Positions 1 to 64,000 of a stretch of 64,000 bases of DNA are shown piece after piece (positions within the stretch are counted from its first letter, which is position 1; every line of letters starts with the position of its first letter). The stretch spans positions 675,568-739,567 of the forward strand of contig CAVRZT010000001.1 in NCBI GenBank assembly GCA_963725775.1. Direction: 5' to 3'. This stretch comes from an uncultured Actinomycetes bacterium (GTDB lineage: Bacteria > Actinomycetota > Acidimicrobiia > IMCC26256 > DASPTH01). The notes beneath the pieces were generated by a model. The model saw only the letters and a list, made by a program, of their open reading frames with translations, made no database searches and had not been told where the DNA came from. Position numbers and translations under genes: made by a program.

Positions 1-980
1 CGCGTGTCCCGACCTTCGACACCTTCGGGTTGCTCGCCCGATTCGGTCGTGACGTTGCTGGCGCCCCGATCATCAGCGCGAGCGAGCCATCCGAGCGCAC
101 AGCCAGCGTGGACGTGTACGAGGGCGCTCAGCTGCAGGCCGAGATCGAAGGGCTCGAGACTCGGCCGCTCGCGATCTACGACGACAGCGAGCTGTCGATC
201 GCGGGTCTCCAGAACAAGTTGCTCCTCGTCGAAACGCCAGACGGATGGGCGCGACCGGTCGGCGGCTACCCGTCGACCCACATCCTGAAGGTGGAGGACC
301 GCCGGTTCCCCGGACTCGTCACGATGGAAGCGGCATGCCTCCGGCTCGCACGTCAAGTCGGGCTCACGAACATCGACGCAGTCGTGCGGTCCTTCTCGGG
401 AATCGACTGCCTGATCGTCTCGCGTTTCGATCGCATTGCCACGCCACCAGGCGTCCATCGAGTCCATCAGGAGGACGCGTGCCAAGCACTTGGACTCGAT
501 GCCGAGGCTCACGAGGGCGCGGGCAAGTACGAGCGCAGAGGCGGACCGTCGTTCGCTGACGTCGCAGAGATCCTCGATCGCTACGCCCGCGACCCTTCCG
601 GCGAACTCGAGCGGTTGGTGGAAGTCGCGACCTTCACGACGTTGATCGCCAACAGCGATGCCCACGGCAAGAACATCAGCGTGTTGCATGCCGAACCGAC
701 CGAGGTGAGCGTCGCGCCGCTCTACGACACGGTGCCAACTGCGTTGTGGCTGACCCTGCCAGATCGCGCTGCGATGTGGATCAACGGTCACGAAAAGCTG
801 TCGACCGTCACGCTCGATGACATCGTCAGTGAGGCACGCCGTTGGCCTCTCGGGGAGCGCCTTGCGAAACGGGCGGCACTCCGCACAACGGAGCGCGTCA
901 CGGCGGCGGTCGCTGATCTCGACATCCCCGATCGGCTGTCCGACCTCATCACGGCACGCGCCGAAGGCCTGCTCCAGTAG
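1..980 (+). CDS. hipA: HipA-like serine/threonine kinase (type II toxin family), 5' end outside window
   Basis: ORF 30..980 stays open in the same frame back to base 3 (..FDTFGLLARFGRDVAGAPI..). HipA hallmarks: SIAGLQNKLLL, HQEDACQALG, NSDAHGKNISVL, APLYD. Confidence 0.75.
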   Translation, partial: RVPTFDTFGLLARFGRDVAGAPIISASEPSERTASVDVYEGAQLQAEIEGLETRPLAIYDDSELSIAGLQNKLLLVETPDGWARPVGGYPSTHILKVEDRRFPGLVTMEAACLRLARQVGLTNIDAVVRSFSGIDCLIVSRFDRIATPPGVHRVHQEDACQALGLDAEAHEGAGKYERRGGPSFADVAEILDRYARDPSGELERLVEVATFTTLIANSDAHGKNISVLHAEPTEVSVAPLYDTVPTALWLTLPDRAAMWINGHEKLSTVTLDDIVSEARRWPLGERLAKRAALRTTERVTAAVADLDIPDRLSDLITARAEGLLQ

Positions 981-1007
981 ACGGCTCGCTGCGCCGGCCC
1001 TGAGGTT

Positions 1008-1024
1008 CCTGACGGGTCATCAGA
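1008..1024. promoter_or_regulatory. Operator-like palindrome copy 1 (CCTGACGGGTCATCAGA)
   Basis: Matches 13 of 16 arm positions of the TCTGACGG-N-CCGTCAGA motif. Lies 16 nt upstream of the ATG at 1040. Confidence 0.45.
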
Positions 1025-1039
1025 TACGCTCCCGGGCCG

Positions 1040-2230
1040 ATGGATCTCCGCTACACCGCTGACGAGCAGCAGTTCCGAGCCGAGCTGCGCCAGTGGCTCG
1101 CCGACGTGCTGCCGGGTCTCGGGCCCGAGCCGGACCGCGAAGACTGGGATGCCCGCCGCGCCTGGGACACCGGCTGGCAGCGCCTGCTGTTCGACGCCGG
1201 CTACGCCGGCATCAATTGGCCCAGGGAGTACGGCGGTCGCGGCGCCACGCCCACCGAGCACCTCATCTTCATCGAGGAGACCGAACGCGCCCGGGCGCCA
1301 TACGTCGGCATGAACTTCGTCGGCCTGCTGCACGCGGGTCCGACCCTCGTGGCCGAGGCGTCCGACGAGCAGAAGGCCTTCCACCTCCCCGGGATCCTCA
1401 AGGGCGAGCACGTGTGGTGCCAGGGGTTCTCCGAGCCGAACGCCGGGTCCGACCTCGCCAGCCTGCGCACCCGCGCGGTACGCGACGGTGACGACTACGT
1501 GATCTCGGGCCAGAAGATCTGGACCAGCTACGGCCACGTCGCGGACTACTGCGAGATGCTCGTGCGAACCGACGCCGAGGCCCCGAAGCATCGCGGCATC
1601 TCGTGGTTGATCGTGCCGATGGACAGCCCGGGGATCGACGTACGCCCCCTCCTCACCATGGAGGGCACCGCCGAGTTCTGCGAGGTGTTCTTCGACGACG
1701 TACGCGTGCCCGTCGTGAACCGCGTCGGCGACGAGAACGACGGTTGGCGCGTCGCCATGGTCACGTTGAGCTTCGAGCGCGGGACCGCGTTCGTGTCCGA
1801 CGTGCTCGAGTCGATGGAGCTCGTACGCGACCTCGCCGAGCTGGCCAAGACGATCACCAGCAACGGTGCGACCCGCTGGGAAGATGCCGGCCTCCGCCGA
1901 GAGCTCGGGCGCATCGCGGCCGAATTCGACGCGCTGTGGGCGCTCACCAAGCGCAACATCTCGCAAGCGCAGCGCACCGGGCTCGTGGGTGTCGGCGGCA
2001 ACGTGTTCAAGATTGCGTGGTCCGACCTCCGCCAGCATCTCGGCGACATCGCCATGCGCCTCCTCGATCGTGCGTCGCTCTCCCTCGACGATGTGCACGA
2101 GCTCCCGACCGGTCGTCACGTGCACGCGCGCTTCTACGCCCTGTCGATGACCATCGCCGCGGGCACGTCGCAGGTGAACCGCAACATCGTGGGCGAGCGC
2201 GTGCTCGGCCTGCCGAAAGAGCCGCGCTGA
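1040..2230 (+). CDS. Acyl-CoA dehydrogenase (FadE-like, large partner)
   Basis: 396-aa ORF. Motifs WCQGFSEPNAGSDLASLRT, YVISGQKIWTS and C-terminal AAGTSQVNRNIVGERVLGLP are typical of actinobacterial ACADs. Confidence 0.9.
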   Translation: MDLRYTADEQQFRAELRQWLADVLPGLGPEPDREDWDARRAWDTGWQRLLFDAGYAGINWPREYGGRGATPTEHLIFIEETERARAPYVGMNFVGLLHAGPTLVAEASDEQKAFHLPGILKGEHVWCQGFSEPNAGSDLASLRTRAVRDGDDYVISGQKIWTSYGHVADYCEMLVRTDAEAPKHRGISWLIVPMDSPGIDVRPLLTMEGTAEFCEVFFDDVRVPVVNRVGDENDGWRVAMVTLSFERGTAFVSDVLESMELVRDLAELAKTITSNGATRWEDAGLRRELGRIAAEFDALWALTKRNISQAQRTGLVGVGGNVFKIAWSDLRQHLGDIAMRLLDRASLSLDDVHELPTGRHVHARFYALSMTIAAGTSQVNRNIVGERVLGLPKEPR

Positions 2231-3195
2231 TGGACTTCGAGCTCACGTCCGACCAGGAGTCGCTCCAGGAAGGCATGCGGTCGTTCCTCGACGGTCGGTT
2301 CACCCTCGATGCAGTGCGCGACATCGAAGCCGCGGGCACGCTCGACCGGGGGCGGTGGCGCGAGCTCGGTGCAACCGGTGTGTTCTCGCTGACCCTGCCG
2401 GAAGCGGACGGCGGCCTCGAGCTCGGGATCTCCGAGGCGGCACTGGTGTTCGAGGAGCTTGGGCGCGCGCTCGTGCCCGGCCCGCTCGTGGCGACCTTCC
2501 TCGCCGCACCCTTCGTCGACGGCGCGTCAGCGGGCGAGACCATCGTCGGGCTCTTCGAACCGGCCGAGCCGGTCAGCGTGATCGAGCACCAGCCCGACCT
2601 CGACGCGCTCCTGCGCCTCGACGACAGCGGGATCCACCGGCTCGACCCGGCGGCGATCGCCACGACCGCGGTGCGCCGACCGGTCGACGCGCTGACGCCG
2701 GTGTGGCTGGTCGACGGTCCGGTGCCCGAGGGTCAGCTCATCGGCGATGCCGCGGCCGCCCGCCACGCGCGCCTGGTCGGCATGGTGTTGACCGCGGCGC
2801 TCCAACTCGGGCTGGCGCTGCGCGCCACCGAGCTGGCCACCGCGTACGCGAAGGAGCGCGAGCAGTTCGGCCGCGTGATCGGCTCGTTCCAGGCGGTCAA
2901 GCATCTCTGTGCCGACATGCTCGTGCGGGCCGAGGTGGCGCGTGCCGCGGTCTACGCGGCCGCGGTCGCGCTCGACGGCCGGAGCGACGAGGACCCGGCC
3001 CGGGCGGCGGCGGTCGCGAAGGTGATGGCCGGCGATGCCGCGATCGCCAACGGCAAGTCGGGGATCCAGGTGCACGGCGGCATCGGCTTCACCTGGGAGG
3101 TTGACGCGCAGCGGTTCTGGAAGCGCGCCACCGTGCTCGACACGCACTTCGGCAACAGCGACGAGCACGCCGAGGCCGTCGCCGCCCTGCTCTGA
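2230..3195 (+). CDS. Acyl-CoA dehydrogenase-like protein (probable second subunit)
   Basis: The ATG at 2230 overlaps the upstream stop (TGATG). 321 aa with ACAD C-terminal helices (GSFQAVKHLCADM, IQVHGGIGFTWE) but a short N-terminal region. Confidence 0.8.
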   Translation: MDFELTSDQESLQEGMRSFLDGRFTLDAVRDIEAAGTLDRGRWRELGATGVFSLTLPEADGGLELGISEAALVFEELGRALVPGPLVATFLAAPFVDGASAGETIVGLFEPAEPVSVIEHQPDLDALLRLDDSGIHRLDPAAIATTAVRRPVDALTPVWLVDGPVPEGQLIGDAAAARHARLVGMVLTAALQLGLALRATELATAYAKEREQFGRVIGSFQAVKHLCADMLVRAEVARAAVYAAAVALDGRSDEDPARAAAVAKVMAGDAAIANGKSGIQVHGGIGFTWEVDAQRFWKRATVLDTHFGNSDEHAEAVAALL

Positions 3196-3220
3196 CGAAC
3201 GACTGAGAGAGGAACCCACG

Positions 3221-4120
3221 ATGGGCATCTGCGACGGACGCGTCGTCATCGTCACCGGCGGAGGCCGCGGCCTCGGGCGCGCGCACTCGCTGGCGTTCGC
3301 GGCCGAGGGTGCGAAGGTCGTGGTCAACGACCTCGGCGCGTCGCTGCAAGGTGACGTCACCGACGAGTCGCCGGGGGCCGAGGTGGTCAACGACATCCGC
3401 GCTGCAGGCGGCGAGGCGGTCGTCAACGGCGACGACGTCAGCGACTGGGACGGCGCCGGCCACCTGGTCGCGCAGGCGATCGACGAGTTCGGGGGCCTCG
3501 ACACCGTGGTGTGCAACGCGGGCATCGTGCGCGACCGCATGCTGGTGAACATGTCGGTCGACGAGTGGGACGCGGTGATCCGCGTCCACCTGCGGGGGGT
3601 GTTCTGCCCGGTGCGCCACGCCATCGGCTACTGGCGCGACGAGCACAAGGCCGACCGCGGTCGGGCGGCGCGGATCGTCACGACCACGTCGGGGGCCGGG
3701 CTGCGCGGATCGATCGCGCAGTCGAACTACGTCGCAGCGAAGGCCGGGATCGCCGCGTTCACCATCAACGCGGCGGCCGAGCTCGGTCGTTACGGCGTCG
3801 TCGCCAACACGATCGCGCCGTCGGCCCGCAGCCGGATGACGGAGGATGCGATGCCCGAGATGATGGCGCGTCCCGAGACCGGGTTCGACGCGATGGATCC
3901 CGCGAACGTGTCGCCGTTCGTCGTGTGGCTCGGCAGCGCGGACTGCGAGGTGACCGGCCGCGCGTTCGAGATGGCGGGCGGTGACGTCTGCGTGATGAAC
4001 GGCTGGAGCCGGGGGCCGTCGGTCGACGAGGGTCGGCGGTTGGCGCCCGCCGAGGTCGGTCCGCTGCTGCGACGCCTCGTCGCGGACGCTCCGGTGCCCG
4101 AGGCGGTCCACGGAACCTGA
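3221..4120 (+). CDS. Short-chain dehydrogenase/reductase (hydroxyacyl-CoA dehydrogenase-like)
   Basis: ATG 3221 follows GAGAGAGG. Rossmann motif VTGGGRGLG and active-site YVAAK. 299 aa. Confidence 0.85.
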   Translation: MGICDGRVVIVTGGGRGLGRAHSLAFAAEGAKVVVNDLGASLQGDVTDESPGAEVVNDIRAAGGEAVVNGDDVSDWDGAGHLVAQAIDEFGGLDTVVCNAGIVRDRMLVNMSVDEWDAVIRVHLRGVFCPVRHAIGYWRDEHKADRGRAARIVTTTSGAGLRGSIAQSNYVAAKAGIAAFTINAAAELGRYGVVANTIAPSARSRMTEDAMPEMMARPETGFDAMDPANVSPFVVWLGSADCEVTGRAFEMAGGDVCVMNGWSRGPSVDEGRRLAPAEVGPLLRRLVADAPVPEAVHGT

Positions 4121-4132
4121 CAGGTCGTCAGA
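4116..4132. promoter_or_regulatory. Operator-like palindrome copy 2 (CCTGACAGGTCGTCAGA)
   Basis: CTGACA-GGT-CGTCAG overlaps the SDR stop codon. It lies 30 nt upstream of GTG 4162 of the TetR gene. Confidence 0.5.
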
Positions 4133-4161
4133 AACTTCCCGATCGGAGTAGCGTCACGCCC

Positions 4162-4801
4162 GTGACCGAGCCCGCACTCGCCTCCGACGGTCGGGTCATC
4201 GGCGCGCGCGCGCACCAGCACGCGGCGGCGCCTGCTCGACGCCACCGCCAAGTTGTTGGAGGAGCGCGGTGCGCTCGGCGTGCGCGTGGTCGACATCACC
4301 CGCGAGGTCGGGACGTCGCCCGCGACCTTCTACCAGTACTTCCCCGACGTCGAAGAGGCCATCCTGGTGCTCGCCGACGAAGCCACCGACGACATCGGGT
4401 CGTTGCGGCCCTACATCCTCACGCCGTGGAACGACGAGGACGGCGTCGTCCACGTGCAGCAGTTCGTCGCCGCGTTCATGGAGTACTGGGACCGTCACCG
4501 CGTGATCCTGCGGGTCCGCGACCTCCGGGCCGAGGAGGGCGACGACCGCTTCTGGGCCGCGCGCCGCAAGGGGTACGCGGCGATCATCCCCGAGCTCACG
4601 GTCAAGATCGAAGCCGCCCAGACGTCCGGCCGCGTGTCGAAGGAGCTCAACTCCTACGCCGCGGCCGCGGCGGCGATGGCGATGCTGGAACGACTGCTCA
4701 CGTACCGGTCGGTGTTCCGCCGGCGAGGCGTCACCAAGGAAGCGATGGCTGCGACCCTGGCAGCCATCCTGTACGAGACGGTCACCGGTCATCCGAGCTG
4801 A
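4162..4801 (+). pseudogene. TetR-family regulator, reading frame broken near the 5' end
   Basis: The HTH helix-1 sequence RTSTRRRLLDATAKLLEERG..VVDITREVGTSPATFYQYF is open from 4166 but has no ATG/GTG/TTG before TTG 4253. GTG 4162 (MTEPALASDGRVIGARA) is in the adjacent frame. The frames meet in a (GC)6 run at 4202-4213. Confidence 0.6.
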
Positions 4802-4827
4802 GACCGACGATCAGGAGCGAGGAACCC

Positions 4828-6033
4828 ATGGCCCGTGACATCCCCCGGTTCATCAGCGTCGACGACCACGTGGTGGAGCCTCCCCACCTGTTCCAGAAGT
4901 GGTTGCCGAAGAAGTACGCCGACGATCCCCGCGCGCCTCACGTCGAGCGCCGGGGCATCGGCAAGATGGAGTACAAGGGCGGCACGACCTACGAGATCGA
5001 GTGGGACGACACGCAGCCCAAGTCCGACACGTGGTTCTACGAGGAGCTCGTGGCACCGCACAAGCGCCACGTCGCTTCGGTCGGGTTCCCGCGCGACGAG
5101 ATGACGTTGTCGCCGATCACCTACGACGAGATGCGCCCCGGGTGCTTCGACCCGAAGGCGCGACTCGAAGACATGGACCTCGACCACGTCGAGGCGTCGC
5201 TCTGCTTCCCGACCTTCCCGCGGTTCTGCGGCCAGACCTTCGCCGAGGCGAAGGACAAGGACCTCGCCTGGGCGTGCATGCGTGCGTACAACGACTGGAT
5301 GGTCGAGGAGTGGTGCGGCGATTCCGGCGGTCGGCTCATCCCGCTGTGCCTCGTCCCGCTGTGGGACGTCGAGCTCGCGGCCGCCGAGGTGCGGCACAAC
5401 GCGGCGCGTGGGGTGACCGCGGTCGCCTTCTCCGAGATCCCGGCGAAGCTCGGACTGCCCACATTGCACTCCGGCTACTGGGAGCCGTTCTTCCAGGCCT
5501 GCGCCGAGACCGAGACGCTCGTGTGCATGCACATCGGCTCGTCGTCGCAGATGCCGGCGACGTCACCTGACGCGCCGGCCGCGGTGCAGGCGACGCTGAG
5601 CTTCGGCAACGCGATGTCGTCGATGACCGACTACCTGTTCTCGGGTGTGCTCGTGCGCAACCCGCAGCTGCGACTGGCGTACAGCGAGGGCCAGATCGGG
5701 TGGATCCCCTACATCCTCGAGCGCGCCGATGACGTGTGGGTGGAGCACCGGGCGTGGGGTGGCGTGCAAGGCGTGATGACCGAGCCACCGTCGTACTACT
5801 ACCACCGGCAGGTCTTCGGTTGCTTCTTCCGCGATCGTCACGGCCTCGAGTCGCTGCACCGCATCGGCGTCGACAACGTGACCTTCGAGACCGACTACCC
5901 GCACACCGACTCGACGTGGCCGCACACGAAGAAGCTGTTCGAGGAGCAGGTAGCCGACCTCGACGACGAAACCGTCTACAAGCTCGCCCGGGGCAACGCC
6001 ATCCGCATGCTCCGGCTGCCGCTCGACCGCTGA
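4828..6033 (+). CDS. Amidohydrolase_2-type metal-dependent hydrolase (about 400 aa)
   Basis: ATG 4828 follows GGAGCGAGGAA. Motifs ISVDDHVVEPP, MHIGSSS, FETDYPHTDSTWPH. Clear paralog of 20073..21278. Confidence 0.85.
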   Translation: MARDIPRFISVDDHVVEPPHLFQKWLPKKYADDPRAPHVERRGIGKMEYKGGTTYEIEWDDTQPKSDTWFYEELVAPHKRHVASVGFPRDEMTLSPITYDEMRPGCFDPKARLEDMDLDHVEASLCFPTFPRFCGQTFAEAKDKDLAWACMRAYNDWMVEEWCGDSGGRLIPLCLVPLWDVELAAAEVRHNAARGVTAVAFSEIPAKLGLPTLHSGYWEPFFQACAETETLVCMHIGSSSQMPATSPDAPAAVQATLSFGNAMSSMTDYLFSGVLVRNPQLRLAYSEGQIGWIPYILERADDVWVEHRAWGGVQGVMTEPPSYYYHRQVFGCFFRDRHGLESLHRIGVDNVTFETDYPHTDSTWPHTKKLFEEQVADLDDETVYKLARGNAIRMLRLPLDR

Positions 6034-6061
6034 CCCGACTCATCCCTGGGGGGAAACTGCG

Positions 6062-6986
6062 ATGCCGCTCGACGCCGACTTCCTTGAAATAGCTGCGCGC
6101 GTCCGCAACTGGGGCCGCTGGGGTGACGACGACGAGTTGGGCACGCTCAACCTGATCGACGCCGCCGCGATCCGGCGGGGCGCGGCGTGCGTGCAGGACG
6201 GGAAGGCGTTCTCGCTGGCGATCCCGCTCGACGACAACGGGCCGCAGATCGGGTTCATTCCCGGTCGGTACAACCCGATCCACAAGGTGTTCCAGGTCAA
6301 CGAGGTCACCATCGGCGACCCCGACGGCACCCGATTCTCCGACGACCAGATGGATCTCGCGCTGCAGGCGTGCACCCACTGGGACGCGTTCGTCGCACTC
6401 GAGCTACGGCGGCAACCTCTGGAACGGTCATCCCGCCGACTCCATCACCGAAGCCGGCGCGGCCAAGTGCGGCATCGGGATGGTGAAGTCGTTGGTGACA
6501 CGCGGCGTGCTGCTCGACATCGCCCGGCTCAAAGGTGTCGACGTGGTGGAGGCGGGCACGCCGCTGACCGGCGCCGACCTCGACGCCGCGTGCGAGAAGT
6601 TCGGTGTGACCGTCGAACCCGGCGACGTCGTGCTGTTGCGAATGGGTGCGATGTCACTCTTCCTCGCCGGCGACCGCGTGGGGTATGCGTCGACGAACGC
6701 GGGACCGTCGCTGCAGAGCGTCGACTGGTTCCACGATTACGACGTCGCGGCCGTCGCCACCGACAACCCGACGTTCGAGTGCGTCGACTTCGAGCGTTCG
6801 GTGCCGTTGCCGGTGCACGCGCTGCACCTGGTCGAGATGGGGATGACCCAGGGCCAGAACTGGAACCTCGAGGAGCTCGCGGCCGACTGCGCGGCCGACG
6901 GCCGGTACACGTTCCTCCTGTCCGCCGCGCCCGAACCGGTGACCGGTGGCACCGGCGCGCCGGTCGTACCCGTCGCCGTGAAGTAG
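6062..6986 (+). pseudogene. Putative cyclase / kynurenine-formamidase-like protein, one frameshift
   Basis: The N-terminal part (..LQACTHWDAF) ends in garbage. The same protein continues in another frame as SSYGGNLWNGHPADSITEAGAAKCGIGMVKSLVTRGVLLDIAR (ORF 6480..6986). The switch is near 6393-6402. Confidence 0.7.
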
Positions 6987-7005
6987 GGAAGCCGACCCGC
7001 TCCCG

Positions 7006-7057
7006 TTTTGGCGTCACTGGTGCGCGGCGTCTCTACGGCGCACGAACGACGCCAAAA
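7006..7057. other. Nested inverted repeat (TTTTGGCGTC..GACGCCAAAA enclosing GTGCGC..GCGCAC)
   Basis: 10-bp outer arms at 7006-7015 and 7048-7057, 6-bp inner arms at 7020-7025 and 7038-7043. It ends 11 nt before the LLM start. Confidence 0.3.
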
Positions 7058-7068
7058 GGAAGGACACG

Positions 7069-7950
7069 ATGAAGTTCATCGCCAACATCTCGATGTGCGA
7101 CGCGTCGTTCTACGTGCCGCTCGCGCAGGCCGCCGAAGCTGCGGGCTTCGACACCATCGCGGTGCCCGACAGCATCGCGTACCCGAAGGAATCGTCGTCG
7201 ACGTACCCGTACAACTTCGACGGCACGCGCGAGTTCCTGGAGAACAAGCCGTTCATCGAACCCCACATCGCGATGGCGGCGATGAGCGCGGTCACGACCA
7301 CGATCGAGTTCCACACGTTCGTGTTGAAGATGCCGATCCGCCACCCGGTGATCTACGCCAAGGAAGCGACGTCGCTCGCGGTCATCACCGGCGACCGGTT
7401 CGTGCTCGGCGTCGGCACGAGCCCGTGGCCCGACGATTACGAGATCGTGCAGCTGCCGTGGGAAGGGCGCGGCCGCCGCTTCGACGAGTGCATCGCGATC
7501 GTGCGGGGCTTCGCCGCCGGCGGCTACTTCGAGTTCCACGGCGAGTTCTACGACTTCCCGGCGGTGAAGATGGAGCCGGTGCCCTCACGCCCGATCCCGG
7601 TGCTCATCGGTGGTCATGCCGATGCCAACCTGCGGCGCGCCGCGCGCCTGGGTGACGGCTGGATGGGTGCCGGCGGCATGCTCGACGACCTGATCCCGAT
7701 GATCGACCGCATGAACGATCTTCGGCGTGAGTACGGGCGCGAGCGCGAACCGTTCGACATCTACGCCACGGCGCCGGAGTCGTTCACACTCGACGGCATC
7801 AAGCGCCTCGAGGACCTCGGCGTGACCCACACCGCCGGCGGGTTCGGCCGCTTCAACCCCTACGGGCTCGAGACCGACCCCGAGACGCTGCAGGAGAAGA
7901 TCGACAACCTCCACCGCTTCGGCGACGACGTGATCTCCGCCACCCCATGA
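7069..7950 (+). CDS. Luciferase-like (LLM class) F420-dependent oxidoreductase
   Basis: 293 aa. AAGFDTIAVPDS, GVGTSPWPDDYE and PVLIGGHADANLRRAARLGDGWMG are typical of the LLM/F420 subgroup. RBS AAGGAAGGA. Confidence 0.85.
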   Translation: MKFIANISMCDASFYVPLAQAAEAAGFDTIAVPDSIAYPKESSSTYPYNFDGTREFLENKPFIEPHIAMAAMSAVTTTIEFHTFVLKMPIRHPVIYAKEATSLAVITGDRFVLGVGTSPWPDDYEIVQLPWEGRGRRFDECIAIVRGFAAGGYFEFHGEFYDFPAVKMEPVPSRPIPVLIGGHADANLRRAARLGDGWMGAGGMLDDLIPMIDRMNDLRREYGREREPFDIYATAPESFTLDGIKRLEDLGVTHTAGGFGRFNPYGLETDPETLQEKIDNLHRFGDDVISATP

Positions 7951-7987
7951 GCTCTGACGCTCGGACGCCGAACTGCAGTACGCTCCG

Positions 7988-9343
7988 GTGATCCTGCAGA
8001 GGGGGGCCTCGGTGCAGACACTCGATCACGAGCAGCAGATCACGCTCGAACAGCTCGATCGGCGTCCGGACGCCACCGACACCGCTCCACCGCCTCCGGG
8101 CCGGACCATCTCGGTCGCCTGGGTGTTGCGGTGGGCGATGGCGTTGCTGATGCTCGGCGCCGCCGGCATCCACTTCGCGGCGATGGGCGAGCACGCCGGG
8201 GTGTCGTGGACCCACGGTCTCTTCTTCGGGTTCGCCGCGTGGGTGCAGATCATGCTGGCCGCGTTCCTCGTGCTCGGACCGGCACGGCGTTCGATCCAGG
8301 CGATGATCGTGTTCAACTTCGCGGTGATCGCGGTGTGGCTCGTGTCGCGCACCGTCGGCATCGCCGTCGGCACCGACGGCACGCCGGAGTCCATCGAGTT
8401 CGCCGACGCGCTGTGCGCGGCGTTCGAGGTGGTCGCCATCGGGCTCGGGCTCCTCGTCATCTGTGGCGGTGTGGCGCGCAGGCGCATCCGCGTCGGCGCG
8501 GCTTGGGCCTTCACCGGTTTCGTCGCGATCGTCGTCGCGGCGCTGTCCAGCTTCGGGTTCAGCCCCGCGATCGCGGACGGCAGCGGTGGAGGTCACTCGC
8601 ACGCCGACGCGACCGTCGCGGCCGGAGGCGGCGCTGCCGCCGCGGCGGCCGGGGCGTCGGGTGCCGGTGCCGAGACCACCGCGCACGTGCACGGCTCGAC
8701 CGGCTCGACCGGGCTGACCGACCTGAACGGCCACCCGATCAAGGGTGTCAAGGCGGCCGACGTCGCCGCGGAAGCGCAGCCCGACGTGCCGCTCGACCCC
8801 GCGACCCGGGCCACGCTCCAGCAGCAGCTCGTCGTCGCCCGCGACACCGCGATGCGCTACCCGACGACCGCCGACGCGGTGGCGGCGGGCTACCACGTCG
8901 TCGGTGGCTTCGGCCCCGGGAGTGGCGCGCACTACATCGGCGGGTACGGCGGTGTCTTCGGCGGTGCCTTCGACCCCAGTAAGCCCTTGGCACTGATCTA
9001 CGACGGCGCGAGCCCGACCTCCCAGATGGTCGGCCTCATGTACTACGCCATGGGCAACACGGCACCGGAAGGGTTCGCGGGGCCGAACGACCACTGGCAC
9101 CGCCACAGCAACGTGTGCACGAGGGGAGCCGAGGTCTTGTCCCCGCCCGACGCGGACATCTCCCAGGCGGACTGCACGGCGCTCGGCGGGTCTTTCATGA
9201 CGATCACCGGCTGGATGGTGCACGCGTGGGTCGTGCCCTCGTGGGAGAGCCCCGACGGCGTCTTCTCACACGAGAACCCCAACCTGCGCTGCGCCGACGG
9301 CACGTTCAACACCGACAAGATCGGCGCGTGTCAGGGTTCGTAG
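7988..9343 (+). CDS. Hypothetical membrane protein with extracytoplasmic Cys/His-rich domain
   Basis: About 5 predicted TM helices (8080-8560), then a Gly/Ala/His-rich linker (GGGHSHADAT..TTAHVHG), then a C-terminal domain with HWHRHSNVC. The start is uncertain (GTG 7988 or downstream). Confidence 0.6.
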   Translation: MILQRGASVQTLDHEQQITLEQLDRRPDATDTAPPPPGRTISVAWVLRWAMALLMLGAAGIHFAAMGEHAGVSWTHGLFFGFAAWVQIMLAAFLVLGPARRSIQAMIVFNFAVIAVWLVSRTVGIAVGTDGTPESIEFADALCAAFEVVAIGLGLLVICGGVARRRIRVGAAWAFTGFVAIVVAALSSFGFSPAIADGSGGGHSHADATVAAGGGAAAAAAGASGAGAETTAHVHGSTGSTGLTDLNGHPIKGVKAADVAAEAQPDVPLDPATRATLQQQLVVARDTAMRYPTTADAVAAGYHVVGGFGPGSGAHYIGGYGGVFGGAFDPSKPLALIYDGASPTSQMVGLMYYAMGNTAPEGFAGPNDHWHRHSNVCTRGAEVLSPPDADISQADCTALGGSFMTITGWMVHAWVVPSWESPDGVFSHENPNLRCADGTFNTDKIGACQGS

Positions 9344-9354
9344 CGAGATGCGGT

Positions 9355-9378
9355 GTCCGATCACGGATGTGATCGGAC
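9355..9378. terminator. Perfect 10-bp stem / 4-nt loop hairpin between convergent genes
   Basis: GTCCGATCAC-GGAT-GTGATCGGAC lies between the stop at 9343 (+) and the stop at 9402 (-). There is no U-tract. Confidence 0.45.
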
Positions 9379-9401
9379 CCGAGCGGTGCAAACGTCCCGG
9401 G

Positions 9402-10247
9402 TCAGACGCGAGCGCTCACGATGAGTGCTGCAGCCCCCAGCCTGAGCTCGTCGGCTTCGACCCGCTCGACGAGCGCGTTCCGCACGGCCTGCAGGATGGA
9501 CGACGCAGTGTCGCGATCGGCCGTCCGAAGTGCCTCGCGAACCGGTCCGACTCGGCTGGAGAGCGTCACGAGCGACTCGATCTGCGAACGAGGAATCACG
9601 ATCGATTCGTCGTGCACGGTGACCTCGATCTGTGTGAAGTCCGCCTCCGCGAGCAAAGCGGTGACTCGCTGAGGATCTTCCAACGAGAACGGTCCCGGTT
9701 CCCCTGGGCCCGGCATCGGGGGTAGCGCGCCCGTCACGGTGACAACGGCGGATCCCGGAACGAACATCCACTCGTTGGCGAAGACGTTCGCCCAGCACGC
9801 GAACGCCAGCCTTCCCCTTGGGCGCAACGACGAACGGATATTCGTGAACGCGGCCGCAGGATCGGCGAAGAACATCACTCCGAATCGCGAGTACGCCGCG
9901 TCGAAGACCGCATCCCCGAGATCGTCGACTTGTGCATCAGCGGACAGGAAGGTCGCGTGCTCGACGCCGGCTGTGGCCGCACGTTGCCGAGCGGCAGCCA
10001 CCATCGCGGGAGCAATGTCGACCCCGACCGCCTCGCCGTCGGGACCGATGGCTTCCGCAAGAGTGAGCGTCGTCGCGCCGCTGCCGCACCCGATGTCGAG
10101 CACGCGCGCTCCGCTGCGCAGCGCGAGCCGGCTCATGGCGGCGGCACCGAATGGAGCGGACACCATCTCGGTGTGGTCCGCGGAGGCGAGCCAATCGGGC
10201 GCAAGGTTCTCCCAGAACTCGAACTGCTCCCGGTTCGCTGTGGCCAC
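9402..10247 (-). CDS. Class I SAM-dependent methyltransferase
   Basis: 281 aa. SAM-binding motif VLDIGCGSGATT followed by VGVDIAPAM. Confidence 0.85.
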   Translation of the reverse strand: MATANREQFEFWENLAPDWLASADHTEMVSAPFGAAAMSRLALRSGARVLDIGCGSGATTLTLAEAIGPDGEAVGVDIAPAMVAAARQRAATAGVEHATFLSADAQVDDLGDAVFDAAYSRFGVMFFADPAAAFTNIRSSLRPRGRLAFACWANVFANEWMFVPGSAVVTVTGALPPMPGPGEPGPFSLEDPQRVTALLAEADFTQIEVTVHDESIVIPRSQIESLVTLSSRVGPVREALRTADRDTASSILQAVRNALVERVEADELRLGAAALIVSARV

Positions 10248-10350
10248 GCCGCGACACTACGCGGTATGCCCGGCCCCGCCGCAGAGTTGGGCCGACCATG
10301 CGCGTCGGACTCATCGGATCCGCAGCCCGCTCGCTGCCGCTGGTTGATCG

Positions 10351-11760
10351 CTACGGCTTGACGGTGCGGCCCTTGGTGTTCACCGGGATGAGGCAGATGG
10401 TGTCCTCCGGCGGGGCCGGGAGCTTGCAGGGGTAGGTGGCGCGGGCCTCGAACGCGGTGGTCGGCGTCGTCTTCTTGTCGATGTAGACGGCGACGGGCGC
10501 ACCGCCGATCCCGCCGATCGGGTCGGGCGGGAGCTTCCGGAGCGCGTCGACGAACGTCTGCTGCGTCAGGTTCTCACCCGCGTCGTACATCGCGCGCGCC
10601 ACGATCCGCATGTTGGTGCACGAGAGCGCGACGACGCCCCACTTCGTGTAGCCCTCGGTGTCGGGCTCGAACGCGTCGCCGGTCGTGGTGTGCTTGGCGT
10701 AGGTGTCGTTGCACATCACGCCGATGGGTGGAGCCCCGAAACCGGGGAGGCGCCAGTCGCCGGCGACCGTGGCCGACACGACGGTGGCGCCCTTGTAGTA
10801 GTCGGCGACCTCCTTGCCACCCACCTGCAGCACCTTGCTCTGTACGAGGTCGGTGACGAGCGCGTTGTACGACGACTCGTACAACTTCGCCTTCATCCCG
10901 GCGCGCATCATCTCGTTCACGTACCCGGGCAACGTGGTCGCGGTGAGGACCGGGAGTACCACGTCGGGCTTGGCGGCCGCCAGCTTCATCACCGACTGTG
11001 GGATCGGCTGCGTGCAGACGATGTTGCCCTGGCACGGCATCACGTCGTACACGGCCACGTTCACCCCCGCCTTCTTCAGTGGATCCACCAGCGCTCGCTG
11101 GGTCACGTCGGCCTGGTCGGGGAGATCCGTCGCCACGACCGCGACCTTCTTGCCCTTCAGTGCGCCCGTCGCCACGAGGTCACCGGCCAGGAGCCGGAGC
11201 AGCCCGTCACCCGAGGGCCCGTACGACGCCAGGCGGCCGTTGGTCGACTGGTACGCAGAGTCCGGCGCGCCCCCGACGTACACGAGCGGTGTCTTGTGGT
11301 CGCCCGCGACGCAGATCGGCCCGGTGCCGGTGAGCGTGTTCGAATTGACGACGACGAAGGCCTTGTCGTCCTCGGTCGCGGCGATGCAGGCGGCGTCGCG
11401 GCTCGCGGGATTCGTGGGGTCGTACTCCTCGTTCTCCAGGACCACCTTGCGACCCCGGATGCCGCCGCACGCGTTGATCTGGTCGGTGAACACCTGGAAC
11501 ATGTCGTTGACGTCGCCGACGGGGAGCGAGTACCCGAGCGGTTCGTACTTCTCGAGCTGCGACCGGATCTGCACGACCTTGATCGTGCCCTTGGTCGGCG
11601 CGGGGCCCGTCTTGGTGCAGAAGGCGTCGGTCGGCGCGAACGGATTCGCCGACGCGTCGGCTGCGGTGCTCACCGCGCCTGCCGGCGCGACCAGTGCGAG
11701 TGCGACCGCGGCGACGCACGCGGCCACGAGAACACGAGCCCCCCGATTCACGTCGAGCAC
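10351..11760 (-). CDS. ABC-transporter substrate-binding protein (Leu/Ile/Val-binding-like, type 1 PBP)
   Basis: 469 aa. N-terminal signal/anchor RVLVAACVAAVALALVAPAGA. Overall resemblance to branched-chain amino-acid-type binding proteins. No cognate permease or ATPase in the window. Confidence 0.8.
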   Translation of the reverse strand: MLDVNRGARVLVAACVAAVALALVAPAGAVSTAADASANPFAPTDAFCTKTGPAPTKGTIKVVQIRSQLEKYEPLGYSLPVGDVNDMFQVFTDQINACGGIRGRKVVLENEEYDPTNPASRDAACIAATEDDKAFVVVNSNTLTGTGPICVAGDHKTPLVYVGGAPDSAYQSTNGRLASYGPSGDGLLRLLAGDLVATGALKGKKVAVVATDLPDQADVTQRALVDPLKKAGVNVAVYDVMPCQGNIVCTQPIPQSVMKLAAAKPDVVLPVLTATTLPGYVNEMMRAGMKAKLYESSYNALVTDLVQSKVLQVGGKEVADYYKGATVVSATVAGDWRLPGFGAPPIGVMCNDTYAKHTTTGDAFEPDTEGYTKWGVVALSCTNMRIVARAMYDAGENLTQQTFVDALRKLPPDPIGGIGGAPVAVYIDKKTTPTTAFEARATYPCKLPAPPEDTICLIPVNTKGRTVKP

Positions 11761-11778
11761 GCTAGATGCCCGTGGTGC

Positions 11779-12624
11779 TCACGCGCGGTCGCGCGCCTCC
11801 GCGGTGCGGTAGTCGCCGAACGGCGTGTCGCGCTTGGTGAGGGTGTCGGTGAGCCCGCGGGCCTGGATGTCGGCCACGAACTTCTTCATGGTCTCGGTGT
11901 GGGTCGCCAGCGCGCTCAGCTCGGTGCCGGCCCGGATCGACGACCGGAGACCCATGACCTCCATCGCCCGGTGCACGGTGCGCTTGTTGATCTGCACGAG
12001 GTCGCTCGGGATCTGGGCGATGCGGTCGGCGATCGCGAGCACGTTCTGCTCGAGCTCCTCGACCGGATAGGCGCGGTTGGCCCAGCCCAGTTGCGCCGCC
12101 TCGACGCCCGAGAACGAGTCGCCGGTGAGCATCGACTCCATGCCCGCGCGCATGCCGAACAACCACGCGTGGTACTGCATGTCGGGTGTGCCGAAGCGCA
12201 CCGCGGGATAGCCGATCTTGGCGTCTTCCGCGACGTAGACGAGGTCGCACCCGGTGGCGAGCTCGCTGCCGCCGGCGAGGCAGTAGCCGTGCACCTGCGC
12301 GATCACCGGCTTGGCGAGATCCCAGATGCTCATCCAGCCGTTGGTGACCCCGCGCATGTACGAGCCCTCGCCGTCGGCGTTGTAGTCGAGGGGCTCGCCC
12401 TGCGCGTTCGGGTCCCCCGACAGGTCGTAGCCGGCGCTGAAGCACTTGCCCGCGCCGCGGATGATGGTGACGCGCACCTCGGGGTCACGGTCGAGCTCGC
12501 GCGTCGCGGCGAGGATCTCCCGGCGGAGGTCGGCGTTGAGCGCGTTGCGCTTCTCGGGCCGGTTCAGGGTGATGCGACGGACCACGGGCGCGGGGTCGTC
12601 GATCAGGATCAGCGAGTAGCTCAT
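11779..12624 (-). CDS. Enoyl-CoA hydratase/isomerase (crotonase) family
   Basis: Start MSYSLILIDD at 12624. Motifs ITLNRPEKRNAL, FSAGYDL, HGYCLAGGSELA. Confidence 0.85.
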   Translation of the reverse strand: MSYSLILIDDPAPVVRRITLNRPEKRNALNADLRREILAATRELDRDPEVRVTIIRGAGKCFSAGYDLSGDPNAQGEPLDYNADGEGSYMRGVTNGWMSIWDLAKPVIAQVHGYCLAGGSELATGCDLVYVAEDAKIGYPAVRFGTPDMQYHAWLFGMRAGMESMLTGDSFSGVEAAQLGWANRAYPVEELEQNVLAIADRIAQIPSDLVQINKRTVHRAMEVMGLRSSIRAGTELSALATHTETMKKFVADIQARGLTDTLTKRDTPFGDYRTAEARDRA

Positions 12625-12673
12625 GACCGGAACGTAGGTCAGGTCATGACCCCGACGCCACCAGAGCGGGGCG

Positions 12674-14394
12674 CTACCGGGCGGTGACGGTGTCGGTGTC
12701 GCGACCGGAGCGCAGCACGACGCCCGGCGTGGCGCCGGTGGCTGCGCCGTCTTCGACGATCGGCACCCCGCCCACCAGCACGCGCACGATGCCCTTCGAA
12801 CCGGCGGTGAGCCGGGCCGAGTCGCCGGGCAGGTCGGCGACCAGCGTCGCGTCGTCGGCGTCGACGGTGGCGGGATCGAAGACGACGACGTCGGCGACCG
12901 CGCCCTCGCACAGCACGCCGCGGTCGCGCAGCCCGAACAGCGACGCCGGCGCGCTGGTGATGAGCTGGACCGCCCGCTCGAGCGACACCAGCTGACGACC
13001 ACGGAGGCAGTCGGCGAGGAAACGGGTCGTGTAGGGCGCGCCGCACATGCGGTCGAGGTGCGCGCCGGCGTCGGACCCGCCGATCATCGCCCGCGGGTCG
13101 TTCCACACCTCGCGGCGCAGGTCCCACGAGGACTCGTCGTCGTCCTGCGGGATGGGCCACAGGACGGTGCGCAACTCGTCGGCGATCACGATGTCGAGCA
13201 GCGTGCCGAAGTTCGACTGACCGCGCTCGCGCGCGATGTCGCGTACGACCCGACCGCGCAGCTCCTCGTTCTCGGGCGCGTACATGTCACCGAGGCGGTA
13301 GTCGCCGAAGTCGGCGAGGCGACGGAACACACCCGCCTCGGGCGACTGCGACCACTCGAGCATCTGCAGCCGGGTCTCGGGATCGCGGAGACGCACGATG
13401 CGCTCCGGCACCGGCACGCTGAGCACGTCGCTCCAGCCGGGGATCAGCCAGATCCCGCAGAAGTTGAGGAAGCTCATGTTCATCGGGACCTGCACCGGCA
13501 TGGTGAGCGCGACCAGCTGCCCGCCGAGCTCGCGGCGCGGTCGCCGGCCGAGAGCTGGCGCGGCACGCGCTCGGGTTCGCGCGCGTCGACGGTGAGCACG
13601 TTCCAGTTCAGCGGCCGGTTGGCCGCCGCGCTCACCGAGCCGAGCAGCTCGATCTCGTCGTCGGAGAACTGGTCGAGGCAGCCCTGCACGATGCCCTCGA
13701 GCGTGGTGCCCGGGTGCGCGCCCGTCTCCTCGCTCATGGCGAGGAGCTCCTCGGGCGTGGCCCAGCGGCTCGCTACCGGCTGGCCGTCGCCGTCGCTGTG
13801 CGACGACGACTGCGTGAACGAGAAGCCGAGCGCGCCGGCGTCGAGCGCGCGGCCGAGCTCGGCGCGCATCTCGGCGATCTGCTCGGTGGTCGCCTCGCTG
13901 CCGACCGCGTCGGCACCCATCACGTAGCGGCGGATGGCGCAGTGCCCGACGAGGAAGCCGGCGTTGACCGCGATCGTGCCCTCGAACCGGTCGAGGTACT
14001 CGGCGAAGGTCTCCCACTTCCAGTCGACGCCGTGCTCGAGCGCGGGGAGCGGCATGCCCTCGACCCGCGCCATCATCCGGCGCAGGTAGTCGGCGTCGCC
14101 GTCGCGCAACGGGGCGAGGGTGAAGCCGCAGTTCCCGCCGATGACGGTGGTGACGCCGTGCACGCTCGACGGGCTCGCGGTCGGGTCCCACAGCAGCTGC
14201 GCGTCGTAGTGGGTGTGCGGGTCGACGAAGCCGGGGGCGACGACCAGGCCGTCGGCGTCGACGACGGTGGCGGCGGGCTCGTCGATGGTGCCGATGGCGA
14301 CGATGCGCCCGTCGGCGATGCCGACGTCGGCGACCACCCCCGGCGCTCCCGTGCCGTCGACGACCGTCGCGCCCTTGATGATCTCGTCGAGCAT
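12674..14394 (-). pseudogene. N-acyl-D-amino-acid deacylase (D-aminoacylase)-family amidohydrolase, one frameshift
   Basis: The N-terminal piece (MLDEIIKGATVVDGTG..GFVDPHTHYD..NWNVLTVDAREPERVPRQLSAGDRAA) continues in another frame (ELGGQLVALTMPV..GGSDAGAHLDRM..). The switch is near 13530-13538 and is consistent with one missing C. Confidence 0.7.
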
Positions 14395-14423
14395 GGGATC
14401 CCCCGATGTGGCGCCGGCACAAG

Positions 14424-14440
14424 TCTGACGGACCGTCAGA
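14424..14440. promoter_or_regulatory. Operator-like palindrome copy 3, perfect (TCTGACGGACCGTCAGA)
   Basis: Perfect 8+1+8 palindrome in the divergent region between starts 14394 (-) and 14560 (+). Confidence 0.6.
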
Positions 14441-14559
14441 TTGTAGCCTTGGCGCCGCACGATCGATCATGGCGGTACACGACCAGGAGTCGCAGCAGCG
14501 CCGTTGCCGGAGGCGGGACGGCGCTGCGGAGTCGACCGACGAACGAGGGGACCAGGCGA

Positions 14560-16032
14560 ATGGCCGACTGGCAGAACCACGAGTGGAAGCTCCTGATCGG
14601 GGGCGAGCTCGTCGCCGGGGAGGCCGGCACGGCGCCGATCGTGAACCCGGCGACCGAGGAGGTCGTCGGCGAAGCGCCCGAGGCGTCGGTCGCGCAGGCG
14701 CAGGAAGCCGCCCGCGCCGCGCAGGAGGCCTTCCCGGCGTGGTCGGCGACGCCGGCCGAGGAGCGCGCCGCGCTGCTGCTCGCGGCGGCGAACCGCCTGG
14801 GCGAGCTCGGGCCCGACCTCGTGCCGCTGATCATCTCCGAGACCGGCGCGACCGCGACCGTCGGCTCGCGCATGCAGGTGCCGGTCGCGCTCGAGCGCTT
14901 CCACCGCTACGCCCGCGACGCGACGAAGTCGATCGGCATCCCCATGCCGCCCCAGCCGGTGCAGTCGACGCCGCTCGCGCCCGGTGGGCTCATGGGCGCG
15001 TTCGTGAACCGTCAGCCGGTGGGCGCGGTGGCGTGCATCTCGCCGTACAACTTCCCGCTCACCAACATGGTGGGCAAGATCGCGCCCGCGCTCGCGGTCG
15101 GCTGCACCGTGGTGATGAAGCCTGCGCCGCAGGACCCGTTCGCCATCATCGTGCTCGCCGAGGTGCTCCGCGAGGTGGGCTTCCCGCCCGGGGTCGTGAA
15201 CCTGATCACGTCGGCGGCGCCCGACCCCGCGGCCGCGCTGAGCTCGAGCCGCGACATCGACATGGTGTCGTTCACCGGTTCCACCGCGGTCGGCGCCAAG
15301 ATCTACGAGGCCGGTGGCCCCACGATGAAGCGCATGCTGCTCGAGCTCGGCGGCAAGGGTGCCGCGCTGGTGCTCGACGACGCCGACATCGACGGCGCGG
15401 TCACCGCCATCGCCAGCGTGTGGGGGTTCCACAGCGGCCAGATCTGCACCGCGCCCACGCGCGCGATCGTGCACCGCAGCAAGTACGACGAGATGGTCGA
15501 GCGGCTCGCCGCGGTCGCCGGGAACATGAAGGTCGGCGACCCCCTCGACGAGGACACCATCGTCGGTCCGGTCATCTCCGCGGCCCAGCGCGACCGCATC
15601 GAGAGCTACGTCGCCGCCGGCGGCGATGAGGGCGCGGACATCGTGGTCGACGGTCGCCGTCCCGGCCACATGGAACGCGGCTACTACGTGGCGCCCACGC
15701 TGCTCGCCGGGTGCAAGCCGGAGATGAAGCCGGTGAAGGAAGAGATCTTCGGACCGGTGATCGTGGTGCTGCCGTTCGACGACGACGACGAAGCCGTCGC
15801 CGTCGCCAACAGCACCGACTTCGGGCTCTACGACTACGTGATGACCAGCGACACCGAGCGCGGGTTCCGGCTCGCCGGCCGCCTGCGTTCCGGCAACGTC
15901 GGCATCAACACCGCGCAGCGCAACATGGAGACGCCGTTCGGCGGCTTCAAGATGAGCGGCATCGGGCGTGACGGCGGCGACTTCGGGCTCCACGCGTACA
16001 CCGAGATGCAGTCGGTGGTGTGGCCCGCATGA
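14560..16032 (+). CDS. NAD(P)-dependent aldehyde dehydrogenase
   Basis: 490 aa. ELGGKGA, catalytic-Cys context SGQICTAPTR, FGGFKMSGIGR. Confidence 0.9.
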   Translation: MADWQNHEWKLLIGGELVAGEAGTAPIVNPATEEVVGEAPEASVAQAQEAARAAQEAFPAWSATPAEERAALLLAAANRLGELGPDLVPLIISETGATATVGSRMQVPVALERFHRYARDATKSIGIPMPPQPVQSTPLAPGGLMGAFVNRQPVGAVACISPYNFPLTNMVGKIAPALAVGCTVVMKPAPQDPFAIIVLAEVLREVGFPPGVVNLITSAAPDPAAALSSSRDIDMVSFTGSTAVGAKIYEAGGPTMKRMLLELGGKGAALVLDDADIDGAVTAIASVWGFHSGQICTAPTRAIVHRSKYDEMVERLAAVAGNMKVGDPLDEDTIVGPVISAAQRDRIESYVAAGGDEGADIVVDGRRPGHMERGYYVAPTLLAGCKPEMKPVKEEIFGPVIVVLPFDDDDEAVAVANSTDFGLYDYVMTSDTERGFRLAGRLRSGNVGINTAQRNMETPFGGFKMSGIGRDGGDFGLHAYTEMQSVVWPA

Positions 16033-17273
16033 CCGGAGTGTCGGACCGGCCCGCCATGCTCGAGGGCGTGCGCGTAGTCGAGTGCTCGCTGCTCGGCCCC
16101 GCCGCCATCACGTCGCATCTCGTCGACCTCGGCGCCGAGGTCATCAAGGTCGAGGCGCCCGCGGGTGACTACGGGCGCAAGATGACCTGGCCGCTGATGG
16201 AGGGCACGTCGCTGCTACACCTGCACGTGAACCGGGGCAAGCAGTCGCTGGTGCTGAACCTGAAGCAGCCCGAGGCGATCGCGGTGTTCGAGGACCTCGT
16301 GCGCGAGTCCGACGTCGTGATCGAGGCGATGCGCCCCGGCTTCCTCGCCAAGATGGGCCTCGGCTACGACCGGCTGAGGGAGCTCAACCCCAAGATCGTC
16401 ATGTGCACGATCTCGGGGTACGGCGCCACCGGCCCGTACCGCGACCTGCCGAGCCACGGCATCGCCTACGACGCGTGGTCGGGCACCATCCAGCCGGTGG
16501 TCGACGACGAGGGCTTCTGCCGCATCCCCGACCAGGCCAACATCGGGATCACCGCCGGCCCCGCCTTCGGTGCGATCGGCATCCTGGGTGCGCTCCTGCG
16601 TGCCGAGAAGACCGGTGAGGGCGCGTGCATGGAGATCGCGCAGTCCGACAGCTCCGCGTACTTCGACTGGTACCGCATCGAGACGTGGAAGGGCTACGAC
16701 GACTACCCCGATGACATCGTCACCGGGAACCCCAGTGACGACAACGAGCGACGCGCACCCGGACTCGGCGGTATGTGGGAGGGCGTCCGCTACCAGTACT
16801 ACGAGTCGTCCGACGGGCACATCCTCTTCATGGCGTCGGAGCAGTCGTTCTGGAAGAACTTCTGCGAGGGCGTCGGCCGCATGGATCTGTTCGAGAAGTG
16901 GCCGGGCAAGACCATCGCCGACCACGCGCGCGGCAACACGGAGCTCCAGGCCGAGCTGCGCGACATCTTCCGCACGCGCACGTCGCAGGAGTGGATCGAC
17001 TTCGCCGACGAGCACAACACCACCATCGCCCCCGCGAACACGGCGCAGACCGTGCGTCACGACCCGCAGTTCCAGGACCGGTTCCGGTGGACGACCTACG
17101 ACGAGGCCGGCGCCGACATGCTGCTGTTCCCGTTGCACGTCGAGGGCGAGGAGCTGCCGGTGCCGACCAAGGCGCCCGAGGTGGGGGAGCACACGGACCA
17201 GGTGCTCCGAGGTGTGCTCGGCTACGACGACGCCAAGCTCGCTGCGCTCCGCGACGCCGGCGCACTCGGGTAG
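16029..17273 (+). CDS. Family III (CaiB/BaiF) CoA-transferase
   Basis: ATG 16029 overlaps the ALDH stop (ATGA). N-terminal LEGVRVVECSLLGPAA..LGAEVIKVE and overall CaiB-like layout. 414 aa. Confidence 0.9.
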   Translation: MTGVSDRPAMLEGVRVVECSLLGPAAITSHLVDLGAEVIKVEAPAGDYGRKMTWPLMEGTSLLHLHVNRGKQSLVLNLKQPEAIAVFEDLVRESDVVIEAMRPGFLAKMGLGYDRLRELNPKIVMCTISGYGATGPYRDLPSHGIAYDAWSGTIQPVVDDEGFCRIPDQANIGITAGPAFGAIGILGALLRAEKTGEGACMEIAQSDSSAYFDWYRIETWKGYDDYPDDIVTGNPSDDNERRAPGLGGMWEGVRYQYYESSDGHILFMASEQSFWKNFCEGVGRMDLFEKWPGKTIADHARGNTELQAELRDIFRTRTSQEWIDFADEHNTTIAPANTAQTVRHDPQFQDRFRWTTYDEAGADMLLFPLHVEGEELPVPTKAPEVGEHTDQVLRGVLGYDDAKLAALRDAGALG

Positions 17274-17299
17274 TACGCCGACGCACGCAACGCGCATCT

Positions 17300-18649
17300 T
17301 CAGTAGACGTCGAGCTTGACCTCGATCACGTTCTTCTTGGCGCAGTCGAACGTGCCGACCTTGCTCGGGAACACCCGCTGGAACGCACCGCTCTTCACCT
17401 GCATCAGCACGTGACAAGGGGTGGTCGTGCGGCCGGCGAGGTCGATGGTGCCGAACATGCCGTCGGCGCTGAACTCGTGGATGTTGTCGAGCGCCGCGAA
17501 GATCGACTTGCGGGTGACGCCGTTCACGCCATCGGCCTTGACGATGTTGTTCACCGCATCGCGGAACGCGATCATCGCGGACCACGCGTACACGCCGAAC
17601 CCGTCGGCCTTGTCGGCCCCCGTGTACTTCACGAAGTTCCGGAGCATCGGGTTGGCGTTCTGCTCCGCCTTGCTCAGGAACGGCAGGTACAGCGTGTCGA
17701 CGAAGTTGCCGTCGACGTCTTGGCCGCCCTGCGAGAGGAAGTCCCTGCTGTAGCAGCCGGTGGTGCAGTCCCACACCTTCACGTCGGTCAGACCCTGGAG
17801 CGCGGCCTCCTTGCGGAGCGCGACCTGCTGGGGACCCTGCGTCGCCTGGCCGTAGCTCGATCCGGCACTCTTCATCTCCTGGACCACCGGCGTGTACGCC
17901 GACTGCTGGGCGAAGCCCGAGATGTCGAAGTCCTTGTCGGAGGTGCAGCACACCTCGCGCACCTGTCCGATGCCGCTGGCGTACGACGAATCACGGGCCG
18001 ACTTCGAATCGCTGCCGAAGATGTAGATGCCGTGCAGGTCCTTGCCGAACTTCTTGTCGTAGTAGTAGCCGCGACCGACGTTGGGCTGGAAGGTCTGCGG
18101 GTGCTGGTCCTTGGTGGAGCAGATCACCTGCGGCGGGGCCATCGGGAACGACTGGTCCGAGCACTGCTGCGAGAGGTTCGTCGACACGAACGGGATGTCG
18201 GGCAGGCCGGTCACCGCACCGGTCGAGTCCCTGCAGTTGCGCATCTCGTCGACCGACGCCAGCGACACCGCCGACGTCCCCACCGCGGCGACGTCGTTCT
18301 CGCACGCCTGGATCTCGGCATTGGTCGTCGCGTTGGCGTTCAGCTTCGAGTCGTAGAAGTCGACCACGACCTTGCGGCCCGCGAGTCCACCGCCGCCGGC
18401 CTTGCTGTTCAGGTACTTGGCCGCGCCTTCGACCGCGTCCTTCGAACCCTTGAACAGGTTGGGCACGATCGCGTTGTCGACGTCGGCGATGACTGCGACG
18501 TGGATCTCGGTGGCGGTGATGCCGACGTCGGTCGCCTTGGGCGCCTCACCGCCGCTCGACTGCGCTCCTGCGGCGATCGTGGTCGCGGCGAGCGTTCCCA
18601 CCGACACCACCAGCACGAGGACGAGCGCCAACCAGCGAGCCTGCTTCAT
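17300..18649 (-). CDS. ABC-transporter substrate-binding protein (type 1 PBP)
   Basis: 449 aa. Signal peptide MKQARWLALVLVLVVSVGTLAA. Distant paralog of 10351..11760. Confidence 0.8.
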   Translation of the reverse strand: MKQARWLALVLVLVVSVGTLAATTIAAGAQSSGGEAPKATDVGITATEIHVAVIADVDNAIVPNLFKGSKDAVEGAAKYLNSKAGGGGLAGRKVVVDFYDSKLNANATTNAEIQACENDVAAVGTSAVSLASVDEMRNCRDSTGAVTGLPDIPFVSTNLSQQCSDQSFPMAPPQVICSTKDQHPQTFQPNVGRGYYYDKKFGKDLHGIYIFGSDSKSARDSSYASGIGQVREVCCTSDKDFDISGFAQQSAYTPVVQEMKSAGSSYGQATQGPQQVALRKEAALQGLTDVKVWDCTTGCYSRDFLSQGGQDVDGNFVDTLYLPFLSKAEQNANPMLRNFVKYTGADKADGFGVYAWSAMIAFRDAVNNIVKADGVNGVTRKSIFAALDNIHEFSADGMFGTIDLAGRTTTPCHVLMQVKSGAFQRVFPSKVGTFDCAKKNVIEVKLDVY

Positions 18650-18664
18650 GGTTCCTTCCCGAAA

Positions 18665-18681
18665 TCTGACGGGGCGTCAGA
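18665..18681. promoter_or_regulatory. Operator-like palindrome copy 4 (TCTGACGGGGCGTCAGA)
   Basis: 7-bp perfect arms, 16 nt upstream of the binding-protein start at 18649 (-). Confidence 0.55.
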
Positions 18682-18760
18682 TTGCGGACGGCAGCATAGG
18701 CAGACGCTTCGCGTGCACCGGGAATCGAAGGAAGGCGCGATTCGGTCAGGCGCGCCGATC

Positions 18761-19285
18761 TCAGGAGAAGTCCGCGGCGACGAAGAACTCCATGTCGGTC
18801 GGCGCGTCGCGCGGCAGGTCGTCGGCCACGAGCCGGGTCGACGCGGCGGCACGTTCCGCGTCGCTGAACACGACGGTGTCGCACGCCCATTCGATGGTGT
18901 TGCCGTTCGGATCCTCGGTGTAGATCGACGTGCCGTGGCTGTGCTGCATTCTCACGACGTCCTGACCGCATCCGAGCCAACGATCACGCGCGGCATCGAG
19001 CGCGTCGAGGTCGTCGACGCCGAACGCGATGTGGTTCACCCAGGAGGGGAGTCCGAGGCCTCGGGAGATGGCGGGATCGAAGTCGACGCAGCGCTCGTCG
19101 TGGAGCTCCATGAACGCCATGAGCGTGCCGTCGCCCGTGTCGTAGAACGCGTGGTGCAACCAGCCGCCGGGCGCATCGGTGGCGGCGTCTTCGACGTGGA
19201 CGAGGGTGAAGCCCATTGCCTCGGTGTAGAAGCGGTTCGTGGCGGCGAGATCAGTCGTCGCCAGCGCGAGATGATGAAACGCCAT
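18761..19285 (-). CDS. VOC (glyoxalase/dioxygenase) family protein
   Basis: Start MAFHHLALATTDLAATNRFY at 19285. Two beta-alpha-beta-beta-beta modules (second: VNHIAFGVDDLDALD). Confidence 0.75.
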   Translation of the reverse strand: MAFHHLALATTDLAATNRFYTEAMGFTLVHVEDAATDAPGGWLHHAFYDTGDGTLMAFMELHDERCVDFDPAISRGLGLPSWVNHIAFGVDDLDALDAARDRWLGCGQDVVRMQHSHGTSIYTEDPNGNTIEWACDTVVFSDAERAAASTRLVADDLPRDAPTDMEFFVAADFS

Positions 19286-19305
19286 GGACCACGTCCTTGT
19301 TCGAT

Positions 19306-19340
19306 ACACTTTTCATGTGTTCACTACAGAGGCACTGTAG
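19306..19340. promoter_or_regulatory. Two adjacent small palindromes in the VOC/TetR divergent promoter
   Basis: ACAC-TTTTCAT-GTGT (19306-19320) and CTACAG-AGGCA-CTGTAG (19324-19340). Locally AT-rich. The second ends 6 nt before the TetR ATG. Confidence 0.35.
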
Positions 19341-19345
19341 CGAAA

Positions 19346-19996
19346 ATGTCTGAGCCGGTCAAGGCGCGCCCGTACCGCTCGTCGCTGCGGGATCGCCAGC
19401 GAGCGGTGACCCGCGCCGCGGTGGTCGACGCCGCCACGCGTCTGTTCGTCGAGCACGGATACGCGGGAACGTCGATCGCCAAGATCGCGACCGAGGCCGA
19501 CGTGTCACCGGAGACGGTGTACGCGGTGTTCGGCACCAAGCGCGAGCTCCTCAACGCCGTCGTGCACTCGGCCGCGACCGGTGTCGCCGAGGGAGGAGCC
19601 GTGGTCGAGGCGGAGCTGCTCGACCGGGTGCGGGCGGAACCCGACCAACGGCGGCGGTTCGACATGATGGCGGAGGCGACCCGCGACACCCTCCGGCGGG
19701 TGGGCCCGCTCGACGAGGTGGTGCGGGCGGCCGCGGTCGGTGATCCGGAGATCGCCGCGCTGCTGCGGGAACACGAGGCGCAACGCGTGGCCGATGCCCG
19801 GAAGCTCGTCGGGCTGCTGGCCGAGGCCGGTCCGCTCCGGGTGCCCGAACGGGAGGCCGCCGACCTGATGTGGGCGCTGTCGCGCAGCACCGACCTCTAC
19901 CGGGCGCTCACCGTCGACCGGGGGTGGAGCGACGCCCGGGCCTTCCGTGCCCTCAACGACGCCATCGCCCGCGTGCTGTTCCCCGACCCGAAGTGA
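19346..19996 (+). CDS. TetR-family transcriptional regulator
   Basis: 216 aa. HTH GYAGTSIAKIATEADVSPETVYAVFGTKREL. Confidence 0.85.
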   Translation: MSEPVKARPYRSSLRDRQRAVTRAAVVDAATRLFVEHGYAGTSIAKIATEADVSPETVYAVFGTKRELLNAVVHSAATGVAEGGAVVEAELLDRVRAEPDQRRRFDMMAEATRDTLRRVGPLDEVVRAAAVGDPEIAALLREHEAQRVADARKLVGLLAEAGPLRVPEREAADLMWALSRSTDLYRALTVDRGWSDARAFRALNDAIARVLFPDPK

Positions 19997-20072
19997 GCCA
20001 ACTGGTTTCCTCGGTCAAGTAGTCGATCGGCCCGAGACCCGCCATACTGGGGTCACACCAAGGAGTCGCAGC

Positions 20073-21278
20073 ATGGATGTCCCCCTGATCATCTCGGTCG
20101 ACGACCACGTCGTGGAGCCCCCCGATCTCTGGACCGAACGCATCCCGGCGAAGTTCAAGGACCGCGCCCCGCGCGTCGAGCGCGATTCGGCGGTCTTCCA
20201 CTTCGAGGGCGGCGTGTTCTCCTACGAGAAGGGCGTCGAGGGCGGCGAGCCGTGCGACTGGTGGCTCTACGACGACCTCGTGTACCCGTTCCCGAAGTTG
20301 TCGGCCGCGGTCGGCTTCTCCGAGCTCGACGTCACGCCCACCACGTTCGACGAGATCCGCCCGGGGTGCTGGATCAAGTCGGAGCGCATCGCCGACATGG
20401 ACGCCAACCACACCGAGGCGTCGGTCTGCTTCCCCAACACGCTGCCGCGCTTCTGCGGGCAGACGTTCCTCGAGCGTGACGACAAGGAGCTCGCGCTCCT
20501 GTGCGTGCAGGCGTACAACGACTGGATGATCGACGACTGGTGCGTGGGTGAGGGCAAGGGTCGGCTGATCCCGCTCACCATGGTGCCGCTGTGGGACGTC
20601 GAGCTCGCCGCCGCCGAGGTGCGCCGGTCCGCCGACCGCGGCAGCTTCGCGGTGACGTTCCCCGAGAACCCGTTCCCGCTCGGGCTGCCGTCGATCCACG
20701 ACAAGAACCACTACTGGGAGCCCTTCTTCCAGGCGTGCCAGGAGACCGACACCACGATCTGCATGCACATCGGCTCGAGCTCGAAGATGCCGACCACCTC
20801 GCCCGACGCACCGTTCATCGTGAGCTCCACGCTCACGTTCTCGAACGCGATGGGTTCGATGTGCGACTACATCTTCTCGGGCACGCTCGAGCGCTTCCCG
20901 ACGCTCAAGATCGCGTACTCCGAGGGCCAGGTCGGCTGGATGCCCTACGTGATGGAGCGGGCCGACAAGCTCGCGGCGGAGCGGTCCGACAACAGCTTCG
21001 GCACCAGTCTGCCGCAGCCGCCGTCGAGCTACGTGAGCCGGATCTACGGCTGCATCTTCGACGACGAGATCGGCCTCGCCAACCGCGACGTCATCGGTAT
21101 GGACCAGATCTGCTTCGAGACCGACTACCCGCACGCCGACTCGACCTTCCCGCACTCCAAGAAGGTGGCCGACGACATCTGCACCCAGGCCGGGCTCAAC
21201 GAGGAGGAGCGTTACAAGCTGCTCCGCGGGAACGCGATCACCGCGTTCGGCCTGGAGCGGTTCGGCATCACCAGTTAG
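20073..21278 (+). CDS. Amidohydrolase_2-type metal-dependent hydrolase (paralog of 4828..6033)
   Basis: 401 aa. ISVDDHVVEPP, LIPLTMVPLWDVELAAAEVR, MHIGSSSKMPTTSPDAP and FETDYPHADSTFPH are shared almost verbatim with 4828..6033. Confidence 0.85.
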   Translation: MDVPLIISVDDHVVEPPDLWTERIPAKFKDRAPRVERDSAVFHFEGGVFSYEKGVEGGEPCDWWLYDDLVYPFPKLSAAVGFSELDVTPTTFDEIRPGCWIKSERIADMDANHTEASVCFPNTLPRFCGQTFLERDDKELALLCVQAYNDWMIDDWCVGEGKGRLIPLTMVPLWDVELAAAEVRRSADRGSFAVTFPENPFPLGLPSIHDKNHYWEPFFQACQETDTTICMHIGSSSKMPTTSPDAPFIVSSTLTFSNAMGSMCDYIFSGTLERFPTLKIAYSEGQVGWMPYVMERADKLAAERSDNSFGTSLPQPPSSYVSRIYGCIFDDEIGLANRDVIGMDQICFETDYPHADSTFPHSKKVADDICTQAGLNEEERYKLLRGNAITAFGLERFGITS

Positions 21279-21285
21279 TCGTTCG

Positions 21286-22029
21286 TTGGCGGACGACACC
21301 CTGCTCGTCGACGACGCCGACGGCGTCCGCACGATCACGATCAACCGGCCCGAGGTCAAGAACGCGCTGACCGCGGCGATGCGGACGCGGTTCAGCGAGC
21401 TGATCGAGGAGGCCGAGCACGACGACGCGACGCGGGCGATCATCGTGACCGCGGTCGATCCGGTGTTCAGCGCCGGGGTCGACTTCAAGGAGGTGGCGAC
21501 GGGCACCGGGGTCGGTGCGGTCACCAACCCGGGTGCGACGTTGCGAGCGGCGACCACGCCCGTGGTGTGCGCGGTCAACGGCGCCTGTGTCACCGGAGCA
21601 CTCGAGATCGCGCTGAGCTGCACGTTCGTCGTCGCGTCGGAGCGGGCGCGCTTCGCCGACACGCACGCGCGGCTCGACGTCGTCGCCGCGTGGGGCCTCA
21701 CCGCGTTGTTGCCCCGGGTCGTCGGCGTGCGGAAGGCCGCCGAGATGTCGATCACCGGCAACTTCGTCGACGCCGCGGAGGCGTTGCGCCTCGGCCTGGT
21801 CAACCACGTCGTGCCCCACGAGGAGCTGCTGCCGTTCACGCGCGCGCTCGTCGGCGACATCGCACCGACCGGGGCCGTGGCCGAGGTCCTGGATCTCTAC
21901 CGTCGGGGTGACGGCCTCCCACTCGCCGACGCGCTGGCGCTCGAGGCGGCGAACGCCGCGGACCGGCGCGTGGATCCCGCGGCCTTCGGGGCGGCGGGAT
22001 CCGCCGCTGCCGCCCGGAGCACGCCGTGA
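21286..22029 (+). CDS. Enoyl-CoA hydratase/isomerase family
   Basis: TTG start. ITINRPEVKNAL, FSAGVDF, VNGACVTGALE. 247 aa. Confidence 0.8.
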   Translation: MADDTLLVDDADGVRTITINRPEVKNALTAAMRTRFSELIEEAEHDDATRAIIVTAVDPVFSAGVDFKEVATGTGVGAVTNPGATLRAATTPVVCAVNGACVTGALEIALSCTFVVASERARFADTHARLDVVAAWGLTALLPRVVGVRKAAEMSITGNFVDAAEALRLGLVNHVVPHEELLPFTRALVGDIAPTGAVAEVLDLYRRGDGLPLADALALEAANAADRRVDPAAFGAAGSAAAARSTP

Positions 22030-22647
22030 CCGACGACTCGACGCGCGCCCGGGTCGTCGACGCCGCCGTCGCCTGCATCCTCGACGAAGGCTTCTACCGC
22101 GCCAGCTCCAACAAGATCGCGCGCCGCGCCGGCGTCACGTGGGGCGTCATCCAGTACCACTTCGGTACGCGGGAGGCGCTCATGCTGGCGGTGCACGAGC
22201 GCGGCGTCGACGAGCTCGACCGGTGCCTCACCGATGCCGTCATCACCGGCGACACGCTCGAGCAGCGGGTCGACTCGTTCGTCGACGCGCTCTGGACGTA
22301 CTACCGGCGGCCCGAGTTCCTGGCGTACATGCAGGTGATCCTCAACCTGAGCCACGATCCGACCACCGCCGACTCGACGCAGGCCGCGCTCGAAGTCGGT
22401 CGGCGCACGGGTCAACGAGCGGGTGCCGGCGCTGGTGCGCGCGGTGGTCGGGCCCGATCGGTCCGACGCCGAGGTCGAACGGATCGGCCGGTTCTTCTAC
22501 AACGTCGTGCGCGGGCTCGCGCTCGACCAGGAGCTCCTCGAGGCCATGCCCGTCGAGCACTCGACCACGGAGGAGTTCGACGCGCAACGAGCCGAGCTCG
22601 TACGCGTGCTCGCACGCGCGACGGGGGCTACGGGCGCCGCGAGCTGA
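22026..22647 (+). pseudogene. TetR-family regulator, one frameshift
   Basis: GTG 22026 overlaps the upstream stop (GTGA). The HTH FYRASSNKIARRAGVTWGVIQYHFGTREAL is intact. After ..AALEVGRRT the sensible sequence (VNERVPALVRAVVGPDRSDAEVERIGRFFYNVVRGLALDQ) is in another frame (ORF 22423..22647). The switch is at the GGG run near 22408-22410. Confidence 0.65.
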
Positions 22648-23074
22648 GTGCGCCGGCGGCGAGCGCCAGGCAGAGGGGCGAGTACACGCGTCGATCGAGG
22701 CGGCGGAACCGGGTCGACACGCTCCCCGGTGATGCCAGGTCGGTGCGGCCGGCGAACCCGAGCGCGGCGCGGCTCGCGAGCACCGCGGCCACGCCGGTCA
22801 CCCCGGCGCGCTGGATGCCGCGCGGCAGGCCGGGAACATCGGCGACGAGCGCGCCGGCGATGGTCAGCGCGCCGGCGACCGCGAAGCACGCAGCCGGGGA
22901 CGGGACGCTCCCTCGCCCGATCACGGCTTCGCTGAGGTCGTCGCGAGCCGAGAACGGGAACGAGGAGCCGAGCCCCCACGCCACGTGGAGCCCGGCGAGC
23001 GAGCAGAGGGTGGCCGCGGTGAGGCCGCGGACGGGAGCCATCATCGTTCCGGGAGCTGCCCACTTCCGGTCCAC
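22628..23074 (-). CDS. Small integral membrane protein (DUF3995-like)
   Basis: 148 aa with 4 hydrophobic segments. LAGLHVAWGLG resembles the DUF3995 signature as I recall it. Intact, and last gene of the decayed operon. Confidence 0.5.
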   Translation of the reverse strand: MDRKWAAPGTMMAPVRGLTAATLCSLAGLHVAWGLGSSFPFSARDDLSEAVIGRGSVPSPAACFAVAGALTIAGALVADVPGLPRGIQRAGVTGVAAVLASRAALGFAGRTDLASPGSVSTRFRRLDRRVYSPLCLALAAGALSSRRP

Positions 23075-23083
23075 GGTCGTGGA

Positions 23084-24186
23084 CTACGCGGGAACGGGTT
23101 GCGGCAGCTCGGCGAGCTGGTCGAGGTCGAACCCGAACACCTTGGCCGCGTTGCCGCTCACGATGGCGTCGAGGTCTTCCTGGCTGACGCCGTCGAACTG
23201 GTCGGCGTTCACGCTCTGCGACTCCGGCCACGTGCCTTCGGGGTGCGGGTAGTCGTTGCCCCACATGAGCGTCTCGACGCCGGTGATGCCGCGGTTGTTG
23301 ATCGCGACCGGGTCGTACATGAACGTCGCCGCGCACTGGCGCCGGATCAGCTCGCTCGGCTTGAGCGACAGCTTCGGCGACGCGTACATGCTGTGGTCCT
23401 CGTAGATCGCGTCGGCCTGCGTCATGATCCACGCCGAGCCACGACGCGCCGGTCTCGACGGTGACGATCTTCAGCTCGGGGAAGCGGTCGAGCGCGCCAC
23501 CGGCGGCGATCGTGAGCATCACCATGGGGCCGTCGAGCTGCGCGCCCATGAGGTAGTTGACGACCGCGCCGCCGGGGCCGCGCACCACGCGCGGCTCGTG
23601 GCCGGTGCCGGAGTGGAAGGTGAGCGGGAGGCCGAGCTCCTCGGCGACGGCCCAGAACGGGTCGTAGGCCGCGTCGTTGTAGGGCCGCTGACGGCACCTG
23701 GGCGGGAAGGAACAGCGCGCGGAAGCCCTGGTCGGCCACGACCTTGGCGTCTTCGATCGCGCCGTCGATGTCGAGCATCGACACCATGCCGACGGGGAGC
23801 AGCCGGTGGATCGTCGAACACGTCGCCGGCCCACGCGTTGTACGCGCGGCACAGCTGACGCTGGAACTCGGCGTCGTCGCTCGCGAAGCACGCCTGCAGC
23901 GCGAACGTCGGGAAGATCACCTCGGCGCTCACGCCGTCGCGGAGCCTGGTCGCGCAGACGGTCGTCGGCGTCGAAGTCGCCGACGATCGCGACCTCACGT
24001 TCGGACGCCGGCATCAGCTTGCGCGGCCCGAGACCCTTCGATCAGCAGGCGTGCGCCAGTCGCCGACGGTCTCGATGCGCGGGCACGCGGTCGCGGTACG
24101 CGGCGTCGACCCGCTCGCGCGTAGAGCTCGATCGGCTCGGTGACGTGCGAGTCGGTCGAGATGTAGATCGCGTCCCGATAGGTCAT
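23084..24186 (-). pseudogene. Amidohydrolase_2-type hydrolase, multiple frameshifts
   Basis: Recognisable pieces sit in all three frames. They are MTYRDAIYISTDSHVTEPIELY (24186), ERVDAAYRDRVP, RIETVGDWR, EVAIVGDFDADDRLRDQ and GVSAEVIFPTFALQACFASDDAEFQRQLCRAYNAWAGDVFDD. Further pieces are MVSMLDIDGAIEDAKVVADQGFRALFLP, YNDAAYDPFWAVAEELGLPLTFHSGTGHEP..VETGASW and a C-terminal WGNDYPHPEGTW. Confidence 0.75.
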
Positions 24187-24204
24187 GGAGTGAGCCTACG
24201 AGGG

Positions 24205-25364
24205 TCAGGGGGAGAGGACCAGACCGCTCCGCCCCGCCGACACGAGCACGTGCTCGGCGCCGGCGATCTGGTTGGCTGCGGTGCCGCGGAGCTGGCGCAC
24301 GCCTTCGACGATGTTGTTCATCCCGTGGATGTAGCCCTCGCCGAGCAGCCCGCCGTTGGGGTTGACCGGGAGCCTTCCCGCCCACCCGATGTGGCCGTCG
24401 GCGATGAAGTCGCGGGCCTCGCCCCGCCCGCAGAAGCCGAAGGCCTCGAGCTGGAGGAACACGATCGGGGTGAAGTTCTCGTAGATCATGGCGACGTCGA
24501 TGTCGTCGGGCGTGAGGCCGGCTCGGCGTAGAGGCGCCGGCCCATCGCCGCCGCCTCCTGGTGCTCGCCGAGGTCCTGGTCGTAGTAGGCGAACATCTCG
24601 CTGCCGCCCTCGCAGGTGCGCCTGGGTGGCCGAGAGGATGTCGACGGGCACGGTGGATCGAGGTCGCGCGGCCCGGTCTGCTCGGGTGACCACCAGCGCG
24701 ACGCCGCCGTCGCTCTCCTGGCAGCAGTCGAGCTTGCGCAGGATGGGTTCGACGATCCAGCGACTGGCCTGGTGGTCCTCGAGGGTGATGGGCCGCTAGT
24801 AGAACGGGGCGTTCGGGTTGGTGCTGGCCCAGTCGCGGGCGACGACGGGTAGCGCCCGAAGTCGACGTTGGTGAGGTCGTGCTCGTGCATGTAGCGCTGG
24901 AAGCCAGAGGGCGTAGATCTTCGCCGGCGTGTCGAGCCCGAACGGCATGTGGAAGTTCCACGCCGGGTCGGGGTCACCCGCCCGTTGCTGCGGTTGGCCG
25001 AAGCGGTGGCCGGACCGCTCGTTGAAGGCGCGGTAGACGAGCACGGCGTCGGCGTGGCCGCTCTCCACGGCGGCGGCGGCGAGCTGCACGGTGGCGCACG
25101 CGCCGCCGCCGCCGCCACGCGTGCGGGCCGTGAAGCGCAGCTCGGGCACCCCGCGCACCGGATGAGCGCCAGCTCGTCGTTGCACGTCCATCGCGAAGGT
25201 GACGGCGCCGTCGATGTCGGCGCGGGGTGAGCCCGGCGTCGGCGGATCGCGGCGGCGACCGCTTCGGCCGCCAGCTGCAGGGTGCAGCGGCCCGAGTTCT
25301 GCGAGAACTCGGTGTGGCCGATGCCGACGATCACGGCGCGTCGCTCGGCGGGGACGTCGCTCAT
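24205..25364 (-). pseudogene. SCP-x/nsLTP-type thiolase-like protein, multiple frameshifts plus an in-frame TAG
   Basis: Pieces, part 1: MSDVPAERRAVIVGIGHTEFSQNSG, ADIDGAVTFAMDV, PELRFTARTRGGGGGACATVQLAAAAVESGHADAVLVYRAFNE, WNFHMPFGLDTPAKIYALW and FQRYMHEHDLTNVDFG. Pieces, part 2: VVARDWASTNPNAPFY-TAG(24796-24798)-RPITLEDHQASRWIVEPILRKLDCCQESDGG, GSEMFAYYDQDLGEHQEAAAMGRRLY and GLTPDDIDVAMIYENF..LPVNPNGGLLGEGYIHGMN. Confidence 0.75.
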
Positions 25365-25760
25365 CGGCGACTCCGAGCCGGCCGGCAGGAACTGCGGGAG
25401 CACGACGTCGTCGACGGTCGTCGATGCTCAGAGCGTCGACGGCCATGCCGTTGTGGATCCGTCGTCGGGCCGCGTCGATCAGGTTGGAGACGATGCGGGT
25501 GCCCGTCCTCGAGGTCGACGAGGATGACGACCCGCGGCTCGTCGTCGGGCTCGGTCGGATGGTGCGAGACGATCCACGTGGACGGTGCCGCGGCCGGTCG
25601 ACTCCAGCGTGTCGAACTCGAGCGAGCCGCAGCGGGCGCACATCGGCGCGGGAGGGTGGCGCACGATGCCGCACGCCGCGCAGCGCTGGATGAGCAGCGT
25701 CCCGTCGGCGATCGCCTCCCAGAAGAAGGCGTCGTCGCGGTCGGGGATCGGGGGCTTCAC
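25361..25760 (-). pseudogene. DUF35 (Zn-ribbon + OB-fold) protein, frameshifted
   Basis: GTG 25760: MKPPIPDRDDAFFWEAIADGTLLIQRCAACGIVRHPPAPMCARCGS (CxxC..CxxC ribbon). It continues in another frame (IVSHHPTEPDDEPRVVILVDLEDGTRIVSNL..). The 3' end is approximate. Confidence 0.6.
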
Positions 25761-25770
25761 GGCCGGGCAG

Positions 25771-28217
25771 TCATGCGCGCTCCTGGGTCGAGGGTGGCTG
25801 CTTGACGACGCGCGGCGAGCAGCTTGTCGATCGCGTCGTCGTCGTAGCCGAGCTCGTGCAGGATGGCGACGGTGTCCTGGCCGACGCATCAGCGGGGACC
25901 CGTGCACGACGGCCCGGCGTCTCGGAGAGGTCGAACAGGAGGCCCGACCTGCCGATGTCGCCCGACATGCGGGTGGCTGGTACTTCGTGACCCACCCCTT
26001 GTCGATCATCTCGGGGTCGTCGAACAGGTCGAGCACGAAGTCGGGCGTCGACGATCTCGCACGGCACGCCGGCGGCGTCGAGCGCGCGAACCAGTGCTCG
26101 GCGGTGCGCGATGCGGAACGCGGGCTCCGACGCGCGTCGAACGCGGTGTCGGCGGTCGAGCCCCGACGCCGAGGGCCGCCGCCGAGCGCCGGCGCGCTCG
26201 TCGTCGTCGACCGGCGGCGACGCACAGCCAGCCGTCGGCGGTCTCGTAGAGGCGGTGGCACGCGTGCCACCCCAGCTGCATCGCGATCGAGCTGCGGCCG
26301 GTCGCCGCGGTTGCCGTCGGCGTCGACTCCACGCGATCGACGTGTTGAGCAGGTGGGCGTACATGATCGATGGTGTCGACGAACTGGCCCTCGCCGGTGC
26401 GGTCGCGGTGGTAGAGCGCCTGCATGATCCCGATCGCCGACAGGAACCCGTTGCCGGTGTCGCCGAGCGACATGACGGTCCAGAACGGGATGCCGTCGTG
26501 GTCGAGGCCGCCGTCGACCCAGTCGAGGCCGGCGAGCGCGGCACCGGTCTGGTCGTTGCCCGGGGAGACCGTCGCGTTCGCCGGGTCGAAGCCGGCGCGT
26601 GTGGCAGTAGATCAGGTCGGGCTTGATCGCCGCAGGCTCTCGTAGTCGACGCCGAGGCGGACCGCGGCCTCGTAGCGCATGTTGTGCTGCACGACGTCGG
26701 CCGACTCGACGAGGCGGTGCAGGATCGCCATCGCGTCGGGGTCCTTGAGGTTCATCGAGATGCTGCGCTTGCCCCGGTTGCAGCACATCGCGATGTGGGT
26801 GCTCATCCAGTAGAAGTCGTGCAGCGGGTTGACCTTGATGACGTCGGCGCCGAGGTCGGCGAGCATCATCGTGCCCCACGGGCCGGCGATCGCGAGCCCG
26901 AGGTCGAGCACACGCACGCCCTCGAGCGGTGCGGTCAGGCGCCCCGCGTCGGCCGAGCGCGCGACGCGGCGGCCGGGCGCCGCGAGCGCGTCGGCCTCGG
27001 CGAGCACCTCGTCGGTGTCGGCGCCGAGGGCCGGAGGCGCGGCCGGCGCGTCGGTCGGGCACGCGTGCAGCTCGTAGACACGGCCCGACCTGACGGACCG
27101 GACCGAGCTCGGGGTCGATCGACCTCGATGACGCAGCCGTCGGCCAGGAACGCGGGGTCGTGCGAGGGCCTCCTCGGGCGACCGCACCGGCTGGAGGGGC
27201 ACGCCGACCTCGGCGCCGAGCTCGACCCACGGCTCCGCCGGGAACTTGGCGAAGGCCGCGGCCATCACCGGTTGGTAGTGGTGGAGCAGCAGCATCTCGT
27301 TGACGTCGATACCGATGCGCGTCGGTCGCTCTCGCGGGGCCGGGTCGTCTTCTCGGTGCGTGCACGCGGTCGCCCTCGGAGACGCCGAGGACGAAGTCGG
27401 GGAGGGGTACCCACTGGTGGATCCACCGGCCGTCGGCGCAGCGGAACACGCCCTTGCGGCCCGCGCGGATCGCCGATCCAGCTCTGGTAGTTCTCGGTCT
27501 CGACGTGCTCGACGCGCTGCCACGACGACGAGCGTGGTGGCGAGCACCCCCTGCAGCAGCGAGGTCGCGACCCGCTGGCCGCGACCGGTCTGCTCGCGCA
27601 CGCGGAGCGCGGCGCTGATCGCGATGGTGGCCAGGTAGCACGAGGCCAGGCTCACCCACGGCACGCCCGGCGAACAGCGGGCCCGGGCGCGCGGCGCGCC
27701 GACCCAGCAGTCGTCGGGCACGACGAGGTCGGCGAACGCCGGCGGGAGCCCGGCGAGGCGGGCGAGGGTGCCGCCGGGGACGCCGCGGCTCTCCCAGTGG
27801 TGGCCGGTGCGCGCCGCGACCAGGGCGTCGTAGCCGGGGCGATCGGCGTGACGGCCGTCGTCGCCGTAGGCCGTGATCGAGCAGTAGACGAGGCGCGGGT
27901 TGACCGCGTGCAGCGCGTCGAAGTCGAGGCCGAGGTCCGCGGTCGTGCCCGGGCGCGTAGCTCTCGACCAGCACGTCGGCGCGCGTCGCGAGCGCGAGCA
28001 GGCGGTCGCGGTCGGCGGCGTCGCGGAGGTCGAGCTCGACGCTGCGCTTGCCGCGGTGCCAGACCTGCGCGCCCGAGAACGCGCGGGTCGGGTCGCCGCC
28101 GGGCGGCTCGATCTTGGTGACGCGCGCGCCGTGGTCGGCGAGCAGCATGCCGGTCATCGGCCCCGCGATCCCCGTGGTGAGGTCGAGGACGTCGACCCCG
28201 TCGAGCACTCCGGTCAT
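25771..28217 (-). pseudogene. Two tandem family-III CoA-transferase modules (fused or adjacent), more than a dozen frameshifts
   Basis: Module 1 starts MTGVLDGVDVLDLTTGIAGPMTGMLLADHGARVTKIEPPGGD at 28217 (ATGA overlap with the upstream stop). Module 2 starts LEGVRVLDLGLAIAGPWGTMMLADLGADVIKV near 26930 with no stop between the modules in that frame. Conserved pieces alternate among all three frames, for example KGVFRCADGRWIHQWVP, IGIDVNEMLLLHHYQP, IDPELGPVRQVGP, MSLGDTGNGFLSAIGIMQALYHRDRTGEGQ and PDFVLDLFDDPEMIDKGWVTKYQ. Confidence 0.7.
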
Positions 28218-28609
28218 GTAGCCACCGCCGTTCGGTAGACGTCGGGATTCGAGAATTCGCGCCAGCGGAAGACCAGGCCGTCGCGGAACTGCAGGAACAT
28301 GATGTAGTGGTTCTGGTAGCGCTGCCCACCGCCGCGCACGTGGTTGTCGCCGCGCACCTCGACGATCACGAGATCGGGGTCGATGGTGGGGAAGTCGTCG
28401 ACGATCACGTACGACACCGAGTCGAAGCGATCCTGCACCGCGCCGAGCATGGCCGCCAGCTCGGCCTTCCCGTGGCGTTCGATCCCGTAGTACGGCGCCT
28501 CGTACACGACGTCGTCGGTGCACCGGTCGAGCTGACCCTGCGGATCGCCCGCGGAGAAGCAGGCGAGCATCGTGCGCACGGTCTCGAGGTTGCCCATCGG
28601 CGGGAGCAT
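28214..28609 (-). CDS. NTF2/SnoaL-like protein
   Basis: MLPPMGNLETVRTMLACFSAGD.. (alternative start 28597). About 130 aa with an NTF2-like pattern. Intact. Its stop overlaps the CoA-transferase ATG. Confidence 0.7.
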   Translation of the reverse strand: MLPPMGNLETVRTMLACFSAGDPQGQLDRCTDDVVYEAPYYGIERHGKAELAAMLGAVQDRFDSVSYVIVDDFPTIDPDLVIVEVRGDNHVRGGGQRYQNHYIMFLQFRDGLVFRWREFSNPDVYRTAVAT

Positions 28610-28620
28610 AGTAGTTACTA
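28609..28620. promoter_or_regulatory. AT-rich near-palindrome TAGTAGTTACTA in a divergent promoter
   Basis: It sits in the 40-bp gap between starts 28609 (-) and 28650 (+). It is the only A/T-rich stretch locally. Confidence 0.25.
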
Positions 28621-28649
28621 GGGAGCCTGGCTGGGGTAGGTTTCGCCCC

Positions 28650-29138
28650 ATGCCGGAGGTCCAGCCCGAGTCCCAGAAGAGCGAGCCGTTCGAGGAGCCG
28701 CCCCGGGAGGAGATCCCGGGGATCTCCCGCGGCCACGTCCAGTACATGGAGTCGTCCGACGCGGAAGAGGTGTGGTGCATCGCCGGGATGCACCACGTCG
28801 TGCTCCACACCATCGGGCGCAAGAGCGGGAACGAGCACAAGGTCGCGTTGCCCTACTGGGTCGACCGCGACGGACACCGCATCATCGTGGCGTCGTTCTC
28901 GGGCGCGCCCGACCACCCGTCGTGGTACCTCAACCTCAGCGACCGCGACGCCAACCCCGAGGTGAAGTTCCGCGTGCAGCGCGGCGTGTTCTGGGCCGAC
29001 GCGCAGGTCCTCGACGGCGCCGACTACGCCGAGACGTGGACCGCGCTCAACGCCGACCGTCCGTGGTACGACGACTACCAGAGCCGCACCGATCGGCAGA
29101 TCCCGCTGGTGCGCCTCGTCGAGCTCCGTCCCGCCTGA
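28650..29138 (+). CDS. Deazaflavin (F420H2)-dependent nitroreductase/quinone-reductase family (Ddn-like)
   Basis: 162 aa. HTIGRKSGNEHKVALPYW..IIVASFSGAPDHPSWYLNL matches the family signature. Confidence 0.8.
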   Translation: MPEVQPESQKSEPFEEPPREEIPGISRGHVQYMESSDAEEVWCIAGMHHVVLHTIGRKSGNEHKVALPYWVDRDGHRIIVASFSGAPDHPSWYLNLSDRDANPEVKFRVQRGVFWADAQVLDGADYAETWTALNADRPWYDDYQSRTDRQIPLVRLVELRPA

Positions 29139-29145
29139 GGCCGGC

Positions 29146-29871
29146 GTGGACGTCAGCGGCATCATCTTCGCGTCGGTCGACTGCGACGCCGACGCGATCG
29201 AAGACTGGAACCGGTGGTACGACCTCGAGCACCTGCCGCCGAACATCGCGCTGCCGGGGATCATGACCGGCAAGCGCTACGTCGCGCCGCCTGAGCTGCA
29301 CGACGTGCGCGAACCGGCGAACCGGCTCGACGGCTTCGCCGACGGTCGTGGCGTCCACGTCACCGTGTACACGCTCGCCGGCGATCCCGCGCAGGTGCTC
29401 GCCGACATGACGAGTTACCGCGACAAGCTCGAGGACGCCGACCGGATGTTCGCGCCGGAGAAGAAGGTCGTGCGGGCCGGCGACGCGATGACGTGGACGT
29501 GGGGCGTGGCCGATCCGACGTTGAAAGCCGATCCCGGCGACGTGCCCCACGTGCAGCACACCTCGATCCGCGTGGTCCTGCGCCACGGAGGCGACGACGA
29601 AGCGCGTGACACCGTCGCACCCACGGCTGTCGCCGTCGACGGTGTGCACGCGGTGCTCGGTCACCGGTCGATCACCGATACGACGCTCGACTGCGACCTC
29701 TACCTGCTCGAGGGTGACCCCGCGGCGGTGACGCGCGCCGCGCGTGCCGCCGCGCCGTACGGCGCCGGCACCGACGTCGTGCTCGACGCGCCGTTCCGGC
29801 TCATCGTGCCGTTCGACTACGGCTTCGCCGACGCGATCCGGGCGAGCTTGCTGCCCCAGACCATCGCCTGA
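29146..29871 (+). CDS. Hypothetical protein, NRWY-x-x-(D/E)H family (member A)
   Basis: 241 aa, GTG start. N-terminal IIFASVDCDADAIEDWNRWYDLEHLPPNIALPGIMTGKRY. Distant paralog of 51564..52376. Confidence 0.65.
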   Translation: MDVSGIIFASVDCDADAIEDWNRWYDLEHLPPNIALPGIMTGKRYVAPPELHDVREPANRLDGFADGRGVHVTVYTLAGDPAQVLADMTSYRDKLEDADRMFAPEKKVVRAGDAMTWTWGVADPTLKADPGDVPHVQHTSIRVVLRHGGDDEARDTVAPTAVAVDGVHAVLGHRSITDTTLDCDLYLLEGDPAAVTRAARAAAPYGAGTDVVLDAPFRLIVPFDYGFADAIRASLLPQTIA

Positions 29872-29882
29872 AGGGACGCACC

Positions 29883-31105
29883 ATGGAAATCGGCGACTCC
29901 CCGGAAGAAGCGGCGTTCCGGGCCGAAGCCCGGAGCTGGCTCGAGCAGCACGCCACCCGGCTCGACGACGACGCCGCGTCACCCCAGGGGAGCTACGGCG
30001 CCGCGGGGCTCCAGGAGCACATGGACCAGTCGCGCGCGTGGCAGCGCACCCTCTACGACGAGGGCTGGGCCGGCATCACGCTGTCGAAGGACTACGGCGG
30101 GCGCGGCGGCACGGGCATGCAGCAGGCGATCTTCAACGAGGAGCAGGCGCAGTTCGACGTGTCGGTCGGCGCGTTCTCGGTCGCGGTGTCGATGGTGGTC
30201 CCGACGCTGATCGCGCACGGCACCGAACAGCAGAAGAAGGAGCACGTCGACGCCATCCTCCGGGGCGACGAGCTCTGGTGCCAGCTGTACAGCGAGCCTG
30301 GTGCCGGTTCCGATCTCGCGTCGCTCGGTACCGCGCGGGGTGCTCGACGGTGACGAGTACGTCGTCAACGGGCAGAAGGTGTGGAACAGCTTCGCCCAGT
30401 TCGCCGACTACGGCATCCTGCTCGCGCGTACGGATCCCGACGCGCCGAAGCACCGGGGGATCACCTACTTCATCGTCGACATGAAGACGCCCGGCATCGA
30501 CGTGCGCCCCCTCGTGCAGATCACCGGCGTGGCGCACTTCAACGAGGTGTTCCTCACCGACGTGCGCATCCCGGCCGAGAACGTGCTCGGCGATGTGAAC
30601 AACGGATGGGCGCGTCGCGCAGACCACGCTCGGCAACGAGCGCGCCATGATCGGCGGCGCGCAGGGTGGGCGCCAGGTGGCCGACATCATCGCCCTCGCC
30701 CGACGGATGGGCGTAAACGACGATCCGGTCGTCCGTCAGGAGCTCGCGCGGTTGGTGGTGCGCGCCGGGGTCATCCGGTACCTCGGTTTCCGGCTCCGCA
30801 CCGCGATGAGCAAAGGCCAGATGCCCGGGCCCGAGGCGTCGGTGCTCAAGCTCGCGTACTCGGAGCACCTCGCCGCGACCGGTGATCTCGTGCTGAGCCT
30901 CCTCGGACCCGAGGCCACGCTCTGGGGCGACGACGCACCCGACGACGCGCGCTGGCAGGATCAGTTCCTGAGCCAGTGGGCGAGTCGGATCGGTGGGGGG
31001 ACGGACCAGGTGCAGCGCAACGTGATCGGCGAACGGGCGCTCGGCCTGCCGCGTGACCCGTCGAGTGACAAGGACCTGCCGTGGCGCGAGCTGGTGAAGC
31101 CGTGA
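29883..31105 (+). pseudogene. Acyl-CoA dehydrogenase, two frameshifts
   Basis: Three consecutive ORFs (29883.., 30301.., 30647..) carry contiguous ACAD sequence. These are LWCQLYSEPGAGSDLASLGT / VLDGDEYVVNGQKVWNS..NNGW / ..ERAMIGGAQGG..GGTDQVQRNVIGERALGLP. The switches are at G-run 30337-30340 and near 30612. Confidence 0.75.
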
Positions 31106-31893
31106 GGACCGTCGCGATCACCGGTTCCGGGTCGGGCATGGGTGCCGCGTTGGCGGCGCGGCTCGAGGCCGGAGGCGACCGCGTCATCGGCATCGACGTG
31201 AAGCACGCCGAGGTCGAGGCCGACCTCGGCACCGCCGACGGTCGCGCCGAGGCGATCGCGCGGGTCGGTGAGCTCTCGGGCGGCACGCTCGACGGTCTGG
31301 TGACGCTCGCGGGCCTCGCGGGCCTGCCCGAACGCCCGGCGTCGTTGCTGATCTCGGTCAACTACTTCGGCACCGTCGAGCTGCTGGCGGGCCTGCGGCC
31401 CCTCCTCGCCCGCGGCGCGAATCCGGCGGCGGTGGCGATCAGCTCGAACTCGACCACCTGTCAGCCCGGGCTCGACGAGGCGCTCATTGCCAGCTGCCTG
31501 GAGGGCGACGAAGCCGCGACGCGCGCCCTGGCCGGTGAGGGCGAGTCGCTCAGCACGTATCCCGTCACCAAGACCGCGCTGTCCTGGTGGGTGCGGCGCC
31601 ACGCGCCGACGGCCGACTGGGCGGGGGCGGGGATCACTCTCAACGCGGTCGCGCCGGGCGCGATCCAGACGCCGCTGCTCCAGGAAGGGCTCGACCACCC
31701 CACGGTCGGTCCGATGATCGAAGCGTTCAAGTCGCCGCTCGGTCGCAACGGCCGCCCCGAGGAGATCGCCGCGCTCATCGCGTACCTCCTCGGGCCTGAC
31801 GCCCGGTTCTTCTGCGGGTCGGTGCTGTTCTGCGACGGTGGGATGGACGCGCAGTTCCGCAGTGACGACTGGCCCAAACCCTGGAGGCCCTGA
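31102..31893 (+). CDS. Short-chain dehydrogenase/reductase
   Basis: GTG 31102 overlaps the ACAD stop (GTGA). ITGSGSGMGAA Rossmann motif and YPVTK active-site pattern. Confidence 0.8.
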   Translation: MRTVAITGSGSGMGAALAARLEAGGDRVIGIDVKHAEVEADLGTADGRAEAIARVGELSGGTLDGLVTLAGLAGLPERPASLLISVNYFGTVELLAGLRPLLARGANPAAVAISSNSTTCQPGLDEALIASCLEGDEAATRALAGEGESLSTYPVTKTALSWWVRRHAPTADWAGAGITLNAVAPGAIQTPLLQEGLDHPTVGPMIEAFKSPLGRNGRPEEIAALIAYLLGPDARFFCGSVLFCDGGMDAQFRSDDWPKPWRP

Positions 31894-32336
31894 TGGACAC
31901 CCTCGAAGAGCTCGGCGCGATCGAGCAGATCAAGAAGCTGAAGGGGCGGTACTTCCGCTGCATGGACACCAAGGACTGGGACGGCTTCCAAGCGGTGTTC
32001 GCGCCCGACGCGACGATGGACACGACGCAGGAAGCGCCGAACATCGACGTCGTGCACGGTGATGCGAACATCCGCCAGTTCGTCGAGGGGTCGGTCGGTC
32101 CGGTCGTCACCGTGCACCACGGGCACATGCCCGAGATCGAGATCACGTCGCCGACGACCGCGCGCGGCGTGTGGGCGATGCAGGACTTCCTGCAGATGCC
32201 CGAGGGCTCGCCGCTCGGGATGAAGAGCATGACCGGCTACGGCCACTACACCGAGACCTACGAGCTCGTCGACGGTCAATGGCTGATCAAGACGCTCGTG
32301 CTCACCCGCCTGCGGCGCGACGTCGAGATGGCGTGA
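31893..32336 (+). CDS. NTF2/SnoaL-like protein (BaiE-type dehydratase-like fold)
   Basis: 147 aa. IEQIKKLKGRYFRCMDTKDWDGF is typical of the SnoaL_4 group. The start overlaps the SDR stop (TGATG). Confidence 0.75.
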   Translation: MDTLEELGAIEQIKKLKGRYFRCMDTKDWDGFQAVFAPDATMDTTQEAPNIDVVHGDANIRQFVEGSVGPVVTVHHGHMPEIEITSPTTARGVWAMQDFLQMPEGSPLGMKSMTGYGHYTETYELVDGQWLIKTLVLTRLRRDVEMA

Positions 32337-32515
32337 GCGTGAGCGAGCCGGGTATCCCGGTGAGTAGCGAACGCCCAAGAGTGATGGCGTGAGCGTGAGC
32401 GAGCCGGGTATCCCGGTGAGTAGCGAACGCCCAAGAGTGATGGCGTGAGCGTGAGCGAGCCGGGTATCCCGGTGAGTAGCGAACGCCCAAGAGTGATGGC
32501 GTGAGCGTGAGCGAG
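32328..32515 (+). repeat. Perfect 56-bp tandem repeat, 3 full copies + 20-bp partial copy
   Basis: The unit is ATGGCGTGAGCGTGAGCGAGCCGGGTATCCCGGTGAGTAGCGAACGCCCAAGAGTG. Copies at 32328-32383, 32384-32439 and 32440-32495 are 100% identical. A partial copy lies at 32496-32515. Confidence 0.97.
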
Positions 32516-33480
32516 TGACGTACGACCCGAGGTTCCGCCCGCCGCAACCGCCGACGCCGGCACCCGGCGAGCTCACGATCGAGCGCTCGGTGGTGCGCGA
32601 CGACCTCGCCCTCGCGTACGTGCGTGAAGGTGTCGGTGGGTACCCGTTGCTCCTGCTACACGGGTACCCGGAGACCAAGCGCATCTGGTGGCGCAACATC
32701 GCGCCGCTCGCAGCCGCGGGCTTCGAGGTCATCGTCCCTGATCTCCGCGGCTACGGCGACAGCGATCTCTCGCCCGACGACGTCTACGACCTCGCGGTGT
32801 ACTCGCGCGACGTCCACGCGCTCGTGCACGACGTGCTGGGCCACACGCGGTGCGCCGTCGCCGGCGGCGACATCGGCGGTGTCGTCGGCGTCGACCTCGT
32901 GCACCGCTTCGACGGCTTCGTCGAGAAGTTCTGCTTCTTCAACACCGTGCCCCCCGCCGCGATCGAGCAGTACGCGGCCGCGGGGATGGACTACGGCTCC
33001 TTGAGCGCGCTCAGCGACGGCCCGACCGGCGACTACCGCGAGCTCCAGGGCGCGCGGCCCGACGACCTGGCGGCGATGCTGGCCACCGACGCGGCGCGCC
33101 GGCAGTGGATCGCGGGCATGTACCAGAGCCGGCTGTGGGCCTCGCCCGGCACGTTCGGTCGGGCCGACGTCGACTTCATGACGGAGCCGTTCGCCGACGA
33201 AACGAGGTTGCGCGCCGGGTGGTCGGCGTACCAGCTCGGGCACGGTCGTCCGATGACCGAACCGCCCTTGCTCGGCGGAACGGTCGACGTGCCCACGCTC
33301 CTGCTCTACGGCACCGACGACCACGTGGTCGGCGAGGACTTCGTGTGGTTCTGCGAGCGGGCCTTCACCGATCGCATCGGACCGCTCCTGATCCCGGGCG
33401 CCGGCCACTTCCTGCAGTGGGAGCGCGCCGACATCTTCAACCCACTGCTCACCAGCGTCTTCGGCGACCTCGTCCGCTGA
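32515..33480 (+). CDS. Alpha/beta hydrolase (epoxide-hydrolase / haloacetate-dehalogenase-like)
   Basis: GTG start. LLLLHGYPE, VPDLRGYGDS and the Asp-nucleophile elbow GGDIGG. 321 aa. Confidence 0.8.
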   Translation: MTYDPRFRPPQPPTPAPGELTIERSVVRDDLALAYVREGVGGYPLLLLHGYPETKRIWWRNIAPLAAAGFEVIVPDLRGYGDSDLSPDDVYDLAVYSRDVHALVHDVLGHTRCAVAGGDIGGVVGVDLVHRFDGFVEKFCFFNTVPPAAIEQYAAAGMDYGSLSALSDGPTGDYRELQGARPDDLAAMLATDAARRQWIAGMYQSRLWASPGTFGRADVDFMTEPFADETRLRAGWSAYQLGHGRPMTEPPLLGGTVDVPTLLLYGTDDHVVGEDFVWFCERAFTDRIGPLLIPGAGHFLQWERADIFNPLLTSVFGDLVR

Positions 33481-33528
33481 GCCGAGCGTCGAGGTGAAGG
33501 TCTGGCGCGTACGTCGTAACGTCGGGGC

Positions 33529-34521
33529 ATGACCGACACGAACCAGGAGTCCGCGCTCGAGCTGACGCGGACGATTCGTACCCCGAGCTCGGTGAGCCCG
33601 GAGGCCCAGGCTGCGATCGCGGCGGGCAGCGCGATGGTGCCCGGCCGGCTGGCGGAACCCGCGTCGTTCCCGTCGCTCGACGACGCCGCGGGGTGGAAGG
33701 AGCATGTCGCGGTGACCGACCTGTTCATCGCCACGAGCTTCGAGAGCCAGCCGGGGCTGCAGGACACGCCGACCGAGACGGTCCAGGTCGATGGCATCGA
33801 CGTGTTCGTGATCACCCCCGAGGGCGCCGACACCGGCGACGACGCCCTGATGCTCTACGACATCCACGGCGGCGCGCTGATCGCCGGCGGGGGTGACGTG
33901 TGCCGCCTCATGGGAATCATGGCGGCGCGGCGGGCCGGTCTGCACACGTGGGCCGTCGACTACCGCATGCCGCCCGACCATCCGTATCCGACGCCGCTCG
34001 ACGATTGCGTGGCCGTCTACCGCGCGCTGCTCGAGATCAAGCCCGCGGAGAAGATCGTCGTCGCCGGCGGGTCCGCCGGTGGCAACCTCGCCGCGGCGTT
34101 GATGCTCCGCGCGCGCGCCGAGGGTCTCCCGATGCCGAAGGCCCTGATGCTCTTCACCCCCGAGGTGGACCTCACCGAGTCGGGCGACACCTTCGACACC
34201 AACGAGGGCGTCGACTACGTGCTGCTCAAGCGCCTGACCGAGTCGATCGCGCTGTACGCGAACGGCCACGACCTCACCGACCCGTTCCTGTCGCCCGTGT
34301 TCGGTGACGTGAGCGGCTTCCCGCCCACGTTCCTCCAAGCCGGCACGCGCGACCTGTTCCTCTCCAACACCGTCCGCATGCACCGGGCGCTGCGGAAGGC
34401 AGGGGTCGAGGCCGAGCTCCACGTCTGGGAGGCGATGCCGCACGGAGGCTTCTTCGGCGTCGCGCCCGAGGACGCCGAGGTGGGCGTCGAGGCGCGGGCG
34501 TTCATCGCCAAGCACCTCTGA
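33529..34521 (+). CDS. Alpha/beta hydrolase fold-3 esterase/lipase (HSL-like)
   Basis: 330 aa. IHGGALIAGGG oxyanion motif and nucleophile elbow GGSAGGNLAAA. Confidence 0.8.
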   Translation: MTDTNQESALELTRTIRTPSSVSPEAQAAIAAGSAMVPGRLAEPASFPSLDDAAGWKEHVAVTDLFIATSFESQPGLQDTPTETVQVDGIDVFVITPEGADTGDDALMLYDIHGGALIAGGGDVCRLMGIMAARRAGLHTWAVDYRMPPDHPYPTPLDDCVAVYRALLEIKPAEKIVVAGGSAGGNLAAALMLRARAEGLPMPKALMLFTPEVDLTESGDTFDTNEGVDYVLLKRLTESIALYANGHDLTDPFLSPVFGDVSGFPPTFLQAGTRDLFLSNTVRMHRALRKAGVEAELHVWEAMPHGGFFGVAPEDAEVGVEARAFIAKHL

Positions 34522-35566
34522 GCGCGCCGAGGGCGTCGAGATCGTCGAGCGACGCCTGGGCTCGCGCCAGGAACGCGTCGGCGAACACACGCCGACGCTC
34601 CGACGTGTCTTCGGGGAACGTGACCACTTGGCACGACGCGGTGACGTTGTACGCGGCGTGGATGCGGTGCGCCCGCCATGCGTCGTCGAACGTGATCTCG
34701 GTGACCCCGGCGGCGCGCCGCAGATCGAGGTAGAGGCGCAACAGGTCGCGCTCGTGGGCCCTTCGGTCCTCGATCGACATCGCCATCGTCATCAGGTAGC
34801 TGATGTCGCGCATCGGCGTGTTGACGTTGATGATGCCCCAGTCGAGGAAACCGACCCGACCGTCGTCGACGAAGAGGTTCCCGATGTGGACGTCGCCGTG
34901 GATGATCGTCTGCGGCCCCTCGTGCCACAGCCGCTGCAGCTCGTCGTGATGGTCGATGTAGAGCTCGGCGATCTCGACGAACGCGTCGGTGAGGCGATCG
35001 CGGTGATGGTCGATGCCGTAGCGCAGCATCGGGGCCGCGTACGCGCTCGTGGGCCTGCTCACGTGCACCCAGGGCGCGTCGGCGCTCCGGCGCGCCGGAT
35101 CGTCGAAGCGGTTGTGCAGCGCCGCGAGGTCCTCGATCGCGCCCGCCGCCGAGTCGACGGGAATGCCCCAGGTGCCGTCGGACACCGCGCACCCGGTCGT
35201 CACCAGGTCTTCGAGGAGGATGGCGAACATGCCGTCGTCGTCGGTCGCGGCGACGTGGGCCGCGGGCACGCGCATGGCGATCGACGGCGCGAGCTCGGCG
35301 TAGAAGCGGGCTTCACGGTGGCCCATGCCGGTGGCGACGATCTGGTCACGTCGCGCGTCGGTCGGCGCCAGCTTGCAGAACATCATCTCCGGCGCGCCGG
35401 CCGGCTCACGGTACGTGACGCGCAGCCGGGCGTGGGCGTTCGTCAGCTGGTGGTCCTCGACGACGGTGACGGACTCGACGTCGGCACCGGGGTGGCGTGC
35501 CGCGAGGGCCCCGGTGAGCCAGCCGGGCGTGATGTCGGCGGCGGTCGTCGGCCAGTCGGCCGTCAT
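34502..35566 (-). CDS. Phosphotransferase (APH/choline-kinase-like) family protein
   Basis: Start MTADWPTT at 35566. Catalytic IIHGDVHIGNLF and FLDWG motifs. 354 aa. Confidence 0.8.
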   Translation of the reverse strand: MTADWPTTAADITPGWLTGALAARHPGADVESVTVVEDHQLTNAHARLRVTYREPAGAPEMMFCKLAPTDARRDQIVATGMGHREARFYAELAPSIAMRVPAAHVAATDDDGMFAILLEDLVTTGCAVSDGTWGIPVDSAAGAIEDLAALHNRFDDPARRSADAPWVHVSRPTSAYAAPMLRYGIDHHRDRLTDAFVEIAELYIDHHDELQRLWHEGPQTIIHGDVHIGNLFVDDGRVGFLDWGIINVNTPMRDISYLMTMAMSIEDRRAHERDLLRLYLDLRRAAGVTEITFDDAWRAHRIHAAYNVTASCQVVTFPEDTSERRRVFADAFLARAQASLDDLDALGALRGAWR

Positions 35567-35853
35567 CCGACGCGCCGCGGTGGGTCGTCGTGGCGGGTCG
35601 GATCCCACCCGGTGAGCCGTACGAGGCCCGGACCCTCGGGGGACGGGACCCGGACGTGCACGGTCACGAGCTGATCCGGACGGGCCTGGTGCCGCGCCCA
35701 TTCGAGGACCTCGTCGACCTCGGCGTCGTAGATGTCGTTCTCTTCGCAGCTCCAACCGCCGGGCGTCGGCAGGGGAGACCACGTGAGGACCCGGTACACC
35801 GGCTCGTCGACCTCCCAGGTGCTGTCGCGGGGGTCGACCGGCACGACGCGCAT
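35563..35853 (-). CDS. Hypothetical small protein, translationally coupled to the phosphotransferase
   Basis: MRVVPVDPRDSTWEVDEPVYRVLTW.. (alternative start 35871). The stop overlaps the downstream ATG (ATGA at 35563-35566). No recognisable motif. Confidence 0.5.
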   Translation of the reverse strand: MRVVPVDPRDSTWEVDEPVYRVLTWSPLPTPGGWSCEENDIYDAEVDEVLEWARHQARPDQLVTVHVRVPSPEGPGLVRLTGWDPTRHDDPPRRVG

Positions 35854-35892
35854 GGCCCCAGCTTGCCCCATGCCTGCATCGCGTGCGCCAAG

Positions 35893-37494
35893 ATGTCCCG
35901 CATGGAAACCGCCGCCATCGAACAATTCCAGACCTCCGGCCAGGACGTCCCGTGGCTCCTCGAGCACTGGGCCGACGCCAAGCCCGACCACCCCGCGCTG
36001 GTGTGGGCACCCCGAGAGGGTGCGGTCCGCCAGTGGACCTACGCCGAGCTGCTGACCGACGTGCGGCGACTCGCCGCCGGGCTCGCCGCCCGATCGGTGA
36101 GCACGGGTGACAAGGTGCTCGTCCACTCGGAGAACTGCCCCGAGATGGTGTTGTCGTGGCTCGCGTGCGCGACCCTCGGGGCGGTCGCAGTCACCACGAA
36201 CACCAAGTCGGTGGGCGCGGAGATGACGTACTTCGCCGAGCACACCGGAGCCATCGCCGCGATCACCCAACCGCAGTACGCGGCGATGATCGCCGCCGCC
36301 GCACCGGCGCTGAAGTGGATCGCGGTCACCGACGACAACAGCGGCGAGCCCGCCACCGCCGACGAACGGGCCCATGGCTTCGACGCGTTCGACACGCTGT
36401 TCGCCGATGCCGGCGAGTGGACGCCGCGGGCAGCGGAACCGATGCTGCCGTTCGGGATCATGTTCACCTCGGGCACCACCAGCCGCCCGAAGGCCGTCGT
36501 GCACACCCACGCCAACGCGATCTGGGCGAGCCGGACCGGGCCGCGCAACATCGACCTCACCACCGACGACACCTACCTCATCTACCTCCCGTTCTTCCAC
36601 ACCAACGCGCAGAGCTGGAGCTTGTGGCCCGTCCTCGGCGTCGGCGCCACGGCGGTGCTCATGCCGAAGTGGTCGCAGAGCCGCTTCTGGCCGACGGTCG
36701 TCGAGCACGACGTCACCCACATCTCGCTGATGCCGTTCGTGATGGGCGCGCTCGGCAGTCCCGACAAGCCGGAGCAGCACAAGCTGCGCGTCGGCGTGTT
36801 CGGGCTGATCATGCCGGACCTCGACACGATGTTCGGGATCTCGGTGTACGCCGCGTACGGCATGACCGAGACGGTCACGCACTGCGTCACCGGCAAGCCG
36901 CAGGAGCGGTTGCCCACACGGTCGATGGGCCACGTGACACCCGGCTACGAGATCGCGGTGGTCGACAAGGAGACCGGCGAGCTCTGCACCGACGGCCAGA
37001 CCGGCGAGCTGTGGATGCGCGGCACCCGGGGGATCCAGCTCTTCCTCGAGTACTTCGACAACGACGAGGCCAACGCCAAGGCGTTCGAGGACGGTTGGTT
37101 CAAGACCGGCGACATGGTGAAGATGGGTGAGGGCGGCAACGTCTTCTACCAGGAGCGCGACAAGGACCTGCTCAAGGTCGGGGGCGAGAACGTGTCGGCC
37201 AAGGAGGTCGAGGACCTCATCGTCGCCCATCCCGCGGTGCAGGCCGTCGCGGTGGTCGGCAAGGAGCACGAGTTCCTCAGCGAGGTCGTCGTCGCCTTCG
37301 TCGTCAAGGCGCCGGGTGAGCACGACGAGGAGGTCGTCGCCGTCGAGATCATCGAGACCTGCCACGAGAACCTGGCGACGTTCAAGGTGCCACGGGCGGT
37401 CTACTTCGTCGACGAGTTCCCCACCGGCACGCTCGACAAGATCCTCAAGAACAAGCTCCGCGAGATGGCCGACGAGCGACCGGCCGTCGACTAA
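35893..37494 (+). CDS. AMP-dependent acyl-CoA synthetase/ligase
   Basis: 533 aa. AMP-binding motifs MFTSGTTSRPKAV and YGMTET, and C-terminal FKVPR. Confidence 0.9.
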   Translation: MSRMETAAIEQFQTSGQDVPWLLEHWADAKPDHPALVWAPREGAVRQWTYAELLTDVRRLAAGLAARSVSTGDKVLVHSENCPEMVLSWLACATLGAVAVTTNTKSVGAEMTYFAEHTGAIAAITQPQYAAMIAAAAPALKWIAVTDDNSGEPATADERAHGFDAFDTLFADAGEWTPRAAEPMLPFGIMFTSGTTSRPKAVVHTHANAIWASRTGPRNIDLTTDDTYLIYLPFFHTNAQSWSLWPVLGVGATAVLMPKWSQSRFWPTVVEHDVTHISLMPFVMGALGSPDKPEQHKLRVGVFGLIMPDLDTMFGISVYAAYGMTETVTHCVTGKPQERLPTRSMGHVTPGYEIAVVDKETGELCTDGQTGELWMRGTRGIQLFLEYFDNDEANAKAFEDGWFKTGDMVKMGEGGNVFYQERDKDLLKVGGENVSAKEVEDLIVAHPAVQAVAVVGKEHEFLSEVVVAFVVKAPGEHDEEVVAVEIIETCHENLATFKVPRAVYFVDEFPTGTLDKILKNKLREMADERPAVD

Positions 37495-38399
37495 GCGACT
37501 GCCGTGCCGGTCGCGCGCGCGATCGCCTCGGGGATCTTGAAGACGCGGAGTGCGTTCTCGCGCAGGAACTTGGGCCACACGTGGTCGCGGAACGGGACGT
37601 TCGGCATGTCGGCGAACTGCCGCTCGAGCGTGAGGCCGGCGGGGAAGTAGCCGCAGAACATGATCTTGTCGGCGCCGCGCGTGTTGGCGTAGTCGATGAT
37701 CGCCTTCGGGTAGTGCTTGGGCGCGAACGCGCTGGTCATGTAGTGGAGGCCCGGCCACTTCAGCATCAGCTTGACCGCGAGGTCCTCCCAGGGCTCGCCG
37801 CCGTGCATCATCACGATGGTGAGGTCGGGGAAGTCGTAGCAGACCTCGTCGAAACGGAACACCTGCTGGGGCCAGCTCGGCATGCGCGGACCGACGATGC
37901 CTCCGTTCACGCACATCGGGATGTCGAGCTCGACGCACTTCGCGTACAGCGGGTACATCTTCGGATCGTCGATCGCGACCTGGGGCACGCACCCCGACGG
38001 GAAGACCATCGCCGACACGACGTCGTGCTCGACCTTGGCGGCCTCGATCTGACGGATCGCGCCCATGACGTCGTTCGGATCGACCGACATCCCGATCACG
38101 AAGCGGTCGGGATACCGTCGCTGCGCCTCGATGCCGTTGGGTGAGAGTCCGACGCGGGCGATGCGGATGTTGTACGCGTCCATCCGCTCGACGAGCCACT
38201 CGACCAGGTCGGTCCCCTCGTCGACGATGTCGGGGACGCCCTTGAACATGTACTGGACGGGGAACTCCATCTCGCGCACGCTCTGGGCGTCCTTGAGGTT
38301 GGCGCGGAAGAAGTCGTACGCGCCCATCTTCTGCTCGATCGACGTGTAGGGGAAGCCGATCCCCAGGTCGACGATCTCGATGTCGGTCGGCATGGTCAT
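37491..38399 (-). CDS. Amidohydrolase_2-type hydrolase (about 300 aa subgroup)
   Basis: Start MTMPTDIEIVDLG at 38399 overlaps the upstream stop (ATGA). TIM-barrel hydrolase pattern (..MMHGGEPW.., ..ADKIMFCGYFP..). Confidence 0.75.
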   Translation of the reverse strand: MTMPTDIEIVDLGIGFPYTSIEQKMGAYDFFRANLKDAQSVREMEFPVQYMFKGVPDIVDEGTDLVEWLVERMDAYNIRIARVGLSPNGIEAQRRYPDRFVIGMSVDPNDVMGAIRQIEAAKVEHDVVSAMVFPSGCVPQVAIDDPKMYPLYAKCVELDIPMCVNGGIVGPRMPSWPQQVFRFDEVCYDFPDLTIVMMHGGEPWEDLAVKLMLKWPGLHYMTSAFAPKHYPKAIIDYANTRGADKIMFCGYFPAGLTLERQFADMPNVPFRDHVWPKFLRENALRVFKIPEAIARATGTAVA

Positions 38400-39091
38400 G
38401 CGACGGTCACCTCGGATGCGATCCGGACCAGGATGTCGGCGACTTCGTCGGGTCGTCGCCACAACGGGAAGTGATCGCCCGGCAGTTCGATCACGGCGCC
38501 TGCTCGAGCTGCGCAGAAGTCCCGAAGCTCGCGGGACATCTCGCTGTCCTGGCACGACACGAACGTCGACGAGACCGTTCGCCATGCCGCGACCGTCGGC
38601 TCGATCACCTGAGCGGCCAGCCGCTGGGGCCGAGACCCCCGTACGAATTCCTCGGCATCGCGCTCCGTCCATCCTCGACTGAGGAAGTAGGACGTCAACA
38701 CCTCGGTGTCGACGTCCATGACGCCTCCAGCGACGTGGAAGCCCGCGATGAAGTCCTCATCGAAGTTGCCGTTCGTCAGCGTGAACAGGTTCTCCCCGAC
38801 ATCCGCCATGGCCGCGTCGAGATACACGAGGTGCTCGACCGAGGGGTGGTCGCCCGCCACCGTGAGCGTCATGCCGCCGGACGAGTGACCGACGAGCACG
38901 ACCGGTCCGTGGATGCGGTCGAGCACGGACCTCACGCCGTCGCCATCGTCCAGCTCCGAATCGGGCAGGGAACTCGGGAGCTCGACCGCGAGGTTCGTGA
39001 TGCCCTGGTCGTCGAGTACAGGGACGACGCGGGCCCAGGCCGCGGGCGACCCACACATGCCGTGAACGAGGATCACCGTCGCTGCTGTCAT
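38396..39091 (-). CDS. Alpha/beta hydrolase
   Basis: 231 aa. VILVHGMCGS and nucleophile elbow VGHSSGG. Confidence 0.8.
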   Translation of the reverse strand: MTAATVILVHGMCGSPAAWARVVPVLDDQGITNLAVELPSSLPDSELDDGDGVRSVLDRIHGPVVLVGHSSGGMTLTVAGDHPSVEHLVYLDAAMADVGENLFTLTNGNFDEDFIAGFHVAGGVMDVDTEVLTSYFLSRGWTERDAEEFVRGSRPQRLAAQVIEPTVAAWRTVSSTFVSCQDSEMSRELRDFCAARAGAVIELPGDHFPLWRRPDEVADILVRIASEVTVA

Positions 39092-39174
39092 CGGCCCCCC
39101 ACACGTCCACGACGACTTGACCGTAGCGGAACGGCACGCGAGACACTGGTGGTGTCGAGACCGGAGGGGGACCA

Positions 39175-40335
39175 GTGACCGCGGACGAAGGAACAGCGGG
39201 TGGCGGCCCGCTCTCGGGCGTGACGCTGGTCGGGCTCGGAGGCATCGGACCGCTCCCGCTCCTGACGATGCTGTTCGCCGACATGGGCGCCCGCATCATC
39301 CGGATCGACCCGGTGGGCACCTCGCCGTCGCGCATCTCGCCCCGGCTCTGGATCTTCCGCGGCCACGAGTCGGTCACCCTCGACCTCCGGCAGGAGCCAG
39401 GCCGCGAGGCGCTCTTCCGCCTGCTCGACGGCGCCGACATCCTGGTCGAGGGCTACCGCGCCGGGGTGACCGAGCGGCTCGGTGTCGGTCCCGAGGAGTG
39501 CCTGGCCCGCAACCCGGCGTTGGTCTACGGGCGCATGACCGGCTGGGGATCGTCCGGGCCCCTCGCCGACAAGGGCGGCCACGACCTGAACTACATCGCC
39601 ATCACCGGCGCGCTCCACGCCATGGGCACCGACGGGACGCCGCCACCGGTGCCACTCAACCTGGTCGGCGACTTCGGGGGCGGCGCCATGATGCTGGCGA
39701 TGGGCCTGCTCGCCGCGCTCCACGAGCGGCGGCACAGCGGGCGGGGCCAGGTCGTCGAGTCGGCCATGTCCGACGGTTCGCTGGGCCTCATGGCGTTGTT
39801 CTTCGCGATGCGCGACGGAGGTTCGTGGATCGACGGTCGCGGGGTGAACCAGATCCAGGGGGGCGCGCACTTCTACCGCTGCTACGAGACCAGCGACGGT
39901 GAGTACATGGCGATCGGCGCGGTCGAGAACAAGTTCTACGCGCAGTTGATCGACGGGCTCGGGCTCGATCCCGCACTGGTCGCGACGCAGAACGACCAGT
40001 CGAAGTGGCCCGAGCTCCAAACGGTCTTCGCATCGGTGTTCGCGACCCGGACCCGCGCCGAGTGGGAGACGGTCTTCGCGTCGCGCGACGTGTGCGTCAC
40101 TCCGGTGCTCAGCATGCTCGAGGCGATGGAGTACCCGCACAACACCGAGCGCGACGCGTTCGTGGAGGCCAACGGGTACGTGCAGGTCGCGCCGCCGGTG
40201 CGGTTCGGCCGCACGCCGGCGTCGATCGGTGGCCCGACGCCGCAGCCCGGGGCCGACAACGAGCGGATCCTCGCCGGGCTCGGGTACACGGCCGACGACA
40301 TCGCGCACCTCCGCGCCGCGGCGGTCACCGATTAG
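39175..40335 (+). CDS. Family III CoA-transferase, alpha-methylacyl-CoA racemase-like
   Basis: 386 aa, GTG start. GHDLNYIAITGALHAMG and VGDFGGGAMMLAMGLLAAL resemble the racemase (MCR/AMACR) subgroup. Confidence 0.8.
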   Translation: MTADEGTAGGGPLSGVTLVGLGGIGPLPLLTMLFADMGARIIRIDPVGTSPSRISPRLWIFRGHESVTLDLRQEPGREALFRLLDGADILVEGYRAGVTERLGVGPEECLARNPALVYGRMTGWGSSGPLADKGGHDLNYIAITGALHAMGTDGTPPPVPLNLVGDFGGGAMMLAMGLLAALHERRHSGRGQVVESAMSDGSLGLMALFFAMRDGGSWIDGRGVNQIQGGAHFYRCYETSDGEYMAIGAVENKFYAQLIDGLGLDPALVATQNDQSKWPELQTVFASVFATRTRAEWETVFASRDVCVTPVLSMLEAMEYPHNTERDAFVEANGYVQVAPPVRFGRTPASIGGPTPQPGADNERILAGLGYTADDIAHLRAAAVTD

Positions 40336-40366
40336 CGTCCGGAGCTTCGATCGCGAGGGGGCACAC

Positions 40367-40867
40367 ATGCGGCGGGTGGTGACGGGTGTCGGCGCCGACG
40401 GTCGTTCGACGGTGTTCTCCGATGGGCACGCGCCGGTTGCGTTCGCGCCGCGGCCCGACGGCGCCGGCGCCTTCGGGCTCACCCGGGTCGCGGGCGGCAC
40501 GGTCGATCCCGCTACGGGTTCGTCGGTCGTCAACGAGCTCTGGTCGCTCACCGACGATCCGTCGGTGACGACCGATGACCCCACGCTCGACCTCGAGTCG
40601 TTCGGCGTCGACGTTCCCGCCGGCGAGACGCGGTGGATCATCACCCAGATGGGACCCGGTCTCGCCGCGCCGATGCACAGCACCCCGACGATCGACTACG
40701 GCGTCGTGGTGGCGGGTGACGTCGAGTTGGGTCTCGACGACGGATCGGTCCGCCTCTACGCGGGTGACTCGGTCGTGGTGAACGGGGTCGAGCACTCCTG
40801 GTTGGCGGGTCCGAGCGGTTGTGTGATCGCCACGGTCATGGTCGGACTCCGCGAGTCCGAGCGCTGA
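40367..40867 (+). CDS. Cupin-domain protein
   Basis: ATG follows GAGGGGG. 166 aa. C-terminal beta-barrel pattern (MHSTPTIDYGVVVAGDVELGLDDGSVRLYAGDSVVVNGVEHSW). Confidence 0.6.
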   Translation: MRRVVTGVGADGRSTVFSDGHAPVAFAPRPDGAGAFGLTRVAGGTVDPATGSSVVNELWSLTDDPSVTTDDPTLDLESFGVDVPAGETRWIITQMGPGLAAPMHSTPTIDYGVVVAGDVELGLDDGSVRLYAGDSVVVNGVEHSWLAGPSGCVIATVMVGLRESER

Positions 40868-41010
40868 ATCAGCACGCACGCCGCGACGCGGTACGCACGC
40901 TGGAGTACGGCACCGAGGACACGCCCTATAGGGGTGGCAAGATGTGCGGTAGTCGCTCGCGGGGGCGGGCGCATGCGGATGTGGGTGGTGGAAGAACCGT
41001 GCCTGATCTC

Positions 41011-41334
41011 ATGGGGTTTTCTCACATCGATCTCACCGTCACAGACTGCGCGCGGTCTGCCGCGTGGTGGCAAGAGGTCCTTGGATTCAGACTCATGACG
41101 CACACCGAGGACGAGACCTTTGACGTCTGGTCCTTGAGGCATTCGTCCGGCATCGTCGTTGATGTGATGACGCACCAGGAGACGCCGCACGAGAGGTTCG
41201 ACGAGCGTCGGGTCGGGCTCGATCACTTCTCGTTGCAAGTCACTGACCGTGAAGAGTTGGACAACATCCAGCTCGAACTCTTTGTGCATCCCACTCCGCA
41301 GGAACTCGCCGAGCTTCTGGCCAAGCAAGGCTGA
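41011..41334 (+). CDS. VOC-family protein, short or truncated
   Basis: MGFSHIDLTVTDCARSAAWWQEVLGF..LDHFSLQVTDREELD is a normal first 1.5 VOC modules, but the ORF ends early. Codon usage is visibly more A/T-rich than in the neighbours. Confidence 0.45.
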   Translation: MGFSHIDLTVTDCARSAAWWQEVLGFRLMTHTEDETFDVWSLRHSSGIVVDVMTHQETPHERFDERRVGLDHFSLQVTDREELDNIQLELFVHPTPQELAELLAKQG

Positions 41335-41477
41335 GCGCATCTCTGTCGCTCGGCGCTCGCACTCGGGGGGAACATTTGCCCACCGTCGCTTGGTCAGGCG
41401 TTTCCTACCCGGAGGTGATGACGATGGCGGCACGACGACGACAGACTGGCGCTCATGCGCGGGTGCGAGGGGAATGA

Positions 41478-41702
41478 GTGATGCCGTCGCCGCCGTGGCC
41501 GTGGGACTTCGAGTGGGGCGAATTCGATGCGACGGCGCGCGAGCTCGCGGACCTGCGGGTGCGGCTCCGGACGAGAGTGCTCGCCGACCTGGCTGTCGAG
41601 ACGGATCCGGACCGCATCGCCGAGCTGCAGCTGATGTTGGAACGCCTCGACGCGCCCGGAAGCCCGACTCGGGCCGCACGATGGTGGCGACGACGTCGCT
41701 GA
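41478..41702 (+). CDS. Hypothetical 74-aa ORF
   Basis: ORF only. Helical-looking sequence (ELADLRVRLRTRVLADLAVETDPDRIAELQLMLERL). No family recognised. Confidence 0.2.
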   Translation: MMPSPPWPWDFEWGEFDATARELADLRVRLRTRVLADLAVETDPDRIAELQLMLERLDAPGSPTRAARWWRRRR

Positions 41703-41707
41703 GCGCA

Positions 41708-42793
41708 TCAGGAAGGCGGATGGATCCCCGGGCCGTCGATGTCGTGGCGGACGAGGATCTTCACGTGTTCGATGTCGCGGTAGTTGCCCGGCCGCAGGTG
41801 CGCGAACACCTCTTCGACGCCTTCGAGCCCGGCGTACCCGGTGACGAGCTTGGTGACGTCGATGCGGCCGTCGGCGATGCGCTCGAACGTCTGCGCGAAC
41901 GGGTATTCCTCGCCGTCGGGACCCATGCCGACGCAGAACTCGATGGTGACGTTCTTGTAGATGCCGACGATCGGGCGGATCGGGTCGTCGACCATGCACG
42001 CGCCGACCACGGTGATGCGGGTATACGACGGCACCGTGTAGAGGAGGGAGTCGAGGATGCCGGGCTTGCCCGACGCCTCGTACACGTAGAGGCGTTGGTC
42101 GGGCGCGGCGAGATCGCGCCACGCGGCGACCGGGTCGTCGTCCGCGGGGTCGACGACCACGTGCGCACCGAAGGCGGCGGCGATCGCGCGGCGCGCCGCC
42201 GACGGGTCGGATGCCACGATCGGGGAGATGCCGCGCTCGGCGAGGGCGGCGACCGAGCCCAGACCCACCGGGCCGCACCCGGTGACGATCGCACCGGCCG
42301 GCGGCTCGATCTTGGACCGCCACACGCCGTTGAGCCCGGTGGCCACCGGGTCGACGCTGGCGGCGTCGTACGGGGAGACGCCGTCGGGGATCTTCACGTG
42401 CCCGTAAGGCGAGACCACGACCTGCTCGGCCAGGGCGCCCGGGTAGTCGGTGGCGTACCCCACGCAGTGCACGACCCCGGCGGGGTCGACGACAGCCGGT
42501 GACACGAGCAGCACGTCGCCGGCCGCGTAGCCCTCGACGTTGGCGCCGACCTCACGCACACGCGCCGTGAACTCGTGACCGAACACCAGATCGCGGTCGG
42601 GGTCGAACAGGAACAGCGGCGTGCCGCTGGCTCGCGACGCGTGCAGGAAGTCGTCGGCGTGGTCCATCGCGTTGAGATCGCCGCCGCACACGCCCGCCGA
42701 CAACGGCTCGACCAGCAGGTGGTCGTCGGTCATCGGTGGCTCGGGGATGTCCTTCAGCTGGAGATGACCGCGCCGCATGGTGACGGCCCGCAT
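41708..42793 (-). CDS. Zn-dependent medium-chain alcohol dehydrogenase family
   Basis: Start MRAVTMRRG at 42793. GVCGGDL, GHEF and GCGPVGLG Rossmann motifs. 361 aa. Confidence 0.85.
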   Translation of the reverse strand: MRAVTMRRGHLQLKDIPEPPMTDDHLLVEPLSAGVCGGDLNAMDHADDFLHASRASGTPLFLFDPDRDLVFGHEFTARVREVGANVEGYAAGDVLLVSPAVVDPAGVVHCVGYATDYPGALAEQVVVSPYGHVKIPDGVSPYDAASVDPVATGLNGVWRSKIEPPAGAIVTGCGPVGLGSVAALAERGISPIVASDPSAARRAIAAAFGAHVVVDPADDDPVAAWRDLAAPDQRLYVYEASGKPGILDSLLYTVPSYTRITVVGACMVDDPIRPIVGIYKNVTIEFCVGMGPDGEEYPFAQTFERIADGRIDVTKLVTGYAGLEGVEEVFAHLRPGNYRDIEHVKILVRHDIDGPGIHPPS

Positions 42794-44022
42794 CACCGCA
42801 CCCCACTCCAGCGAACGGGCATCTCGGCCAGACCGTCGATGAGGTTCGAGTTGACCCGGGGGAGCGATGCGGGATCGGCCGTCATCTCGAGCCCTTCGAA
42901 GCGGGTGAGGATGGCTTCGAACATCAACCTCGCCTCGAGCCGCGCCAGGTGCGAACCCAGGCAGAAGTGCGGGCCACCGGCGCCGAACGCGACGTGGTCG
43001 TTGGGATCGCGCCGGATGTCGATCACGTCGGGACGGTCGAAGGCACGCTCGTCGCGGTTGGCCGACGCGTAGACCATCAGCACGTGGTCGCCCTCGGCGA
43101 TCGCCTGACCACCGACCTCGGTGTCCTTGGTCGCCATCCGGGTGAACGACATCACCGGGGTCGCGTGACGCAGCAGCTCCTCGATCGCGACGGGCAGCAG
43201 CTCGGGGTCGTCGCGCAGTGCTTCGAGTTGTTCGGGGCGTTCGAGCAGCGAGAGCATGCCGGTGGTGATGAGGTTGCGGGTCGTCTCCGATCCCGCGTTC
43301 TGCAACAACATGAAGAACACCGAGATCTGCATCTGGGTGAGGCGTTCGCCGTCGACCTCGGCGTGGAGCAGCACACTCATCAGGTCGTCGCGCGGTTCGT
43401 CGGCCCGCTCGGCGCACATGGCGTCGGCGTAGACGAACATCGACTGCGCCGCCTCGGCGCGTTCTGCGGGAGTGGTGTCGGCTTCGAACCCGAAGGTGAG
43501 CTCGGTCCACTCGAAGATCTGCTTCCGGTCCTCCTCGGGCACCCCGACAAGGTCGGCGATGGCGTGCAACGGGAGCCACAACGCGACGTCGCGCACGAGG
43601 TCGCACTCGCCGCGCTCGGCGACCGAGTCGATCACCGAGTCGACGCGCGCCTTCACCTGCGCCGCGAGGTCGTTGATGCGACGGGGCGTGAAGCCGGAGC
43701 TGATGAGCTTGCGCAGCTTCGTGTGCTCGGGCGGATCGAGGCTGATCATGAGGAGTGACGCACCCGACTCGTCGCCGAAGTCGGCGCGGTCGGGGAGGAA
43801 GGGGTTGGGCGCGTTCTGGAAGCCGTTCCAGTCGCGCGAGACGCGCTGCACGTCGGCGTGGCGGCTCACCGCCCAGTAGCCGTCGTCCCAACCGGGATGG
43901 TCGTGGTGCGAGACCGGGTCGGTGTCGCGCAGCTCCCGGAACACCTCGTACGGGAACCCCTGGGCATAGGTCGCGGGGTCGTGCAGGGCCGGGCCGTCGT
44001 ACGTGTTGCTGCTCATGCTCAT
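42793..44022 (-). CDS. Cytochrome P450 (CYP124/125/142-like group)
   Basis: 409 aa. Heme-binding FGAGGPHFCLGSHLARLE, I-helix NAGSETTRN, EELLR K-helix. Confidence 0.9.
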   Translation of the reverse strand: MSMSSNTYDGPALHDPATYAQGFPYEVFRELRDTDPVSHHDHPGWDDGYWAVSRHADVQRVSRDWNGFQNAPNPFLPDRADFGDESGASLLMISLDPPEHTKLRKLISSGFTPRRINDLAAQVKARVDSVIDSVAERGECDLVRDVALWLPLHAIADLVGVPEEDRKQIFEWTELTFGFEADTTPAERAEAAQSMFVYADAMCAERADEPRDDLMSVLLHAEVDGERLTQMQISVFFMLLQNAGSETTRNLITTGMLSLLERPEQLEALRDDPELLPVAIEELLRHATPVMSFTRMATKDTEVGGQAIAEGDHVLMVYASANRDERAFDRPDVIDIRRDPNDHVAFGAGGPHFCLGSHLARLEARLMFEAILTRFEGLEMTADPASLPRVNSNLIDGLAEMPVRWSGVR

Positions 44023-44100
44023 GTTCCCCCTGGATCCAGCCGTAGGTTACCGACGACCCACCATCCGAGCTTCACGTTCTCCTGACGTGCCCGTCCGAAG

Positions 44101-45096
44101 ATGACTCGCATGCGTACCCGACTGCTGGCACTCCTCCTCGCCGCCGCGACAGCAGCAGTTGCCGTCCCGGCCGTGGTGGTGCCGAGTGTGGTCGCCGGCG
44201 CCGCCACCAGGACCGGCGGCGGGTGCGGGAAAGGGGCCACGTCCGGGGTCACCACCGAGCAGCTCACCGTCGACGGCACGACCCGTGACTACCTTCTCTC
44301 GATCCCCGATTCGTACGACCCGTCGACCCGGGCGCCGCTGATCTTCAACTTCCATGGGCTCGGCTCGAACAAGGAGCAGCAGGCGCTCTATACGGGGATG
44401 AACCAGAAGGCGGGCGCCGACGGCTACGTGGTGATCACGCCCGACGGGACCGGTGCCGACCTGCGGCACTGGACGTTCCCGCCCCTCCCGGGCTCGGCGG
44501 TCGACGTCGCGTACGTGAAGGCGCTGCTTGCGACGACGGCGCGCTCGCTCTGCATCGACCCGAAGCGCGTGTACGCGACCGGCATGTCGAACGGCGCGAT
44601 CTTCTCGACCGCGCTGGCGTGTGCACTACCGGGACGGTTCGCCGCCATCGCACCGGTCGCAGGGGTGAACGCGACCAAGGTGTGCAGCAGCGGTTCGCCG
44701 CGCACGTCGGTGCTCGCGTTCCACGGCACCGCCGACCCGATCGTGCCCTATGCAGGGGGCCGGTACTTCGCCGGGGCCAACCCGCTCGACGACACCCCGC
44801 CTCGCGCCGGTGCAGCCCGCGCACAGCCCGTCGACGACGCGGTGGCGGGCTGGGCGGCCTTCGACGGCTGTGGCACTCCCGCGACCACCACGCCGGAGGC
44901 AGGGGGGATCGAGCACGTCGTGTACCCCGACTGCCCGACCGGCGGCGCCGTCGAGCTCTACCGGGTCGTCGACGGCGGCCACACGTGGCCGGGTGCCTTC
45001 CCGATCAACACCGCGCGACTGGGCCCGACGACCTCGGCGATCGACGCCACCGCCCTGATGCTCGCCTTCTTCGACGCCCACCCGCGCAAGGCCTGA
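44101..45096 (+). CDS. Secreted esterase, PHB-depolymerase/LpqC-like family
   Basis: Signal peptide MTRMRTRLLALLLAAATAAVAVPA. GMSNGA nucleophile elbow. FHGTADPIVPY. Confidence 0.8.
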   Translation: MTRMRTRLLALLLAAATAAVAVPAVVVPSVVAGAATRTGGGCGKGATSGVTTEQLTVDGTTRDYLLSIPDSYDPSTRAPLIFNFHGLGSNKEQQALYTGMNQKAGADGYVVITPDGTGADLRHWTFPPLPGSAVDVAYVKALLATTARSLCIDPKRVYATGMSNGAIFSTALACALPGRFAAIAPVAGVNATKVCSSGSPRTSVLAFHGTADPIVPYAGGRYFAGANPLDDTPPRAGAARAQPVDDAVAGWAAFDGCGTPATTTPEAGGIEHVVYPDCPTGGAVELYRVVDGGHTWPGAFPINTARLGPTTSAIDATALMLAFFDAHPRKA

Positions 45097-45124
45097 GCAC
45101 CCGACCGGAGTGCGGGCCAGACCC

Positions 45125-45158
45125 TCCCCTTAGGTACAGTCCACCTTACCGAAGGGGG
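45125..45158 (+). promoter_or_regulatory. Inverted repeat overlapping the ZIP-transporter ribosome-binding site
   Basis: TCCCCTTAGGTA (45125-45136) pairs with TACCGAAGGGGG (45147-45158) at 10 of 12 positions. The right arm contains GAAGGGGG, 5 nt before GTG 45163. Confidence 0.3.
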
Positions 45159-45162
45159 TCTC

Positions 45163-46014
45163 GTGAGTAGTTGGGAAATCGTCGCGCTCGGGGCGATCGC
45201 AGGCTTCACCATCTTCCTGGGGCTCCCCATCGGCCGGATGCGGCGACCGGCCCCAGGGCTCCGGGCGCTGCTGAACGCGACGGCCATCGGCATCCTGATC
45301 TTCCTGCTCTGGGACGTGCTGTCCGCCGGGATCGAGCCGGTCGAGAGCTCGTTGGTCGCGGCGACCGACCATGGCGGATCGTGGTGGCGCTTCGTCGGGT
45401 TCAGCGTGTTGTTGACGGCCAGCGTGTCGGTCGGACTCGTCACCCTCGTGTACTACGACCGCTGGTTGCGACGCGCGACCGTGACGCGTCCGGATGGGCC
45501 CGGTGCAGCCACGGCGACCAGGCGCAACCTGTCCGCCGGTCCGATCGCTCGTCTGACGGAACCGAAGCGGTTGGCCTTCTTCATCGCGCTCGGGATCGGG
45601 TTCCACAACTTCTCCGAAGGCCTCGCGATCGGTCAGTCCGCAGCGGCCGGTGAGATCACACTCGCGGTGCTGCTCATCGTCGGGTTCGGACTGCACAACG
45701 CCACGGAGGGGTTCGGGATCGTCGCGCCGCTCGCGGCCGAGGGCGAACGGCCGTCGTGGGCATTCCTCGGGCTGATGGGTCTGATCGGCGGCGGCCCCAC
45801 CTTCGTCGGCACGATCATCGGTCAGACCTGGGTGAACGAGTGGCTGTTCACCGCGTTCCTCGGGCTCGCCGCGGGATCGATCCTCTACGTGGTGATCGAG
45901 CTTCTCGCGGTGGGGCGCAAGCTCGGGTACCGGGAGCTTGCGACGTGGGGGATCCTGCTCGGGTTGTTCCTCGGCTTCGCCACCGACATGGTGCTCGTCG
46001 CGGCGGGCACCTGA
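45163..46014 (+). CDS. ZIP-family divalent metal transporter
   Basis: 283 aa, multi-TM. Paired motifs GFHNFSEGLAIG and GLHNATEGFGI. Confidence 0.85.
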   Translation: MSSWEIVALGAIAGFTIFLGLPIGRMRRPAPGLRALLNATAIGILIFLLWDVLSAGIEPVESSLVAATDHGGSWWRFVGFSVLLTASVSVGLVTLVYYDRWLRRATVTRPDGPGAATATRRNLSAGPIARLTEPKRLAFFIALGIGFHNFSEGLAIGQSAAAGEITLAVLLIVGFGLHNATEGFGIVAPLAAEGERPSWAFLGLMGLIGGGPTFVGTIIGQTWVNEWLFTAFLGLAAGSILYVVIELLAVGRKLGYRELATWGILLGLFLGFATDMVLVAAGT

Positions 46015-46044
46015 GGCCCGCTCGTCGTCAGGTCGCCGCGCTCC

Positions 46045-46965
46045 TCATGAGACCGTGGTGACGACGATCATCACGATGCCGAAGACGATGCTGTAGACCG
46101 CGAACGGCACGAGGGTGCGCGTGCGGAAGAACCGGGTGAGGAAGCGCACGGCGACGTACGCCGCGAGACCGGCCGCGATGCTCCCGACCAGCACCTGCCC
46201 GCGGATGCCGTCGCCGTTGTGGCCGATCAGATCGGGCAGCTTGTAGACGCCGGCGGCGAAGATCACGGGCGTCGCGAGCATGAACGACAACTTCGCCGCG
46301 TCCTCGTGATCGAGCCCGCGGAGGAGACCCGCGACCATGGTGACGCCCGAGCGGCTGATCCCCGCGAAGAGGGCGAGGATCTGCGCGCTTCCGACGAACA
46401 CGCCTTCGCGCAGTTCGAGCGTGTCGAGATCTCGACCGACGTCATGGCCGGCGTCGGTGTGGTGGGCGTGCTCGTCGACCAGCTCGCGGGTCTCCGACCG
46501 CCGTCGGAGACGCTCGCCGGCGAGCAGGATCAACCCGTTGATCGTGAGGAAGACCGCCGCGGCGGTCGGATTGGCGAAGACGGTGCGCAAGCTGTGCTCG
46601 AACGCGAGCCCGACGATCGCCACCGGCAAGGTTCCGAGCACGAGAAGCCAGGCCATCCGCTCGGGCGCGGTCTCGATCCGACGCTTCCGGATGGACGCGA
46701 AGAATCCCTTGATCACCTCGATCCAGTCGCGTCGGTAGAAGACGAGCAGCGCGATCGCGGTGGCCACGTGCAACCCGACGAGAAACGCGAGGTAGAACGA
46801 CTCGTCGGCAGCTGCGCCGGCGACGAGCGAGTGCCAGCCGAGCAGCTCGGGCACGAGCACCGAGTGCCCGAGACTCGACACCGGGAAGAGTTCCGTGATC
46901 CCCTGGAGGATCCCGATGACGATCGCCTGGAGGTAGGTCAGGGGCGTCGTCGCCAGCGTCAACAT
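46045..46965 (-). CDS. uppP: Undecaprenyl-diphosphate phosphatase
   Basis: GILQGITELFPVSSLGH and AGISRSGVTMVAG signatures. 8 TM-like segments. Start MLTLATTPL at 46965. Confidence 0.85.
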   Translation of the reverse strand: MLTLATTPLTYLQAIVIGILQGITELFPVSSLGHSVLVPELLGWHSLVAGAAADESFYLAFLVGLHVATAIALLVFYRRDWIEVIKGFFASIRKRRIETAPERMAWLLVLGTLPVAIVGLAFEHSLRTVFANPTAAAVFLTINGLILLAGERLRRRSETRELVDEHAHHTDAGHDVGRDLDTLELREGVFVGSAQILALFAGISRSGVTMVAGLLRGLDHEDAAKLSFMLATPVIFAAGVYKLPDLIGHNGDGIRGQVLVGSIAAGLAAYVAVRFLTRFFRTRTLVPFAVYSIVFGIVMIVVTTVS

Positions 46966-46992
46966 CGCCGCCGGGAAAGTAGGGAAGTCCAG

Positions 46993-47008
46993 CTGAATCC
47001 CGGCTGAA
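46993..47008 (-). promoter_or_regulatory. Direct repeat TTCAG-N6-TTCAG (candidate response-regulator box) upstream of uppP
   Basis: The minus strand reads GCTTCAGCCGGGATTCAGCT. The proximal repeat lies 28 nt upstream of the uppP start. Confidence 0.45.
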
Positions 47009-47030
47009 GCCTCGGCGAGCGACGCTCCGA

Positions 47031-47330
47031 TCAGCCCTGGCCTTCGTGCTCCGTGGTGTCGGCCGCGCCATCTTCGTGTTCGGTGCCGGGCGTCTCCGTG
47101 GCGTCGGCCTGCTCGCCGTGCTCGGGCGCGTCCGGGACGTCGTTGGCCTCGGGCGTGTCCGGCGCGTCCGGTGCGTCGTTCGTCGTGCCTGCATGCTGGG
47201 CGGGCAGCGCCGGTGTCCGCGCCGGGGCGGAGCTCCCGGTCGTGGCGGCGGCGATCCCGGCGGCGCCTCCGAGCACCCCGAGGAGCACGGCTCCGGTCGC
47301 GACCAACTTCTTGGTGGGCAGGGATCTCAC
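47031..47330 (-). CDS. Small membrane-anchored/secreted acidic protein
   Basis: GTG 47330 lies 7 nt after AGGAGG. One hydrophobic segment (LVATGAVLLGVLGGAAGIAAA), then an acidic tail with NDAPDAPDTPEANDVPDAPEHGE repeats. High GC3. Confidence 0.5.
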   Translation of the reverse strand: MRSLPTKKLVATGAVLLGVLGGAAGIAAATTGSSAPARTPALPAQHAGTTNDAPDAPDTPEANDVPDAPEHGEQADATETPGTEHEDGAADTTEHEGQG

Positions 47331-47452
47331 GGGTGGGCCTCCTGGCGAGGTGGTCGATCGACCACGGATGGCCGAGTTGTCGGGCGGCACCATGGGACAC
47401 TCGTGCTGACCGCACGCTGAACGGACCGGAGCCCCCGGGGCGGTCGATCCCG

Positions 47453-47479
47453 CTCAGCCGTCGTTCAAGCCTCGTTCAG
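47453..47479 (+). promoter_or_regulatory. Three phased direct repeats CTCAG-N6-TTCAA-N6-TTCAG upstream of the response regulator
   Basis: 11-bp phasing. The last repeat lies 52 nt upstream of ATG 47531. Confidence 0.5.
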
Positions 47480-47530
47480 GTTCCCGGCGCGAGGCTGGGG
47501 TGTTCGGACCGGCAACTGCGAGGCCCAGGC

Positions 47531-48208
47531 ATGCGGGTGCTGATCGTCGAGGACGAGAAGAAGGTCGCGGCGGCGGTTCGGCGCGGGCTCGAGGCGGAAG
47601 GATTCGCGGTCGACGTCGCCCTCACCGGGACCGACGGACTGTGGATGGCGACCGAGCACAGCTACGACATCATCGTGCTCGACATCATGCTGCCGGGCAT
47701 GAACGGCTACAAGCTCTGCGAACAGCTCCGCGACAACGGGGACTGGACCCCGATCCTGATGCTCACCGCCAAGGACGGCGAGTACGACCACGCCGAGGCC
47801 CTCGACACCGGTGCCGACGACTTCCTCACCAAGCCCTTCTCGTTCGTGGTGTTGCTGGCGAGGATCCGAGCGCTGCTGCGCCGCACGGGCCGCTCGCGAC
47901 CGGTGATCTCGCGTGCCGGTGACCTCACGATCAACCCGGTGACCCATCGCTGCGCGCGTGGCGACGTGGAGGTGGAGTTGACCGCGCGCGAGTTCGCGGT
48001 GCTCGAGTTCCTGATGCGGCGCGCCGGCGAGGTCGTGCCGAAGTCGGAGATCCTCGACAACGTATGGGACTTCGCGTTCGAAGGTGATCCGAACATCGTC
48101 GAGGTCTACGTCCGCCATCTCCGGAAGAAGCTCGACGAGCCGTTCGGACGACAGCTGATCCAGACGATCCGGGGTGCGGGATACCGTCTCGATCCGGCAG
48201 GCGGATGA
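47531..48208 (+). CDS. OmpR/PhoB-family response regulator
   Basis: 225 aa. Receiver domain (VLDIMLPGMNG, LMLTAKD) and winged-helix (LTAREFAVLEFLM..VEVYVRHLRKKL). Confidence 0.9.
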   Translation: MRVLIVEDEKKVAAAVRRGLEAEGFAVDVALTGTDGLWMATEHSYDIIVLDIMLPGMNGYKLCEQLRDNGDWTPILMLTAKDGEYDHAEALDTGADDFLTKPFSFVVLLARIRALLRRTGRSRPVISRAGDLTINPVTHRCARGDVEVELTAREFAVLEFLMRRAGEVVPKSEILDNVWDFAFEGDPNIVEVYVRHLRKKLDEPFGRQLIQTIRGAGYRLDPAGG

Positions 48209-48212
48209 CGTG

Positions 48213-49574
48213 ATGCGGCGCATCGCGACCGTTCGCGTCCGCGTCACGCTGGCCGCGGTCGTGGTCGTCGCGGTCGCGCTCGCCGCGGGGGCGGCGTGGC
48301 TGGTCCAGGCCCATCGTGATTCGTTGACGCAGAACGTGGAGACCGCCGCCCGGCTGCGTTCCCGCGACATCGCCACGACCATCGCCGACGGCGCGTTCCC
48401 CGACGTCCTCGCGGTACCCCGAGGCGACGAGAACCTCGTGCAGGTGGTCGACGCGAGCGGCACCGTCGTCGCGGCGTCCACGAACCTCCGCGGCGACTCG
48501 CGCATCAGCACCCTCGAGCCCGGTCCGAGTGGCTACGCCGCCCGCAACCAGGTCGAGTTCGCGCAAGGCGACGGACCGTTCCGCGTCGTCGCCCGGCGGG
48601 TCGTCACCGATGCCGGCGCGTACACGGTGTACGTCGCAGGGTCGCTCGAACGCGTCGACCAGAGCACGTCGAGCCTGATCCGGCTGCTCGCGTTCGGGCT
48701 TCCCGCATTGCTCCTGATCGTCGGACTCACGACCTGGGTGGTCACCGGACACGCGCTGCGCCCGGTGGAATCGATCCGGCGCGAGGTCGAAGCCATCGGT
48801 GCGCAGGGTCTCCATCGCCGGGTCCCGGAACCGACGACGGCCGACGAGATCGGCCGGCTCGCCCGAACGATGAACGCGATGCTGGCGCGGCTCGAGGACG
48901 CCACCGAGCGTCAGCGTCGGTTCGTCGCCGACGCGAGCCACGAGCTGCGCAGCCCTCTCACCGGGATCCGGGCTCAGCTCGAGGTCGACCTCGCGCACCC
49001 GGAACACGCCGACTGGCAGGCCACCGAACGCGACGTCCTCGACGACGCGGTCCGTTTGCAGCGTCTCGTCGACGATCTGCTGGCGCTCGCGACCGTCGAC
49101 GCCGCAGGGCAGGACTCGTCGCGCCGCGAACCGGTCGACCTCGACGAGATCGTGCTCACCGAAGCCCGACGACTCCGGAGCCGAACTTCCCACGACATCG
49201 ATACCCGGGCGGTCTCCGGCGCGCAGCTCGTCGGGAACAGCGGTCAGCTCGTACGCGCCGTGCGCAACCTGCTCGACAATGCCGCGCACCACGCCGCGTC
49301 GACCGTGACCGTGACCCTGCGGGAGTCGGCGTCGAACGCGGTGCTGAGCGTCGCCGACGACGGCCCCGGCATTCCCACCGACCAGCGGGAGCGGATCTTC
49401 GAACGGTTCGCGCGCCTCGACGGCGCCCGGACCCGGGACGATGGGGGGACCGGGCTCGGGCTCGCGATCACCCACGACGTCGTGACCCTCCACGGTGGGA
49501 CGATCACGATCGACGACTGCACCGATGCAGGTGCCTGCTTCGTCGTGTCGCTGCCCCTCGCGCCCACGTCGTAG
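48213..49574 (+). CDS. Sensor histidine kinase (HAMP-HisKA-HATPase)
   Basis: H-box SHELRSPLTGI, N-box NLLDNAAHH, DDGPGIP, GTGLGLAI. Two TM segments. Alternative GTG start at 48210. Confidence 0.9.
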   Translation: MRRIATVRVRVTLAAVVVVAVALAAGAAWLVQAHRDSLTQNVETAARLRSRDIATTIADGAFPDVLAVPRGDENLVQVVDASGTVVAASTNLRGDSRISTLEPGPSGYAARNQVEFAQGDGPFRVVARRVVTDAGAYTVYVAGSLERVDQSTSSLIRLLAFGLPALLLIVGLTTWVVTGHALRPVESIRREVEAIGAQGLHRRVPEPTTADEIGRLARTMNAMLARLEDATERQRRFVADASHELRSPLTGIRAQLEVDLAHPEHADWQATERDVLDDAVRLQRLVDDLLALATVDAAGQDSSRREPVDLDEIVLTEARRLRSRTSHDIDTRAVSGAQLVGNSGQLVRAVRNLLDNAAHHAASTVTVTLRESASNAVLSVADDGPGIPTDQRERIFERFARLDGARTRDDGGTGLGLAITHDVVTLHGGTITIDDCTDAGACFVVSLPLAPTS

Positions 49575-49580
49575 CCGCGC

Positions 49581-49596
49581 TTCAGCGCCCGTTCAG
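49581..49596 (+). promoter_or_regulatory. Direct repeat TTCAG-N6-TTCAG upstream of the glycosyltransferase
   Basis: TTCAGCGCCCGTTCAG begins 7 nt after the kinase stop and ends 28 nt before ATG 49624. Confidence 0.45.
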
Positions 49597-49623
49597 GGAC
49601 GCGCGCCGACAGTCACCACTGTG

Positions 49624-50907
49624 ATGAAGCTCACGGCACGGCCCGTACCGCGTCGCGAGCTGATGGTCGCAGCGACCCTGATGCTCCTGTTGGCTGCGTT
49701 GGCCCTGCAGCTCGTCTTCTACCGCGACGGCGGGCACCACTCGATCAGCGACCTCCCGCGGGTCTTTCTCCATCGCGGGATCCGCCCGGGCGTTCTCCCC
49801 TTCGTCGACCGACCGGTCGAGTACCCGGTGCTGGCGGGCGTGTTCCTGTACCTGGCGTCATTGGTGTGGGCATCACCCTTTGGTGTCCTCCTCGTCACCG
49901 CGCTCGCAGCGAGCGCGGTGTGTGTCGCAGTGACGCTCGTGCTCGAGCGGAGGTTCGGGGCGCGGGCGTGGCGGTGGGCGCTCGCCGCACCGCTCGTGCT
50001 CTACGCGTTCCAGAACTGGGACGTGTTCGCGGTCGCGGCGATGCTCGCCGGGCTGCTCGCCTTCGAACGGCACCGGGACGGCGCGGCAGGGGTCTGGCTC
50101 GGTGTCGGTGCGGCCATCAAGCTCTTTCCCGCGGTCGTCGTGCTACCCCTCGCCGCGCTGCGGTGGTCGGTCGGGGACCGACGCGGGGCGATCCGGCTCG
50201 TCGTGGGCGCGCTCGGCACGCTCGCGCTCGTCAACCTGCCGTTCCTGATCGTCAATCCGCCGGGATGGTGGTGGCCGCTGGCGTTCCAGTCGCATCGCAA
50301 CGCGACCTGGGGCAGTGCGTGGTTCTTGCTCCTCCGCGTAGCGGAGCTCCCGGTCCACGGCGTCGGGGGTGCGCACGTGGCGAACCTCGTGTCGCTGCTC
50401 GCACTCGTCGCCGCGCTGGCGTGGCTCACGTTCGTGACCTTCGAGCGGAAGCTGCCGCCATTCCACGCCGCCGCGGCGGCGGTCGTGATCTTCGTGCTGT
50501 GCAACAAGGTCTACTCACCGACGTACGACGTGTGGCTCGTCGTGTTCTTCGTGGCCGTTCCCCTGAGCCGTCGGCTCTGGGTCGCGTTCTGCGCAGTGGA
50601 CCTCGCGGTGTTCGTCACGGTGTACGGCTACTTCGCCGCGATCGAACCGGTCTCGTTCGTGCGCACCGTGCTGCCCGTCCTCGTCATCGTCCGTACCGGT
50701 GTCCTGCTGGCCGTGGTCGCGGTGGCGACGCGCCGAACCAACGCCGGGAGAGATCTCGAAGCGGTGCCGGTCGGTGCCGACGCCCGCGGCTGGCTCCGCG
50801 CAACTCAGCCGGTGGCGAACTCGTCGTCGGCGTCGTGGGGGAGCAGCTCCGGCGTCCAGCGGTGGTCGCCGTCGTGGTCGGGTGTCAGGAGGCACCGCAG
50901 CCGGTAG
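49624..50907 (+). CDS. GT-C-fold membrane glycosyltransferase (DUF2029/GT87-like, polyprenol-phosphate-sugar dependent)
   Basis: About 10 TM segments with a conserved early loop (VEYPVLAGVF) and FQNWDVFAV..GAAIKLFPAVV. The last 40 or so codons look non-protein-like, so the 3' end is uncertain. Confidence 0.65.
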   Translation: MKLTARPVPRRELMVAATLMLLLAALALQLVFYRDGGHHSISDLPRVFLHRGIRPGVLPFVDRPVEYPVLAGVFLYLASLVWASPFGVLLVTALAASAVCVAVTLVLERRFGARAWRWALAAPLVLYAFQNWDVFAVAAMLAGLLAFERHRDGAAGVWLGVGAAIKLFPAVVVLPLAALRWSVGDRRGAIRLVVGALGTLALVNLPFLIVNPPGWWWPLAFQSHRNATWGSAWFLLLRVAELPVHGVGGAHVANLVSLLALVAALAWLTFVTFERKLPPFHAAAAAVVIFVLCNKVYSPTYDVWLVVFFVAVPLSRRLWVAFCAVDLAVFVTVYGYFAAIEPVSFVRTVLPVLVIVRTGVLLAVVAVATRRTNAGRDLEAVPVGADARGWLRATQPVANSSSASWGSSSGVQRWSPSWSGVRRHRSR

Positions 50908-50966
50908 TGCAGGCGCGTCGAACGGACCTCGTCACAGGTCGCGGTTCGGGTCACGTGCGTTTCCAC
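50805..50966 (-). CDS. Possible 53-aa ORF (hypothetical)
   Basis: GTG follows GGAGAG. High GC3 from the start codon on (METHVTRTATCDEVRSTRLHYRLRCLLTPDHDGDHRWTPELLPHDADDEFATG). It overlaps the glycosyltransferase tail convergently. Confidence 0.2.
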   Translation of the reverse strand: METHVTRTATCDEVRSTRLHYRLRCLLTPDHDGDHRWTPELLPHDADDEFATG

Positions 50967-51071
50967 CTCTCCATGATCGGCATCGCGGGCGACATCATTG
51001 AGACCAACGTGTAACCAACAGGTGAACAGCTCCAAGCCGTCTGGGGGCGTGTGACCTGATTCACTGGGGCC

Positions 51072-51563
51072 GTGCACGCTGTCGTGTTGTCCGACACCCA
51101 TCTCCGCGACGACGGTGGTCGTCGGCTCCCGGATGTCGTGTACGAGGCCCTGCTGGTCGCCGACGCGGTCTTCCACTGCGGCGATGTCGTGGAACGGACC
51201 CTACTCGACGAGCTCGCGAACTACGGACCGGTCTACGCCGTGCTCGGCAACAACGACGTGACGTTGCGGGGCACACTCCCCGAACGTCTGGTGGTCGAGC
51301 TCGACGGTGTGCGCGTCGGCATGGTGCACGATTCCGGTCTGACCAAGGGTCGCGCCGCGCGCATGCGGCGCGCGTTCCCGACGTGCGATCTCGTGGTGTT
51401 CGGTCACAGCCACGCACCGGTCGACGAGCTCGGCATCGACGGCCAGCGGTTGCTCAACCCCGGATCGCCGACACAACGCCGTCGGCAACCGCTTCCGAGC
51501 TTCGCCACGTTCACCGTCGACGCCGACCGGATCACCGACCACCGTGTCATCGAGGTGGTGTGA
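51072..51563 (+). CDS. YfcE/MJ0936-type metallophosphoesterase
   Basis: 163 aa. VLSDTH, HCGD, GNND and GHSH metal-ligand motifs in canonical order. Confidence 0.8.
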   Translation: MHAVVLSDTHLRDDGGRRLPDVVYEALLVADAVFHCGDVVERTLLDELANYGPVYAVLGNNDVTLRGTLPERLVVELDGVRVGMVHDSGLTKGRAARMRRAFPTCDLVVFGHSHAPVDELGIDGQRLLNPGSPTQRRRQPLPSFATFTVDADRITDHRVIEVV

Positions 51564-52376
51564 CTACCAGAGCTCGTCGGTGTACTTGTCGGTGCCGAAC
51601 TCGGTCTGGATGAACGGGCCGGTCCAGACGTGGGTGGCGAGACCGCTGTCGTTGATCGCCTGGCCGATCTTGGCGTAGCCGTCGGCCCAGCCCTCCTCGG
51701 GGTCGTGATCGAGGAAGTGCAGCTGGAGGAACCGGTTCGGTCCGGCCGCCGGGGGCGGCACGTCGGCGGGACGGTCGTCGAGGAGGGGCAGCGTCGTCGC
51801 GTCGAGCACGACGTCGGGACCCCACGGCTCGCCGAACGTGCCCGGGAGGTATGTGTCGCGGAACCAGGCGTCGACCTCGTCGTGCGTGTGACCCTCCTTC
51901 ACGTCACCCGCGACCACGACGAGGCCCGGGTAGTTGTGGTCGAGCGCGAGCTCGATGGTGCACGTGTCGTCGGCCTTGCGCTCGGCCCACCGCTTCTCGT
52001 AGAGCAGCGTGTGGACGTGGGTGCGCTGCTCGAACATGCGCCCGTTCTGGTGCAACCAGGTCACCTGCTCGACCGCCCACCGGTTCCACTCGTCGTGCTT
52101 GCCTTCGAGCACCCAGTAGATCGCGAGGTACGAGCCGACCTGGTTGTCGGCGGTCATGTCGCTGCCCGCGGGGTAGCGCAACGCCTTCATCCGCCGGGTC
52201 GCGACGAACCGGTCTCCCGCGAACTGCCATTCGCCGACCATGCAGCCTGAATAGAAGTGATCGTGCTCGTACCAGCGGTTGTACTCGACCTCCCGGCCCT
52301 TCTCGGGCTCGACCATCGTGAAGAGCAGGGTCCCGAGCTTGATCGGGTAGTCCTCCATGCCGGGAATCGCTTCCAT
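51564..52376 (-). CDS. Hypothetical protein, NRWY-x-x-(D/E)H family (member B)
   Basis: 270 aa. LLFTMVEPEKGREVEYNRWYEHDHFY, with a second EWNRW further in. RBS GAGGGAG. Confidence 0.7.
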   Translation of the reverse strand: MEAIPGMEDYPIKLGTLLFTMVEPEKGREVEYNRWYEHDHFYSGCMVGEWQFAGDRFVATRRMKALRYPAGSDMTADNQVGSYLAIYWVLEGKHDEWNRWAVEQVTWLHQNGRMFEQRTHVHTLLYEKRWAERKADDTCTIELALDHNYPGLVVVAGDVKEGHTHDEVDAWFRDTYLPGTFGEPWGPDVVLDATTLPLLDDRPADVPPPAAGPNRFLQLHFLDHDPEEGWADGYAKIGQAINDSGLATHVWTGPFIQTEFGTDKYTDELW

Positions 52377-52393
52377 GTTCTGCTCCCTCGCTG

Positions 52394-52440
52394 CGACCCG
52401 GGATACCCGGCTCGCGGCCGCTCGCTCGCGGTCCGGCGGG
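52394..52440 (-). repeat. Solitary diverged copy of the 56-bp repeat core
   Basis: The minus strand reads GCGAGCGAGCGGCCGCGAGCCGGGTATCCCGGGTCGCAGCGAGGGAG. An 18-nt exact match (GCGAGCCGGGTATCCCGG) to the 32.3-kb unit has about half of the next 21 nt matching. Here the palindrome extends to GCGAGCCGGG-TAT-CCCGGGTCGC. Confidence 0.35.
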
Positions 52441-52455
52441 CGACGCTAGCTTGTT

Positions 52456-52472
52456 TCTGACGGACCGTCAGG
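52456..52472. promoter_or_regulatory. Operator-like palindrome copy 5 (TCTGACGGACCGTCAGG)
   Basis: Matches 16 of 17 positions of the perfect copy at 14424. About 80 nt upstream of the start at 52376 (-). Confidence 0.55.
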
Positions 52473-52652
52473 TCCGGCGGAGGACGCCAACGCTATCTGT
52501 GAGTACCGCTACCTGCTGGGCAGCCCTGACGTACGCCAGGCACTCTTGCTAGCTACTCTCCGTGAGCAGGGCGGGATACTCACCAGAGGGCGGGGAGTTC
52601 AAGGGCGTCTCTCTGGCCGTCTTCATCAATCGACGTGCCAGAGGGGCAGGAC

Positions 52653-53138
52653 ATGAAAAAGGTCACTCAAGGAATCGCAGCGCTGGCAGTGGGCGTTGGA
52701 ATCGTCACCGGAGTCGGGGGGACCGCCTTCGCAGCCAAGGCCAAGCCCGCCACCGTGGCCCAGGTCACGGAAGCGGTCGGGCTCATCGTCAAGGACCAGC
52801 AGGACGTCACCCAAGCCTTCACCGGGTACTACCTGGACCAGATGCAGGTCGGCTGCAAGAACCAGCAGGCCCACGCCGCCGCCGTCAAGGCCATGGGTCG
52901 CCCGAAGCAGTACTCCAAGGCGAACTGGAAGACCCTGATGCAGGGCGTGGACTCCTACGCCAATGGAGCGACGATCTGCGTGGCGACCACGCAGATCGGC
53001 ATCGACGGCAAGGGTCAGGGAGCTGCCGTCAACAGCCAGGTCGATGCTGGCCTCAAGCAAGTCAAAGCCGCCTGGGCGACCGGCAACCAACTGGTCAACC
53101 AGGCCATCGCCAACGCCAACAAGACGGCCAAGCACTGA
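52653..53138 (+). CDS. Hypothetical secreted protein (orphan, lower-GC)
   Basis: ATG follows GAGGGGCAGG. Signal peptide MKKVTQGIAALAVGVGIVTGVGGTAFA. Mature part is Q/A/K-rich with two Cys. Codon usage is atypical for the window. Confidence 0.6.
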   Translation: MKKVTQGIAALAVGVGIVTGVGGTAFAAKAKPATVAQVTEAVGLIVKDQQDVTQAFTGYYLDQMQVGCKNQQAHAAAVKAMGRPKQYSKANWKTLMQGVDSYANGATICVATTQIGIDGKGQGAAVNSQVDAGLKQVKAAWATGNQLVNQAIANANKTAKH

Positions 53139-53165
53139 TGCGTCTCTAGCACCGGCAGAGACGCA
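53139..53165 (+). terminator. Hairpin immediately after the stop codon (TGCGTCTCT-N9-AGAGACGCA)
   Basis: 9-bp perfect stem starting at the base after TGA 53136-53138. No U-tract. Confidence 0.45.
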
Positions 53166-53261
53166 GTTGTCGGGTCGACCATCAACTTCGACGACCTGGG
53201 CGAATATGAACTCGAGGGCGTGCCCGGACGATGGAAGCTGCTCTCCATCACCTACGCGTAA
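53160..53261 (+). pseudogene. 3'-terminal fragment of a class III nucleotidyl (adenylate/guanylate) cyclase-like gene
   Basis: ..[31 protein letters not shown]-stop resembles the usual cyclase C-terminus (F.DLGEHELKGV...W.L). No upstream catalytic domain. Same frame as the preceding secreted-protein gene. Confidence 0.4.
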
Positions 53262-53288
53262 GTCCTGACGCTCGCTCATATCTGCCTG

Positions 53289-53390
53289 ATGCGCCGCCTG
53301 GTCGCCCGCGGCGAGCTGGAGGCCGTGAAGCTCCCGCGACGCCGGCGCCCGAAGGCGCAGCCGCGGACCTTCGTGCTCCTCGCGACCTGA
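53289..53390 (+). pseudogene. Remnant of an excisionase/MerR-like HTH gene
   Basis: MRRLVARGELEAVKLPRRRR.. resembles the recognition-helix/wing part (..YRLVARGELPAVKLGRR..) of Xis-type HTH proteins. The N-terminal half is missing. Confidence 0.3.
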
Positions 53391-53574
53391 CGGAACCTGG
53401 CGGTTCCCGAGGGCTCCCGTGGGCGCGCCGTAGGCACACGACGGCGTACACGCCCACCGCAACACCGCGCGACGGGCTGCGCACCGATCCCTTGGAACAT
53501 GCGCCATTCCGGGGCGTGGCGCTCTAGCCTGCGACACCGTGCGACAGTCGCAAACGTTCATCCAGAACGACACC

Positions 53575-53817
53575 ATGAAGATCGAGCTGTTGCACTTCGT
53601 GGAGCCGGGGGTCGGCGGCACGCCGTCGGCGACGCGCAACCAGGTCGGGCTCACGCACCGCTCCTTCTACGTCGACGACCTCGACGCCGCGACGGCGCAC
53701 CTCGTCGACTGCGGCGCGATCGTGATCGAGGAGACGCGGGCGACTCCCAGGATCGACCTTCTGTTCCTGGCCGACCCCGACGGTGTACACGTCGAGCTCA
53801 TGGCGCTCCCGGTCTGA
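53575..53817 (+). CDS. VOC-family protein, single module (short or truncated)
   Basis: MKIELLHFVEPG..GLTHRSFYVDDLDAATAHLVDCGAIVIEE..LFLADPDGVHVELM. Only about 80 aa. Confidence 0.5.
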   Translation: MKIELLHFVEPGVGGTPSATRNQVGLTHRSFYVDDLDAATAHLVDCGAIVIEETRATPRIDLLFLADPDGVHVELMALPV

Positions 53818-53820
53818 CCG

Positions 53821-54996
53821 ATGCCCGACGTCGAGCTCACCGACGACGACCCACGCTTCCGGAGCGACGTCGCGGCCTGGTTGGCCGACCACGTCGTCGG
53901 TGAGTACGCGGAGCTGAAGGGGCGCGGCGGCCCGGGCGACGAGGACGTCGGCTTCGACGTGCGTGTCGCGTGGGAGCACGAGCTGGGCAAGGCCGGCTTC
54001 ATCGGTCTCGGCTGGCCGGTCGAATTCGGCGGGCGCGGCGCGACCCTCGAGCAGCAGGTGATCTGGGCCGAGGAGTACACACGCGCGCAGGCGCCGGCGC
54101 GCGTCAACCACATGGGGGAGAACCTGCTCGCCCCGACCCTGATCGCCTACGGCACGCCCGACCAGCAGGAGCGGTTCCTGCCCGGGATCCTCCGCGGTGA
54201 CGAGCGCTGGTGCCAGGGTTACAGCGAGCCGAACGCGGGGTCCGACCTCGCCAACGTGGCGACACGCGCGCAGCTCGACGGCGACGAGTGGGTGATCAAC
54301 GGGCAGAAGGTGTGGACGTCGCTCGCGCACGTCTCCCACTGGTGCTTCGTGGTGGCGCGCACCGATCCCGAGTCGGCGCGGCACAAGGGGCTGTCGTTCC
54401 TGCTGGTGCCGATGGACCAGCAGGGCGTCGAAGTGCGCCCGATCGAGCAGATCACCGGCGGCGGCGAGTTCAACGAGGTGTTCTTCGACGACGCGCGCAC
54501 CGAGGCGGGGCTGATCATCGGCGAGGTGAACGACGGTTGGCGCATCGCGATGGGCCTGCTGGGCTTCGAGCGCGGCGTGTCGACGCTCGCGCAACAGGTC
54601 GGCTTCGAACGCGAGCTGGACCACGTGCTCGCGCTGGCGCGCGAGCACGGTCGTGCCGGTGACCCCGTCGTTCGCCAACGCTTGGCCGACGCCTGGATCG
54701 GCCTCCGGCTCATGAAGTGGAACGCGATGCGCAGCATGGCGGCCAAGGGCGTGCCGGGCCCCGAGGCGTCGATCTCGAAGCTGTTCTGGGGATCGTGGCA
54801 CCGCGACCTCGGCAACCTGATGATCGACCTGCTCGGCGCCGACGGCTTGGTCGCCGAAGCCCTGCCGTACGAGCTGACGCTGGAGCAGAAGCTGTTCCTC
54901 TTCAGCCGGTCCGACACGATCTACGGCGGCTCCAACGAGATCCAACGGAACGTGCTCGGTGAGCGTGTGCTCGGTCTCCCCAAGGAACCGTCGTGA
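53821..54996 (+). CDS. Acyl-CoA dehydrogenase (FadE-like)
   Basis: 391 aa, intact. RWCQGYSEPNAGSDLANVAT, WVINGQKVWTS, GGSNEIQRNVLGERVLGLPKEP. Confidence 0.9.
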   Translation: MPDVELTDDDPRFRSDVAAWLADHVVGEYAELKGRGGPGDEDVGFDVRVAWEHELGKAGFIGLGWPVEFGGRGATLEQQVIWAEEYTRAQAPARVNHMGENLLAPTLIAYGTPDQQERFLPGILRGDERWCQGYSEPNAGSDLANVATRAQLDGDEWVINGQKVWTSLAHVSHWCFVVARTDPESARHKGLSFLLVPMDQQGVEVRPIEQITGGGEFNEVFFDDARTEAGLIIGEVNDGWRIAMGLLGFERGVSTLAQQVGFERELDHVLALAREHGRAGDPVVRQRLADAWIGLRLMKWNAMRSMAAKGVPGPEASISKLFWGSWHRDLGNLMIDLLGADGLVAEALPYELTLEQKLFLFSRSDTIYGGSNEIQRNVLGERVLGLPKEPS

Positions 54997-55038
54997 CGTT
55001 GCGGATGACGCGAGCCCGAATCGGGTAGGTCGTCCGCC

Positions 55039-55905
55039 GTGAAGTTCCGCACCGGAGGGAGGCTCGACACCGGCCAGGTGTCCGACCGCCGGGGCATGGG
55101 CGGCCTCGGGGGCCTTGGCGGCCGCGGGGTCGCGTACGGCGGCGGCGGGATTGCCGGCGTCATCCTCGTGCTGGTCCTGCTGCTGGCCAACGGGCTCGGC
55201 GGCGGGGGAGGGTCGGGCTCGGCGAGCTTCAGCGGCGCCGGCGAGCTGAGCGCGAACTGCCAGACCGGCGCCGACGCCAACCAGCGCACCGACTGCCTCG
55301 TTACCGGCGTCGTCAACTCGGTGCAGGAGTACTGGTCCGGCGCGGTGCAGGGATATACGCCGGCACAGACCGTCCTGTTCGACGGCCAAGTCTCCACGGG
55401 GTGCGGAGTCGCGGACTCCTCGGTCGGCCCTTTCTACTGCCCGGGTGACGGGCAGGTGTACCTCGACCTCGGCTTCTACGACGAGCTGCGCACACGCTTC
55501 GGCGCGCAGGGCGGGCGCTTCGCTGAGGCCTACGTGCTCGCACACGAGTACGGCCACCACGTGCAGGACCTGCTCGGCACCGAGGCGCGCGTCGGCAACG
55601 ACCGCGAGGGCCCGACGTCGGCGTCGGTGCGGTTGGAGCTGCAGGCCGACTGCTTTGCCGGGGTGTGGGCCGCCCATGCGGTCGACACCGCGCTGATCGA
55701 GGAGATCACGGCGGCCGACATCGCCGATGGGCTCGACGCCGCGGCTGCGGTCGGCGACGACCGGATCCAGCGCGCCGCCACCGGCCGGGTCGACCGCGAG
55801 TCGTGGACCCACGGGTCGTCGCAGCAGCGCCGGCACTGGTTCTCGACCGGGTACGACGGGGGCGACCCGAACGCCTGCGACACATTCGCCTCGGATGCGC
55901 TCTGA
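55039..55905 (+). CDS. Neutral zinc metallopeptidase (YpfJ-like), membrane-anchored
   Basis: GTG start. N-terminal TM ([13 protein letters not shown]), Gly-rich linker and HEYGHHVQ zinc motif. Confidence 0.8.
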
Positions 55906-55922
55906 CCTCTAGCGTCCCGGCC

Positions 55923-57111
55923 ATGGCTGCTGAGATCGGCGGACAGGTCGAACCGGGCTTCGAAGGAGTGCGCGACGCGTTCGCGAGCAACTTCGAGGAA
56001 CAGGGCGAGGTCGGGGCGAGCTACGCGTTCTACGTCGAGGGGACCAAGGTCGTCGACCTCTGGGGTGGGGTCCGCACCGACACCGGTGGCGCGTACGACC
56101 ATGACACGTTGCAGATCGTGTTCTCGTCGACCAAAGGTGCCACCGCCGCGTGCGCCCACCTGCTCGCACACCGCGGGCTCCTCGACGTCGACGCGCCGGT
56201 GGTCACGTACTGGCCCGAGTTCGGTCAGGCGGGCAAGGAGCACATCCCGGTGCGCTGGTTGCTCAGCCACCAGGCCGGGTTGCCGACGGTCGACGCCAAG
56301 CTGACGCGGGAAGAGGCGTTGGCGTGGGAGCCGGTGATCCACGCGCTCGAGGTCCAGGCGCCCTATTGGGAACCGGGCGTCGCGCACGGGTACCACACGC
56401 TCACGTACGGACACCTCGTGGGTGAGGTCGTGCGGCGCATCGACGGCCGGAGCCTCGGCACGTTCTTCCACGACGAGATCGCCGAGCCGCTCGGGCTCGA
56501 GTTCTGGATCGGGCTGCCCGAGGAGCTCGACGCACGCGTCGCGCCGATGATCCCGATGGGCACCGCCGACGGGCCGAGCGTCGAGGACCTGCTCGGTGCC
56601 GACGCGATGGTGGTGCGCGCGCTCACGCTCAACGGTGCGCTGTCGGGCGACCTCGCCTCGAACGCCAACCAGCGCGACTTCCGCGCCGCCGAGCTCCCGG
56701 CGGCCAACGGCGTCGCCAACGCGCGGTCGCTGGCACGGTTGTACGCCGGCCTGATCGGCGGTGTCGACGGCGGTCCGTCGGAGGGGCTCCTGTCGCCGGA
56801 GCAGATCGATCATGCCGCGCACGTTGCAGACGGCGGGTGCCGACCAGGTGCTGTCGTTCCCGGGCATCGATGTCGAGTCGACGATCGCGCTCGGCTTCTG
56901 GTCGGCGTCGCCGTTCGCGCCGATGGGTGGCGTGCACTCGTTCGGGCACTTCGGCGCCGGAGGCTCGGTCGGCTTCGCCGATCCCGAGCACCGCGTCGCC
57001 GGCGGCTACGTGATGAGCAAGATGAACATGGGCATCTCCGCCGACCCGCGATCGAGCGCGCTCATCCGGGCCAGCTACGAAGCCGCCGGGGCCACCATCA
57101 CCCACGTGTGA
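55923..57111 (+). pseudogene. Serine hydrolase (beta-lactamase/EstB family), one frameshift
   Basis: SSTKG (SxxK) and YHTLTYG motifs. After ..LLSPEQIDHA the sequence continues in ORF 56761..57111 (RTLQTAGADQVLSFPGIDVES..HFGAGGSVGFADP). The switch is near 56813. Confidence 0.75.
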
Positions 57112-58114
57112 GCGCGCGCGTGAGCCAGTCGACATCCTCCAGCCCGCGGAGGACGTCGTTGAGGTGGGTGCACGTGGTCGGGCCCACGAGCTGCGTACGC
57201 ACCTCGGGCCGGAGGTCGAGCACGCGCACGCCGACGATCCGCTCCGCGCTCCCGATCGCCTGTGGGCACTCGCGCCACGGCAGGACGCGCGGCACTGCAA
57301 TGCACGCCACGACGGTCATCGTCTCGGGGTCGACGGTCGTGTCGACGGTGTACTCGTGCACCACCGTCTCCTGACCCTCGGGTGACATGACGCTGTCGCG
57401 GAAGAACACGTCGGCGTGCACGAGGTCGTCGCGCCACACGTCGATCCGGCGGGCGCGCCGCGTCGCATCACCGGGGAGCGGCGCCACCTGGTGCCAGGCC
57501 TCCGGATCGTCGTCGTCGAGCACGGGGAGCGCCACCGGACCGAGCAGCATCGGCGGACGGCCGTCGACCAGGTTGTCGAGCAGGGTGCCGTCGGCCTGCC
57601 AGCCGGCGCAGAGATCGGCGATCTGTAGCCTCGGCTGGGATCGCATGCGCTCCCGGAACTCCTCGAGTTCGGCGTCGCCGCGGTCGGCGGCGGTCGTCAT
57701 CGCCACGCCGGACACCAAGGTCGCGCCGGGCACGTCGTCGAGGAGCAGGTAGGGGAGCGAGCCGCGCCGGGCGCCGGTCTGGAGATCGAGGACCTTGCGG
57801 AAGCCACCGCCGGCGCGCGCGCCGATCAGCGTGTCGAGCCCGTCGACCGCGGGCGTCATCGTGAGCTCGCGCACGAGCGTGCCGAGCGTGTAGTCGGTCA
57901 CGACGTGCATCTCCGCCGTCGCCACCACCGCGGCGGTGCCGTCGGCGCCGGTGAAGAGGTCGCGGGCCAGCCCGAGCTGGTGCACCGGACCGGTGAAGCC
58001 CTCGGGACGCGACGAATCGATGGTCGACGTGCGGCGGATGGATCCAGGACGGCGGGCGGGGGTCCCCGAGGTGGGATCAGCGGTGCCCTGCCGGGGGTCG
58101 GCGGGTTCAGGCAC
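57098..58114 (-). CDS. DUF2889-like protein
   Basis: C-terminal GPTTCTHLNDVLRGL resembles the DUF2889 signature as I recall it. The start is uncertain (GTG 58114 overlaps the upstream gene end by 8 nt). Confidence 0.55.
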   Translation of the reverse strand: MPEPADPRQGTADPTSGTPARRPGSIRRTSTIDSSRPEGFTGPVHQLGLARDLFTGADGTAAVVATAEMHVVTDYTLGTLVRELTMTPAVDGLDTLIGARAGGGFRKVLDLQTGARRGSLPYLLLDDVPGATLVSGVAMTTAADRGDAELEEFRERMRSQPRLQIADLCAGWQADGTLLDNLVDGRPPMLLGPVALPVLDDDDPEAWHQVAPLPGDATRRARRIDVWRDDLVHADVFFRDSVMSPEGQETVVHEYTVDTTVDPETMTVVACIAVPRVLPWRECPQAIGSAERIVGVRVLDLRPEVRTQLVGPTTCTHLNDVLRGLEDVDWLTRALTRG

Positions 58115-59279
58115 CCGGAGCCGGCGGCACGTGCGGGAACAGCTCGGCGAAGGCGCCGACGGTGATGCGGCGGCGGGCCGCGTCGTCGACGTCGTCGAAC
58201 AATTCGTGCAGCACCTTCTGGCTGTGGCCGAACGTGCCTTCGAGGTGCGGGTAGTCACTGCCCCACATCACGTTCTGCCAACCCATCGCGGTGTTGGCGT
58301 GCACCGCCGAGCGGTCGTGCTGGAACGATGCGTACACCTGGTCGTAGAGGTACTCGCTCGGCAGCTTCGAGAGCTTCGGTCGGGTGGCGAACCCGTGCTG
58401 GCGGTAGGCCTCGTCCATGCGGTCGGCGAGGAACGGCCCCCACGTCGCGCCGCCCTCCGACACGAGCACCTTGAGATCGGGGTGACGGTCGAGTGCACCC
58501 GACGCGATCAGCTGGGTCGTGCAGCGCTGACCGCCGTAGGTCGTCTCGACGTAGTTGAGCACCGCGCCGCCCGGGCCGCGGAAGTAGACGCCGGTCGACT
58601 CGTCGGGGGTGTGCGGCTCGGTGCCGATGTGGAAGCCGAGCACCATGCCGGTCTCCTCGGCGGCCGCCCACACGGGGTGCCACAGGTCGTGGTGGTACGG
58701 CGGCATGTCGAACGGCTGACCGGTCGTCATGAAGACGACCTTGAAGCCGAGGTCGGCGGCGCGGTGGATCTCGGCGACGGTGTCGTCGACGTCGAGCAGG
58801 GGCAGGGTCGCCGCGCACACGAACCGCGGCGAGGTGCGCTGGAACTCGATCGCCCAGTCGTTGAGCACCTTCACGCCCTCGCGCACGAGCTTGGGGTCGC
58901 GGATCGAGAACGCCCACGTCGCGAGCGACGGGTAGATCACCTCGCCCCAGATGCCTTCCTCGTCGAGGTCCACGAGGCGCAGCTTCGGGTCGTTGGCGCC
59001 GGGCGCGCGTGTGAACACCTCGACGAAGCCGACGGCCTCCGCGTCCTTCGGCTTCTTGCTCAGCTCCTCGATCTCCTCGGGGGTGTAGTCGGTACGGATC
59101 CGCGGCATGCGCCGCCGGAACGTCTGGCCGTCGACGTGGATCGTCTCGTGGCTGCCGTCGTCGTCCTTGACGCTGCGGGGCATGCGCTCGGCCAGATCGG
59201 CGGGGAGGTTCTTGGCGAACAGATCCGCCGGCTCGGTCAGGTGGGAATCTCCGGAGTTGGCCCAGATCTTGCCGTCCAT
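58107..59279 (-). CDS. Amidohydrolase_2-type metal-dependent hydrolase
   Basis: 390 aa, intact. NSGDSHLTEP, FHIGTEP, WGSDYPHLEGTF. Confidence 0.85.
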   Translation of the reverse strand: MDGKIWANSGDSHLTEPADLFAKNLPADLAERMPRSVKDDDGSHETIHVDGQTFRRRMPRIRTDYTPEEIEELSKKPKDAEAVGFVEVFTRAPGANDPKLRLVDLDEEGIWGEVIYPSLATWAFSIRDPKLVREGVKVLNDWAIEFQRTSPRFVCAATLPLLDVDDTVAEIHRAADLGFKVVFMTTGQPFDMPPYHHDLWHPVWAAAEETGMVLGFHIGTEPHTPDESTGVYFRGPGGAVLNYVETTYGGQRCTTQLIASGALDRHPDLKVLVSEGGATWGPFLADRMDEAYRQHGFATRPKLSKLPSEYLYDQVYASFQHDRSAVHANTAMGWQNVMWGSDYPHLEGTFGHSQKVLHELFDDVDDAARRRITVGAFAELFPHVPPAPGA

Positions 59280-59346
59280 GCGCGCGCTCCTTCAGGTGGG
59301 CTCGGGCCCCGTGCGGGTGCCCGGCCGTGATCCCGTCAGCATAACC

Positions 59347-59361
59347 GAAAACTGCGTTTTC
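59347..59361. other. A/T-rich palindrome GAAAAC-TGC-GTTTTC
   Basis: 6-bp perfect arms overlapping the DUF35 stop codon. Followed by an 80-nt gap before the amidohydrolase start. Confidence 0.25.
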
Positions 59362-59806
59362 AGATAGCCGACGGCCGGAAGACGGGCAGAGCCGATTCGC
59401 CGTCGCCGAGAGGCTCGAAGCCGACCGTCACCGCGAGGCCGATCACGAGCTCGTCGCGGGTGACACCGTCGACCCGGGTCAGCACCCGCACCGGTTCGCC
59501 CTGGGTGCCGTCGAGCTCGACGACGGTGATGTTGTACACGCCGAGGTGCGCCAGCTGCGGGGTCACCGGCCGGTCGACCCAGGTGTAGGTGTACACGTGG
59601 CCGGTGCCCGGCACGTCGGCCCACGACCACTGCAGCGACTGGCACGAGTAACACGCCTCGGTCGGAGGGTGGCGGTGGGTTCCGCAGTCGTCGCAGCGCT
59701 GGATGACGAGCCGGCCGTCGCGCGCGGCGCGCCAGTAGCCCTCGCTGGTCGGTTCGAGCGCGGGCCAGGGCAGCCCGCGCGGGGCGACGGCGTCACTTGT
59801 GGTCAT
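59360..59806 (-). CDS. DUF35 (Zn-ribbon + OB-fold) protein
   Basis: 148 aa. GRLVIQRCDDCGTHRHPPTEACYSCQS ribbon followed by an OB-fold region (YTYTWVDRP..NITVVELD). Confidence 0.8.
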   Translation of the reverse strand: MTTSDAVAPRGLPWPALEPTSEGYWRAARDGRLVIQRCDDCGTHRHPPTEACYSCQSLQWSWADVPGTGHVYTYTWVDRPVTPQLAHLGVYNITVVELDGTQGEPVRVLTRVDGVTRDELVIGLAVTVGFEPLGDGESALPVFRPSAI

Positions 59807-59808
59807 GA

Positions 59809-61010
59809 TCACCGGTCCTTGCTGATGATGAGGCCGCTGCTGGGCGACGGGCTGGAGCCGGCGATGACCAACACGTTCTCGGCGTCGGGCACCTGGTTGT
59901 TGGCGTCGCCCCGCACCTGATGCACCGCTTCGAACACGTGGGTCATGCCGTGGGCGTAGACCTCGGCGAGATTCCCGCCGTGGGTGTTCACCGGCAATCT
60001 GCTCCCGAGGCGCAGGTTCCCGTCGGCGACGTACGGGCCACCCTCGCCCTTCGGGCAGATGCCGAAGTCCTCGAGCGACATGATCGCCATCGCGGTGAAG
60101 TGGTCGTACACCATGACCGCGTCGAGATCGGCGACGTCGCGACCGCTCACGCGGTAGAGCTCCTCGGCGGCGGCGCGCTGTCCCGCGGACGCGAAGTCGT
60201 CGTCGGGCATGTTGTAGCTGCCCATCAACGCGTGGCCGTACCGGTAGGGCGCCGCGCCGACCGCACCCGCGAGGTACGCAGGCGACTGGCGGAGGTCCTT
60301 CGCGCGTTCGGCGGTGGTGACGATCGCCGCGCAGCCGTAGTCGGATTCCATGCAGAAGTCGAAGAGGCGCAGGGGATCGGCGATCATCGGGCTGGCGTGA
60401 TGGTCCTCGATCGTGCACGGAACGCGGAAGCGCGCTTCGGGGTTGTTGGCGGCCATGAGCCGCGCGTTGATCGTGACCTCGGCGAACTGGTCGTGGGTCG
60501 TGCCGTACCGGTGCATGTGCCGGCGCGCCGCCAATGCGAACATCTGGCCCGGCGACTGCAGGCCGTAGGGCACCGCGAACGCCATCGGTCCCGGGATCAC
60601 CGGGTTCTTCATCCCGATCTGCCCGAACGCCTGCCCGTAGCGGTTGTGGCCCTCCATGGTCATGACCTTGTGGACCACGACGTAGTTGGCCTGCCCGCTC
60701 GCGACCGCGAGCGTGGCGTTGAGGAAGGCTCCCCCCATGGCCCCACCGCCGCCACCCCAGGTCTGGGTCGCGAAGCGCAGTTGCTCCGCGCCGAACGCGG
60801 TGAAGAGCTCGGCCGGGTCGATGTTGGTGACGTACGAGCTGTACCCGTCGACCTCGCGGGCGAGATGCCGGCGTCCTCGCACGCGTTCGTGATCGCCTCG
60901 ACCACGAGGCGCAGGTGACCCTTCGCCGTGTGCTCGCCCCGCTTGCCCCAGGGCGTGTGCCCGATGCCGGCGACGGCGGTGCGGCCGCGCAACCACGTGC
61001 CGGCGTCCAT
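59809..61010 (-). pseudogene. SCP-x/nsLTP-type thiolase-like protein, one frameshift near the 5' end
   Basis: The N-terminus MDAGTWLRGRTAVAGIGHTPWGKRGEHTAKGHLRLVVEAITNACEDAGISP is in ORF 60660..61208. The rest (REVDGYSSYVTN..THGGNLAEVYAHGMTHVFEAVHQVRG) is in ORF 59809..61047. The switch is at the CCC run near 60866. Confidence 0.75.
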
Positions 61011-61112
61011 CAGGCGCACGCTTGCACGCCGCAACGGATGCGGGCAAGGAGAGCAGTGCGGCGCGCCGCGATCTGTCTGACCTTTCCCTCCGGTTCGGGT
61101 AGCGTCGCCGCC

Positions 61113-62235
61113 GTGTTGCAACTCGGACTCCGACTCGAGCTCTACCGGTCCGCGACCATCCGGGTGCCCTACGACCTGGTGCAGCTCGCCGAGCGGCTCG
61201 GCTTCCACTCGGTGTGGACAGCCGAGGCGTACGGGGCCGATGCGATGACCCCGCTGGCGGCGATCGCGGCCACCACCGAGCGCATCAAGCTGGGAACGGC
61301 CGTGGTGCAGCTGGCCGGTCGCCCGCCGGCGATGCTCGGCATGCAGGCGATGACGGTCGACGCGCTGGCCGGCGGCGGGCGCATGATCGTGGGCATCGGC
61401 CTCTCGGGCCCGCAGATCGTCGAGGGGTGGTACGGCCAGCCGTGGGGCAAGCCCAACGCGCGGTCTGCGCGACTACGTCACGATCCTGCGTGACGTCCTG
61501 CGGCGCGAAGGTCCGGTCACCCACGACGGTCCGGAGATCTCGCTGCCGTACGCCGGTCCCGGCGCGCTGGGCCAGGGCAAGCCGCTGAAGTCGATCCTGC
61601 ACGCGCTGTCCGACATCCCGATCTGGCTGGCGTCGGTAGGTCCGCGCAACACCGCGCTCTGCGCCGAGCTGTGCGACGGCTGGTTGCCGATGGGCCTGCC
61701 GCCTCGGGGCACCGACGACCCCGACGTCGCCACCGCCCTCGACGCCGGCTTCGCCCGTCGCACCGACGGCCGCGGTCCCGGCACCTTCGACGTGTTCAAC
61801 GGGCTCACCGTGAAGATCACCGACGACGTCAAGGGCTGGCTCGACAGCATCCGCCCGTACCGCGCCACGTACGTCGGCGGCATGGGCAGCGCGTCGCACA
61901 ACTACCACGTCGAGTCGATGGCCAAGCGCGGCTTCGCCGACGACGCGGCGCGCATCCAGGAGCTGTTCCTCGCCGGCCGGCGCGAGGACGCGATCGCGGC
62001 GATGCCCGATGAGGCGCTGCTCCAGGGCACGCTGGTCGGCACGCCCGCGAGCATCCGGCAGCAGTGGGAAGCGGGTGGCATCGTGCCGCCGGGCGTCACC
62101 GGTGTCATCGTGGGAGCAGATCGGCCCGACGAGCTCGAGCTCGTCGCCGAACTCACGGGAGCACGAGAAGATGCAGTGGAGGCGTGGCCGGATGGCCGGG
62201 ACGCCGGAACGGAATCGACCGATCGAAATGGCTGA
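61113..62235 (+). pseudogene. LLM-class F420-dependent oxidoreductase, one frameshift
   Basis: MLQLGLRLELY..FHSVWTAEAYGADAMTPLAAIAATTERIKLGTAV..GWYGQPWGKPNAR then continues in another frame (LRDYVTILRDVLRREGPVTHDG..DGWLPMG..). The switch is near 61461. The 3' end is uncertain. Confidence 0.7.
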
Positions 62236-63727
62236 GCTGCGCGACGACTGGGACTCCACCCTCGCCGACCTCGAGCAGCGCCGGGCCGCCGGTCGCGCCA
62301 TGGGCGGGCCCGAGCGGCTGGCCAAGCACCACGGTCAAGGGAAGCTCGACGCCCGCGCCCGCATCGACGCGCTCGTCGACCCCGGTTCCTTCATGGAGCT
62401 GGGCACGTTGACGGGAGGCGACGAGGCACCGTCCGAAGCCATCGTGCTCGGCTCGGGTCGCGTGAGCGGTCGTCCCGTGATCGTCGCCGCCGAGGACTTC
62501 ACCGTGCTCGCGGGCACGATCAGCCACACCGCGAACTCGAAGCGCTACCGCGCCGCGGAGCTCGCGGTGCGCGACCGGGTGCCGTTGGTGATGATGCTCG
62601 ACGGCGCCGGCTTCCGGGCCGACGGCAAGGTGTACGGCCGGGCACCGACCGACCTGCTGTCGCAGTCGCGCTGCTCGGGCCAAGTGCCGCTCATCACCGC
62701 GGTGCTCGGCTCGTCGGCCGGTCACGGCGCGTTGGTCGCACCCATGTCCGACTTCTCGGTGATGAGCGCGGACGCGGCCATCTTCACCGCCGGCCCGCCG
62801 GTGGTGCTCGAGTCGCTGGGCGAGACGGTCACCAAGGAGGACCTCGGCGGACCGTCGGTCGCGATTCCGAGTGGCCTCATCCACAACGTGGCGCCCGACG
62901 ACGAGGCCGCGCTCGAGCTCGTGCGGCTCTACCTCAGCTACTTCCCGTCGTCGGCGTGGTCGTACCCGCCCGACTACACCCACGACGACACCGCGCCGCG
63001 CCTCGTCGAGGAGATCCTCGACATCGTGCCTCGCGACGGCAAGCGCGTGTACGACGTGCGTGACGTCATCGACGTGGTCGTCGACCAGTCGTCGTGGTTC
63101 GAGGTGCAGCCCGACTTCGGCAAGTCGGTCGTCACCGCGCTCGCGCACCTCGGGGGCCACCCGGTCGCGGTCATCGCCAACCAGCCCCAGGTGTTCGCGG
63201 GCTCCATCGACGTCGACGGCGCCGACAAGGCATCGCACTTCATCACCGTCGCCGACTCCTTCCACCTGCCTCTGGTGTTCCTCGCCGACAACCCCGGCGT
63301 GCTGCCCGGCACCGCGTCGGAGCGCCGCGGCATCCTGCGCGCCGGTGCGCGGATGTTCGCGGCGCAGACGATGGCGACGGCACCGAAGTTCGAGGTGACC
63401 CTGCGTAAGGCCTACGGCTTCGGCTCCATGGTGATGGGCATGATCGGCTTCGACAACCAGTCGGCCGTGTTCGCACTGCCCGGCGCCACGATGGGCGCGA
63501 TGGGCGCGGCGGCGATGAGCCGGTCGCGCGGCTCCGACGTCGACGAGGCCGAGTTGCTCAAGAAGATGGAGCTCGAGGCGTCGTACCGCTCGGCGCAGGG
63601 CTTCGGCTTCGACGAGCTCATCGACCCGCGGGAGATCCGCAACGTGCTGCTGCACTCGCTCGAGCGCGCGCTGTACCAGCGCCAGACACCGGCCGAGCCG
63701 GTCCGGCGCGTGGCGATCACGCCGTAG
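62228..63727 (+). CDS. Acyl-CoA carboxylase carboxyltransferase (beta) subunit
   Basis: About 499 aa. GGPERLAKHHGQGKLDARARIDALVDPGSF and paired crotonase-like domains. Alternative start ATG 62171. Confidence 0.85.
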   Translation: MAELRDDWDSTLADLEQRRAAGRAMGGPERLAKHHGQGKLDARARIDALVDPGSFMELGTLTGGDEAPSEAIVLGSGRVSGRPVIVAAEDFTVLAGTISHTANSKRYRAAELAVRDRVPLVMMLDGAGFRADGKVYGRAPTDLLSQSRCSGQVPLITAVLGSSAGHGALVAPMSDFSVMSADAAIFTAGPPVVLESLGETVTKEDLGGPSVAIPSGLIHNVAPDDEAALELVRLYLSYFPSSAWSYPPDYTHDDTAPRLVEEILDIVPRDGKRVYDVRDVIDVVVDQSSWFEVQPDFGKSVVTALAHLGGHPVAVIANQPQVFAGSIDVDGADKASHFITVADSFHLPLVFLADNPGVLPGTASERRGILRAGARMFAAQTMATAPKFEVTLRKAYGFGSMVMGMIGFDNQSAVFALPGATMGAMGAAAMSRSRGSDVDEAELLKKMELEASYRSAQGFGFDELIDPREIRNVLLHSLERALYQRQTPAEPVRRVAITP

Positions 63728-63730
63728 CGG

Positions 63731-64000
63731 CTACGTCGCTTCCAACAGCCGGTCGAGCGCGTTGCTGATGGGGTTGTCGTAGCCGAACGGCTCGGGCGAA
63801 TAGCCCATCGCGACCAGCAACGTGCTCAGGCGCAGCATCACGACGGTGAAGCGCAGCGCGGCGAACACCAGGAACCATTGCAGATCGCCGGCCTCGCGTC
63901 CGGTGAGCTCCTCCCAGCGCTCGACCGTCGCCGCGGCGCTCGGGAAGCCGGGCAGGCGCGATCCGCCCGTCCCGGTGGAGAGCACGTCGTCGCAGAAGAT
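63731..64000 (-). CDS. Phosphotransferase (APH-like) family protein, C-terminal part only
   Basis: The frame stays open to the window edge (IFCDDVLSTGTGGSRLPGFPS..ERWEELTGREAGDLQWFLVFAALRF). This is the typical tail of ACAD-associated APH-family proteins. Confidence 0.55.
   Translation of the reverse strand: MFCDDVLSTGTGGSRLPGFPSAAATVERWEELTGREAGDLQWFLVFAALRFTVVMLRLSTLLVAMGYSPEPFGYDNPISNALDRLLEAT

Follow-up and report, generated by a model that had tools for sequence, protein, structure and literature searches.

Five copies of a palindrome with the consensus TCTGACG-N3-CGTCAGA, all of them promoter-proximal, very probably serve as operators of TetR-A, an autoregulated repressor of catabolic and uptake genes. 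They lie in a 64-kb stretch of DNA from an uncultured bacterium, here called the window. Phylogenetic footprinting and co-occurrence strongly support the proposal, made in an earlier sequence-only reading, that the palindrome is the candidate operator of a regulon, and likewise the suggestion that the TetR protein encoded at 4162 binds it and is autoregulated. The genes that TetR-A would switch off are a set for fatty-acid-like (CoA-dependent) breakdown and uptake. The switch itself is of an ordinary kind and appears not to have been described before; literature searches on the motif with TetR, on PF19352/TetR_C_38 and on a mycobacterial TFR motif survey returned primer noise and no relevant match, and the motif was not found in them.

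All five copies were recovered at the coordinates and with the sequences that the sequence-only reading had listed. Its distances to the start codons had to be corrected, from 16 to 15 nt for O1 and O4 and from 30 to 29 nt for O2; its statement that every copy is intergenic and upstream of a start holds as regards the starts and fails for O2, the first 5 nt of which still belong to the SDR gene (TGA stop at 4118-4120). The operators are as follows:

1008-1024: O1, weaker copy CCTGACGGGTCATCAGA, 23.2 bits, 15 nt before the ACAD1 ATG at 1040
4116-4132: O2, CCTGACAGGTCGTCAGA, 29 nt before the TetR-A GTG at 4162
14424-14440: O3, TCTGACGGACCGTCAGA, a perfect palindrome between the divergent Amidohydro_3 and ALDH genes, 29 nt from the Amidohydro_3 ATG at 14394 and 119 nt from the ALDH ATG at 14560
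18665-18681: O4, TCTGACGGGGCGTCAGA, 15 nt before the BPx ATG at 18649
52456-52472: O5, TCTGACGGACCGTCAGG, 79 nt upstream of the NRWY ATG at 52376

A symmetrised position weight matrix (PWM) made from the five sites gave exactly five matches in the 64 kb, at 23.2-28.6 bits, and nothing besides O1-O5 exceeded 9 bits. There were four exact matches to CTGACRNNNYGTCAG in the window, against 0.02 expected from shuffles, and five matches to the 17-mer with at most three mismatches, against 0.75 expected, a number reached in 0 of 100 shuffles. Chance recurrence of a GC-rich palindrome, for which nothing speaks except that the sites in a single window are few, is refuted by these shuffle controls, by the intergenic bias and by the conservation at orthologous genes described below, and is extremely improbable.

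Through the five operators TetR-A would control six transcription units: (1) ACAD1-ACAD2-SDR; (2) TetR-A with Amidohydro_2, the cyclase and the F420-dependent LLM; (3) Amidohydro_3-ECH-binding protein; (4) ALDH-CoA-transferase; (5) the HAAT-type solute-binding protein BPx; and (6) the NRWY protein. Their genes are:

1040-2230, plus strand: ACAD1, acyl-CoA dehydrogenase, large subunit-like (Pfam Acyl-CoA_dh_N/M/1)
2230-3195, plus strand: ACAD2, acyl-CoA dehydrogenase, small subunit-like (Pfam; no middle-domain match), its start overlapping the ACAD1 stop
3221-4120, plus strand: SDR oxidoreductase (NCBIfam PRK07791 subfamily, 433 bits, above the cutoff of 373)
4162-4801, plus strand: TetR-A (Pfam TetR_N and TetR_C_38)
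4837-6033, plus strand: Amidohydro_2 family hydrolase/decarboxylase (Pfam)
6062-6986, plus strand: putative cyclase family protein (Pfam), frameshifted near 6395
7069-7950, plus strand: F420-dependent luciferase-like oxidoreductase, LLM (TIGR03619)
10351-11760, minus strand: Peripla_BP_6 solute-binding protein (Pfam), last gene of the Amidohydro_3 operon
11779-12645, minus strand: enoyl-CoA hydratase, ECH (Pfam)
12674-14394, minus strand: Amidohydro_3 ('D-aminoacylase-like') metallohydrolase (Pfam), frameshifted near 13535
14560-16032, plus strand: aldehyde dehydrogenase, ALDH (Pfam)
16020-17273, plus strand: family III CoA-transferase (Pfam; all NCBIfam matches under cutoff)
17300-18649, minus strand: BPx, secreted solute-binding protein (orthologues annotated Peripla_BP_6)
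51564-52376, minus strand: NRWY protein (gene B), conserved hypothetical without a Pfam domain

The Amidohydro_2 gene is probably co-transcribed with TetR-A, and its orthologues in relatives have a site of their own or the variant TCTGATACnGTGTCAGA. An intact orthologue of the cyclase is found at L001:11904-12827, and the same locus keeps the synteny of the Peripla_BP_6 gene at the end of the Amidohydro_3 operon. BPx orthologues are located in HAAT-type ABC transporter clusters; the neighbouring Peripla_BP_6 binding proteins are reminiscent of the gene surroundings in which dicarboxylates and fatty acids are taken up.

Each operator has a -10-like hexamer close by:

1025-1030, plus strand: TACGCT, abutting O1, 9 nt before the ATG at 1040
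4149-4154, plus strand: TAGCGT, 7 nt before the GTG at 4162, conserved in the alignment
14440-14449, both strands: overlapping hexamers, TACAAT on the minus strand (14445 to 14440) and TAGCCT on the plus strand (14444-14449), of which the latter would serve ALDH
18693-18698, minus strand: TATGCT, 11 nt upstream of O4
52443-52448, minus strand: TAGCGT, 7 nt after O5

An E. coli-type sigma-70 scan, a model uninformative for a high-GC actinobacterial-type genome, found no promoter at any site, and the placement of the promoters thus rests on conserved TANNNT hexamers only. The ACAD1 promoters of L009, L010, L011, L017 and L057 have such a hexamer at the equivalent position, and the ACAD1 mRNA is predicted to be leaderless or nearly so. 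The TetR-A mRNA is also predicted to be leaderless, in which case O2 would span roughly -45 to -29. At O5 the half-site CTGACG falls where the -35 hexamer would be, with a 17-nt spacer to TAGCGT, and among unique NRWY promoters a TANNNT begins 6-8 nt past the operator in 30 of 34, exactly 7 nt past it in 24. At these three promoters (NRWY, ACAD1 and TetR-A) the operator would lie over the -35/spacer region, while at those of Amidohydro_3 and the binding protein it would lie over the transcription start or the early transcribed region. The last T of TACAAT is base 1 of O3, which would place the operator over the start site of the Amidohydro_3 operon, and an operator-abutting TAnnAT recurs in several loci at Amidohydro_3 orthologues and at a second SDR type. 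The hexamer upstream of O4 has counterparts at the equivalent place in L170 (TATGCT) and L168 (TAGGCT), and O4 would cover about +5 to +21.

A fixed register between operator and putative -10 element is what is classically seen where a repressor acts by steric occlusion. The two 7-bp half-sites have their centres 10 bp apart and are most likely bound by a TetR-A homodimer, and we propose that RNA polymerase would be blocked because the operators occupy core promoter elements in this register. Other TetR repressors of catabolism suggest by analogy that release may be triggered by a pathway substrate or a CoA-thioester intermediate. It is from sequence that we infer the binding of TetR-A, repression as the direction of control, the dimer stoichiometry, the ligand, the substrate and the pathway.

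The palindrome is conserved in related loci. With the PWM derived from the window sites, 131 sites were detected in 1.76 Mb of related loci against 0-1 in shuffles; at 19 bits or more, there were 70 in 998 kb, where shuffles gave 0-1. The Streptomyces loci had 25 in 417 kb, with none in shuffles, and the NRWY loci 36 in 344 kb, again with 0-1 in shuffles. All but three of the 131 (128) lie outside coding-like sequence, though this makes up 86% of the bases. A site is again found before orthologues of ACAD1, TetR-A, Amidohydro_3, ALDH, Amidohydro_2, SDR, CoA-transferase, BPx and NRWY, and one relative's contig holds at least six sites within about 36 kb, with TetR-A and NRWY among the targets. 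For the individual operators, O1-orthologous sites precede ACAD1 in L006, L009, L010, L011, L017, L026 and L057, and the left half of this site is decayed in L008 and L001; O2 is conserved in L001, L008-L010 and L002-L005; the O3 block AAGTCTGACG..CGTCAGATTGTAGCCTTGGCG is shared with L009 and nearly so with L002, a site preceding the Amidohydro_3 orthologues of L002, L006, L007 and L009 and the ALDH orthologues of L002, L007 and L009; and O4 is conserved at the BPx orthologues of L168, L169 and L170 and decayed in L167.

In most loci with enough flanking sequence, the TetR-A orthologue has the palindrome 14-95 nt upstream or at the head of its operon. Site positions relative to the TetR start in TetR-A-homologue loci peak at -500 to 0 (17 sites) and again at -3500 to -2500 (14 sites), the second peak corresponding to the head of ACAD-ACAD-SDR-TetR or acyl-CoA-ligase-SDR-TetR operons. 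The pairing of TetR-A with the site persists from 97% to about 42-45% protein identity; with the Streptomyces homologues, at 36-39% identity, the sites are clustered variants that lie not before the gene but 2-4 kb downstream of it. Culturable strains that carry the homologue include S. hiroshimensis JCM 4586 and S. yunnanensis CGMCC 4.3555 (loci L060 and L075), and paired sites are present at the divergent ACAD/thiolase and acyl-CoA-ligase/thiolase promoters. The candidate pair of site and regulator is recurrent in many uncultured Acidimicrobiia-like bacteria of soil and water, and more loosely in Streptomyces. The sequence-only reading had spoken of a local regulon; the regulon stands, and 'local' has to be given up in view of this conservation across Acidimicrobiia-like metagenome-assembled genomes (MAGs) and of the related version in Streptomyces.

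Across the related loci the consensus can be refined to a-TCTGACG-(G/a)n(C/t)-CGTCAGA-t, an element of effectively 19 bp. The half-sites are 85-100% conserved and the central triplet is variable, figures that are partly circular for the 17 core positions because the PWM was built from the window's own sites; this does not apply to the promoter register or to the flanking A/T, which lies outside the PWM and is 64% conserved against a background of roughly 70% GC. These features bear on the possibility that the element acts as an RNA-level hairpin (attenuator, terminator or processing site) or is a dispersed REP/MITE-like repeat without a regulator. A perfect inverted repeat could indeed fold into a 7-bp stem with a 3-nt loop, O1 and O2 come after the stop codons of upstream genes, and O4 would be in a 5' UTR. 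However, it is the sequence of the half-sites that is conserved, without compensatory changes, around a variable centre whose outer bases are complementary in just 43 of 128 sites; no T-tract and no terminator call was found at any site; and at NRWY, ACAD1 and TetR-A the element would not be transcribed from the promoter concerned, since it lies upstream of the inferred -10 hexamer. As for a repeat, the sites stand singly before specific orthologous gene families and are not dispersed, and no conserved flanking repeat structure accompanies them. We regard both forms of this explanation as very unlikely and retain an operator for a DNA-binding protein.

The TetR_N HTH and the ligand domain TetR_C_38 were matched by all listed TetR-A homologues as well as by TetR-A itself. 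The recognition helix SPATFYQYF (S52-F60) is invariant in alignment A1, and the loci, those of Streptomyces included, were all retrieved by the peptide pattern of this helix. Relative to intact 212-aa orthologues, such as P0001 (212 aa, 97% identical), the window copy has one additional nucleotide near 4217-4222. This frameshift is probably an error of the long-read assembly, since single-base indels affect many genes and genes are equally fragmented in related long-read metagenome contigs; the same two points speak against true pseudogenisation. Were the frameshift real, the TetR-A repressor would be inactive in this organism.

A genuine operator might also be bound by another factor, TetR-A being merely a regulated member. 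Two further TetR genes lie in the window, near O3 and O4:

19352-19993: TetR-B, neighbouring TetR gene
21999-22391+: TetR-C, TetR gene

Only co-localisation links TetR-A to the site, which is compatible with an unlinked regulator too, and a strong nearby site is missing at some TetR-A homologues: about a third of their loci (31 listed) have none of 19 bits or more. Many of these have short flanks or a TetR gene directly abutting the upstream gene, and L069, L033 and L047 are examples in which a degenerate or differently spaced copy is present. Against another binder, (i) the site tracks the promoter or operon head of the TetR-A orthologues themselves over many lineages; (ii) TetR-B and TetR-C are not shared, since in L001 the neighbour is another TetR, of the TetR_C_24 type, and there is none in L006 or L007; (iii) the region upstream of TetR-B has a distinct palindrome, CTACAG-N5-CTGTAG (19324-19340), which makes TetR-B an unlikely binder; and (iv) the invariant recognition helix pairs with an invariant half-site across 36-97% identity. 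Binding by TetR-B, TetR-C or an unlinked factor is in our view unlikely, and TetR-A remains the favoured repressor.

Searched against the PDB, the TetR-A profile gave 38 matches at E<=0.001, all TetR-family proteins. The best was EthR of M. tuberculosis (Rv3855), a distant but nearly full-length match (residues 24-210, E about 1e-11), and some members of the TetR-A family match PF21313, which we take to be the EthR-type C-terminal domain. EthR likewise represses a gene for an oxidative catabolic or activating enzyme. Its operator is described as larger and more complex, with multiple copies and no classical short palindrome (PMC4482099), whereas the candidate site of TetR-A is a simple palindrome of 17-19 bp, compatible with one dimer. 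With TetR/tetO and QacR-type systems TetR-A shares the TetR_N HTH, a regulator gene beside its targets, a 15-28 bp inverted repeat over promoter elements through which occlusion brings about repression, and a presumed release by ligand. It differs from them in that the targets are catabolic and uptake genes with no efflux pump, the regulator is mostly co-directional (last in the operon or at its head) and not divergent, and the regulon comprises several operons with many operators among them.

KstR and KstR2 are the TetR repressors of cholesterol catabolism in Mycobacterium and Rhodococcus. TetR-A resembles them as an autoregulated TetR-family repressor with a short palindrome before many CoA-dependent catabolic operons (ACAD pairs, enoyl-CoA hydratases, CoA-transferases), and KstR in particular in that the system can be found purely through motif recurrence and is conserved over an actinobacterial lineage. 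The host, in contrast, is an uncultured Acidimicrobiia-like MAG and not one of the Mycobacteriales. Direct comparison of the motif with the consensus of KstR (TnnAACnnGTTnnA) and KstR2 (AnCAAGnnCTTGnT) shows that neither half-site is shared, so the sequence-only reading was right in matching the motif to neither. KstR and KstR2 chains were absent from the 38 PDB matches, and none of the steroid hallmark genes kshA, kstD and hsaA-D was found among roughly 60 Pfam-annotated segments of the window. On motif and gene content we rejected identity with KstR or KstR2, and no support was found for a sterol substrate in particular. Genes for P450, ChsH2-like or thiolase proteins were seen elsewhere or in relatives, not adjoining the window sites.

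ACAD1, 74-92% identical to its orthologues in relatives, and ACAD2 are alike to PimC/PimD and IpdE1/IpdE2 in forming a pair of large and small subunit, and their best NCBIfam models are PimC for ACAD1 and IpdE2 and PimD for ACAD2. The scores, however, are far under the equivalog cutoffs: 235 against 624 bits for PimC, 117 against 653 for PimD and 130 against 450 for IpdE2. We rejected an assignment as pimeloyl-CoA dehydrogenase PimC/PimD on the first two. Nor did NCBIfam yield a substrate for the CoA-transferase, ALDH and Amidohydro_3, whose matches fell short of the equivalog cutoffs, or for Amidohydro_2 and the cyclase, which had no match.

Soil, freshwater and activated sludge are rich in Acidimicrobiia, which are almost uncultured; to our knowledge, essentially no transcription-factor regulon has been experimentally defined in them. 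We tentatively suggest, as a reading somewhat short of an even chance, that TetR-A and its operator form a KstR-like master switch. The pathway under its control, CoA-dependent and serving catabolism and uptake, would be one not yet described, common among uncultured Acidimicrobiia of soil and freshwater and akin to a regulon of Streptomyces. If so, the core of the pathway would comprise a PimCD/IpdE-like heteromeric ACAD, Amidohydro_3, Amidohydro_2, F420-dependent oxidoreductases, HAAT-type binding proteins and NRWY, and genome-wide use of the operator would help to define the extent of the pathway and its substrate. A high-information operator (about 25-28 bits) tied to an identifiable repressor is a cheap and specific probe for listing the members of a conserved catabolic regulon across metagenomes, and the prediction can be tested in culturable Streptomyces that share the recognition helix and have a closely related motif. 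The layout is that of textbook TetR-type repression, so what is gained concerns annotation and the discovery of pathways and not a new principle.

The operator also gives functional context to NRWY, a large family without a Pfam domain, whose roughly 1,300 homologues are all annotated as hypothetical. Gene B, proposed in the sequence-only reading as a member of the family, is real (51564-52376, minus strand). In about half (about 40) of 79 independent metagenome loci with an NRWY homologue, a site of at least 20 bits lies 29-108 nt upstream of the homology match, and L171 likewise has one; in NRWY loci of a clade with 58-60% GC the site is absent. A second gene of the window, 'gene A' (about 29146-29871), encodes a very distant paralogue (25% identity over 77 aa, E 0.03) and is without a site. 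The fold predicted for NRWY is a tandem ferredoxin-like one of the ABM/Dabb type.

The five copies of a 17-bp palindrome (core TCTGACG-N3-CGTCAGA) that the sequence-only reading had located in the window were all confirmed in position and sequence. In this DNA of 69.5% GC, CTGACRNNNYGTCAG occurs four times against 0.02 expected, and the 17-mer with up to three mismatches five times against 0.75 expected, a count reached by no shuffle. A strand-symmetrised position weight matrix (PWM) built from the five sites assigns each of these 23.2-28.6 bits, and its scan of the 64 kb gave no further match above 9 bits. With genes called by third-position GC and annotated with Pfam, the sites are placed as follows:

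Site 1, 1008-1024: 15 nt 5' of an acyl-CoA dehydrogenase large/small subunit-like pair (ACAD1/ACAD2) and an SDR gene (1040-4120)
Site 2, 4116-4132: 29 nt 5' of the TetR-family gene TetR-A (4162-4801, +; TetR_N and TetR_C_38 domains), overlapping the SDR stop codon
Site 3, 14424-14440: between an Amidohydro_3-ECH-Peripla_BP_6 operon (-) and ALDH-CoA-transferase genes (+)
Site 4, 18665-18681: 15 nt 5' of a secreted solute-binding protein gene, BPx (17300-18649, -)
Site 5, 52456-52472: 79 nt 5' of the NRWY gene (51564-52376, -; 270 aa, without a Pfam domain)

Thus all five do lie upstream of a start codon, as had been claimed, but site 2 is not strictly intergenic. TetR-A is followed by Amidohydro_2, then by genes for a cyclase-family protein and an F420-dependent LLM protein.

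Loci with TetR-A homologues were gathered by exact-protein look-ups and an alignment-based scan of 185,579 species genomes. The palindrome was found 38-46 nt 5' of the TetR-A orthologue in loci L001-L005 and L008, and 46-97 nt 5' of it in L009 and L010; where the SDR and TetR genes abut (L006, L011, L026, L057 and others), it heads an ACAD-ACAD-SDR-TetR operon, or in other such loci an acyl-CoA-ligase-SDR-TetR or SDR-TetR operon. Measured from the TetR start, the sites gather in two sharp peaks, at -500 to 0 (n=17) and -3500 to -2500 (n=14). Counting sites of at least 19 bits and using Markov shuffles as control, 998 kb of non-Streptomyces TetR-A loci hold 70 sites (shuffles, 0-1) and 417 kb of Streptomyces loci hold 25 (shuffles, 0), which excludes recurrence by chance. 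Coding-like segments make up 86% of the bases, while 128 of 131 sites fall outside them. About one third of the TetR-A homologue loci lack a strong site; in many of these the flanks are short, or the copies are degenerate or differently spaced. That the palindrome is bound by some other regulator is disfavoured, given that across lineages the site tracks TetR-A and not the other TetR genes of the window, TetR-B (19352-19993) or TetR-C (21999-22391+), and that TetR-B has a different palindrome of its own.

The remaining targets are conserved as well. Sites recur 5' of orthologues of ACAD1 (74-92% identical), Amidohydro_3, ALDH, Amidohydro_2, the SDRs and one CoA-transferase, and in alignments of orthologous intergenic regions the operator and its adjacent hexamer form a conserved island. 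An independent scan of metagenomes with the NRWY protein as query yielded 79 loci. In about 40 of them a site scoring 20 bits or more lies 29-108 nt 5' of the NRWY gene, usually as the sole site of the locus; NRWY loci of a clade with 58-60% GC are without it. One relative has TetR-A and NRWY on a single contig, separated by about 15 kb, and six or more sites fall within about 36 kb there. For BPx orthologues the site is kept in three of four contigs. The closely similar contigs L168 and L169 hold three tandem Peripla_BP_6 paralogues next to ABC ATPase and permease genes, in a cluster of the HAAT transporter type, with sites (8418, 9947, 11546) at, or slightly inside, the called start of each binding-protein gene, an arrangement suggesting that substrate uptake is central to the regulon. 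The proposal that the palindrome is the operator of a regulon, with the TetR at 4162 as its candidate, autoregulated binder, is supported by the tracking of TetR-A orthologues and by target conservation.

Taken together, 128 unique sites give the consensus a-TCTGACG-(G/a)n(C/t)-CGTCAGA-t, with half-sites 85-100% conserved and the flanking A/T, which lies outside the search PWM, 64% conserved. The three central bases vary and lack self-complementarity: the outer two pair in only 43 of 128 sites. An RNA hairpin or REP element is a disfavoured explanation, as sequence rather than pairing is conserved, no T-tracts occur at the sites, the palindromes are placed 5' of -10 hexamers, and their distribution is gene-specific rather than dispersed.

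These -10-like TANNNT hexamers keep a fixed register with the operator. Because an E. coli-type sigma-70 scan finds no promoter at the sites (the model is unsurprisingly silent for this kind of genome), we infer the promoter assignments from this register:

NRWY: 30 of 34 unique loci have a hexamer starting 6-8 nt past the operator, 24 of them at exactly 7 nt; half-site CTGACG would occupy the -35 position, leaving a spacer of 17 nt
ACAD1: TACGCT (1025-1030) directly after the operator, then 9 nt to the ATG; mRNA predicted leaderless or near-leaderless
TetR-A: TAGCGT (4149-4154), 7 nt 5' of the GTG; mRNA predicted leaderless
Amidohydro_3 and second SDR type: TAnnAT hexamer ending at operator base 1; operator would overlie the transcription start
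BPx: TATGCT lying 11 nt before the operator, which would overlie the early transcribed region

Most likely, a TetR-A homodimer would read two half-sites of 7 bp, set 10 bp apart from centre to centre, through the invariant helix SPATFYQYF. By occluding RNA polymerase it would shut down the transcription unit of its own gene and five or more further units until a pathway substrate or CoA-thioester lifts repression; in this favoured reading we infer the binding itself, the sign of regulation, the stoichiometry and the ligand. An autoregulated TetR repressor and a repeated palindrome before CoA-dependent catabolic operons are features shared with KstR/KstR2. Identity with these regulators was rejected, as both motif and gene content fail; the motif membership test bears out the earlier remark that the palindrome is neither. 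The nearest solved structure is EthR, only distantly related (E ~1e-11), and the EthR operator is large and complex (PMC4482099). Our literature search found no publication on the motif or the TetR-A subfamily. The system most probably pairs a TetR-family repressor with its operator over a conserved regulon of several operons, in a lineage that has received little study. It is of use for annotating genes and discovering pathways, but the mechanism holds no surprise.

Streptomyces homologues (L059-L087; 36-39% identity, same recognition helix SPATFYQY) offer a culturable test bed. There, paired variant sites lie between ACAD (-) and thiolase (+) genes and between acyl-CoA ligase (-) and thiolase-ChsH2-like-ECH genes (+), as in L071 (sites 12878, 12939, 2651, 19667).

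NCBIfam gives no pathway name: ACAD1/ACAD2 come nearest to PimC, PimD and IpdE2, all far under the cutoffs, the SDR belongs to the PRK07791 subfamily and the LLM protein to the F420-dependent TIGR03619 family. The roughly 1,300 NRWY homologues are all annotated hypothetical, without Pfam. A confident AlphaFold model (pLDDT 88) predicts two ferredoxin-like (ABM/Dabb-type) domains, with likeness at fold level only (TM 0.5-0.6) to sulfur oxygenase reductase, anthrone-oxidase-like and PenE monooxygenases and bacterial chalcone isomerase; cofactor-independent monooxygenases are among the proteins resembled. A distant paralogue, gene A (29146-29871, +; DWNRWY motif, 25% identity over 77 aa, E 0.03), has no Pfam match and no operator upstream.

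The nearest relatives of the window (about 88% DNA identity for the closest) are soil MAGs from long reads that bear the label 'uncultured Actinomycetes' and MFD isolate names, which we take to denote the Microflora Danica survey, followed by Acidimicrobiia, Ilumatobacteraceae, Iamiaceae and Microthrixaceae MAGs. Many genes of the window are interrupted by frame changes. Alignment to orthologues located single-base indels in TetR-A (+1 nt, near 4217-4222), the cyclase (~6395) and Amidohydro_3 (~13535), and a coding-potential scan shows further genes switching frame. Since related contigs are similarly fragmented, these frameshifts are probably long-read assembly errors; if that in TetR-A were real, the repressor would be a pseudogene in this organism. 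An ACAD at 29883-31099 is broken into three pieces, frame switches repeat along 23105-28849 (-), and a 1264-aa ORF (25479-29273, -) spanning such a region may be a real gene of unusual kind or may arise artefactually where broken genes overlap.

A variant palindrome, TCTGATACnGTGTCAGA (17 bits), occurs in relatives (L017:12578, L057:12360, L025:13067, L031:10713, L041:12312, L012:3089), just 5' of the Amidohydro_2 orthologue in L017 and L057, and may serve the same repressor as an operator of a weaker or alternative class. The palindrome CTACAG-N5-CTGTAG (19324-19340), in a short AT-rich region just 5' of TetR-B and between it and a divergent glyoxalase gene, is probably TetR-B's own operator. 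Directly 5' of site 1 lies a HipA_C kinase-toxin-like gene (30-980, +); the neighbour upstream of ACAD1 varies among relatives, and the sequences there are not alignable. In close relatives (e.g. L090:1741-2934, -), NRWY is divergent from an ACAD gene starting about 25-35 nt past the operator; in the window this ACAD gene is missing from the corresponding stretch (52473-52650), and a small secreted protein gene (52650-53138) is found about 180 nt off, which suggests a local rearrangement.

Follow-up and report, generated by a model that had tools for sequence, protein, structure and literature searches.

Genes and features of the operon

The minus strand of the window (the whole stretch of 64,000 nucleotides analysed here) harbours an operon which starts with a SnoaL/NTF2-like gene and continues through the genes for a CoA-transferase, a DUF35 protein, a thiolase-like protein and an amidohydrolase. 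The features considered below are as follows.

28214 to 28609, minus strand: SnoaL/NTF2-like gene, the first of the operon, intact (Pfam SnoaL_2; 0 private indels against 18 orthologs)
25771 to 28217, minus strand: fused double family-III CoA-transferase gene (∼802 aa after correction; ∼28 frameshifts; the first ∼260 nt are clean)
25361 to 25770 (ends approximate), minus strand: DUF35 gene with zf-ChsH2 and OB_ChsH2_C, recognised by Pfam on the corrected translation (∼3 frameshifts)
24205 to 25364, minus strand: thiolase-like (SCP-x/Ltp-type) gene (∼13 frameshifts and one in-frame TAG; Pfam Thiolase_C_1)
24796 to 24798, minus strand: the in-frame TAG of the thiolase-like gene, between NAPFY and RPITLEDH
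23084 to 24186, minus strand: Amidohydro_2 gene (8 single-base insertions, all within 23436 to 24119; its final 113 codons contain none)
22628 to 23074, minus strand: DUF3995 gene downstream of the operon, intact (Pfam DUF3995; gapless single-frame tblastn matches to L015, L010, L001 and L007)
23436 to 27954, minus strand: the lesion tract, which is the actual feature under study (∼52 private frameshifting indels, with ∼42 insertions and 11 deletions, mostly of 1 nt, and one nonsense codon)
24450 to 26000, minus strand: putative mosaic segment within the tract, more similar to the cassette of L023, an unrelated JGI contig, than to the clade matched by the flanks

The gene identities proposed in an earlier note on this DNA hold in Pfam searches of both the raw and the corrected sequence. 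The raw fragments gave SnoaL_2, Amidohydro_2 and Thiolase_C_1, with DUF3995 in the flank, while the indel-corrected translations gave CoA_transf_3 in two stretches of one 802-aa protein (E=1.6e-154), zf-ChsH2 with OB_ChsH2_C (DUF35), Thiolase_C_1 and Amidohydro_2. The corrected CoA-transferase shares 74–82% identity with its intact orthologs and the corrected amidohydrolase 89–92% with its own, and the best match of the corrected thiolase-like protein in a protein search of 5.8 billion clusters is a full-length JGI protein of 385 aa (86%). In agreement with the same note, the flanking NTF2-like and DUF3995-like genes are both intact.

Pfam content and gene order are those expected of a DUF35/thiolase-like/CoA-transferase III cassette, which is colinear across more than 12 loci as well as in L023. 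The four-gene core is kept in many Acidimicrobiia MAGs, and L023 carries it in another genomic context. In L002, L004, L008 and L009 the orthologous operon is colinear and intact, with 0–3 private non-3n indels each. A copy from the same species, sought for shared lesions, was not found among the 22 loci of the genome-collection scan, the best of which reached 89% protein identity (SnoaL-like gene) and ∼85% DNA identity. Searches for exact matches to the DUF3995 protein and to the paralogous amidohydrolase were likewise negative.

Extent and character of the lesion tract

The tract was mapped by scoring private indels against the clean orthologs L002, L004, L008 and L009, and against up to 17 loci, as well as by GC3 phase segmentation. 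The four clean operons gave 53 private non-3n indels in the window, of which TT at 23064–23065 was taken as an alignment-edge artefact and dropped, leaving 52; this count replaced a first one with 9 loci, some of them noisy, by which the CoA-transferase was corrected only in part. The alignment to orthologous loci, proposed in the earlier note as a check, showed that every lesion is private to the window sequence. The frame switching described there is real, and one of its examples, GTGCCCGCGCATC at 24074–24086, was found exactly as described; however, its counts (at least 6 switches in the amidohydrolase, about 7 in the thiolase-like gene and more than 12 in the CoA-transferase) proved too low once the frameshifts were assigned to genes by coordinates (8, ∼13 and ∼28, respectively, with 3 in the DUF35 gene). 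GC3 phase jumps ∼26 times in 23428–28221, whereas elsewhere in the window phase segments extend over 0.4–2.3 kb.

Lesion density is ∼11/kb within the tract and ∼0.12/kb outside it, a clustering far above chance, and the flanks at 20040–22590 and 28240–33460 contain 0–1 lesions per block. The tract starts ∼350 nt inside the amidohydrolase gene and ends ∼260 nt inside the CoA-transferase gene. Since both edges fall within genes, the lesion boundary is not defined by genes. Neither large deletions nor IS elements were seen in the tract.

The neighbours, stated earlier to be intact, are not all so. Seven more frameshifts break other genes of the window: those at 22392, 30331 and 30608 were mapped as private +1 insertions, and those at ∼6394, ∼56809, ∼60863 and ∼61464 are each seen as a change of frame inside a single gene. 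The paralogous triad at 58–61 kb has a frameshift of its own and shares only 35–45% protein identity with the operon, too little to serve as a reference for frame mapping. At this identity it is not a redundant copy.

Among the single-base lesions there are 31 insertions and 8 deletions, a ratio of ∼4:1, and 17 of the 31 insertions have no identical neighbouring base. Run lengths come close to the random expectation (45% lie in runs of at least two, compared with 38% under the null), and homopolymer slippage was rejected on this ground. This spectrum is not the one expected of in vivo indels, namely slippage in homopolymers or repeats, with deletions no rarer than insertions. We also dismissed programmed frameshifting and recoding, by argument, given ∼50 shifts in both directions and no recurring motif.

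The inserted base equals the alternative allele carried by relatives at the adjacent column in 22/31 insertions (72%), compared with 10.3±2.6 under the null and with 36% in a re-alignment simulation (Fisher P=3e-4). Private insertions of six MFD loci (L012, L011, L015, L010, L001 and L018) show this signature too, at 64–83% (P<=0.02 each; null ∼33–36%). The MFD assemblies are Nanopore-only and were produced with metaFlye and one round of Medaka polishing (PMC12313526). The match between inserted bases and adjacent alternative alleles points to mixed templates during consensus building.

In one of these loci, L012, the same CoA-transferase contains a separate cluster of 20 frameshifts. A general tendency of this operon to attract errors was not borne out, as the Nanopore MAGs L002, L004 and L009 have clean operons, and in L001, L010 and L018 errors are more numerous in the flanks than within the operon.

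The in-frame TAG was found exactly where the earlier note had placed it. Relatives carry CAG (Q) or GAG (E) at this site, and the stop is therefore a single-base substitution. It had been objected that a nonsense substitution is not typical of indel error; this objection is weak, since one stop is to be expected when ∼50 mismatches fall at random in 4.7 kb.

Origin of the lesions

Removal of the private indels yields a 367-aa amidohydrolase, a CoA-transferase of ∼800 aa and a thiolase-like ORF in which the TAG is the sole interruption. In the corrected ORFs GC3 is 0.89–0.98 each and 0.966 overall, with one stop. At invariant columns the amidohydrolase has 3/280 private changes, and the flank genes together 13/1148. 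The CoA-transferase, with 29/510 private amino-acid changes, shows a modest excess, part of which is due to residual uncorrected frameshift patches. The 40/290 apparently private changes of the thiolase-like protein were rejected as a sign of decay, as nearly all of them are common to a second natural clade.

In our reading the tract of ∼52 lesions is no decayed operon but very probably a consensus error, arising from long reads of low depth and/or mixed haplotypes, and the organism itself most likely has all four genes in working order of frame. This is favoured because the lesions are private, insertion-biased, almost free of substitutions and placed beside variable sites whose alternative allele they carry, and because their removal restores conserved ORFs, the tract ignores genes and the signature recurs in the Nanopore MAGs of relatives. 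Small private indels, restorable ORFs and like lesions scattered elsewhere, all found here, are what a tract of long-read consensus errors would show. The locally poor stretch of assembly, which the earlier note had offered as its alternative, is thus favoured by the indel spectrum, the tract edges and the allele signature. The window seems to belong to a metagenome-assembled genome, presumably a long-read one, of a soil Acidimicrobiia-like actinobacterium. Consensus indels in Nanopore data have been documented to shift the frame of called genes, and ∼40x coverage is required for near-finished genomes (PMC9262707); gene-fragmenting errors have been described for long-read assemblies (PMC12007338).

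The consensus for 23436–27954 would have been built from few reads and/or from two diverged haplotypes of the catabolic cassette; we infer low depth or a mixed pileup at this place. At sites of single-base difference between the haplotypes, the two alleles may have been retained one after the other, resulting in a one-base insertion and a frameshift. The remaining indels and the few mismatches would come from random read errors, one such mismatch giving rise to the TAG.

Several observations count against an artefact. The local excess is 100-fold and its edges are fairly sharp, so that a special local circumstance is needed; there is one nonsense substitution, and there is the modest excess of private changes in the CoA-transferase. 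Moreover, Nanopore errors classically take the form of homopolymer deletions and not of non-homopolymer insertions.

Sliding identity, for which the DNA of L023 (P0005) stood in for that of P0001, the closest thiolase-like protein, and protein alignment with P0001–P0005 indicate that segment 24450–26000 may be a mosaic or a second haplotype, and this indirectly suggests that the tract contains mixed haplotypes. The same segment, by its closeness to the L023/P0001 clade, speaks for a variant of the artefact in which the tract was filled, through a mis-join or a graph bridge, from one or more reads of a different low-abundance relative, and would be both foreign and unpolished; the tract is also about as long as a single read. 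However, most of the tract, namely the CoA-transferase at 26200–27954 and the amidohydrolase at 23436–24186, shows the same affinity to the clade of relatives and the same identity level as the clean flanks, and in the comparison with relatives synteny is not seen to break at either end of the tract, which makes such a foreign patch unlikely. The tract is almost certainly an ordinary, badly resolved patch of a long-read metagenome assembly.

The headline of the earlier note, decay of a redundant operon copy, would make the lesions real mutations in a cassette that has become dispensable in this lineage. It is true that the lesions strike four neighbouring genes of a single pathway while two small flanking genes remain intact, that reading frames kept whole in orthologs are broken here (∼52 indels and one TAG), that one lesion is a nonsense substitution, and that a distant paralogous triad is present at 58–61 kb. 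Nevertheless, true pseudogenisation is very improbable. Lesions of a decaying operon would be spread over it and confined to it, whereas here the tract starts and ends within genes and leaves the SnoaL-like and DUF3995 genes untouched. Natural substitutions outnumber indels 5–10:1 in mutation-accumulation and pseudogene studies. Neutral-decay simulation with the corresponding 250–500 substitutions predicts 6–11 new stops, 11–22% amino-acid change and GC3 of 0.88–0.93, while the ∼52 indels observed are accompanied by a single stop, by a GC3 of 0.966 and, in the amidohydrolase, by private changes at ∼1% of the amino acids. Hence the corrected frames display neither the substitution excess, nor the loss of codon bias, nor the several stops expected under relaxed selection. 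According to Mira, Ochman and Moran (2001), bacterial pseudogenes are reportedly deletion-biased, whereas insertions prevail 4:1 here; the indels are nearly all 1–2 nt long and lie mostly outside homopolymers, large deletions and IS elements are missing, and the inserted bases mimic adjacent alternative alleles as do the errors of Nanopore MAGs. Finally, the paralogs, being only 35–45% identical, offer no redundancy.

Annotation of pseudogenes at this locus would wrongly score the loss of a conserved CoA-transferase/DUF35/thiolase-like/amidohydrolase pathway. The combination of private indels, no substitution load, a gene-independent tract and inserted bases equal to the adjacent alternative allele provides a diagnostic that separates artefact from decay without recourse to reads.

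It is hardly credible that the indels are real and stem from a local insertion-biased burst, such as error-prone repair synthesis on the template of a diverged second copy, by which the cassette was inactivated without substitutional decay. Real lesions would point to a local indel-generating process of a new kind, and the evidence is strongly against it. Least probable of all is local, insertion-biased hypermutation in vivo, for example by error-prone repair synthesis across a 4.5-kb gap: the raw pattern of dense small indels with few substitutions in one interval is all that fits it, no bacterial process known to us inserts single bases outside homopolymers at a rate of ∼1% over kilobases, a like signature occurs at scattered sites of the window and in several unrelated Nanopore MAGs, and the adjacency of alternative alleles points to mixed templates in consensus building.

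Comparison with known systems

Pairs of a DUF35 protein (ChsH2-type) and an SCP-x/Ltp2-type thiolase-like protein occur with CoA-transferases in actinobacterial cassettes for side-chain or aldol-cleavage catabolism, and archaea have complexes of DUF35, thiolase and HMG-CoA synthase. The operon resembles the DUF35/thiolase cassettes in that zf-ChsH2 with OB_ChsH2_C, Thiolase_C_1, two CoA_transf_3 and Amidohydro_2 occur together. Unlike ChsH1/ChsH2, however, it has no hydratase (MaoC) partners, and an amidohydrolase_2 and a SnoaL-like protein are found instead.

The tract is reminiscent of pseudogene clusters of the Mycobacterium leprae type, in which adjacent pathway genes carry many frameshifts and a stop codon. 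It differs from decay of that type in the lack of a substitution load, the intact codon bias, the bias towards insertions and an interval that does not coincide with gene or operon boundaries.

A closer likeness is provided by long-read consensus errors (PMC9262707; PMC12313526; PMC12007338), where single-base indels fragment conserved genes in a patchy manner and reference-guided correction restores the ORFs, similar lesions being present in this contig and in related Nanopore MAGs. The tract departs from the usual errors of this kind in its density (∼11/kb over 4.5 kb versus ∼0.12/kb in the remaining window) and in its preponderance of non-homopolymer insertions over the textbook homopolymer deletions. 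As the lesions adjoin variable sites, mixed haplotypes rather than plain low accuracy are suggested.

Position and extent of the lesions

Six minus-strand genes occupy 28.6 to 22.6 kb of the window, the G+C content of which is 70%. Pfam searches, run both on raw fragments and on indel-corrected translations, supported all six identities, listed in order:

First, minus strand: SnoaL/NTF2-like gene
Second, minus strand: fused double family-III CoA-transferase gene
Third, minus strand: DUF35 gene (zf-ChsH2 and OB_ChsH2_C)
Fourth, minus strand: thiolase-like gene (Thiolase_C_1)
Fifth, minus strand: Amidohydro_2 gene
Sixth, minus strand: DUF3995 gene

The four central genes carry a tract of frameshifts which is very probably a local consensus-error tract of long-read metagenome assembly. 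As judged from the ORF listing and the GC3 frame plot, the coding phase switches at intervals of 50-400 nt from about 23.4 to 28.2 kb, and a six-state GC3-phase Viterbi model divides this interval into about 26 segments, compared with segments of 0.4-2.3 kb in the rest of the window. The frame-jumping described in the earlier note is thereby borne out, and the TAG at 24796-24798 and the example GTGCCCGCGCATC at 24074-24086 were found exactly as given there.

Relatives were sought with the SnoaL-like protein in a collection that represents each species by one genome; the scan yielded 22 loci, nearly all from soil Acidimicrobiia/actinobacterial MAGs, including many Microflora Danica (MFD) MAGs and some Illumina "SMAG" assemblies. 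The closest shows 89% protein identity and about 85% DNA identity, and more than 12 of the 22 have a colinear operon. Lesions were counted as indels unique to one sequence (private) in multiple alignments. Against four clean references (L002, L004, L008 and L009, with 0-3 private indels of a length not divisible by three apiece), the window has 53 such indels, namely 42 runs of inserted and 11 of deleted bases; TT at 23064-23065 was taken to be an alignment-edge artefact, leaving 52 lesions. In a ten-block comparison, 45 private frameshifting indels fell in the window's four operon blocks and one in total in its six flank blocks (20040-22590, 28240-33460). No private frameshifts were found in the SnoaL-like and DUF3995 genes relative to their orthologs, so that the flanking genes are indeed intact. 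The outermost lesions, at 23436 and 27954, place the tract edges about 350 nt into the amidohydrolase gene and about 260 nt into the CoA-transferase gene. Since lesion spacing averages about 100 nt, clean margins of this size are unlikely had the four genes been the target.

Seven further frameshifts lie outside the tract (about 0.12 per kb, versus about 11 per kb inside), the cyclase-, beta-lactamase/esterase- and luciferase-like names being read from translations rather than from Pfam:

22026-22647, plus strand: TetR-like regulator gene downstream of the operon, private +G at 22392, N- and C-terminal halves in different frames
29883-31100, plus strand: acyl-CoA dehydrogenase gene, private +C at 30331 and +G at 30608, three frames, five orthologs intact
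About 6394: cyclase-family-like gene, protein halves in different frames
About 56809: beta-lactamase/esterase-like gene, halves in different frames
About 60863: N-terminus of the paralogous thiolase-like gene, halves in different frames
About 61464: luciferase-like oxidoreductase gene, halves in different frames

Lesion spectrum

The single-base lesions comprise 31 insertions (G 16, C 10, A 3, T 2) and 8 deletions. Slippage was rejected as their source, because 17 of the 31 insertions have no identical base beside them and the run-length distribution is near random, 45% of insertions lying in runs of two or more compared with 38% for a random tract base. Bacterial pseudogenes show a deletion bias, which this spectrum does not match. 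Instead, the inserted base equals the relatives' alternative allele at a directly adjacent alignment column in 22 of 31 cases; random columns gave 10.3±2.6, and 22 was reached in 0 of 2000 draws. A variable column adjoins 29 of the 31 (null 22.3, P=0.0035). As a control for aligner bias, random bases were put into the corrected sequence and re-aligned to the same references, whereupon 36% (79/221) matched, significantly below the observed value (Fisher P=3e-4). Where mixed reads differ at a base, the consensus would write both bases side by side.

Corrected genes, mosaic segment and rival explanations

Once private insertions are removed and private deletions filled, the amidohydrolase gene forms an ORF of 367 aa and the CoA-transferase one of ~800 aa, while the TAG is the sole interruption of the thiolase-like ORF. 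GC3 is 0.89-0.98 per ORF and 0.966 across the combined 4,662-nt coding sequence. The corrected proteins share 89-92% (amidohydrolase), 74-82% (CoA-transferase) and about 77% (thiolase-like) identity with their orthologs, and a full-length JGI protein matches the thiolase-like one at 86%. At ortholog-invariant columns the window differs at 3/280 in the amidohydrolase, 13/1148 in the flank genes summed, 29/510 in the CoA-transferase (in part leftover uncorrected frameshift patches seen in the alignment) and 40/290 in the thiolase-like protein. Nearly all of the last are common to a second natural clade of JGI proteins (P0001-P0005), and degeneration was therefore rejected as their source. The genes beneath the tract are most likely healthy. 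As a catabolic cassette (DUF35/thiolase-like/CoA-transferase/amidohydrolase), the operon is ordinary and widely conserved.

The segment at about 24450-26000 (CoA-transferase 3' end, DUF35 gene and the greater part of the thiolase-like gene) is 0.84-0.87 identical to the cassette of L023, an unrelated JGI soil contig, versus 0.73-0.79 to the flank-matching clade, and is also nearer to P0001-P0005 than to that clade. This affinity may reflect a recombinant allele or else a consensus of mixed haplotypes. As the rest of the tract is flank-like, the comparison points to diverged cassette forms that recombine or co-occur. A patch built from a different relative's reads, which overlaps the main explanation, would account for this segment, but the flank-like remainder speaks against it, and it has only a small chance of being correct. 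The L023 cassette (7201-12879) has the same four-gene core (CoA_transf_3 of 789 aa, DUF35, thiolase-like, Amidohydro_2), then a TetR gene, in a genomic context entirely unlike the window's; hence the cassette may be mobile as one unit.

True pseudogenes of a decayed operon are improbable. Natural ratios are 5-10 substitutions per indel, so that about 50 real indels imply 250-500 substitutions. Simulated on the corrected coding sequence, these created 6-11 new stops, altered 11-22% of the amino acids and left a GC3 of 0.88-0.93; at most one stop had a probability of 0.03 at 250 substitutions and occurred in 0/500 simulations at 500. The observed single stop and GC3 are compatible with at most about 50-100 substitutions, and the single TAG is therefore unremarkable in a noisy tract. 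Thus, while the sequence pattern recorded in the earlier note is real, its alternative of poor local assembly is favoured over operon decay, against which the insertion excess and a spectrum unlike that of slippage also argue. Nor is the supposed redundant copy at 58-61 kb one: the paralogous triad (Amidohydro_2, DUF35, thiolase-like; 58107-61130) is a separate system, its proteins sharing just 35-45% identity with those of the tract. That the indels arose in a real burst in vivo is highly improbable.

Comparison with other assemblies

Consensus error at this tract would follow from a heterogeneous sampled population with low depth per haplotype, an account consistent with the alternative-allele signature, the depth being inferred. 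Six MFD loci carry private insertions with an adjacent alternative allele at comparable rates (L012 64%, L011 67%, L015 75%, L010 73%, L001 83%, L018 81%; P<=0.02 for each). Of the 32 private frameshifts that L012 carries in operon blocks, a single CoA-transferase block (~11000-13500) accounts for 20, and L011 has 14; these two loci come from the same sample, with genomes about 85-90% identical. In the other four, errors are dispersed over operon and flanks; L018 has a frameshift within its DUF3995 gene (15145-15487). Since Illumina and several MFD MAGs have almost no private frameshifts, the operon is not systematically error-prone, and error patches vary by assembly. MFD MAGs are Nanopore-only, metaFlye-assembled and polished with one Medaka round (PMC12313526). 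Given the same allele-match excess in the six MFD loci, the window lesions are, in our reading, probably tied to the technical error class of such Nanopore-only loci, and Nanopore consensus sequences are well known to contain frameshift artefacts (PMC9262707; PMC12007338).

Follow-up and report, generated by a model that had tools for sequence, protein, structure and literature searches.

In the window, the whole stretch of 64 kb of DNA analysed here, a perfect tandem repeat occupies the junction between two co-directional genes. The upstream gene (31893..32336, + strand) encodes a SnoaL_4/NTF2-like protein of 147 aa and terminates at TGA 32334-32336, and the downstream gene (32515..33480, +) encodes an alpha/beta hydrolase (Abhydrolase_1, 321 aa) that begins at GTG 32515-32517. 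Exact-protein look-ups of both flanking genes gave no match. Tandem Repeats Finder (TRF) delimits the array at 32327-32515 with a period of 56, 3.4 copies, 100% matches, 0 indels and a score of 378, bearing out the perfect 56 bp x 3.4 array described in the initial annotation of this DNA. Three identical units of 56 bp (GATGGCGTGAGCGTGAGCGAGCCGGGTATCCCGGTGAGTAGCGAACGCCCAAGAGT; 32327..32382, 32383..32438 and 32439..32494, all +) are followed by a partial unit, 21 nt by TRF (32495..32515, +), that ends on base 1 of the hydrolase GTG. The 56-mer has 3 occurrences with 0 mismatches and 0 occurrences in 100 shuffles; the copy number of such a perfect 189-bp repeat may be mis-assembled. Each unit carries a hairpin, G-CCGGG-TAT-CCCGG-T, located at 32347..32361 (+) in unit 1 and at 32403-32417 and 32459-32473 in the other two. 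Its CCGGG-TAT-CCCGG part, also recognised in the initial annotation, is found at 32348-32360, 32404-32416 and 32460-32472.

The repeat is organized as a chain of small reading frames. Mini-ORF 1 (32333-32392, +) starts with a GTG that overlaps the SnoaL stop as GTGA and extends over 19 codons to a TGA, encoding VSVSEPGIPVSSERPRVMA*. The same peptide is encoded by mini-ORF 2 (32389-32448, +) and mini-ORF 3 (32445-32504, +), each in a -4 overlap with its predecessor. Mini-ORF 4 (32501-32518, +) encodes VSVSE*, and its stop, TGA 32516-32518, overlaps the hydrolase GTG. The chain of stop/start overlaps, with GTGA at 32333, 32389, 32445, 32501 and 32515, has a spacing of -4 throughout, hydrolase GTG included, and agrees in coordinates and spacings with what had been claimed at first inspection (VSVSEPGIPVSSERPRVMA x3, then VSVSE). 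All sense frames are closed in the array because the unit is 56 nt long (3n+2) and carries GTGA. In principle, the array could act as a ribosome relay from SnoaL to the hydrolase.

The spacer is absent in 6/6 relatives of the locus. In the two closest, L009 and L010, with 92% and 91% identity in the hydrolase, the hydrolase GTG overlaps the upstream stop and the genes meet as ...GAGATGTGACG (GTGA) in an empty site that reads ...GAGATGTGACGTACGA, and L013-L016 have a 4-nt gene overlap or a 1-nt gap. Compared to the empty site, 185 nt are inserted in the window (32331..32515, +), corresponding to 3x56 + 17. The insertion is bordered by GAGATG at the left and (G)TGACGTACGA at the right, with a boundary that is ambiguous by 1 nt (a shared G). 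At both ends, the array meets unique sequence cleanly and in the register of the empty site. The last codon of SnoaL (Ala) and its stop TGA come from the inserted repeat, such that the protein ends in ...VEMA* in the window and in ...VEM* in the relatives. At the other end, the relatives keep the hydrolase N-terminus VTYD/E.RFRPPQP from GTG 32515 onward with mostly synonymous differences in the DNA, which identifies this conserved GTG as the true start. The comparison marks the array as a derived insertion at an evidently ancestral GTGA overlap. A target-site duplication was not found as a general signature at the family loci; beyond the partial unit inherent to the tandem, a convincing flanking repeat is seen in L003a only.

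The initial annotation would have lost ground had there been no other copies of the unit, and it recognised the unit from no described family. On the first point, the array belongs to a dispersed family found at about 12 sites without homology to one another, spread over one metagenome contig and five Acidimicrobiia/Actinomycetota MAGs, and in a second, decayed copy in the window. An exact search with a 22-mer core in 185,579 species genomes gave 8 loci in 5 MAGs (JBKPCV01, JBMOIW01, DATBHZ01, CAVVPD01/CAWARX01 and DASPTH01), all labelled Acidimicrobiia, Actinomycetota or Actinomycetes. JBKPCV01 has four loci (L001, two in L002, and L008), and the window has two within 64 kb. A covariance model search added the decayed copy in the window, along with another variant in L002. 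Between MAGs the core hardly differs, a conservation that appears inflated because this small sample of about 13 loci was seeded with the exact 22-mer. On the second point, the unit had no match in plasmid records and the array had none in Rfam even at E <= 10, with no gathering-score match anywhere in the window. Targeted literature searches on MIRU-like elements and intergenic repeats of Acidimicrobiia found no description of the unit, and the family is apparently undescribed. Some candidates were rejected. L012, the sole match in a viral-contig scan with a 20-mer core, is a chance match inside coding sequence and is without the conserved flanks, and the weak covariance-model matches of L017 and of L014/L015 (in the latter a native RBS, GGGAGGGAGCGAGCGATG) were discounted as copies.

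The family unit consists of a GC hairpin, usually GCCGGG-TAT-CCCGGT, with purine-rich flanks GAGCGAGCG / GAGCAGCGAGCG on either side. The left flank occurs as (R)TGAGCGAGCG or GGAGCGAGCGG, and the right flank is followed by a variable tail, often with a start codon. The unit is modular with conserved flanks and interchangeable hairpins (L011, L002b): L011, from the metagenome, has the exact left end and right tail of the window's unit beside a different gene, and its hairpin module is swapped between identical flanks. Unit lengths are 56, 58, 59, 71 and about 76-89 nt, of which the first four are no multiple of 3. Tandem arrays of 2-3 units with occasional mismatches occur in independent assemblies (L002, L003, L005 and L011). 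Copy number varies: between ssb and rpsR, L005 carries 3 units and L007 only 1, and the array locus has 3.4 in the window vs 0 in the six relatives, which are not same-species alleles. At 7/7 independent co-directional junctions, the element is in sense orientation (one-sided binomial p about 0.008). The two window copies, A (+) and B (-), are 20 kb apart and each follows its own gene rather than one DNA strand. Copies in divergent or convergent gaps also exist (window B, L002). Window B and L002a lie in 5´ leaders, and two further copies lie in 3´ UTRs: one of L003, after groEL, and the one at 1034-1094 of L002, which is placed at a stop codon between convergent genes. The neighbouring genes are functionally unrelated and include ssb/rpsR, groEL, acyl-CoA dehydrogenases, an ABC ATPase and the hydrolase.

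Copy B is a diverged or decayed single family copy (52373..52433, -; covariance-model score 63 bits) oriented with its downstream gene. This gene (51564..52376, -) encodes a conserved protein of 270 aa with homologues that are without a precomputed Pfam domain. The start codon ATG 52376 lies 17 nt downstream of the end of the hairpin, and the native RBS region of the gene, GCAGCGAGGGAGCA, resembles the right flank of the element. About 40 nt of the locus (52434..52395) are absent in relative L017, and relative L018 retains the right hairpin arm alone. Locus B is a second case of presence and absence, with the window filled, L017 empty and L018 carrying a remnant.

Tandem G.A mismatches and another two G-C pairs border the hairpin. 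In the alignment of copies, 99% of the cells are paired, compared to 31-67% in slid controls. Double-sided changes are seen at two pairs, and G.U is replaced by G-C in four copies. These compensatory changes could stem from template switching at a quasi-palindrome in DNA, without selection on RNA. The unit RNA folds more stably than shuffled sequences (z = -3.7), and the predicted pairing covers parts of the start codons, where it would be opened by a terminating ribosome. The hairpin is followed by GAGTAGCG, and neither a terminator-like site for intrinsic termination nor a promoter-like site was found in 31800-33000. A GTAG motif is present in some copies only, 3´ of the hairpin.

A continuous relay path is found at 5/6 co-directional element junctions vs 1/15 element-free co-directional spacers (Fisher estimate, p about 0.002). 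By the strict rule (spacing -4 or -1), it is present at the window array, L001, L004 and L008; at L005/L007, where the ssb frame is fixed by a conserved ...DFGEEPF* tail, it has a spacing of -1/+2. The relay is not obligatory for the family, because there is no such path at L003 (after groEL, upstream of the next gene) or at L011 (315 nt before the next gene). When the boundary motifs of the window spacer were kept, a path was found in 39/500 dinucleotide-shuffled and 208/500 random-composition spacers (8% to 42%), and the relay geometry of the window taken alone is not strongly non-random. This control keeps the boundary RTGA motifs and counts a single open frame as a relay, and since it is too lenient, we rely on the natural spacers. 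Shine-Dalgarno (SD) pairing at the mini-ORF GTG is weak, -6.2 kcal/mol vs -5.0 for random 20-mers and -9.0 for real genes. Upstream of the ancestral hydrolase GTG there is hardly any SD (-3.5 kcal/mol), and this start thus depends on coupling.

We consider it probable that the array results from a recent, lineage-specific insertion and tandem amplification of one small repeat, selfish or neutral and preserving coupling, from a family dispersed among Acidimicrobiia. The element would have landed exactly in the GTGA overlap of the translationally coupled SnoaL-like and alpha/beta hydrolase genes. Since a single unit begins and ends with the same 17-21 nt in direct orientation, amplification by slipped-strand or unequal exchange is possible, and this may have given rise to the 3.4 identical copies. 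A ribosome ending SnoaL could then, in principle, reach the hydrolase GTG through 4-5 termination-reinitiation steps via the 19-codon frames. If reinitiation is less than 100% efficient each time, hydrolase output should drop with copy number. As a MIRU-type repeat, the element may be selfish or neutral, and the copies surviving in operons would be those that leave coupling intact. Most likely, the repeat is tolerated because coupling is preserved, the relay presumably being a tolerated part of its design rather than a dedicated regulator. Neither a transposase nor any other mobilising function was seen in the about 200 kb examined (8-20-kb pieces of host genomes). A bolder version, which we regard as possible yet doubtful, is that the family is a mobile element that specifically targets coupling junctions or start codons. 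Its RTGA/ATG and SD-like purine ends would rebuild coupling, and microhomology of the flanks would perhaps guide it; the GAGCGAGCG/GCAGCGAG flanks resemble native RBS-like sequence at window locus B and at ssb-rpsR. If so, copy number could be a stepwise dial on the output of the downstream gene, and pairs of empty and filled sites would open a direct route to how MIRU-type repeats move.

Alternatively, the hairpin and its purine-rich flanks may be a host cis-acting RNA element, for instance an mRNA-stabilising element, an RNase-processing site or the site of an RNA-binding protein, with incidental mini-ORFs. The strict sense orientation, the compensatory changes that maintain the hairpin, the stable fold and the near-identical core among different MAGs fit this idea, as do the copies in the 3´ UTR and in 5´ leaders, beyond coupled genes. 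We still find it unlikely, given the lack of an Rfam match at the permissive E-value, the functionally unrelated flanking genes, and the swapping of hairpin modules between identical flanks in L011. Presence and absence between close relatives also fits less well with a conserved regulator than with an element that is mobile or neutral. The two explanations are compatible, because a mobile element may also act on RNA. That the mini-ORFs encode a functional micropeptide, VSVSEPGIPVSSERPRVMA, is hardly credible. The frame is open and repeated, and in L008 this frame (EPGIPVSSER) is also the one in which the upstream gene continues across the element, but a different frame through the core (RAGYPGEQRA) is used in L001, L004, L005 and L007. 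This variation between loci indicates that DNA or RNA is conserved and not the peptide; conservation tracks nucleotides and base pairing, not codons, and a peptide search gave an antisense artefact only.

The element could also be a REP/PATE-type hairpin repeat moved as ssDNA by a tyrosine HUH transposase (RAYT or IS200/IS605 TnpA), in which case the orientation bias would reflect the replication strand rather than translation. A short GC hairpin, conserved flanks and dispersed, clustered copies resemble REP/BIME and IS200/IS605-derived elements, and the covariation fits a DNA hairpin equally well. Little probability attaches to this origin, since the window copies lie on opposite strands, each following its gene, and the tandems are direct, not the inverted pairs typical of BIMEs. 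The patchy occurrence of GTAG on the 3´ side of the hairpin likewise speaks against it, as does the lack of a visible transposase gene, within about 200 kb only. Of a different nature is the proposal that the element is real and its three perfect copies an assembly artefact, the true copy number being different. The 189 bp at 100% identity exceed common short reads and assembly k-mers, and the window array is known from one assembly. The chance of this seems slight to us, considering that independent assemblies carry imperfect family arrays of 2-3 units and that the array joins unique sequence cleanly on both sides, in the register seen at the empty site.

The favoured reading of a coupling-preserving repeat invites comparison with mycobacterial MIRUs. 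MIRU-type repeats are known essentially from mycobacteria and are used worldwide for strain typing. Dyad symmetry in the MIRU unit was reportedly noted by Supply in 1997. To our knowledge, the movement and function of MIRUs are unsettled, movement since 1997. MIRUs have been described as apparently mobile, with insertion at start codons and -4 nt coupling of the MIRU ORF (PMC12548453, citing Supply 1997), and MIRU/VNTR copy number is reported to alter downstream expression (PMC4338821). The Acidimicrobiia family shares tandem units of about 50-100 bp (roughly 40-100 bp for MIRU-type architecture) between co-directional genes and oriented as these, small ORFs overlapping the flanking stop and start codons at -4 spacing, several dispersed loci per genome, copy number varying between relatives, and apparent start-codon insertion (PMC12548453). 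It differs from MIRUs in that the host belongs to the class Acidimicrobiia and not to Mycobacterium, in the modular unit, and in additional copies in 5´ leaders and 3´ UTRs without a relay. No exact match to the 22-mer core turned up in other lineages among the 185,579 species genomes, mycobacteria included, which makes this a separate sequence family. On sequence grounds, the family is MIRU-like and not MIRU, a separation based on exact 22-mer matching. The MIRU-like VNTR structure suggested in the initial annotation thus gains support from the dispersed family, the derived insertion, the copy-number variation and the recurrent relay geometry.

Other small repeats are less similar. REPs occur in both orientations, often as inverted pairs, have a conserved 5´ GTAG and are associated with RAYTs. 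They share with the present family that they are short, dispersed, sometimes clustered extragenic hairpin repeats, and mRNA stabilisation is among their proposed roles; the copies described here are sense-oriented direct tandems without a conserved GTAG head, and no RAYT gene was seen in about 200 kb. The family likewise matches neither intrinsic terminators nor an Rfam family. BRE of Bordetella, ERIC, NEMIS/Correia, BOX and RUP are, in a published summary, small, non-coding, dispersed intergenic repeats, of which some form tandems whose copy number varies between species; BRE, for example, occurs 2, 3 or 4 times at the lexA locus. That summary attributes to them neither chains of ORFs overlapping stop and start codons nor junction-precise insertion (PMC3110155). 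The ancestral junction and every unit boundary of the array have the classic -4 overlap of termination-reinitiation coupling (ATGA/GTGA/TGATG), whereas 4-5 successive reinitiations through non-functional, repeat-supplied mini-ORFs would set it apart.

The same architecture built from unrelated sequence in distant, mostly uncultured Acidimicrobiia suggests a recurrent solution: a small repeat may enter tight operons if all frames are closed and overlapping restart codons are offered. The case in the window is unusually clean: relatives reveal the empty site with its GTGA overlap, and the filled site is defined to the base. Such pairs can serve as raw material in elucidating the insertion mechanism. 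For Acidimicrobiia populations, the arrays probably provide markers of variable length. In the sense direction, the family arrays are closed in every frame, while their antisense strands have every frame open. An antisense-peptide search for more arrays returned one protein only, P0121, a protein-database artefact that represents an antisense ORF of another array with a 56-nt period and no DNA on record; it illustrates that these arrays yield spurious antisense ORFs able to enter protein databases.

The gap between the SnoaL_4/NTF2-like gene (31893–32336) and the Abhydrolase_1 gene downstream (32515–33480) is filled entirely by one tandem array (32327–32515), for which Tandem Repeats Finder gives a period of 56, 3.4 copies, 100% matches and no indels in the sequence as assembled. 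The 56-mer occurs three times in the window without a mismatch and is absent from shuffled sequences. Walking the ORFs from the SnoaL stop yields three mini-ORFs (32333–32392, 32389–32448 and 32445–32504), each encoding VSVSEPGIPVSSERPRVMA before its stop, and a fourth (32501–32518) encoding VSVSE, whose TGA overlaps the hydrolase GTG at 32515. Every mini-ORF GTG overlaps the preceding TGA at a spacing of -4. Both the perfect 56-bp x 3.4 array and the GTGA chain ending on the hydrolase GTG had been proposed in the initial annotation and are confirmed here. The hydrolase start at 32515 is correct, since the N-terminus VTYD/E.RFRPPQP... is kept from the same GTG in relatives. No promoter-like or terminator-like site was found around the array (31800–33000). 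The surrounding operon is tight (31081–34521): SDR and SnoaL meet in a TGATG with a 1-nt overlap at 31893, and the SDR start is itself overlapped by a C-terminal acyl-CoA dehydrogenase ORF. Of the 47 co-directional pairs among the genes called in the window, only 4 permit an overlap of -4 or -1.

The flanking proteins of the window had no exact record, and relatives were reached through hydrolase homologues instead. In two such contigs (L009 and L010; 92% and 91% identity) the genes overlap at ...GAC GTC GAG ATG TGA CG..., SnoaL ending in ...VEM and the GTG within ATGTGA serving as the hydrolase start codon. Four more relatives (L013–L016) have an overlap of 4 nt or a gap of 1 nt. Since all six are without the spacer, it is derived. 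Compared with them, the window keeps both flanks and gains 185 nt (3x56+17) between GAGATG and (G)TGACGTACGA, which provides SnoaL with one additional Ala and a new TGA. From this comparison, the insertion point is an ancestral junction with predicted translational coupling; Shine-Dalgarno pairing at the ancestral hydrolase GTG is almost nil (-3.5 kcal/mol vs a median of -9.0 for real genes). An HMM and a covariance model detected one further copy in the window, in decayed form (locus B; 52373–52433, minus strand). It retains the left flank and the complete hairpin, whose end lies 17 nt before the start codon (ATG) of a 270-aa gene (51564–52376, minus). Of its two relatives, L017 is empty (GTCGCCCGCC/GCAGCGACC) and L018 keeps the right hairpin arm alone; the sample that yielded L018 is also the source of L009, in which the array junction is empty.

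The search for the core elsewhere, suggested in the initial annotation, did reveal other copies. Among 185,579 species genomes scanned, the 22-mer GCGAGCCGGGTATCCCGGTGAG was found at eight loci. These belong to five MAGs, each carrying the label Acidimicrobiia, Actinomycetota or uncultured Actinomycetes. The gene contexts are mutually unrelated. L001 separates two genes resembling acyl-CoA dehydrogenases, L002 lies upstream of a gene resembling nitronate monooxygenase, L003 has the element following groEL and again ahead of the next gene, and L004 is flanked by two other genes. L005 (three units) and L007 (one unit) occupy the ssb-rpsR gap, L006 lies upstream of a USP-like gene, and L008 falls in the part of a RarA-like gene that encodes its C-terminal tail. 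Scanning metagenomes with the window-specific tail added a contig (L011) in which a LivF-type ABC ATPase gene ends in ...ATGGCGTGA, identical to the SnoaL end in the window, and is followed by three units with the flanks of the window and different hairpins. The family sample thus delimited comprises ~13 loci, seeded with the exact 22-mer, and the host genomes were read as 8–20-kb pieces. The aligned consensus is GAGCGAGCGG-NN-GCGAG-[CCGGG TAT CCCGG]-TGAGCAGCGAGCG.

The element has the sense orientation at 7/7 independent co-directional junctions. Copies in divergent or convergent gaps adjoin the gene that shares their orientation, and the two window copies, on opposite strands, each follow their own gene. 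Hairpin cells are paired in 99% of cases, against 31–67% in slid controls. Double-sided compensatory changes occur at two different pairs (CCCGG/CCGGG in L006a, GGCGGG/CCCGCC in L011a), and G.U has become G-C in four hairpin copies; in a DNA palindrome, template switching is a possible source of compensatory changes. The predicted fold of the unit RNA has an energy of -23.6 kcal/mol (z = -3.7) and places tandem G.A mismatches beside the hairpin. Neighbouring units in L011 (8060–8265) share flanks and carry either a 6-bp hairpin, GGCGGG-TAC-CCCGCC, or a ~12-bp stem (71-nt units), the hairpin behaving as an apparently exchangeable module. The covariance model also found a variant copy in L002 (1034–1094) with a perfect 12-bp hairpin, CCGCGGCGCAGG-TAA-CCTGCGCCGCGG. 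It begins at a gene's stop codon (GAGTGAGCG) and lies in a convergent gap, and is therefore unable to serve a downstream start.

The relay from the upstream stop to the downstream start is real as predicted geometry and recurs across the family. L004 has one 29-codon ORF with an ATGA overlap at each end, L001 one 62-codon ORF (spacings -4 and -1), and L005 and L007 mini-ORF chains (spacings -1 and +2); in L008 the upstream gene extends across the element, and its stop shares an ATGA with the start of the gene that follows. No relay path was found in L003 or L011. Even with generous start choices, only 1/15 ordinary co-directional spacers (20–330 nt) of the same sequences has a path; the count for element junctions is 5/6 (Fisher estimate, p ~0.002). 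For the window alone, with boundary motifs kept, dinucleotide shuffling still leaves a path in 8% of trials, and spacers of random composition give one in 42%. Shine-Dalgarno pairing at the mini-ORF starts is weak (-6.2 kcal/mol). The frame read through the conserved core varies between loci, so that the conserved entity is the nucleic acid, not a peptide. Units measure 56, 58, 59 or 71 nt. None of these lengths is divisible by 3, and a single stop in each unit is therefore enough to close every sense frame of an array.

According to a 2025 review that cites Supply et al. (1997), MIRUs seem mobile and insert at start codons, which couples an ORF of the MIRU to the gene at -4 nt (PMC12548453). 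The Acidimicrobiia element shares this architecture in every respect compared, bearing out the MIRU-like reading of the initial annotation. The exact 22-mer core is absent from mycobacteria and the other non-Acidimicrobiia genomes among the 185,579 scanned; at the sequence level the family is distinct from MIRU, set apart by this core rather than by alignment to the MIRU consensus. It is unlike REP/BIME in orientation and arrangement. The unit had initially been assigned to no recognised repeat family, and we agree: there was no match in Rfam or among plasmids, and targeted literature searches found no description. We class the element as a MIRU-like family in Acidimicrobiia, not previously described as far as those searches show.

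Most likely, the element is a mobile or selfish small repeat tolerated in operons. Tolerance could follow from the sense orientation, in which it would stop all frames and supply overlapping restart codons, and from purine-rich flanks that resemble native RBS regions, e.g. GGGAGGGAGCGAGCGATG in L014 and GCAGCGAGGGAGCA at locus B. GGGAGGGAGCGAGCGATG is the native RBS region of the Abhydrolase_3 gene (L014, 11062–11079; also L015, 1811–1828) and is close to the element flank GGAGCGAGCG, which suggests that ordinary RBS sequence of these genomes is what the flanks imitate or arose from. The 17–21-nt direct repeats bounding a single unit may be ready substrates for slippage, by which the perfect three-copy array would be a recent expansion. 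Were reinitiation inefficient at each step, less hydrolase would be expected as copy number rises; reported effects of MIRU/VNTR copy number on the downstream gene are summarised in PMC4338821.

Flanking target-site duplications are not general in the family, L003a alone having a 17-nt duplicate of the groEL end. This direct repeat (CATGGACTTTTAAGTCC at 5058–5074, CATGGACTTCTAAGTCC at 5192–5208) brackets the two-unit array and reproduces the final codons of groEL together with the stop; no other locus of the family offers a convincing candidate for such a duplication. In the window, a period-112 row (32341–32572; 78% matches) from Tandem Repeats Finder extends 57 nt into the hydrolase gene, whose first codons are thus weakly similar to the 56-bp unit; base composition or a relic of the insertion event may account for this. 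For every unit except the 71-nt one, all three antisense frames are open. In the window the open antisense strand of the array adds to a spurious 423-aa ORF across the locus (31461–32732, minus), and the antisense translation of another 56-nt-period array has been deposited as a protein in public collections (P0121). The 270-aa protein at locus B has >1,000 homologues at E <= 1e-40, mostly metagenomic, with no precomputed Pfam domain among those listed; by homology it is widespread and conserved. Upstream of its gene, the palindrome GGACCTGACGGTCCGTCAG within GGACCTGACGGTCCGTCAGAAACAAGCTAGCGTCGCC (52457–52475, minus) is identical base for base in L017 and L018 amid diverging surroundings, and looks like a putative operator for a dimeric regulator.

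Follow-up and report, generated by a model that had tools for sequence, protein, structure and literature searches.

Phased TTCAG direct repeats as probable operators of an OmpR/PhoB-family regulator beside uppP and GT87 genes in an uncultured Acidimicrobiia bacterium

The 64-kb stretch of DNA analysed here (the window) contains a 2.6-kb cluster formed by uppP, a gene for a small anchored protein, a response regulator-histidine kinase pair (RR-HK) and a GT87 gene, and its four intergenic regions hold four TTCAG-N6-TTCAG direct repeats, exact or in a close variant. These repeats are probably the operators of the locally encoded OmpR/PhoB-family regulator, which would act at them as an activator in place of the -35 element, regulate its own operon positively and control an envelope regulon. 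For comparison, 80 loci from other genomes (about 9 kb per genome) were fetched by kinase homology alone. They derive mainly from Acidimicrobiia MAGs, together with Chloroflexota and other Actinomycetota, and their host organisms are almost all uncultured.

The gene cluster and its repeat elements

The uppP gene (46045..46965, minus strand) encodes an undecaprenyl-diphosphate phosphatase of the BacA family (Pfam BacA, 239 bits), which passed the cutoff of the NCBIfam equivalog NF001395 (435.3 against 394). The next gene (47031..47330, minus strand) has a GTG start at 47330 and an AGGAGG ribosome-binding site, and encodes a small membrane-anchored acidic protein of 99 aa. A Pfam search with this protein gave no family and no PepSY domain; it shows weak similarity to the PepSY-bearing small proteins found at the same position in the related loci L023, L024 and L028, and to an acidic protein in L022. 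The response regulator gene (47531..48208, plus strand) encodes a 225-aa protein of the OmpR/PhoB family with Response_reg (104 bits) and winged-helix Trans_reg_C (93.9 bits) Pfam domains and the recognition helix NIVEVYVRHLRKK, and this protein is the proposed binder of the repeats. The sensor histidine kinase gene (48213..49574, plus strand, with an alternative GTG start at 48210) encodes HAMP, HisKA and HATPase_c domains, and two transmembrane segments flank an extracytoplasmic domain of about 130 aa. Finally, a gene at 49621..50907 (plus strand) encodes a GT87-family membrane glycosyltransferase of the GT-C fold (Pfam GT87, 33.8 bits against a cutoff of 25), which presumably depends on a polyprenol-phosphate sugar. 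The uppP, small-protein and GT87 genes are the predicted targets. The Pfam and NCBIfam results bear out the gene assignments, namely BacA/UppP, OmpR-type regulator, HAMP/HisKA/HATPase kinase and GT87.

Three repeat elements had been proposed before, and all of them were found in place when the sequence was re-read. The element upstream of uppP (46993..47008, minus strand) is TTCAGCCGGGATTCAG, an exact match with two pentamers in 11-bp phase, and lies 27 nt ahead of the uppP ATG at 46965. The RR-HK element (47453..47479, plus strand), 51 nt ahead of the regulator ATG at 47531, is composed of three phased half-sites, CTCAG-N6-TTCAA-N6-TTCAG. The GT87 element (49581..49596, plus strand) is another exact match, TTCAGCGCCCGTTCAG; it begins 7 nt past the kinase stop codon and is separated by 27 nt from ATG 49624 and by 24 nt from GTG 49621. 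The list of three was incomplete, as it missed a fourth element at 47406..47421 on the minus strand, TTCAGCGTGCGGTCAG, which has one mismatch and belongs to a separate putative promoter of the small-protein gene. At all four sites the direct repeats are one helical turn apart (10-11 bp).

The exact motif occurs twice in the window against 0.02 expected, which reproduces the earlier chance estimate, and none of 100 dinucleotide shuffles contained two or more exact copies. When one mismatch was allowed, four sites were observed against 1.0 expected; all four are intergenic, confined to the cluster and pointing towards genes. A weight matrix was built from the sites of other genomes alone and then applied to the window. 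The four sites scored 24-31 bits, with 24.4 bits for uppP, 26.8 for RR-HK, 30.0 for GT87 and 31.0, the window maximum, for the small-protein site; the runner-up position in the window reached 2.8 bits.

Promoter architecture

All four window sites (4/4) are followed, at an offset of exactly 11 nt past the proximal pentamer, by a NANNNT hexamer that could serve as the -10 element. This hexamer is TACTTT for uppP (46976..46981, minus strand), CATGGT for the small-protein gene (47389..47394, minus strand), GAGGCT for RR-HK (47491..47496, plus strand) and GACAGT for GT87 (49608..49613, plus strand), and the predicted transcription starts are at about 46969, 47382, 47503 and 49620, respectively. 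Since ATG 47393 sits within the second of these hexamers, it is not the start codon of the small protein. In the case of GT87, the predicted start at about 49620 would yield a leaderless mRNA beginning at GTG 49621, and this codon is more likely to be the start than ATG 49624. The uppP mRNA is predicted to have a leader of 3-4 nt, so that both mRNAs would be leaderless or nearly so. Many targets have their start codon 20-27 nt past the site (for the GT-C targets of other loci the distance is 20-24 nt), and in many metagenome loci it lies 5-7 nt past the hexamer, which likewise indicates leaderless mRNAs.

The geometry is fixed beyond the window as well: of 82 exact sites, 65 have NANNNT at offset 11, and no other offset is represented more than 7 times. 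The logo of 100 unique sites reads gTTCAGc-N4-gTTCAGc, in which direct repeats of 7 bp are separated by 4 bp: G is preferred before and C after each pentamer, the four positions between the 7-mers are variable, and pentamer position 3 is C in 100/100 sites. The -10 element appears there as a weak hexamer, (C/G/T)ANNNT(G), 10-11 nt past the repeat, in which the first T is not conserved. No -35 hexamer is conserved in the logo, and the usual -35 position holds the variable spacer and no pentamer. Moreover, a consensus scan of 46800-49800 detected no canonical sigma-70 -35/-10 promoter. Because of these three features, the promoters look activator-dependent.

A third half-site is present in 18 of the 38 regulator promoters that carry the motif, against 0/64 other sites. 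The TTCAA variant of the RR-HK site is kept in L001, L002, L003 and L022, and the sequence gcgaggctg around its -10 hexamer in L001, L002 and L006. A hairpin (gcctcg...cgaggc) was considered at this site and rejected, as these last three loci keep only its downstream arm, which is the -10 region. A scan of the entire window with Rfam returned no family, and the intergenic conservation is thus not explained by an RNA element.

We propose that the kinase phosphorylates the regulator and that a head-to-tail regulator dimer would bind from about -40 to -23, where it would stand in for the missing -35 contact and recruit RNA polymerase carrying the housekeeping sigma factor. Four promoters would be driven in this way, those of the regulator-kinase operon, uppP, the small anchored acidic protein gene and the GT87 gene; the first would be positively autoregulated, with the extra half-site at its promoter. 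The argument for activation comes from promoter anatomy. Alternatively, the sites could be true operators of the local regulator from which it represses, binding at -40 to -23 so as to block RNA polymerase. They do overlap the region that the polymerase must occupy, and members of the OmpR family are able to act as repressors when bound there, as in the PhoP repression complex (PMC11825685). However, the -35 is not conserved, the -10 is without its usual first T and no canonical promoter is detectable, while the geometry is that of known activators (such as BqsR and the PhoP activation complexes); repression therefore appears unlikely.

Recurrence in other genomes and the recognition helix

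In the 80 kinase-selected loci, the exact motif was observed 80 times against 0.3 expected, an enrichment of about 250-fold, and one-mismatch sites 83 times against 9.7 expected. A site precedes the regulator gene in 38 loci, i.e. the window and 37 others. Sites also lie ahead of UppP in 6 loci, ahead of GT87 or a GT87-GT2 fusion in 11, ahead of MprF-like lipid-lysinylation genes (LPG_synthase_TM or LPG_synthase_C) in 4, and in more than 12 loci ahead of genes for small anchored proteins of the PepSY or acidic kind. In L001, L003, L005, L006 and L012, a site occupies the position that the window site has upstream of uppP. A site just past the kinase stop codon recurs in about 20 loci, irrespective of the gene that comes next. 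Among loci with a more distant kinase (identity <55%), approximately half lack the motif. A search of the 64-kb window for relatives of the targets found in other loci (LPG synthase, PepSY and an unknown secreted family) gave none. As UppP and GT87 are predicted targets in a minority of loci only, the putative regulon beyond the presumably autoregulated operon is variable. The occurrence of the putative operator ahead of UppP, GT87(-GT2), MprF-like and PepSY/acidic exported proteins in the relatives suggests that the output would be a remodelling of the cell envelope that relies on polyprenyl-phosphate carriers. To name stress or bacitracin as the signal of the system is speculation.

Presence of the motif covaries with the regulator. 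It was found in 21 of 21 loci in which the recognition helix has the two residues RH following EVY[VI], in 17 of 20 with RR there and in 2 of 12 with GY (Fisher test, 4e-6, with the kinship of the loci ignored). The TTCAG element is missing from loci whose regulator has a helix of the MprA-like type EVYVGYLRRK. The MprA box is a CTCAG-like repeat; the Corynebacterium glutamicum MprA motif is TKTTAAGAAM, and no claim is made that the TTCAG element is an MprA box.

Metagenomes were also scanned with the DNA pattern only, independently of the kinase. Among 103 downstream ORFs, 9 encoded OmpR-type regulators, 8 PepSY proteins and 1 a GT87 protein, and loci with the order site, PepSY gene, regulator and kinase were observed. 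The metagenome scan and the helix covariation remove the kinase-selection bias in part.

These data bear on the possibility that the repeats are promoter signals read by a factor encoded elsewhere, which might be an OmpR-type paralogue of the regulator, a protein like the SARPs or an alternative sigma factor. As the loci were picked via the kinase, a regulator adjoining the sites is partly a matter of design; moreover, genomes of this kind have many OmpR-family paralogues, and binding by the local regulator is a prediction. On the other hand, the regulator's own promoter carries the site in those 38 loci, motif presence follows the residues of its recognition helix, and the pattern-only scan again led to OmpR-type regulator genes or PepSY-RR-HK operons downstream. 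Sigma factors, in addition, do not read the -35 element as a helically phased direct repeat, and here it is the spacer that occupies this position. We thus regard a factor encoded elsewhere as quite improbable. That the repeats are functionless chance matches or compositional artefacts is scarcely credible: with 10 specified bases the motif is indeed short, and about one one-mismatch match is expected per window, but two exact copies in the window, four intergenic and gene-oriented sites each with its hexamer at offset 11, and the 80 exact sites of the other genomes all speak against it.

The same signature beside relatives of this system in dozens of uncultured bacteria makes the repeat very probably the docking site of the regulator. 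The original prediction, in which the phased repeats serve the neighbouring OmpR-family regulator as operators and mark out a small envelope regulon, thereby gains strong support from the enrichment in other genomes, the fixed distance to the -10 element, the sites upstream of regulator genes, the nature of the target genes and the helix covariation.

Relation to known two-component systems

The closest known operators are those of BqsR, CreB, PmrA and Mycobacterium tuberculosis (Mtb) PhoP. In Pseudomonas aeruginosa, BqsR binds TTAAG(N)6TTAAG, the BqsR/CarR box, overlapping the -35, and autoregulates (PMC4358008); the bqsPQRST operon has a Vibrio counterpart in DbfQRS (bioRxiv 10.1101/2025.03.24.645060). 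The present system shares with BqsR a tandem repeat of 5 bp whose copies are 6 nt apart, overlapping the -35 of (here putatively) activated promoters, and an operon predicted to be autoregulated. As in BqsRS/DbfQRS, genes for small exported PepSY proteins adjoin the regulator and kinase genes in some of the related loci and in metagenome loci, and the output may similarly concern the cell surface and cationic or membrane stress. However, base 3 of the pentamer is C instead of the A of TTAAG, so that the sites do not conform to TTAAG(N)6TTAAG, and the small protein of the window is without a PepSY domain. The periplasmic domain of BqsS has an RExxE iron-binding motif, whereas inspection of the sequence between the two transmembrane segments of the window kinase revealed neither RExxE nor HExxE. 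The host is a monoderm-type member of the Acidimicrobiia and not a proteobacterium, and the putative targets are UppP, GT87 and MprF-like genes in place of polyamine or LPS genes. Orthology of the regulators is not implied.

Mtb PhoP binds as dimers to direct repeats of the 7+4 type that overlap the -35, with displacement of sigma region 4 (PMC4832192, PMC11825685). In the PDB sequence comparison, PhoP was one of the best matches to the regulator, and its box, TCACAGC-N4-TCACAGC, has the same 7-bp repeats with a strict 4-bp spacer and shares the right half CAGC. The recognition helices are also alike, N212-V-V-E215-S-Y217-V-S-Y220 in PhoP against N-I-V-E-V-Y-V-R-H here. The two differ in the left half of the 7-mer (the consensus here is GTTCAGC and not TCACAGC), at helix positions 216, 219 and 220, and in regulon and sensor. 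The E. coli PhoB pho box, CTGTCAT-N4-CTGTCAT, is a direct repeat of the form 7+4+7; it replaces the -35, and 10 bp separate its end from the -10 further downstream. Its spacing is identical to the present one when the 7-mer gTTCAGc is counted, but sequence, signal and regulon are different.

The CreB tag, TTCAC-N6-TTCAC, is a direct repeat in 11-bp phase only one base apart (C where G is found here), and PmrA recognizes a pentamer/hexamer direct repeat with the same phasing. ArnT, which is under the control of PmrA, is a GT-C enzyme working with an undecaprenyl-phosphate sugar, and the pairing of GT87 and UppP may be functionally analogous to it. Both are nevertheless distinct regulators of Proteobacteria with other pentamer sequences. 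The top NCBIfam scores of the regulator and the kinase were obtained with the CusR/CopR/CzcR heavy-metal families TIGR01387 (248.3, below the cut-off of 279.2) and TIGR01386 (206.5, below the cut-off of 292.55), respectively. Copper boxes are inverted repeats, in contrast to the direct repeats of the TTCAG sites. A gene for a ZIP metal transporter recurs in the neighbourhood, a further resemblance to heavy-metal systems; as a target it was rejected, its sole candidate site (L020, 1676-1691) being without a hexamer and 85 nt from the gene.

In the literature searched, neither TTCAG-N6-TTCAG nor its variants were found, and a review of Streptomyces two-component systems contained no matching system. 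We tentatively raise the possibility that the repeat and its -10 element mark a clade of PepSY-associated two-component systems, akin to BqsRS/DbfQRS, that is large, uncharacterised and spread across phyla, and that in Acidimicrobiia, other Actinomycetota and Chloroflexota might command polyprenyl-phosphate-dependent envelope modification (UppP, GT87 either alone or together with a GT2 sugar-carrier synthase, and MprF-like lysinylation). If so, this clade would correspond, among monoderms, to the PmrAB-Arn response that meets cationic or metal stress, operating through largely leaderless mRNAs.

The motif is of a well-supported, conventional regulatory type and reveals no new principle of regulation. 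Uncultured soil Acidimicrobiia commonly carry this family of two-component systems, of which no member has been studied, and the motif provides for it a precise putative operator, the layout of the promoters and four predicted transcription starts. As far as genome sequences can indicate, it also links the family to the recycling of undecaprenyl-phosphate, to glycosylation by GT-C enzymes, to the lysinylation of lipids and to PepSY accessory proteins. With the weight matrix, the regulon can be predicted in any complete genome of the group, and a cultured relative, Blastococcus sp. CT_GayMR16 (L064), is open to study.

Direct repeats in the uppP region

On the minus strand, the region carries uppP/BacA (46045-46965) and the gene of a 99-aa acidic protein with a membrane anchor (47031-47330). 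The plus strand encodes an OmpR-family regulator (47531-48208), a histidine kinase with HAMP, HisKA and HATPase domains (48213-49574) and a GT87 (GT-C) glycosyltransferase (49621 or 49624 to 50907). Domain searches bore out the identities originally given to the genes of this cluster. No Pfam family matched the extracytoplasmic domain of the kinase. In the small protein, Pfam showed no PepSY domain, and its resemblance to the PepSY-bearing proteins encoded at this position in relatives is weak and composition-prone. A ZIP-family metal transporter gene (45163-46014, plus strand) is convergent with uppP, and such a gene again adjoins the two-component system in other compared loci (L005, L012, L020, L022, L030, L098), which hints at a possible tie to metal cations; no convincing operator was seen upstream of the ZIP gene.

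The original prediction placed TTCAG-N6-TTCAG-type repeats before uppP, the regulator gene and the glycosyltransferase gene, and direct reading of the region located all three at the positions given there. A fourth site, TTCAGCGTGCGGTCAG (47421-47406, minus strand), was absent from that list. The four sites lie in three intergenic regions of the cluster, the divergent one holding two back-to-back, and each is oriented towards its downstream gene. The earlier chance estimate also held: the 64-kb window contains two exact repeats where 0.02 would be expected, and in 100 dinucleotide shuffles a count of two was never reached. With at most one mismatch allowed, there were four matches against 1.0 expected, all confined to 2.6 kb. 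A weight matrix built from other genomes alone gave the four sites 24-31 bits and the rest of the window at most 2.8 bits. The repeats are therefore real.

Promoter anatomy and conservation

At all four sites, a -10-like hexamer occurs exactly 11 nt past the repeat: TACTTT for uppP, CATGGT (47389-47394) for the small protein, GAGGCT for the regulator and GACAGT for GT87. The regulator promoter bears a third phased half-site (CTCAG-N6-TTCAA-N6-TTCAG, the additional one at 47453-47457). No canonical -35/-10 promoter was detectable in 46800-49800, and no Rfam family matched anywhere in the window.

For comparison, 80 loci (663 kb) were fetched with the kinase from one-genome-per-species contigs. 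Most belong to Acidimicrobiia or 'Actinomycetes' MAGs, and the remainder include Chloroflexota, Mycobacteriales, Pseudonocardiaceae, Blastococcus, Amycolatopsis and Streptomyces. The exact repeat was found 80 times versus 0.3 in shuffles, and the one-mismatch repeat 83 times versus 9.7. A NANNNT hexamer starts exactly 11 nt past the repeat at 65 of 82 exact sites, every other offset scoring at most 7. The logo of 100 unique sites reads gTTCAGc-N4-gTTCAGc-N10-(C/G/T)A-N3-T-G, and its flanks are uninformative. Seen in this way, two direct 7-bp repeats are spaced by 4 bp and followed, 10 nt on, by a -10 element without its usual first T.

In these loci, the start codons of GT-C, UppP and LPG synthase targets lie 20-27 nt past the repeat, i.e. 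3-10 nt past the hexamer, which points to mRNAs with little or no leader. Applied to the window, this spacing makes GTG 49621 the most likely start of GT87. The longest ORF of the small protein begins at ATG 47393, which sits inside the predicted -10 hexamer and hence cannot be the start. The true start is GTG 47330, just preceded by an AGGAGG ribosome-binding site, and automatic annotation would probably place it too far upstream.

Link to the regulator and proposed mechanism

Since all 80 loci were picked through the kinase, their closeness to the regulator is in part a product of the selection. This bias is lessened by two checks, one on the recognition helix and one a metagenome scan with the DNA pattern alone (described below). 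Whether a locus carries the motif correlates with the two residues that come after EVY[VI] in this helix (RH 21/21, RR 17/20 and GY 2/12 loci; Fisher 4e-6, kinship of loci ignored). The variable pair aligns with Ser219 and Tyr220 of M. tuberculosis PhoP, where Tyr220 is among the side chains touching the major groove (PMC4832192). In three more distant homologues, CTCAG-N6-CTCAG-type repeats replace TTCAG upstream of the regulator gene, and the second variable position is Y (GY in L019; HY in L041 and L059), which suggests that operator and helix drifted together. Comparative evidence strongly favors the original interpretation of the repeats as a putative operator of the adjacent regulator, serving envelope genes.

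In E. coli, 10 bp separate the end of the pho box from the -10. BqsR recognizes TTAAG(N)6TTAAG in a position that overlaps the -35, and regulates its own operon (PMC4358008). Dimers of M. tuberculosis PhoP occupy 7+4 repeats that likewise overlap the -35, and they displace sigma region 4 (PMC4832192, PMC11825685). The TTCAG element has a geometry like that of these well-studied activators, and it shares CAGC with the PhoP box. By this analogy, the phosphorylated regulator would sit around -40 to -23 as a head-to-tail dimer, activating four -35-less promoters, its own among them. That the regulator binds these sites, and in which direction it acts, is inferred, as is any signal. BqsS has an RExxE motif, whereas the extracytoplasmic domain of the window kinase does not. 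Heavy-metal families scored best for regulator and kinase in NCBIfam, yet below the curated cut-offs, and this assignment was therefore rejected.

The TTCAG-N6-TTCAG string was not found in the literature searched. What is new here is the operator sequence and the clade; this kind of regulatory element is well known, and the finding is unsurprising in principle. It is of use in annotating uncultured Acidimicrobiia and in connecting a two-component system with envelope functions of the UppP, GT-C and MprF-like kinds.

Putative target genes across species

In 38 loci, the regulator gene is preceded by the element at a distance of 20-120 nt. The third half-site (nTCAG, 11 nt upstream) occurs in 18 of these 38 promoters, that of the window included, versus 0 of 64 other targets. 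In about 20 loci, a second element directly follows the kinase stop codon, irrespective of the next gene. The element also precedes UppP (6 loci), GT87 or a GT87-GT2 fusion (11), small anchored acidic or PepSY-bearing proteins (more than 12), MprF-like LPG_synthase_TM or LPG_synthase_C (4), an ABC ATPase (2) and a DoxX-Rieske protein (2). In 13 loci, the gene behind the element is divergent from the regulator gene and encodes a protein of roughly 240 aa, exported or a lipoprotein, from a family without Pfam match (L080, 3162-2449; L025, L044, L046, L049, L053, L054, L060, L061, L063, L071, L072, L075); the window has no homologue. In L007, the kinase-proximal site is followed by a 739-aa protein (5439-7658) with a GT87 membrane domain and a C-terminal GT2 domain, a fusion also seen in L009, L011, L017 and L022. 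The GT2 part resembles a polyprenol-phosphate sugar synthase, which would unite carrier-sugar synthase and transferase in one protein.

Public metagenome contigs were also scanned with the DNA pattern alone, yielding at least 120 stretches, many of them chance matches in low-GC DNA. Among the matches listed, the 103 downstream ORFs include 9 OmpR-type regulators, 8 PepSY proteins and 1 GT87, and many start codons lie 5-7 nt past the hexamer. In L081, L085, L111, L124, L171 and L172, the site, a small PepSY gene, an OmpR-type regulator (37-42% identical to that of the window) and a kinase follow in order. PepSY proteins beside two-component systems form a known widespread module, and the Vibrio PepSY protein DbfQ modulates its kinase (bioRxiv 10.1101/2025.03.24.645060). 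Some of the PepSY-operon contigs are low in GC and probably not from Actinomycetota, so BqsPQRS/DbfQRS-like modules of other phyla may have the operator as well. Another 8 of the 103 ORFs among the matches listed encode small glycine-zipper 2TM proteins that are exported (Pfam Rick_17kDa_Anti; e.g. L100, L118, L137, L165, L198), a target class not seen among the kinase-selected loci.
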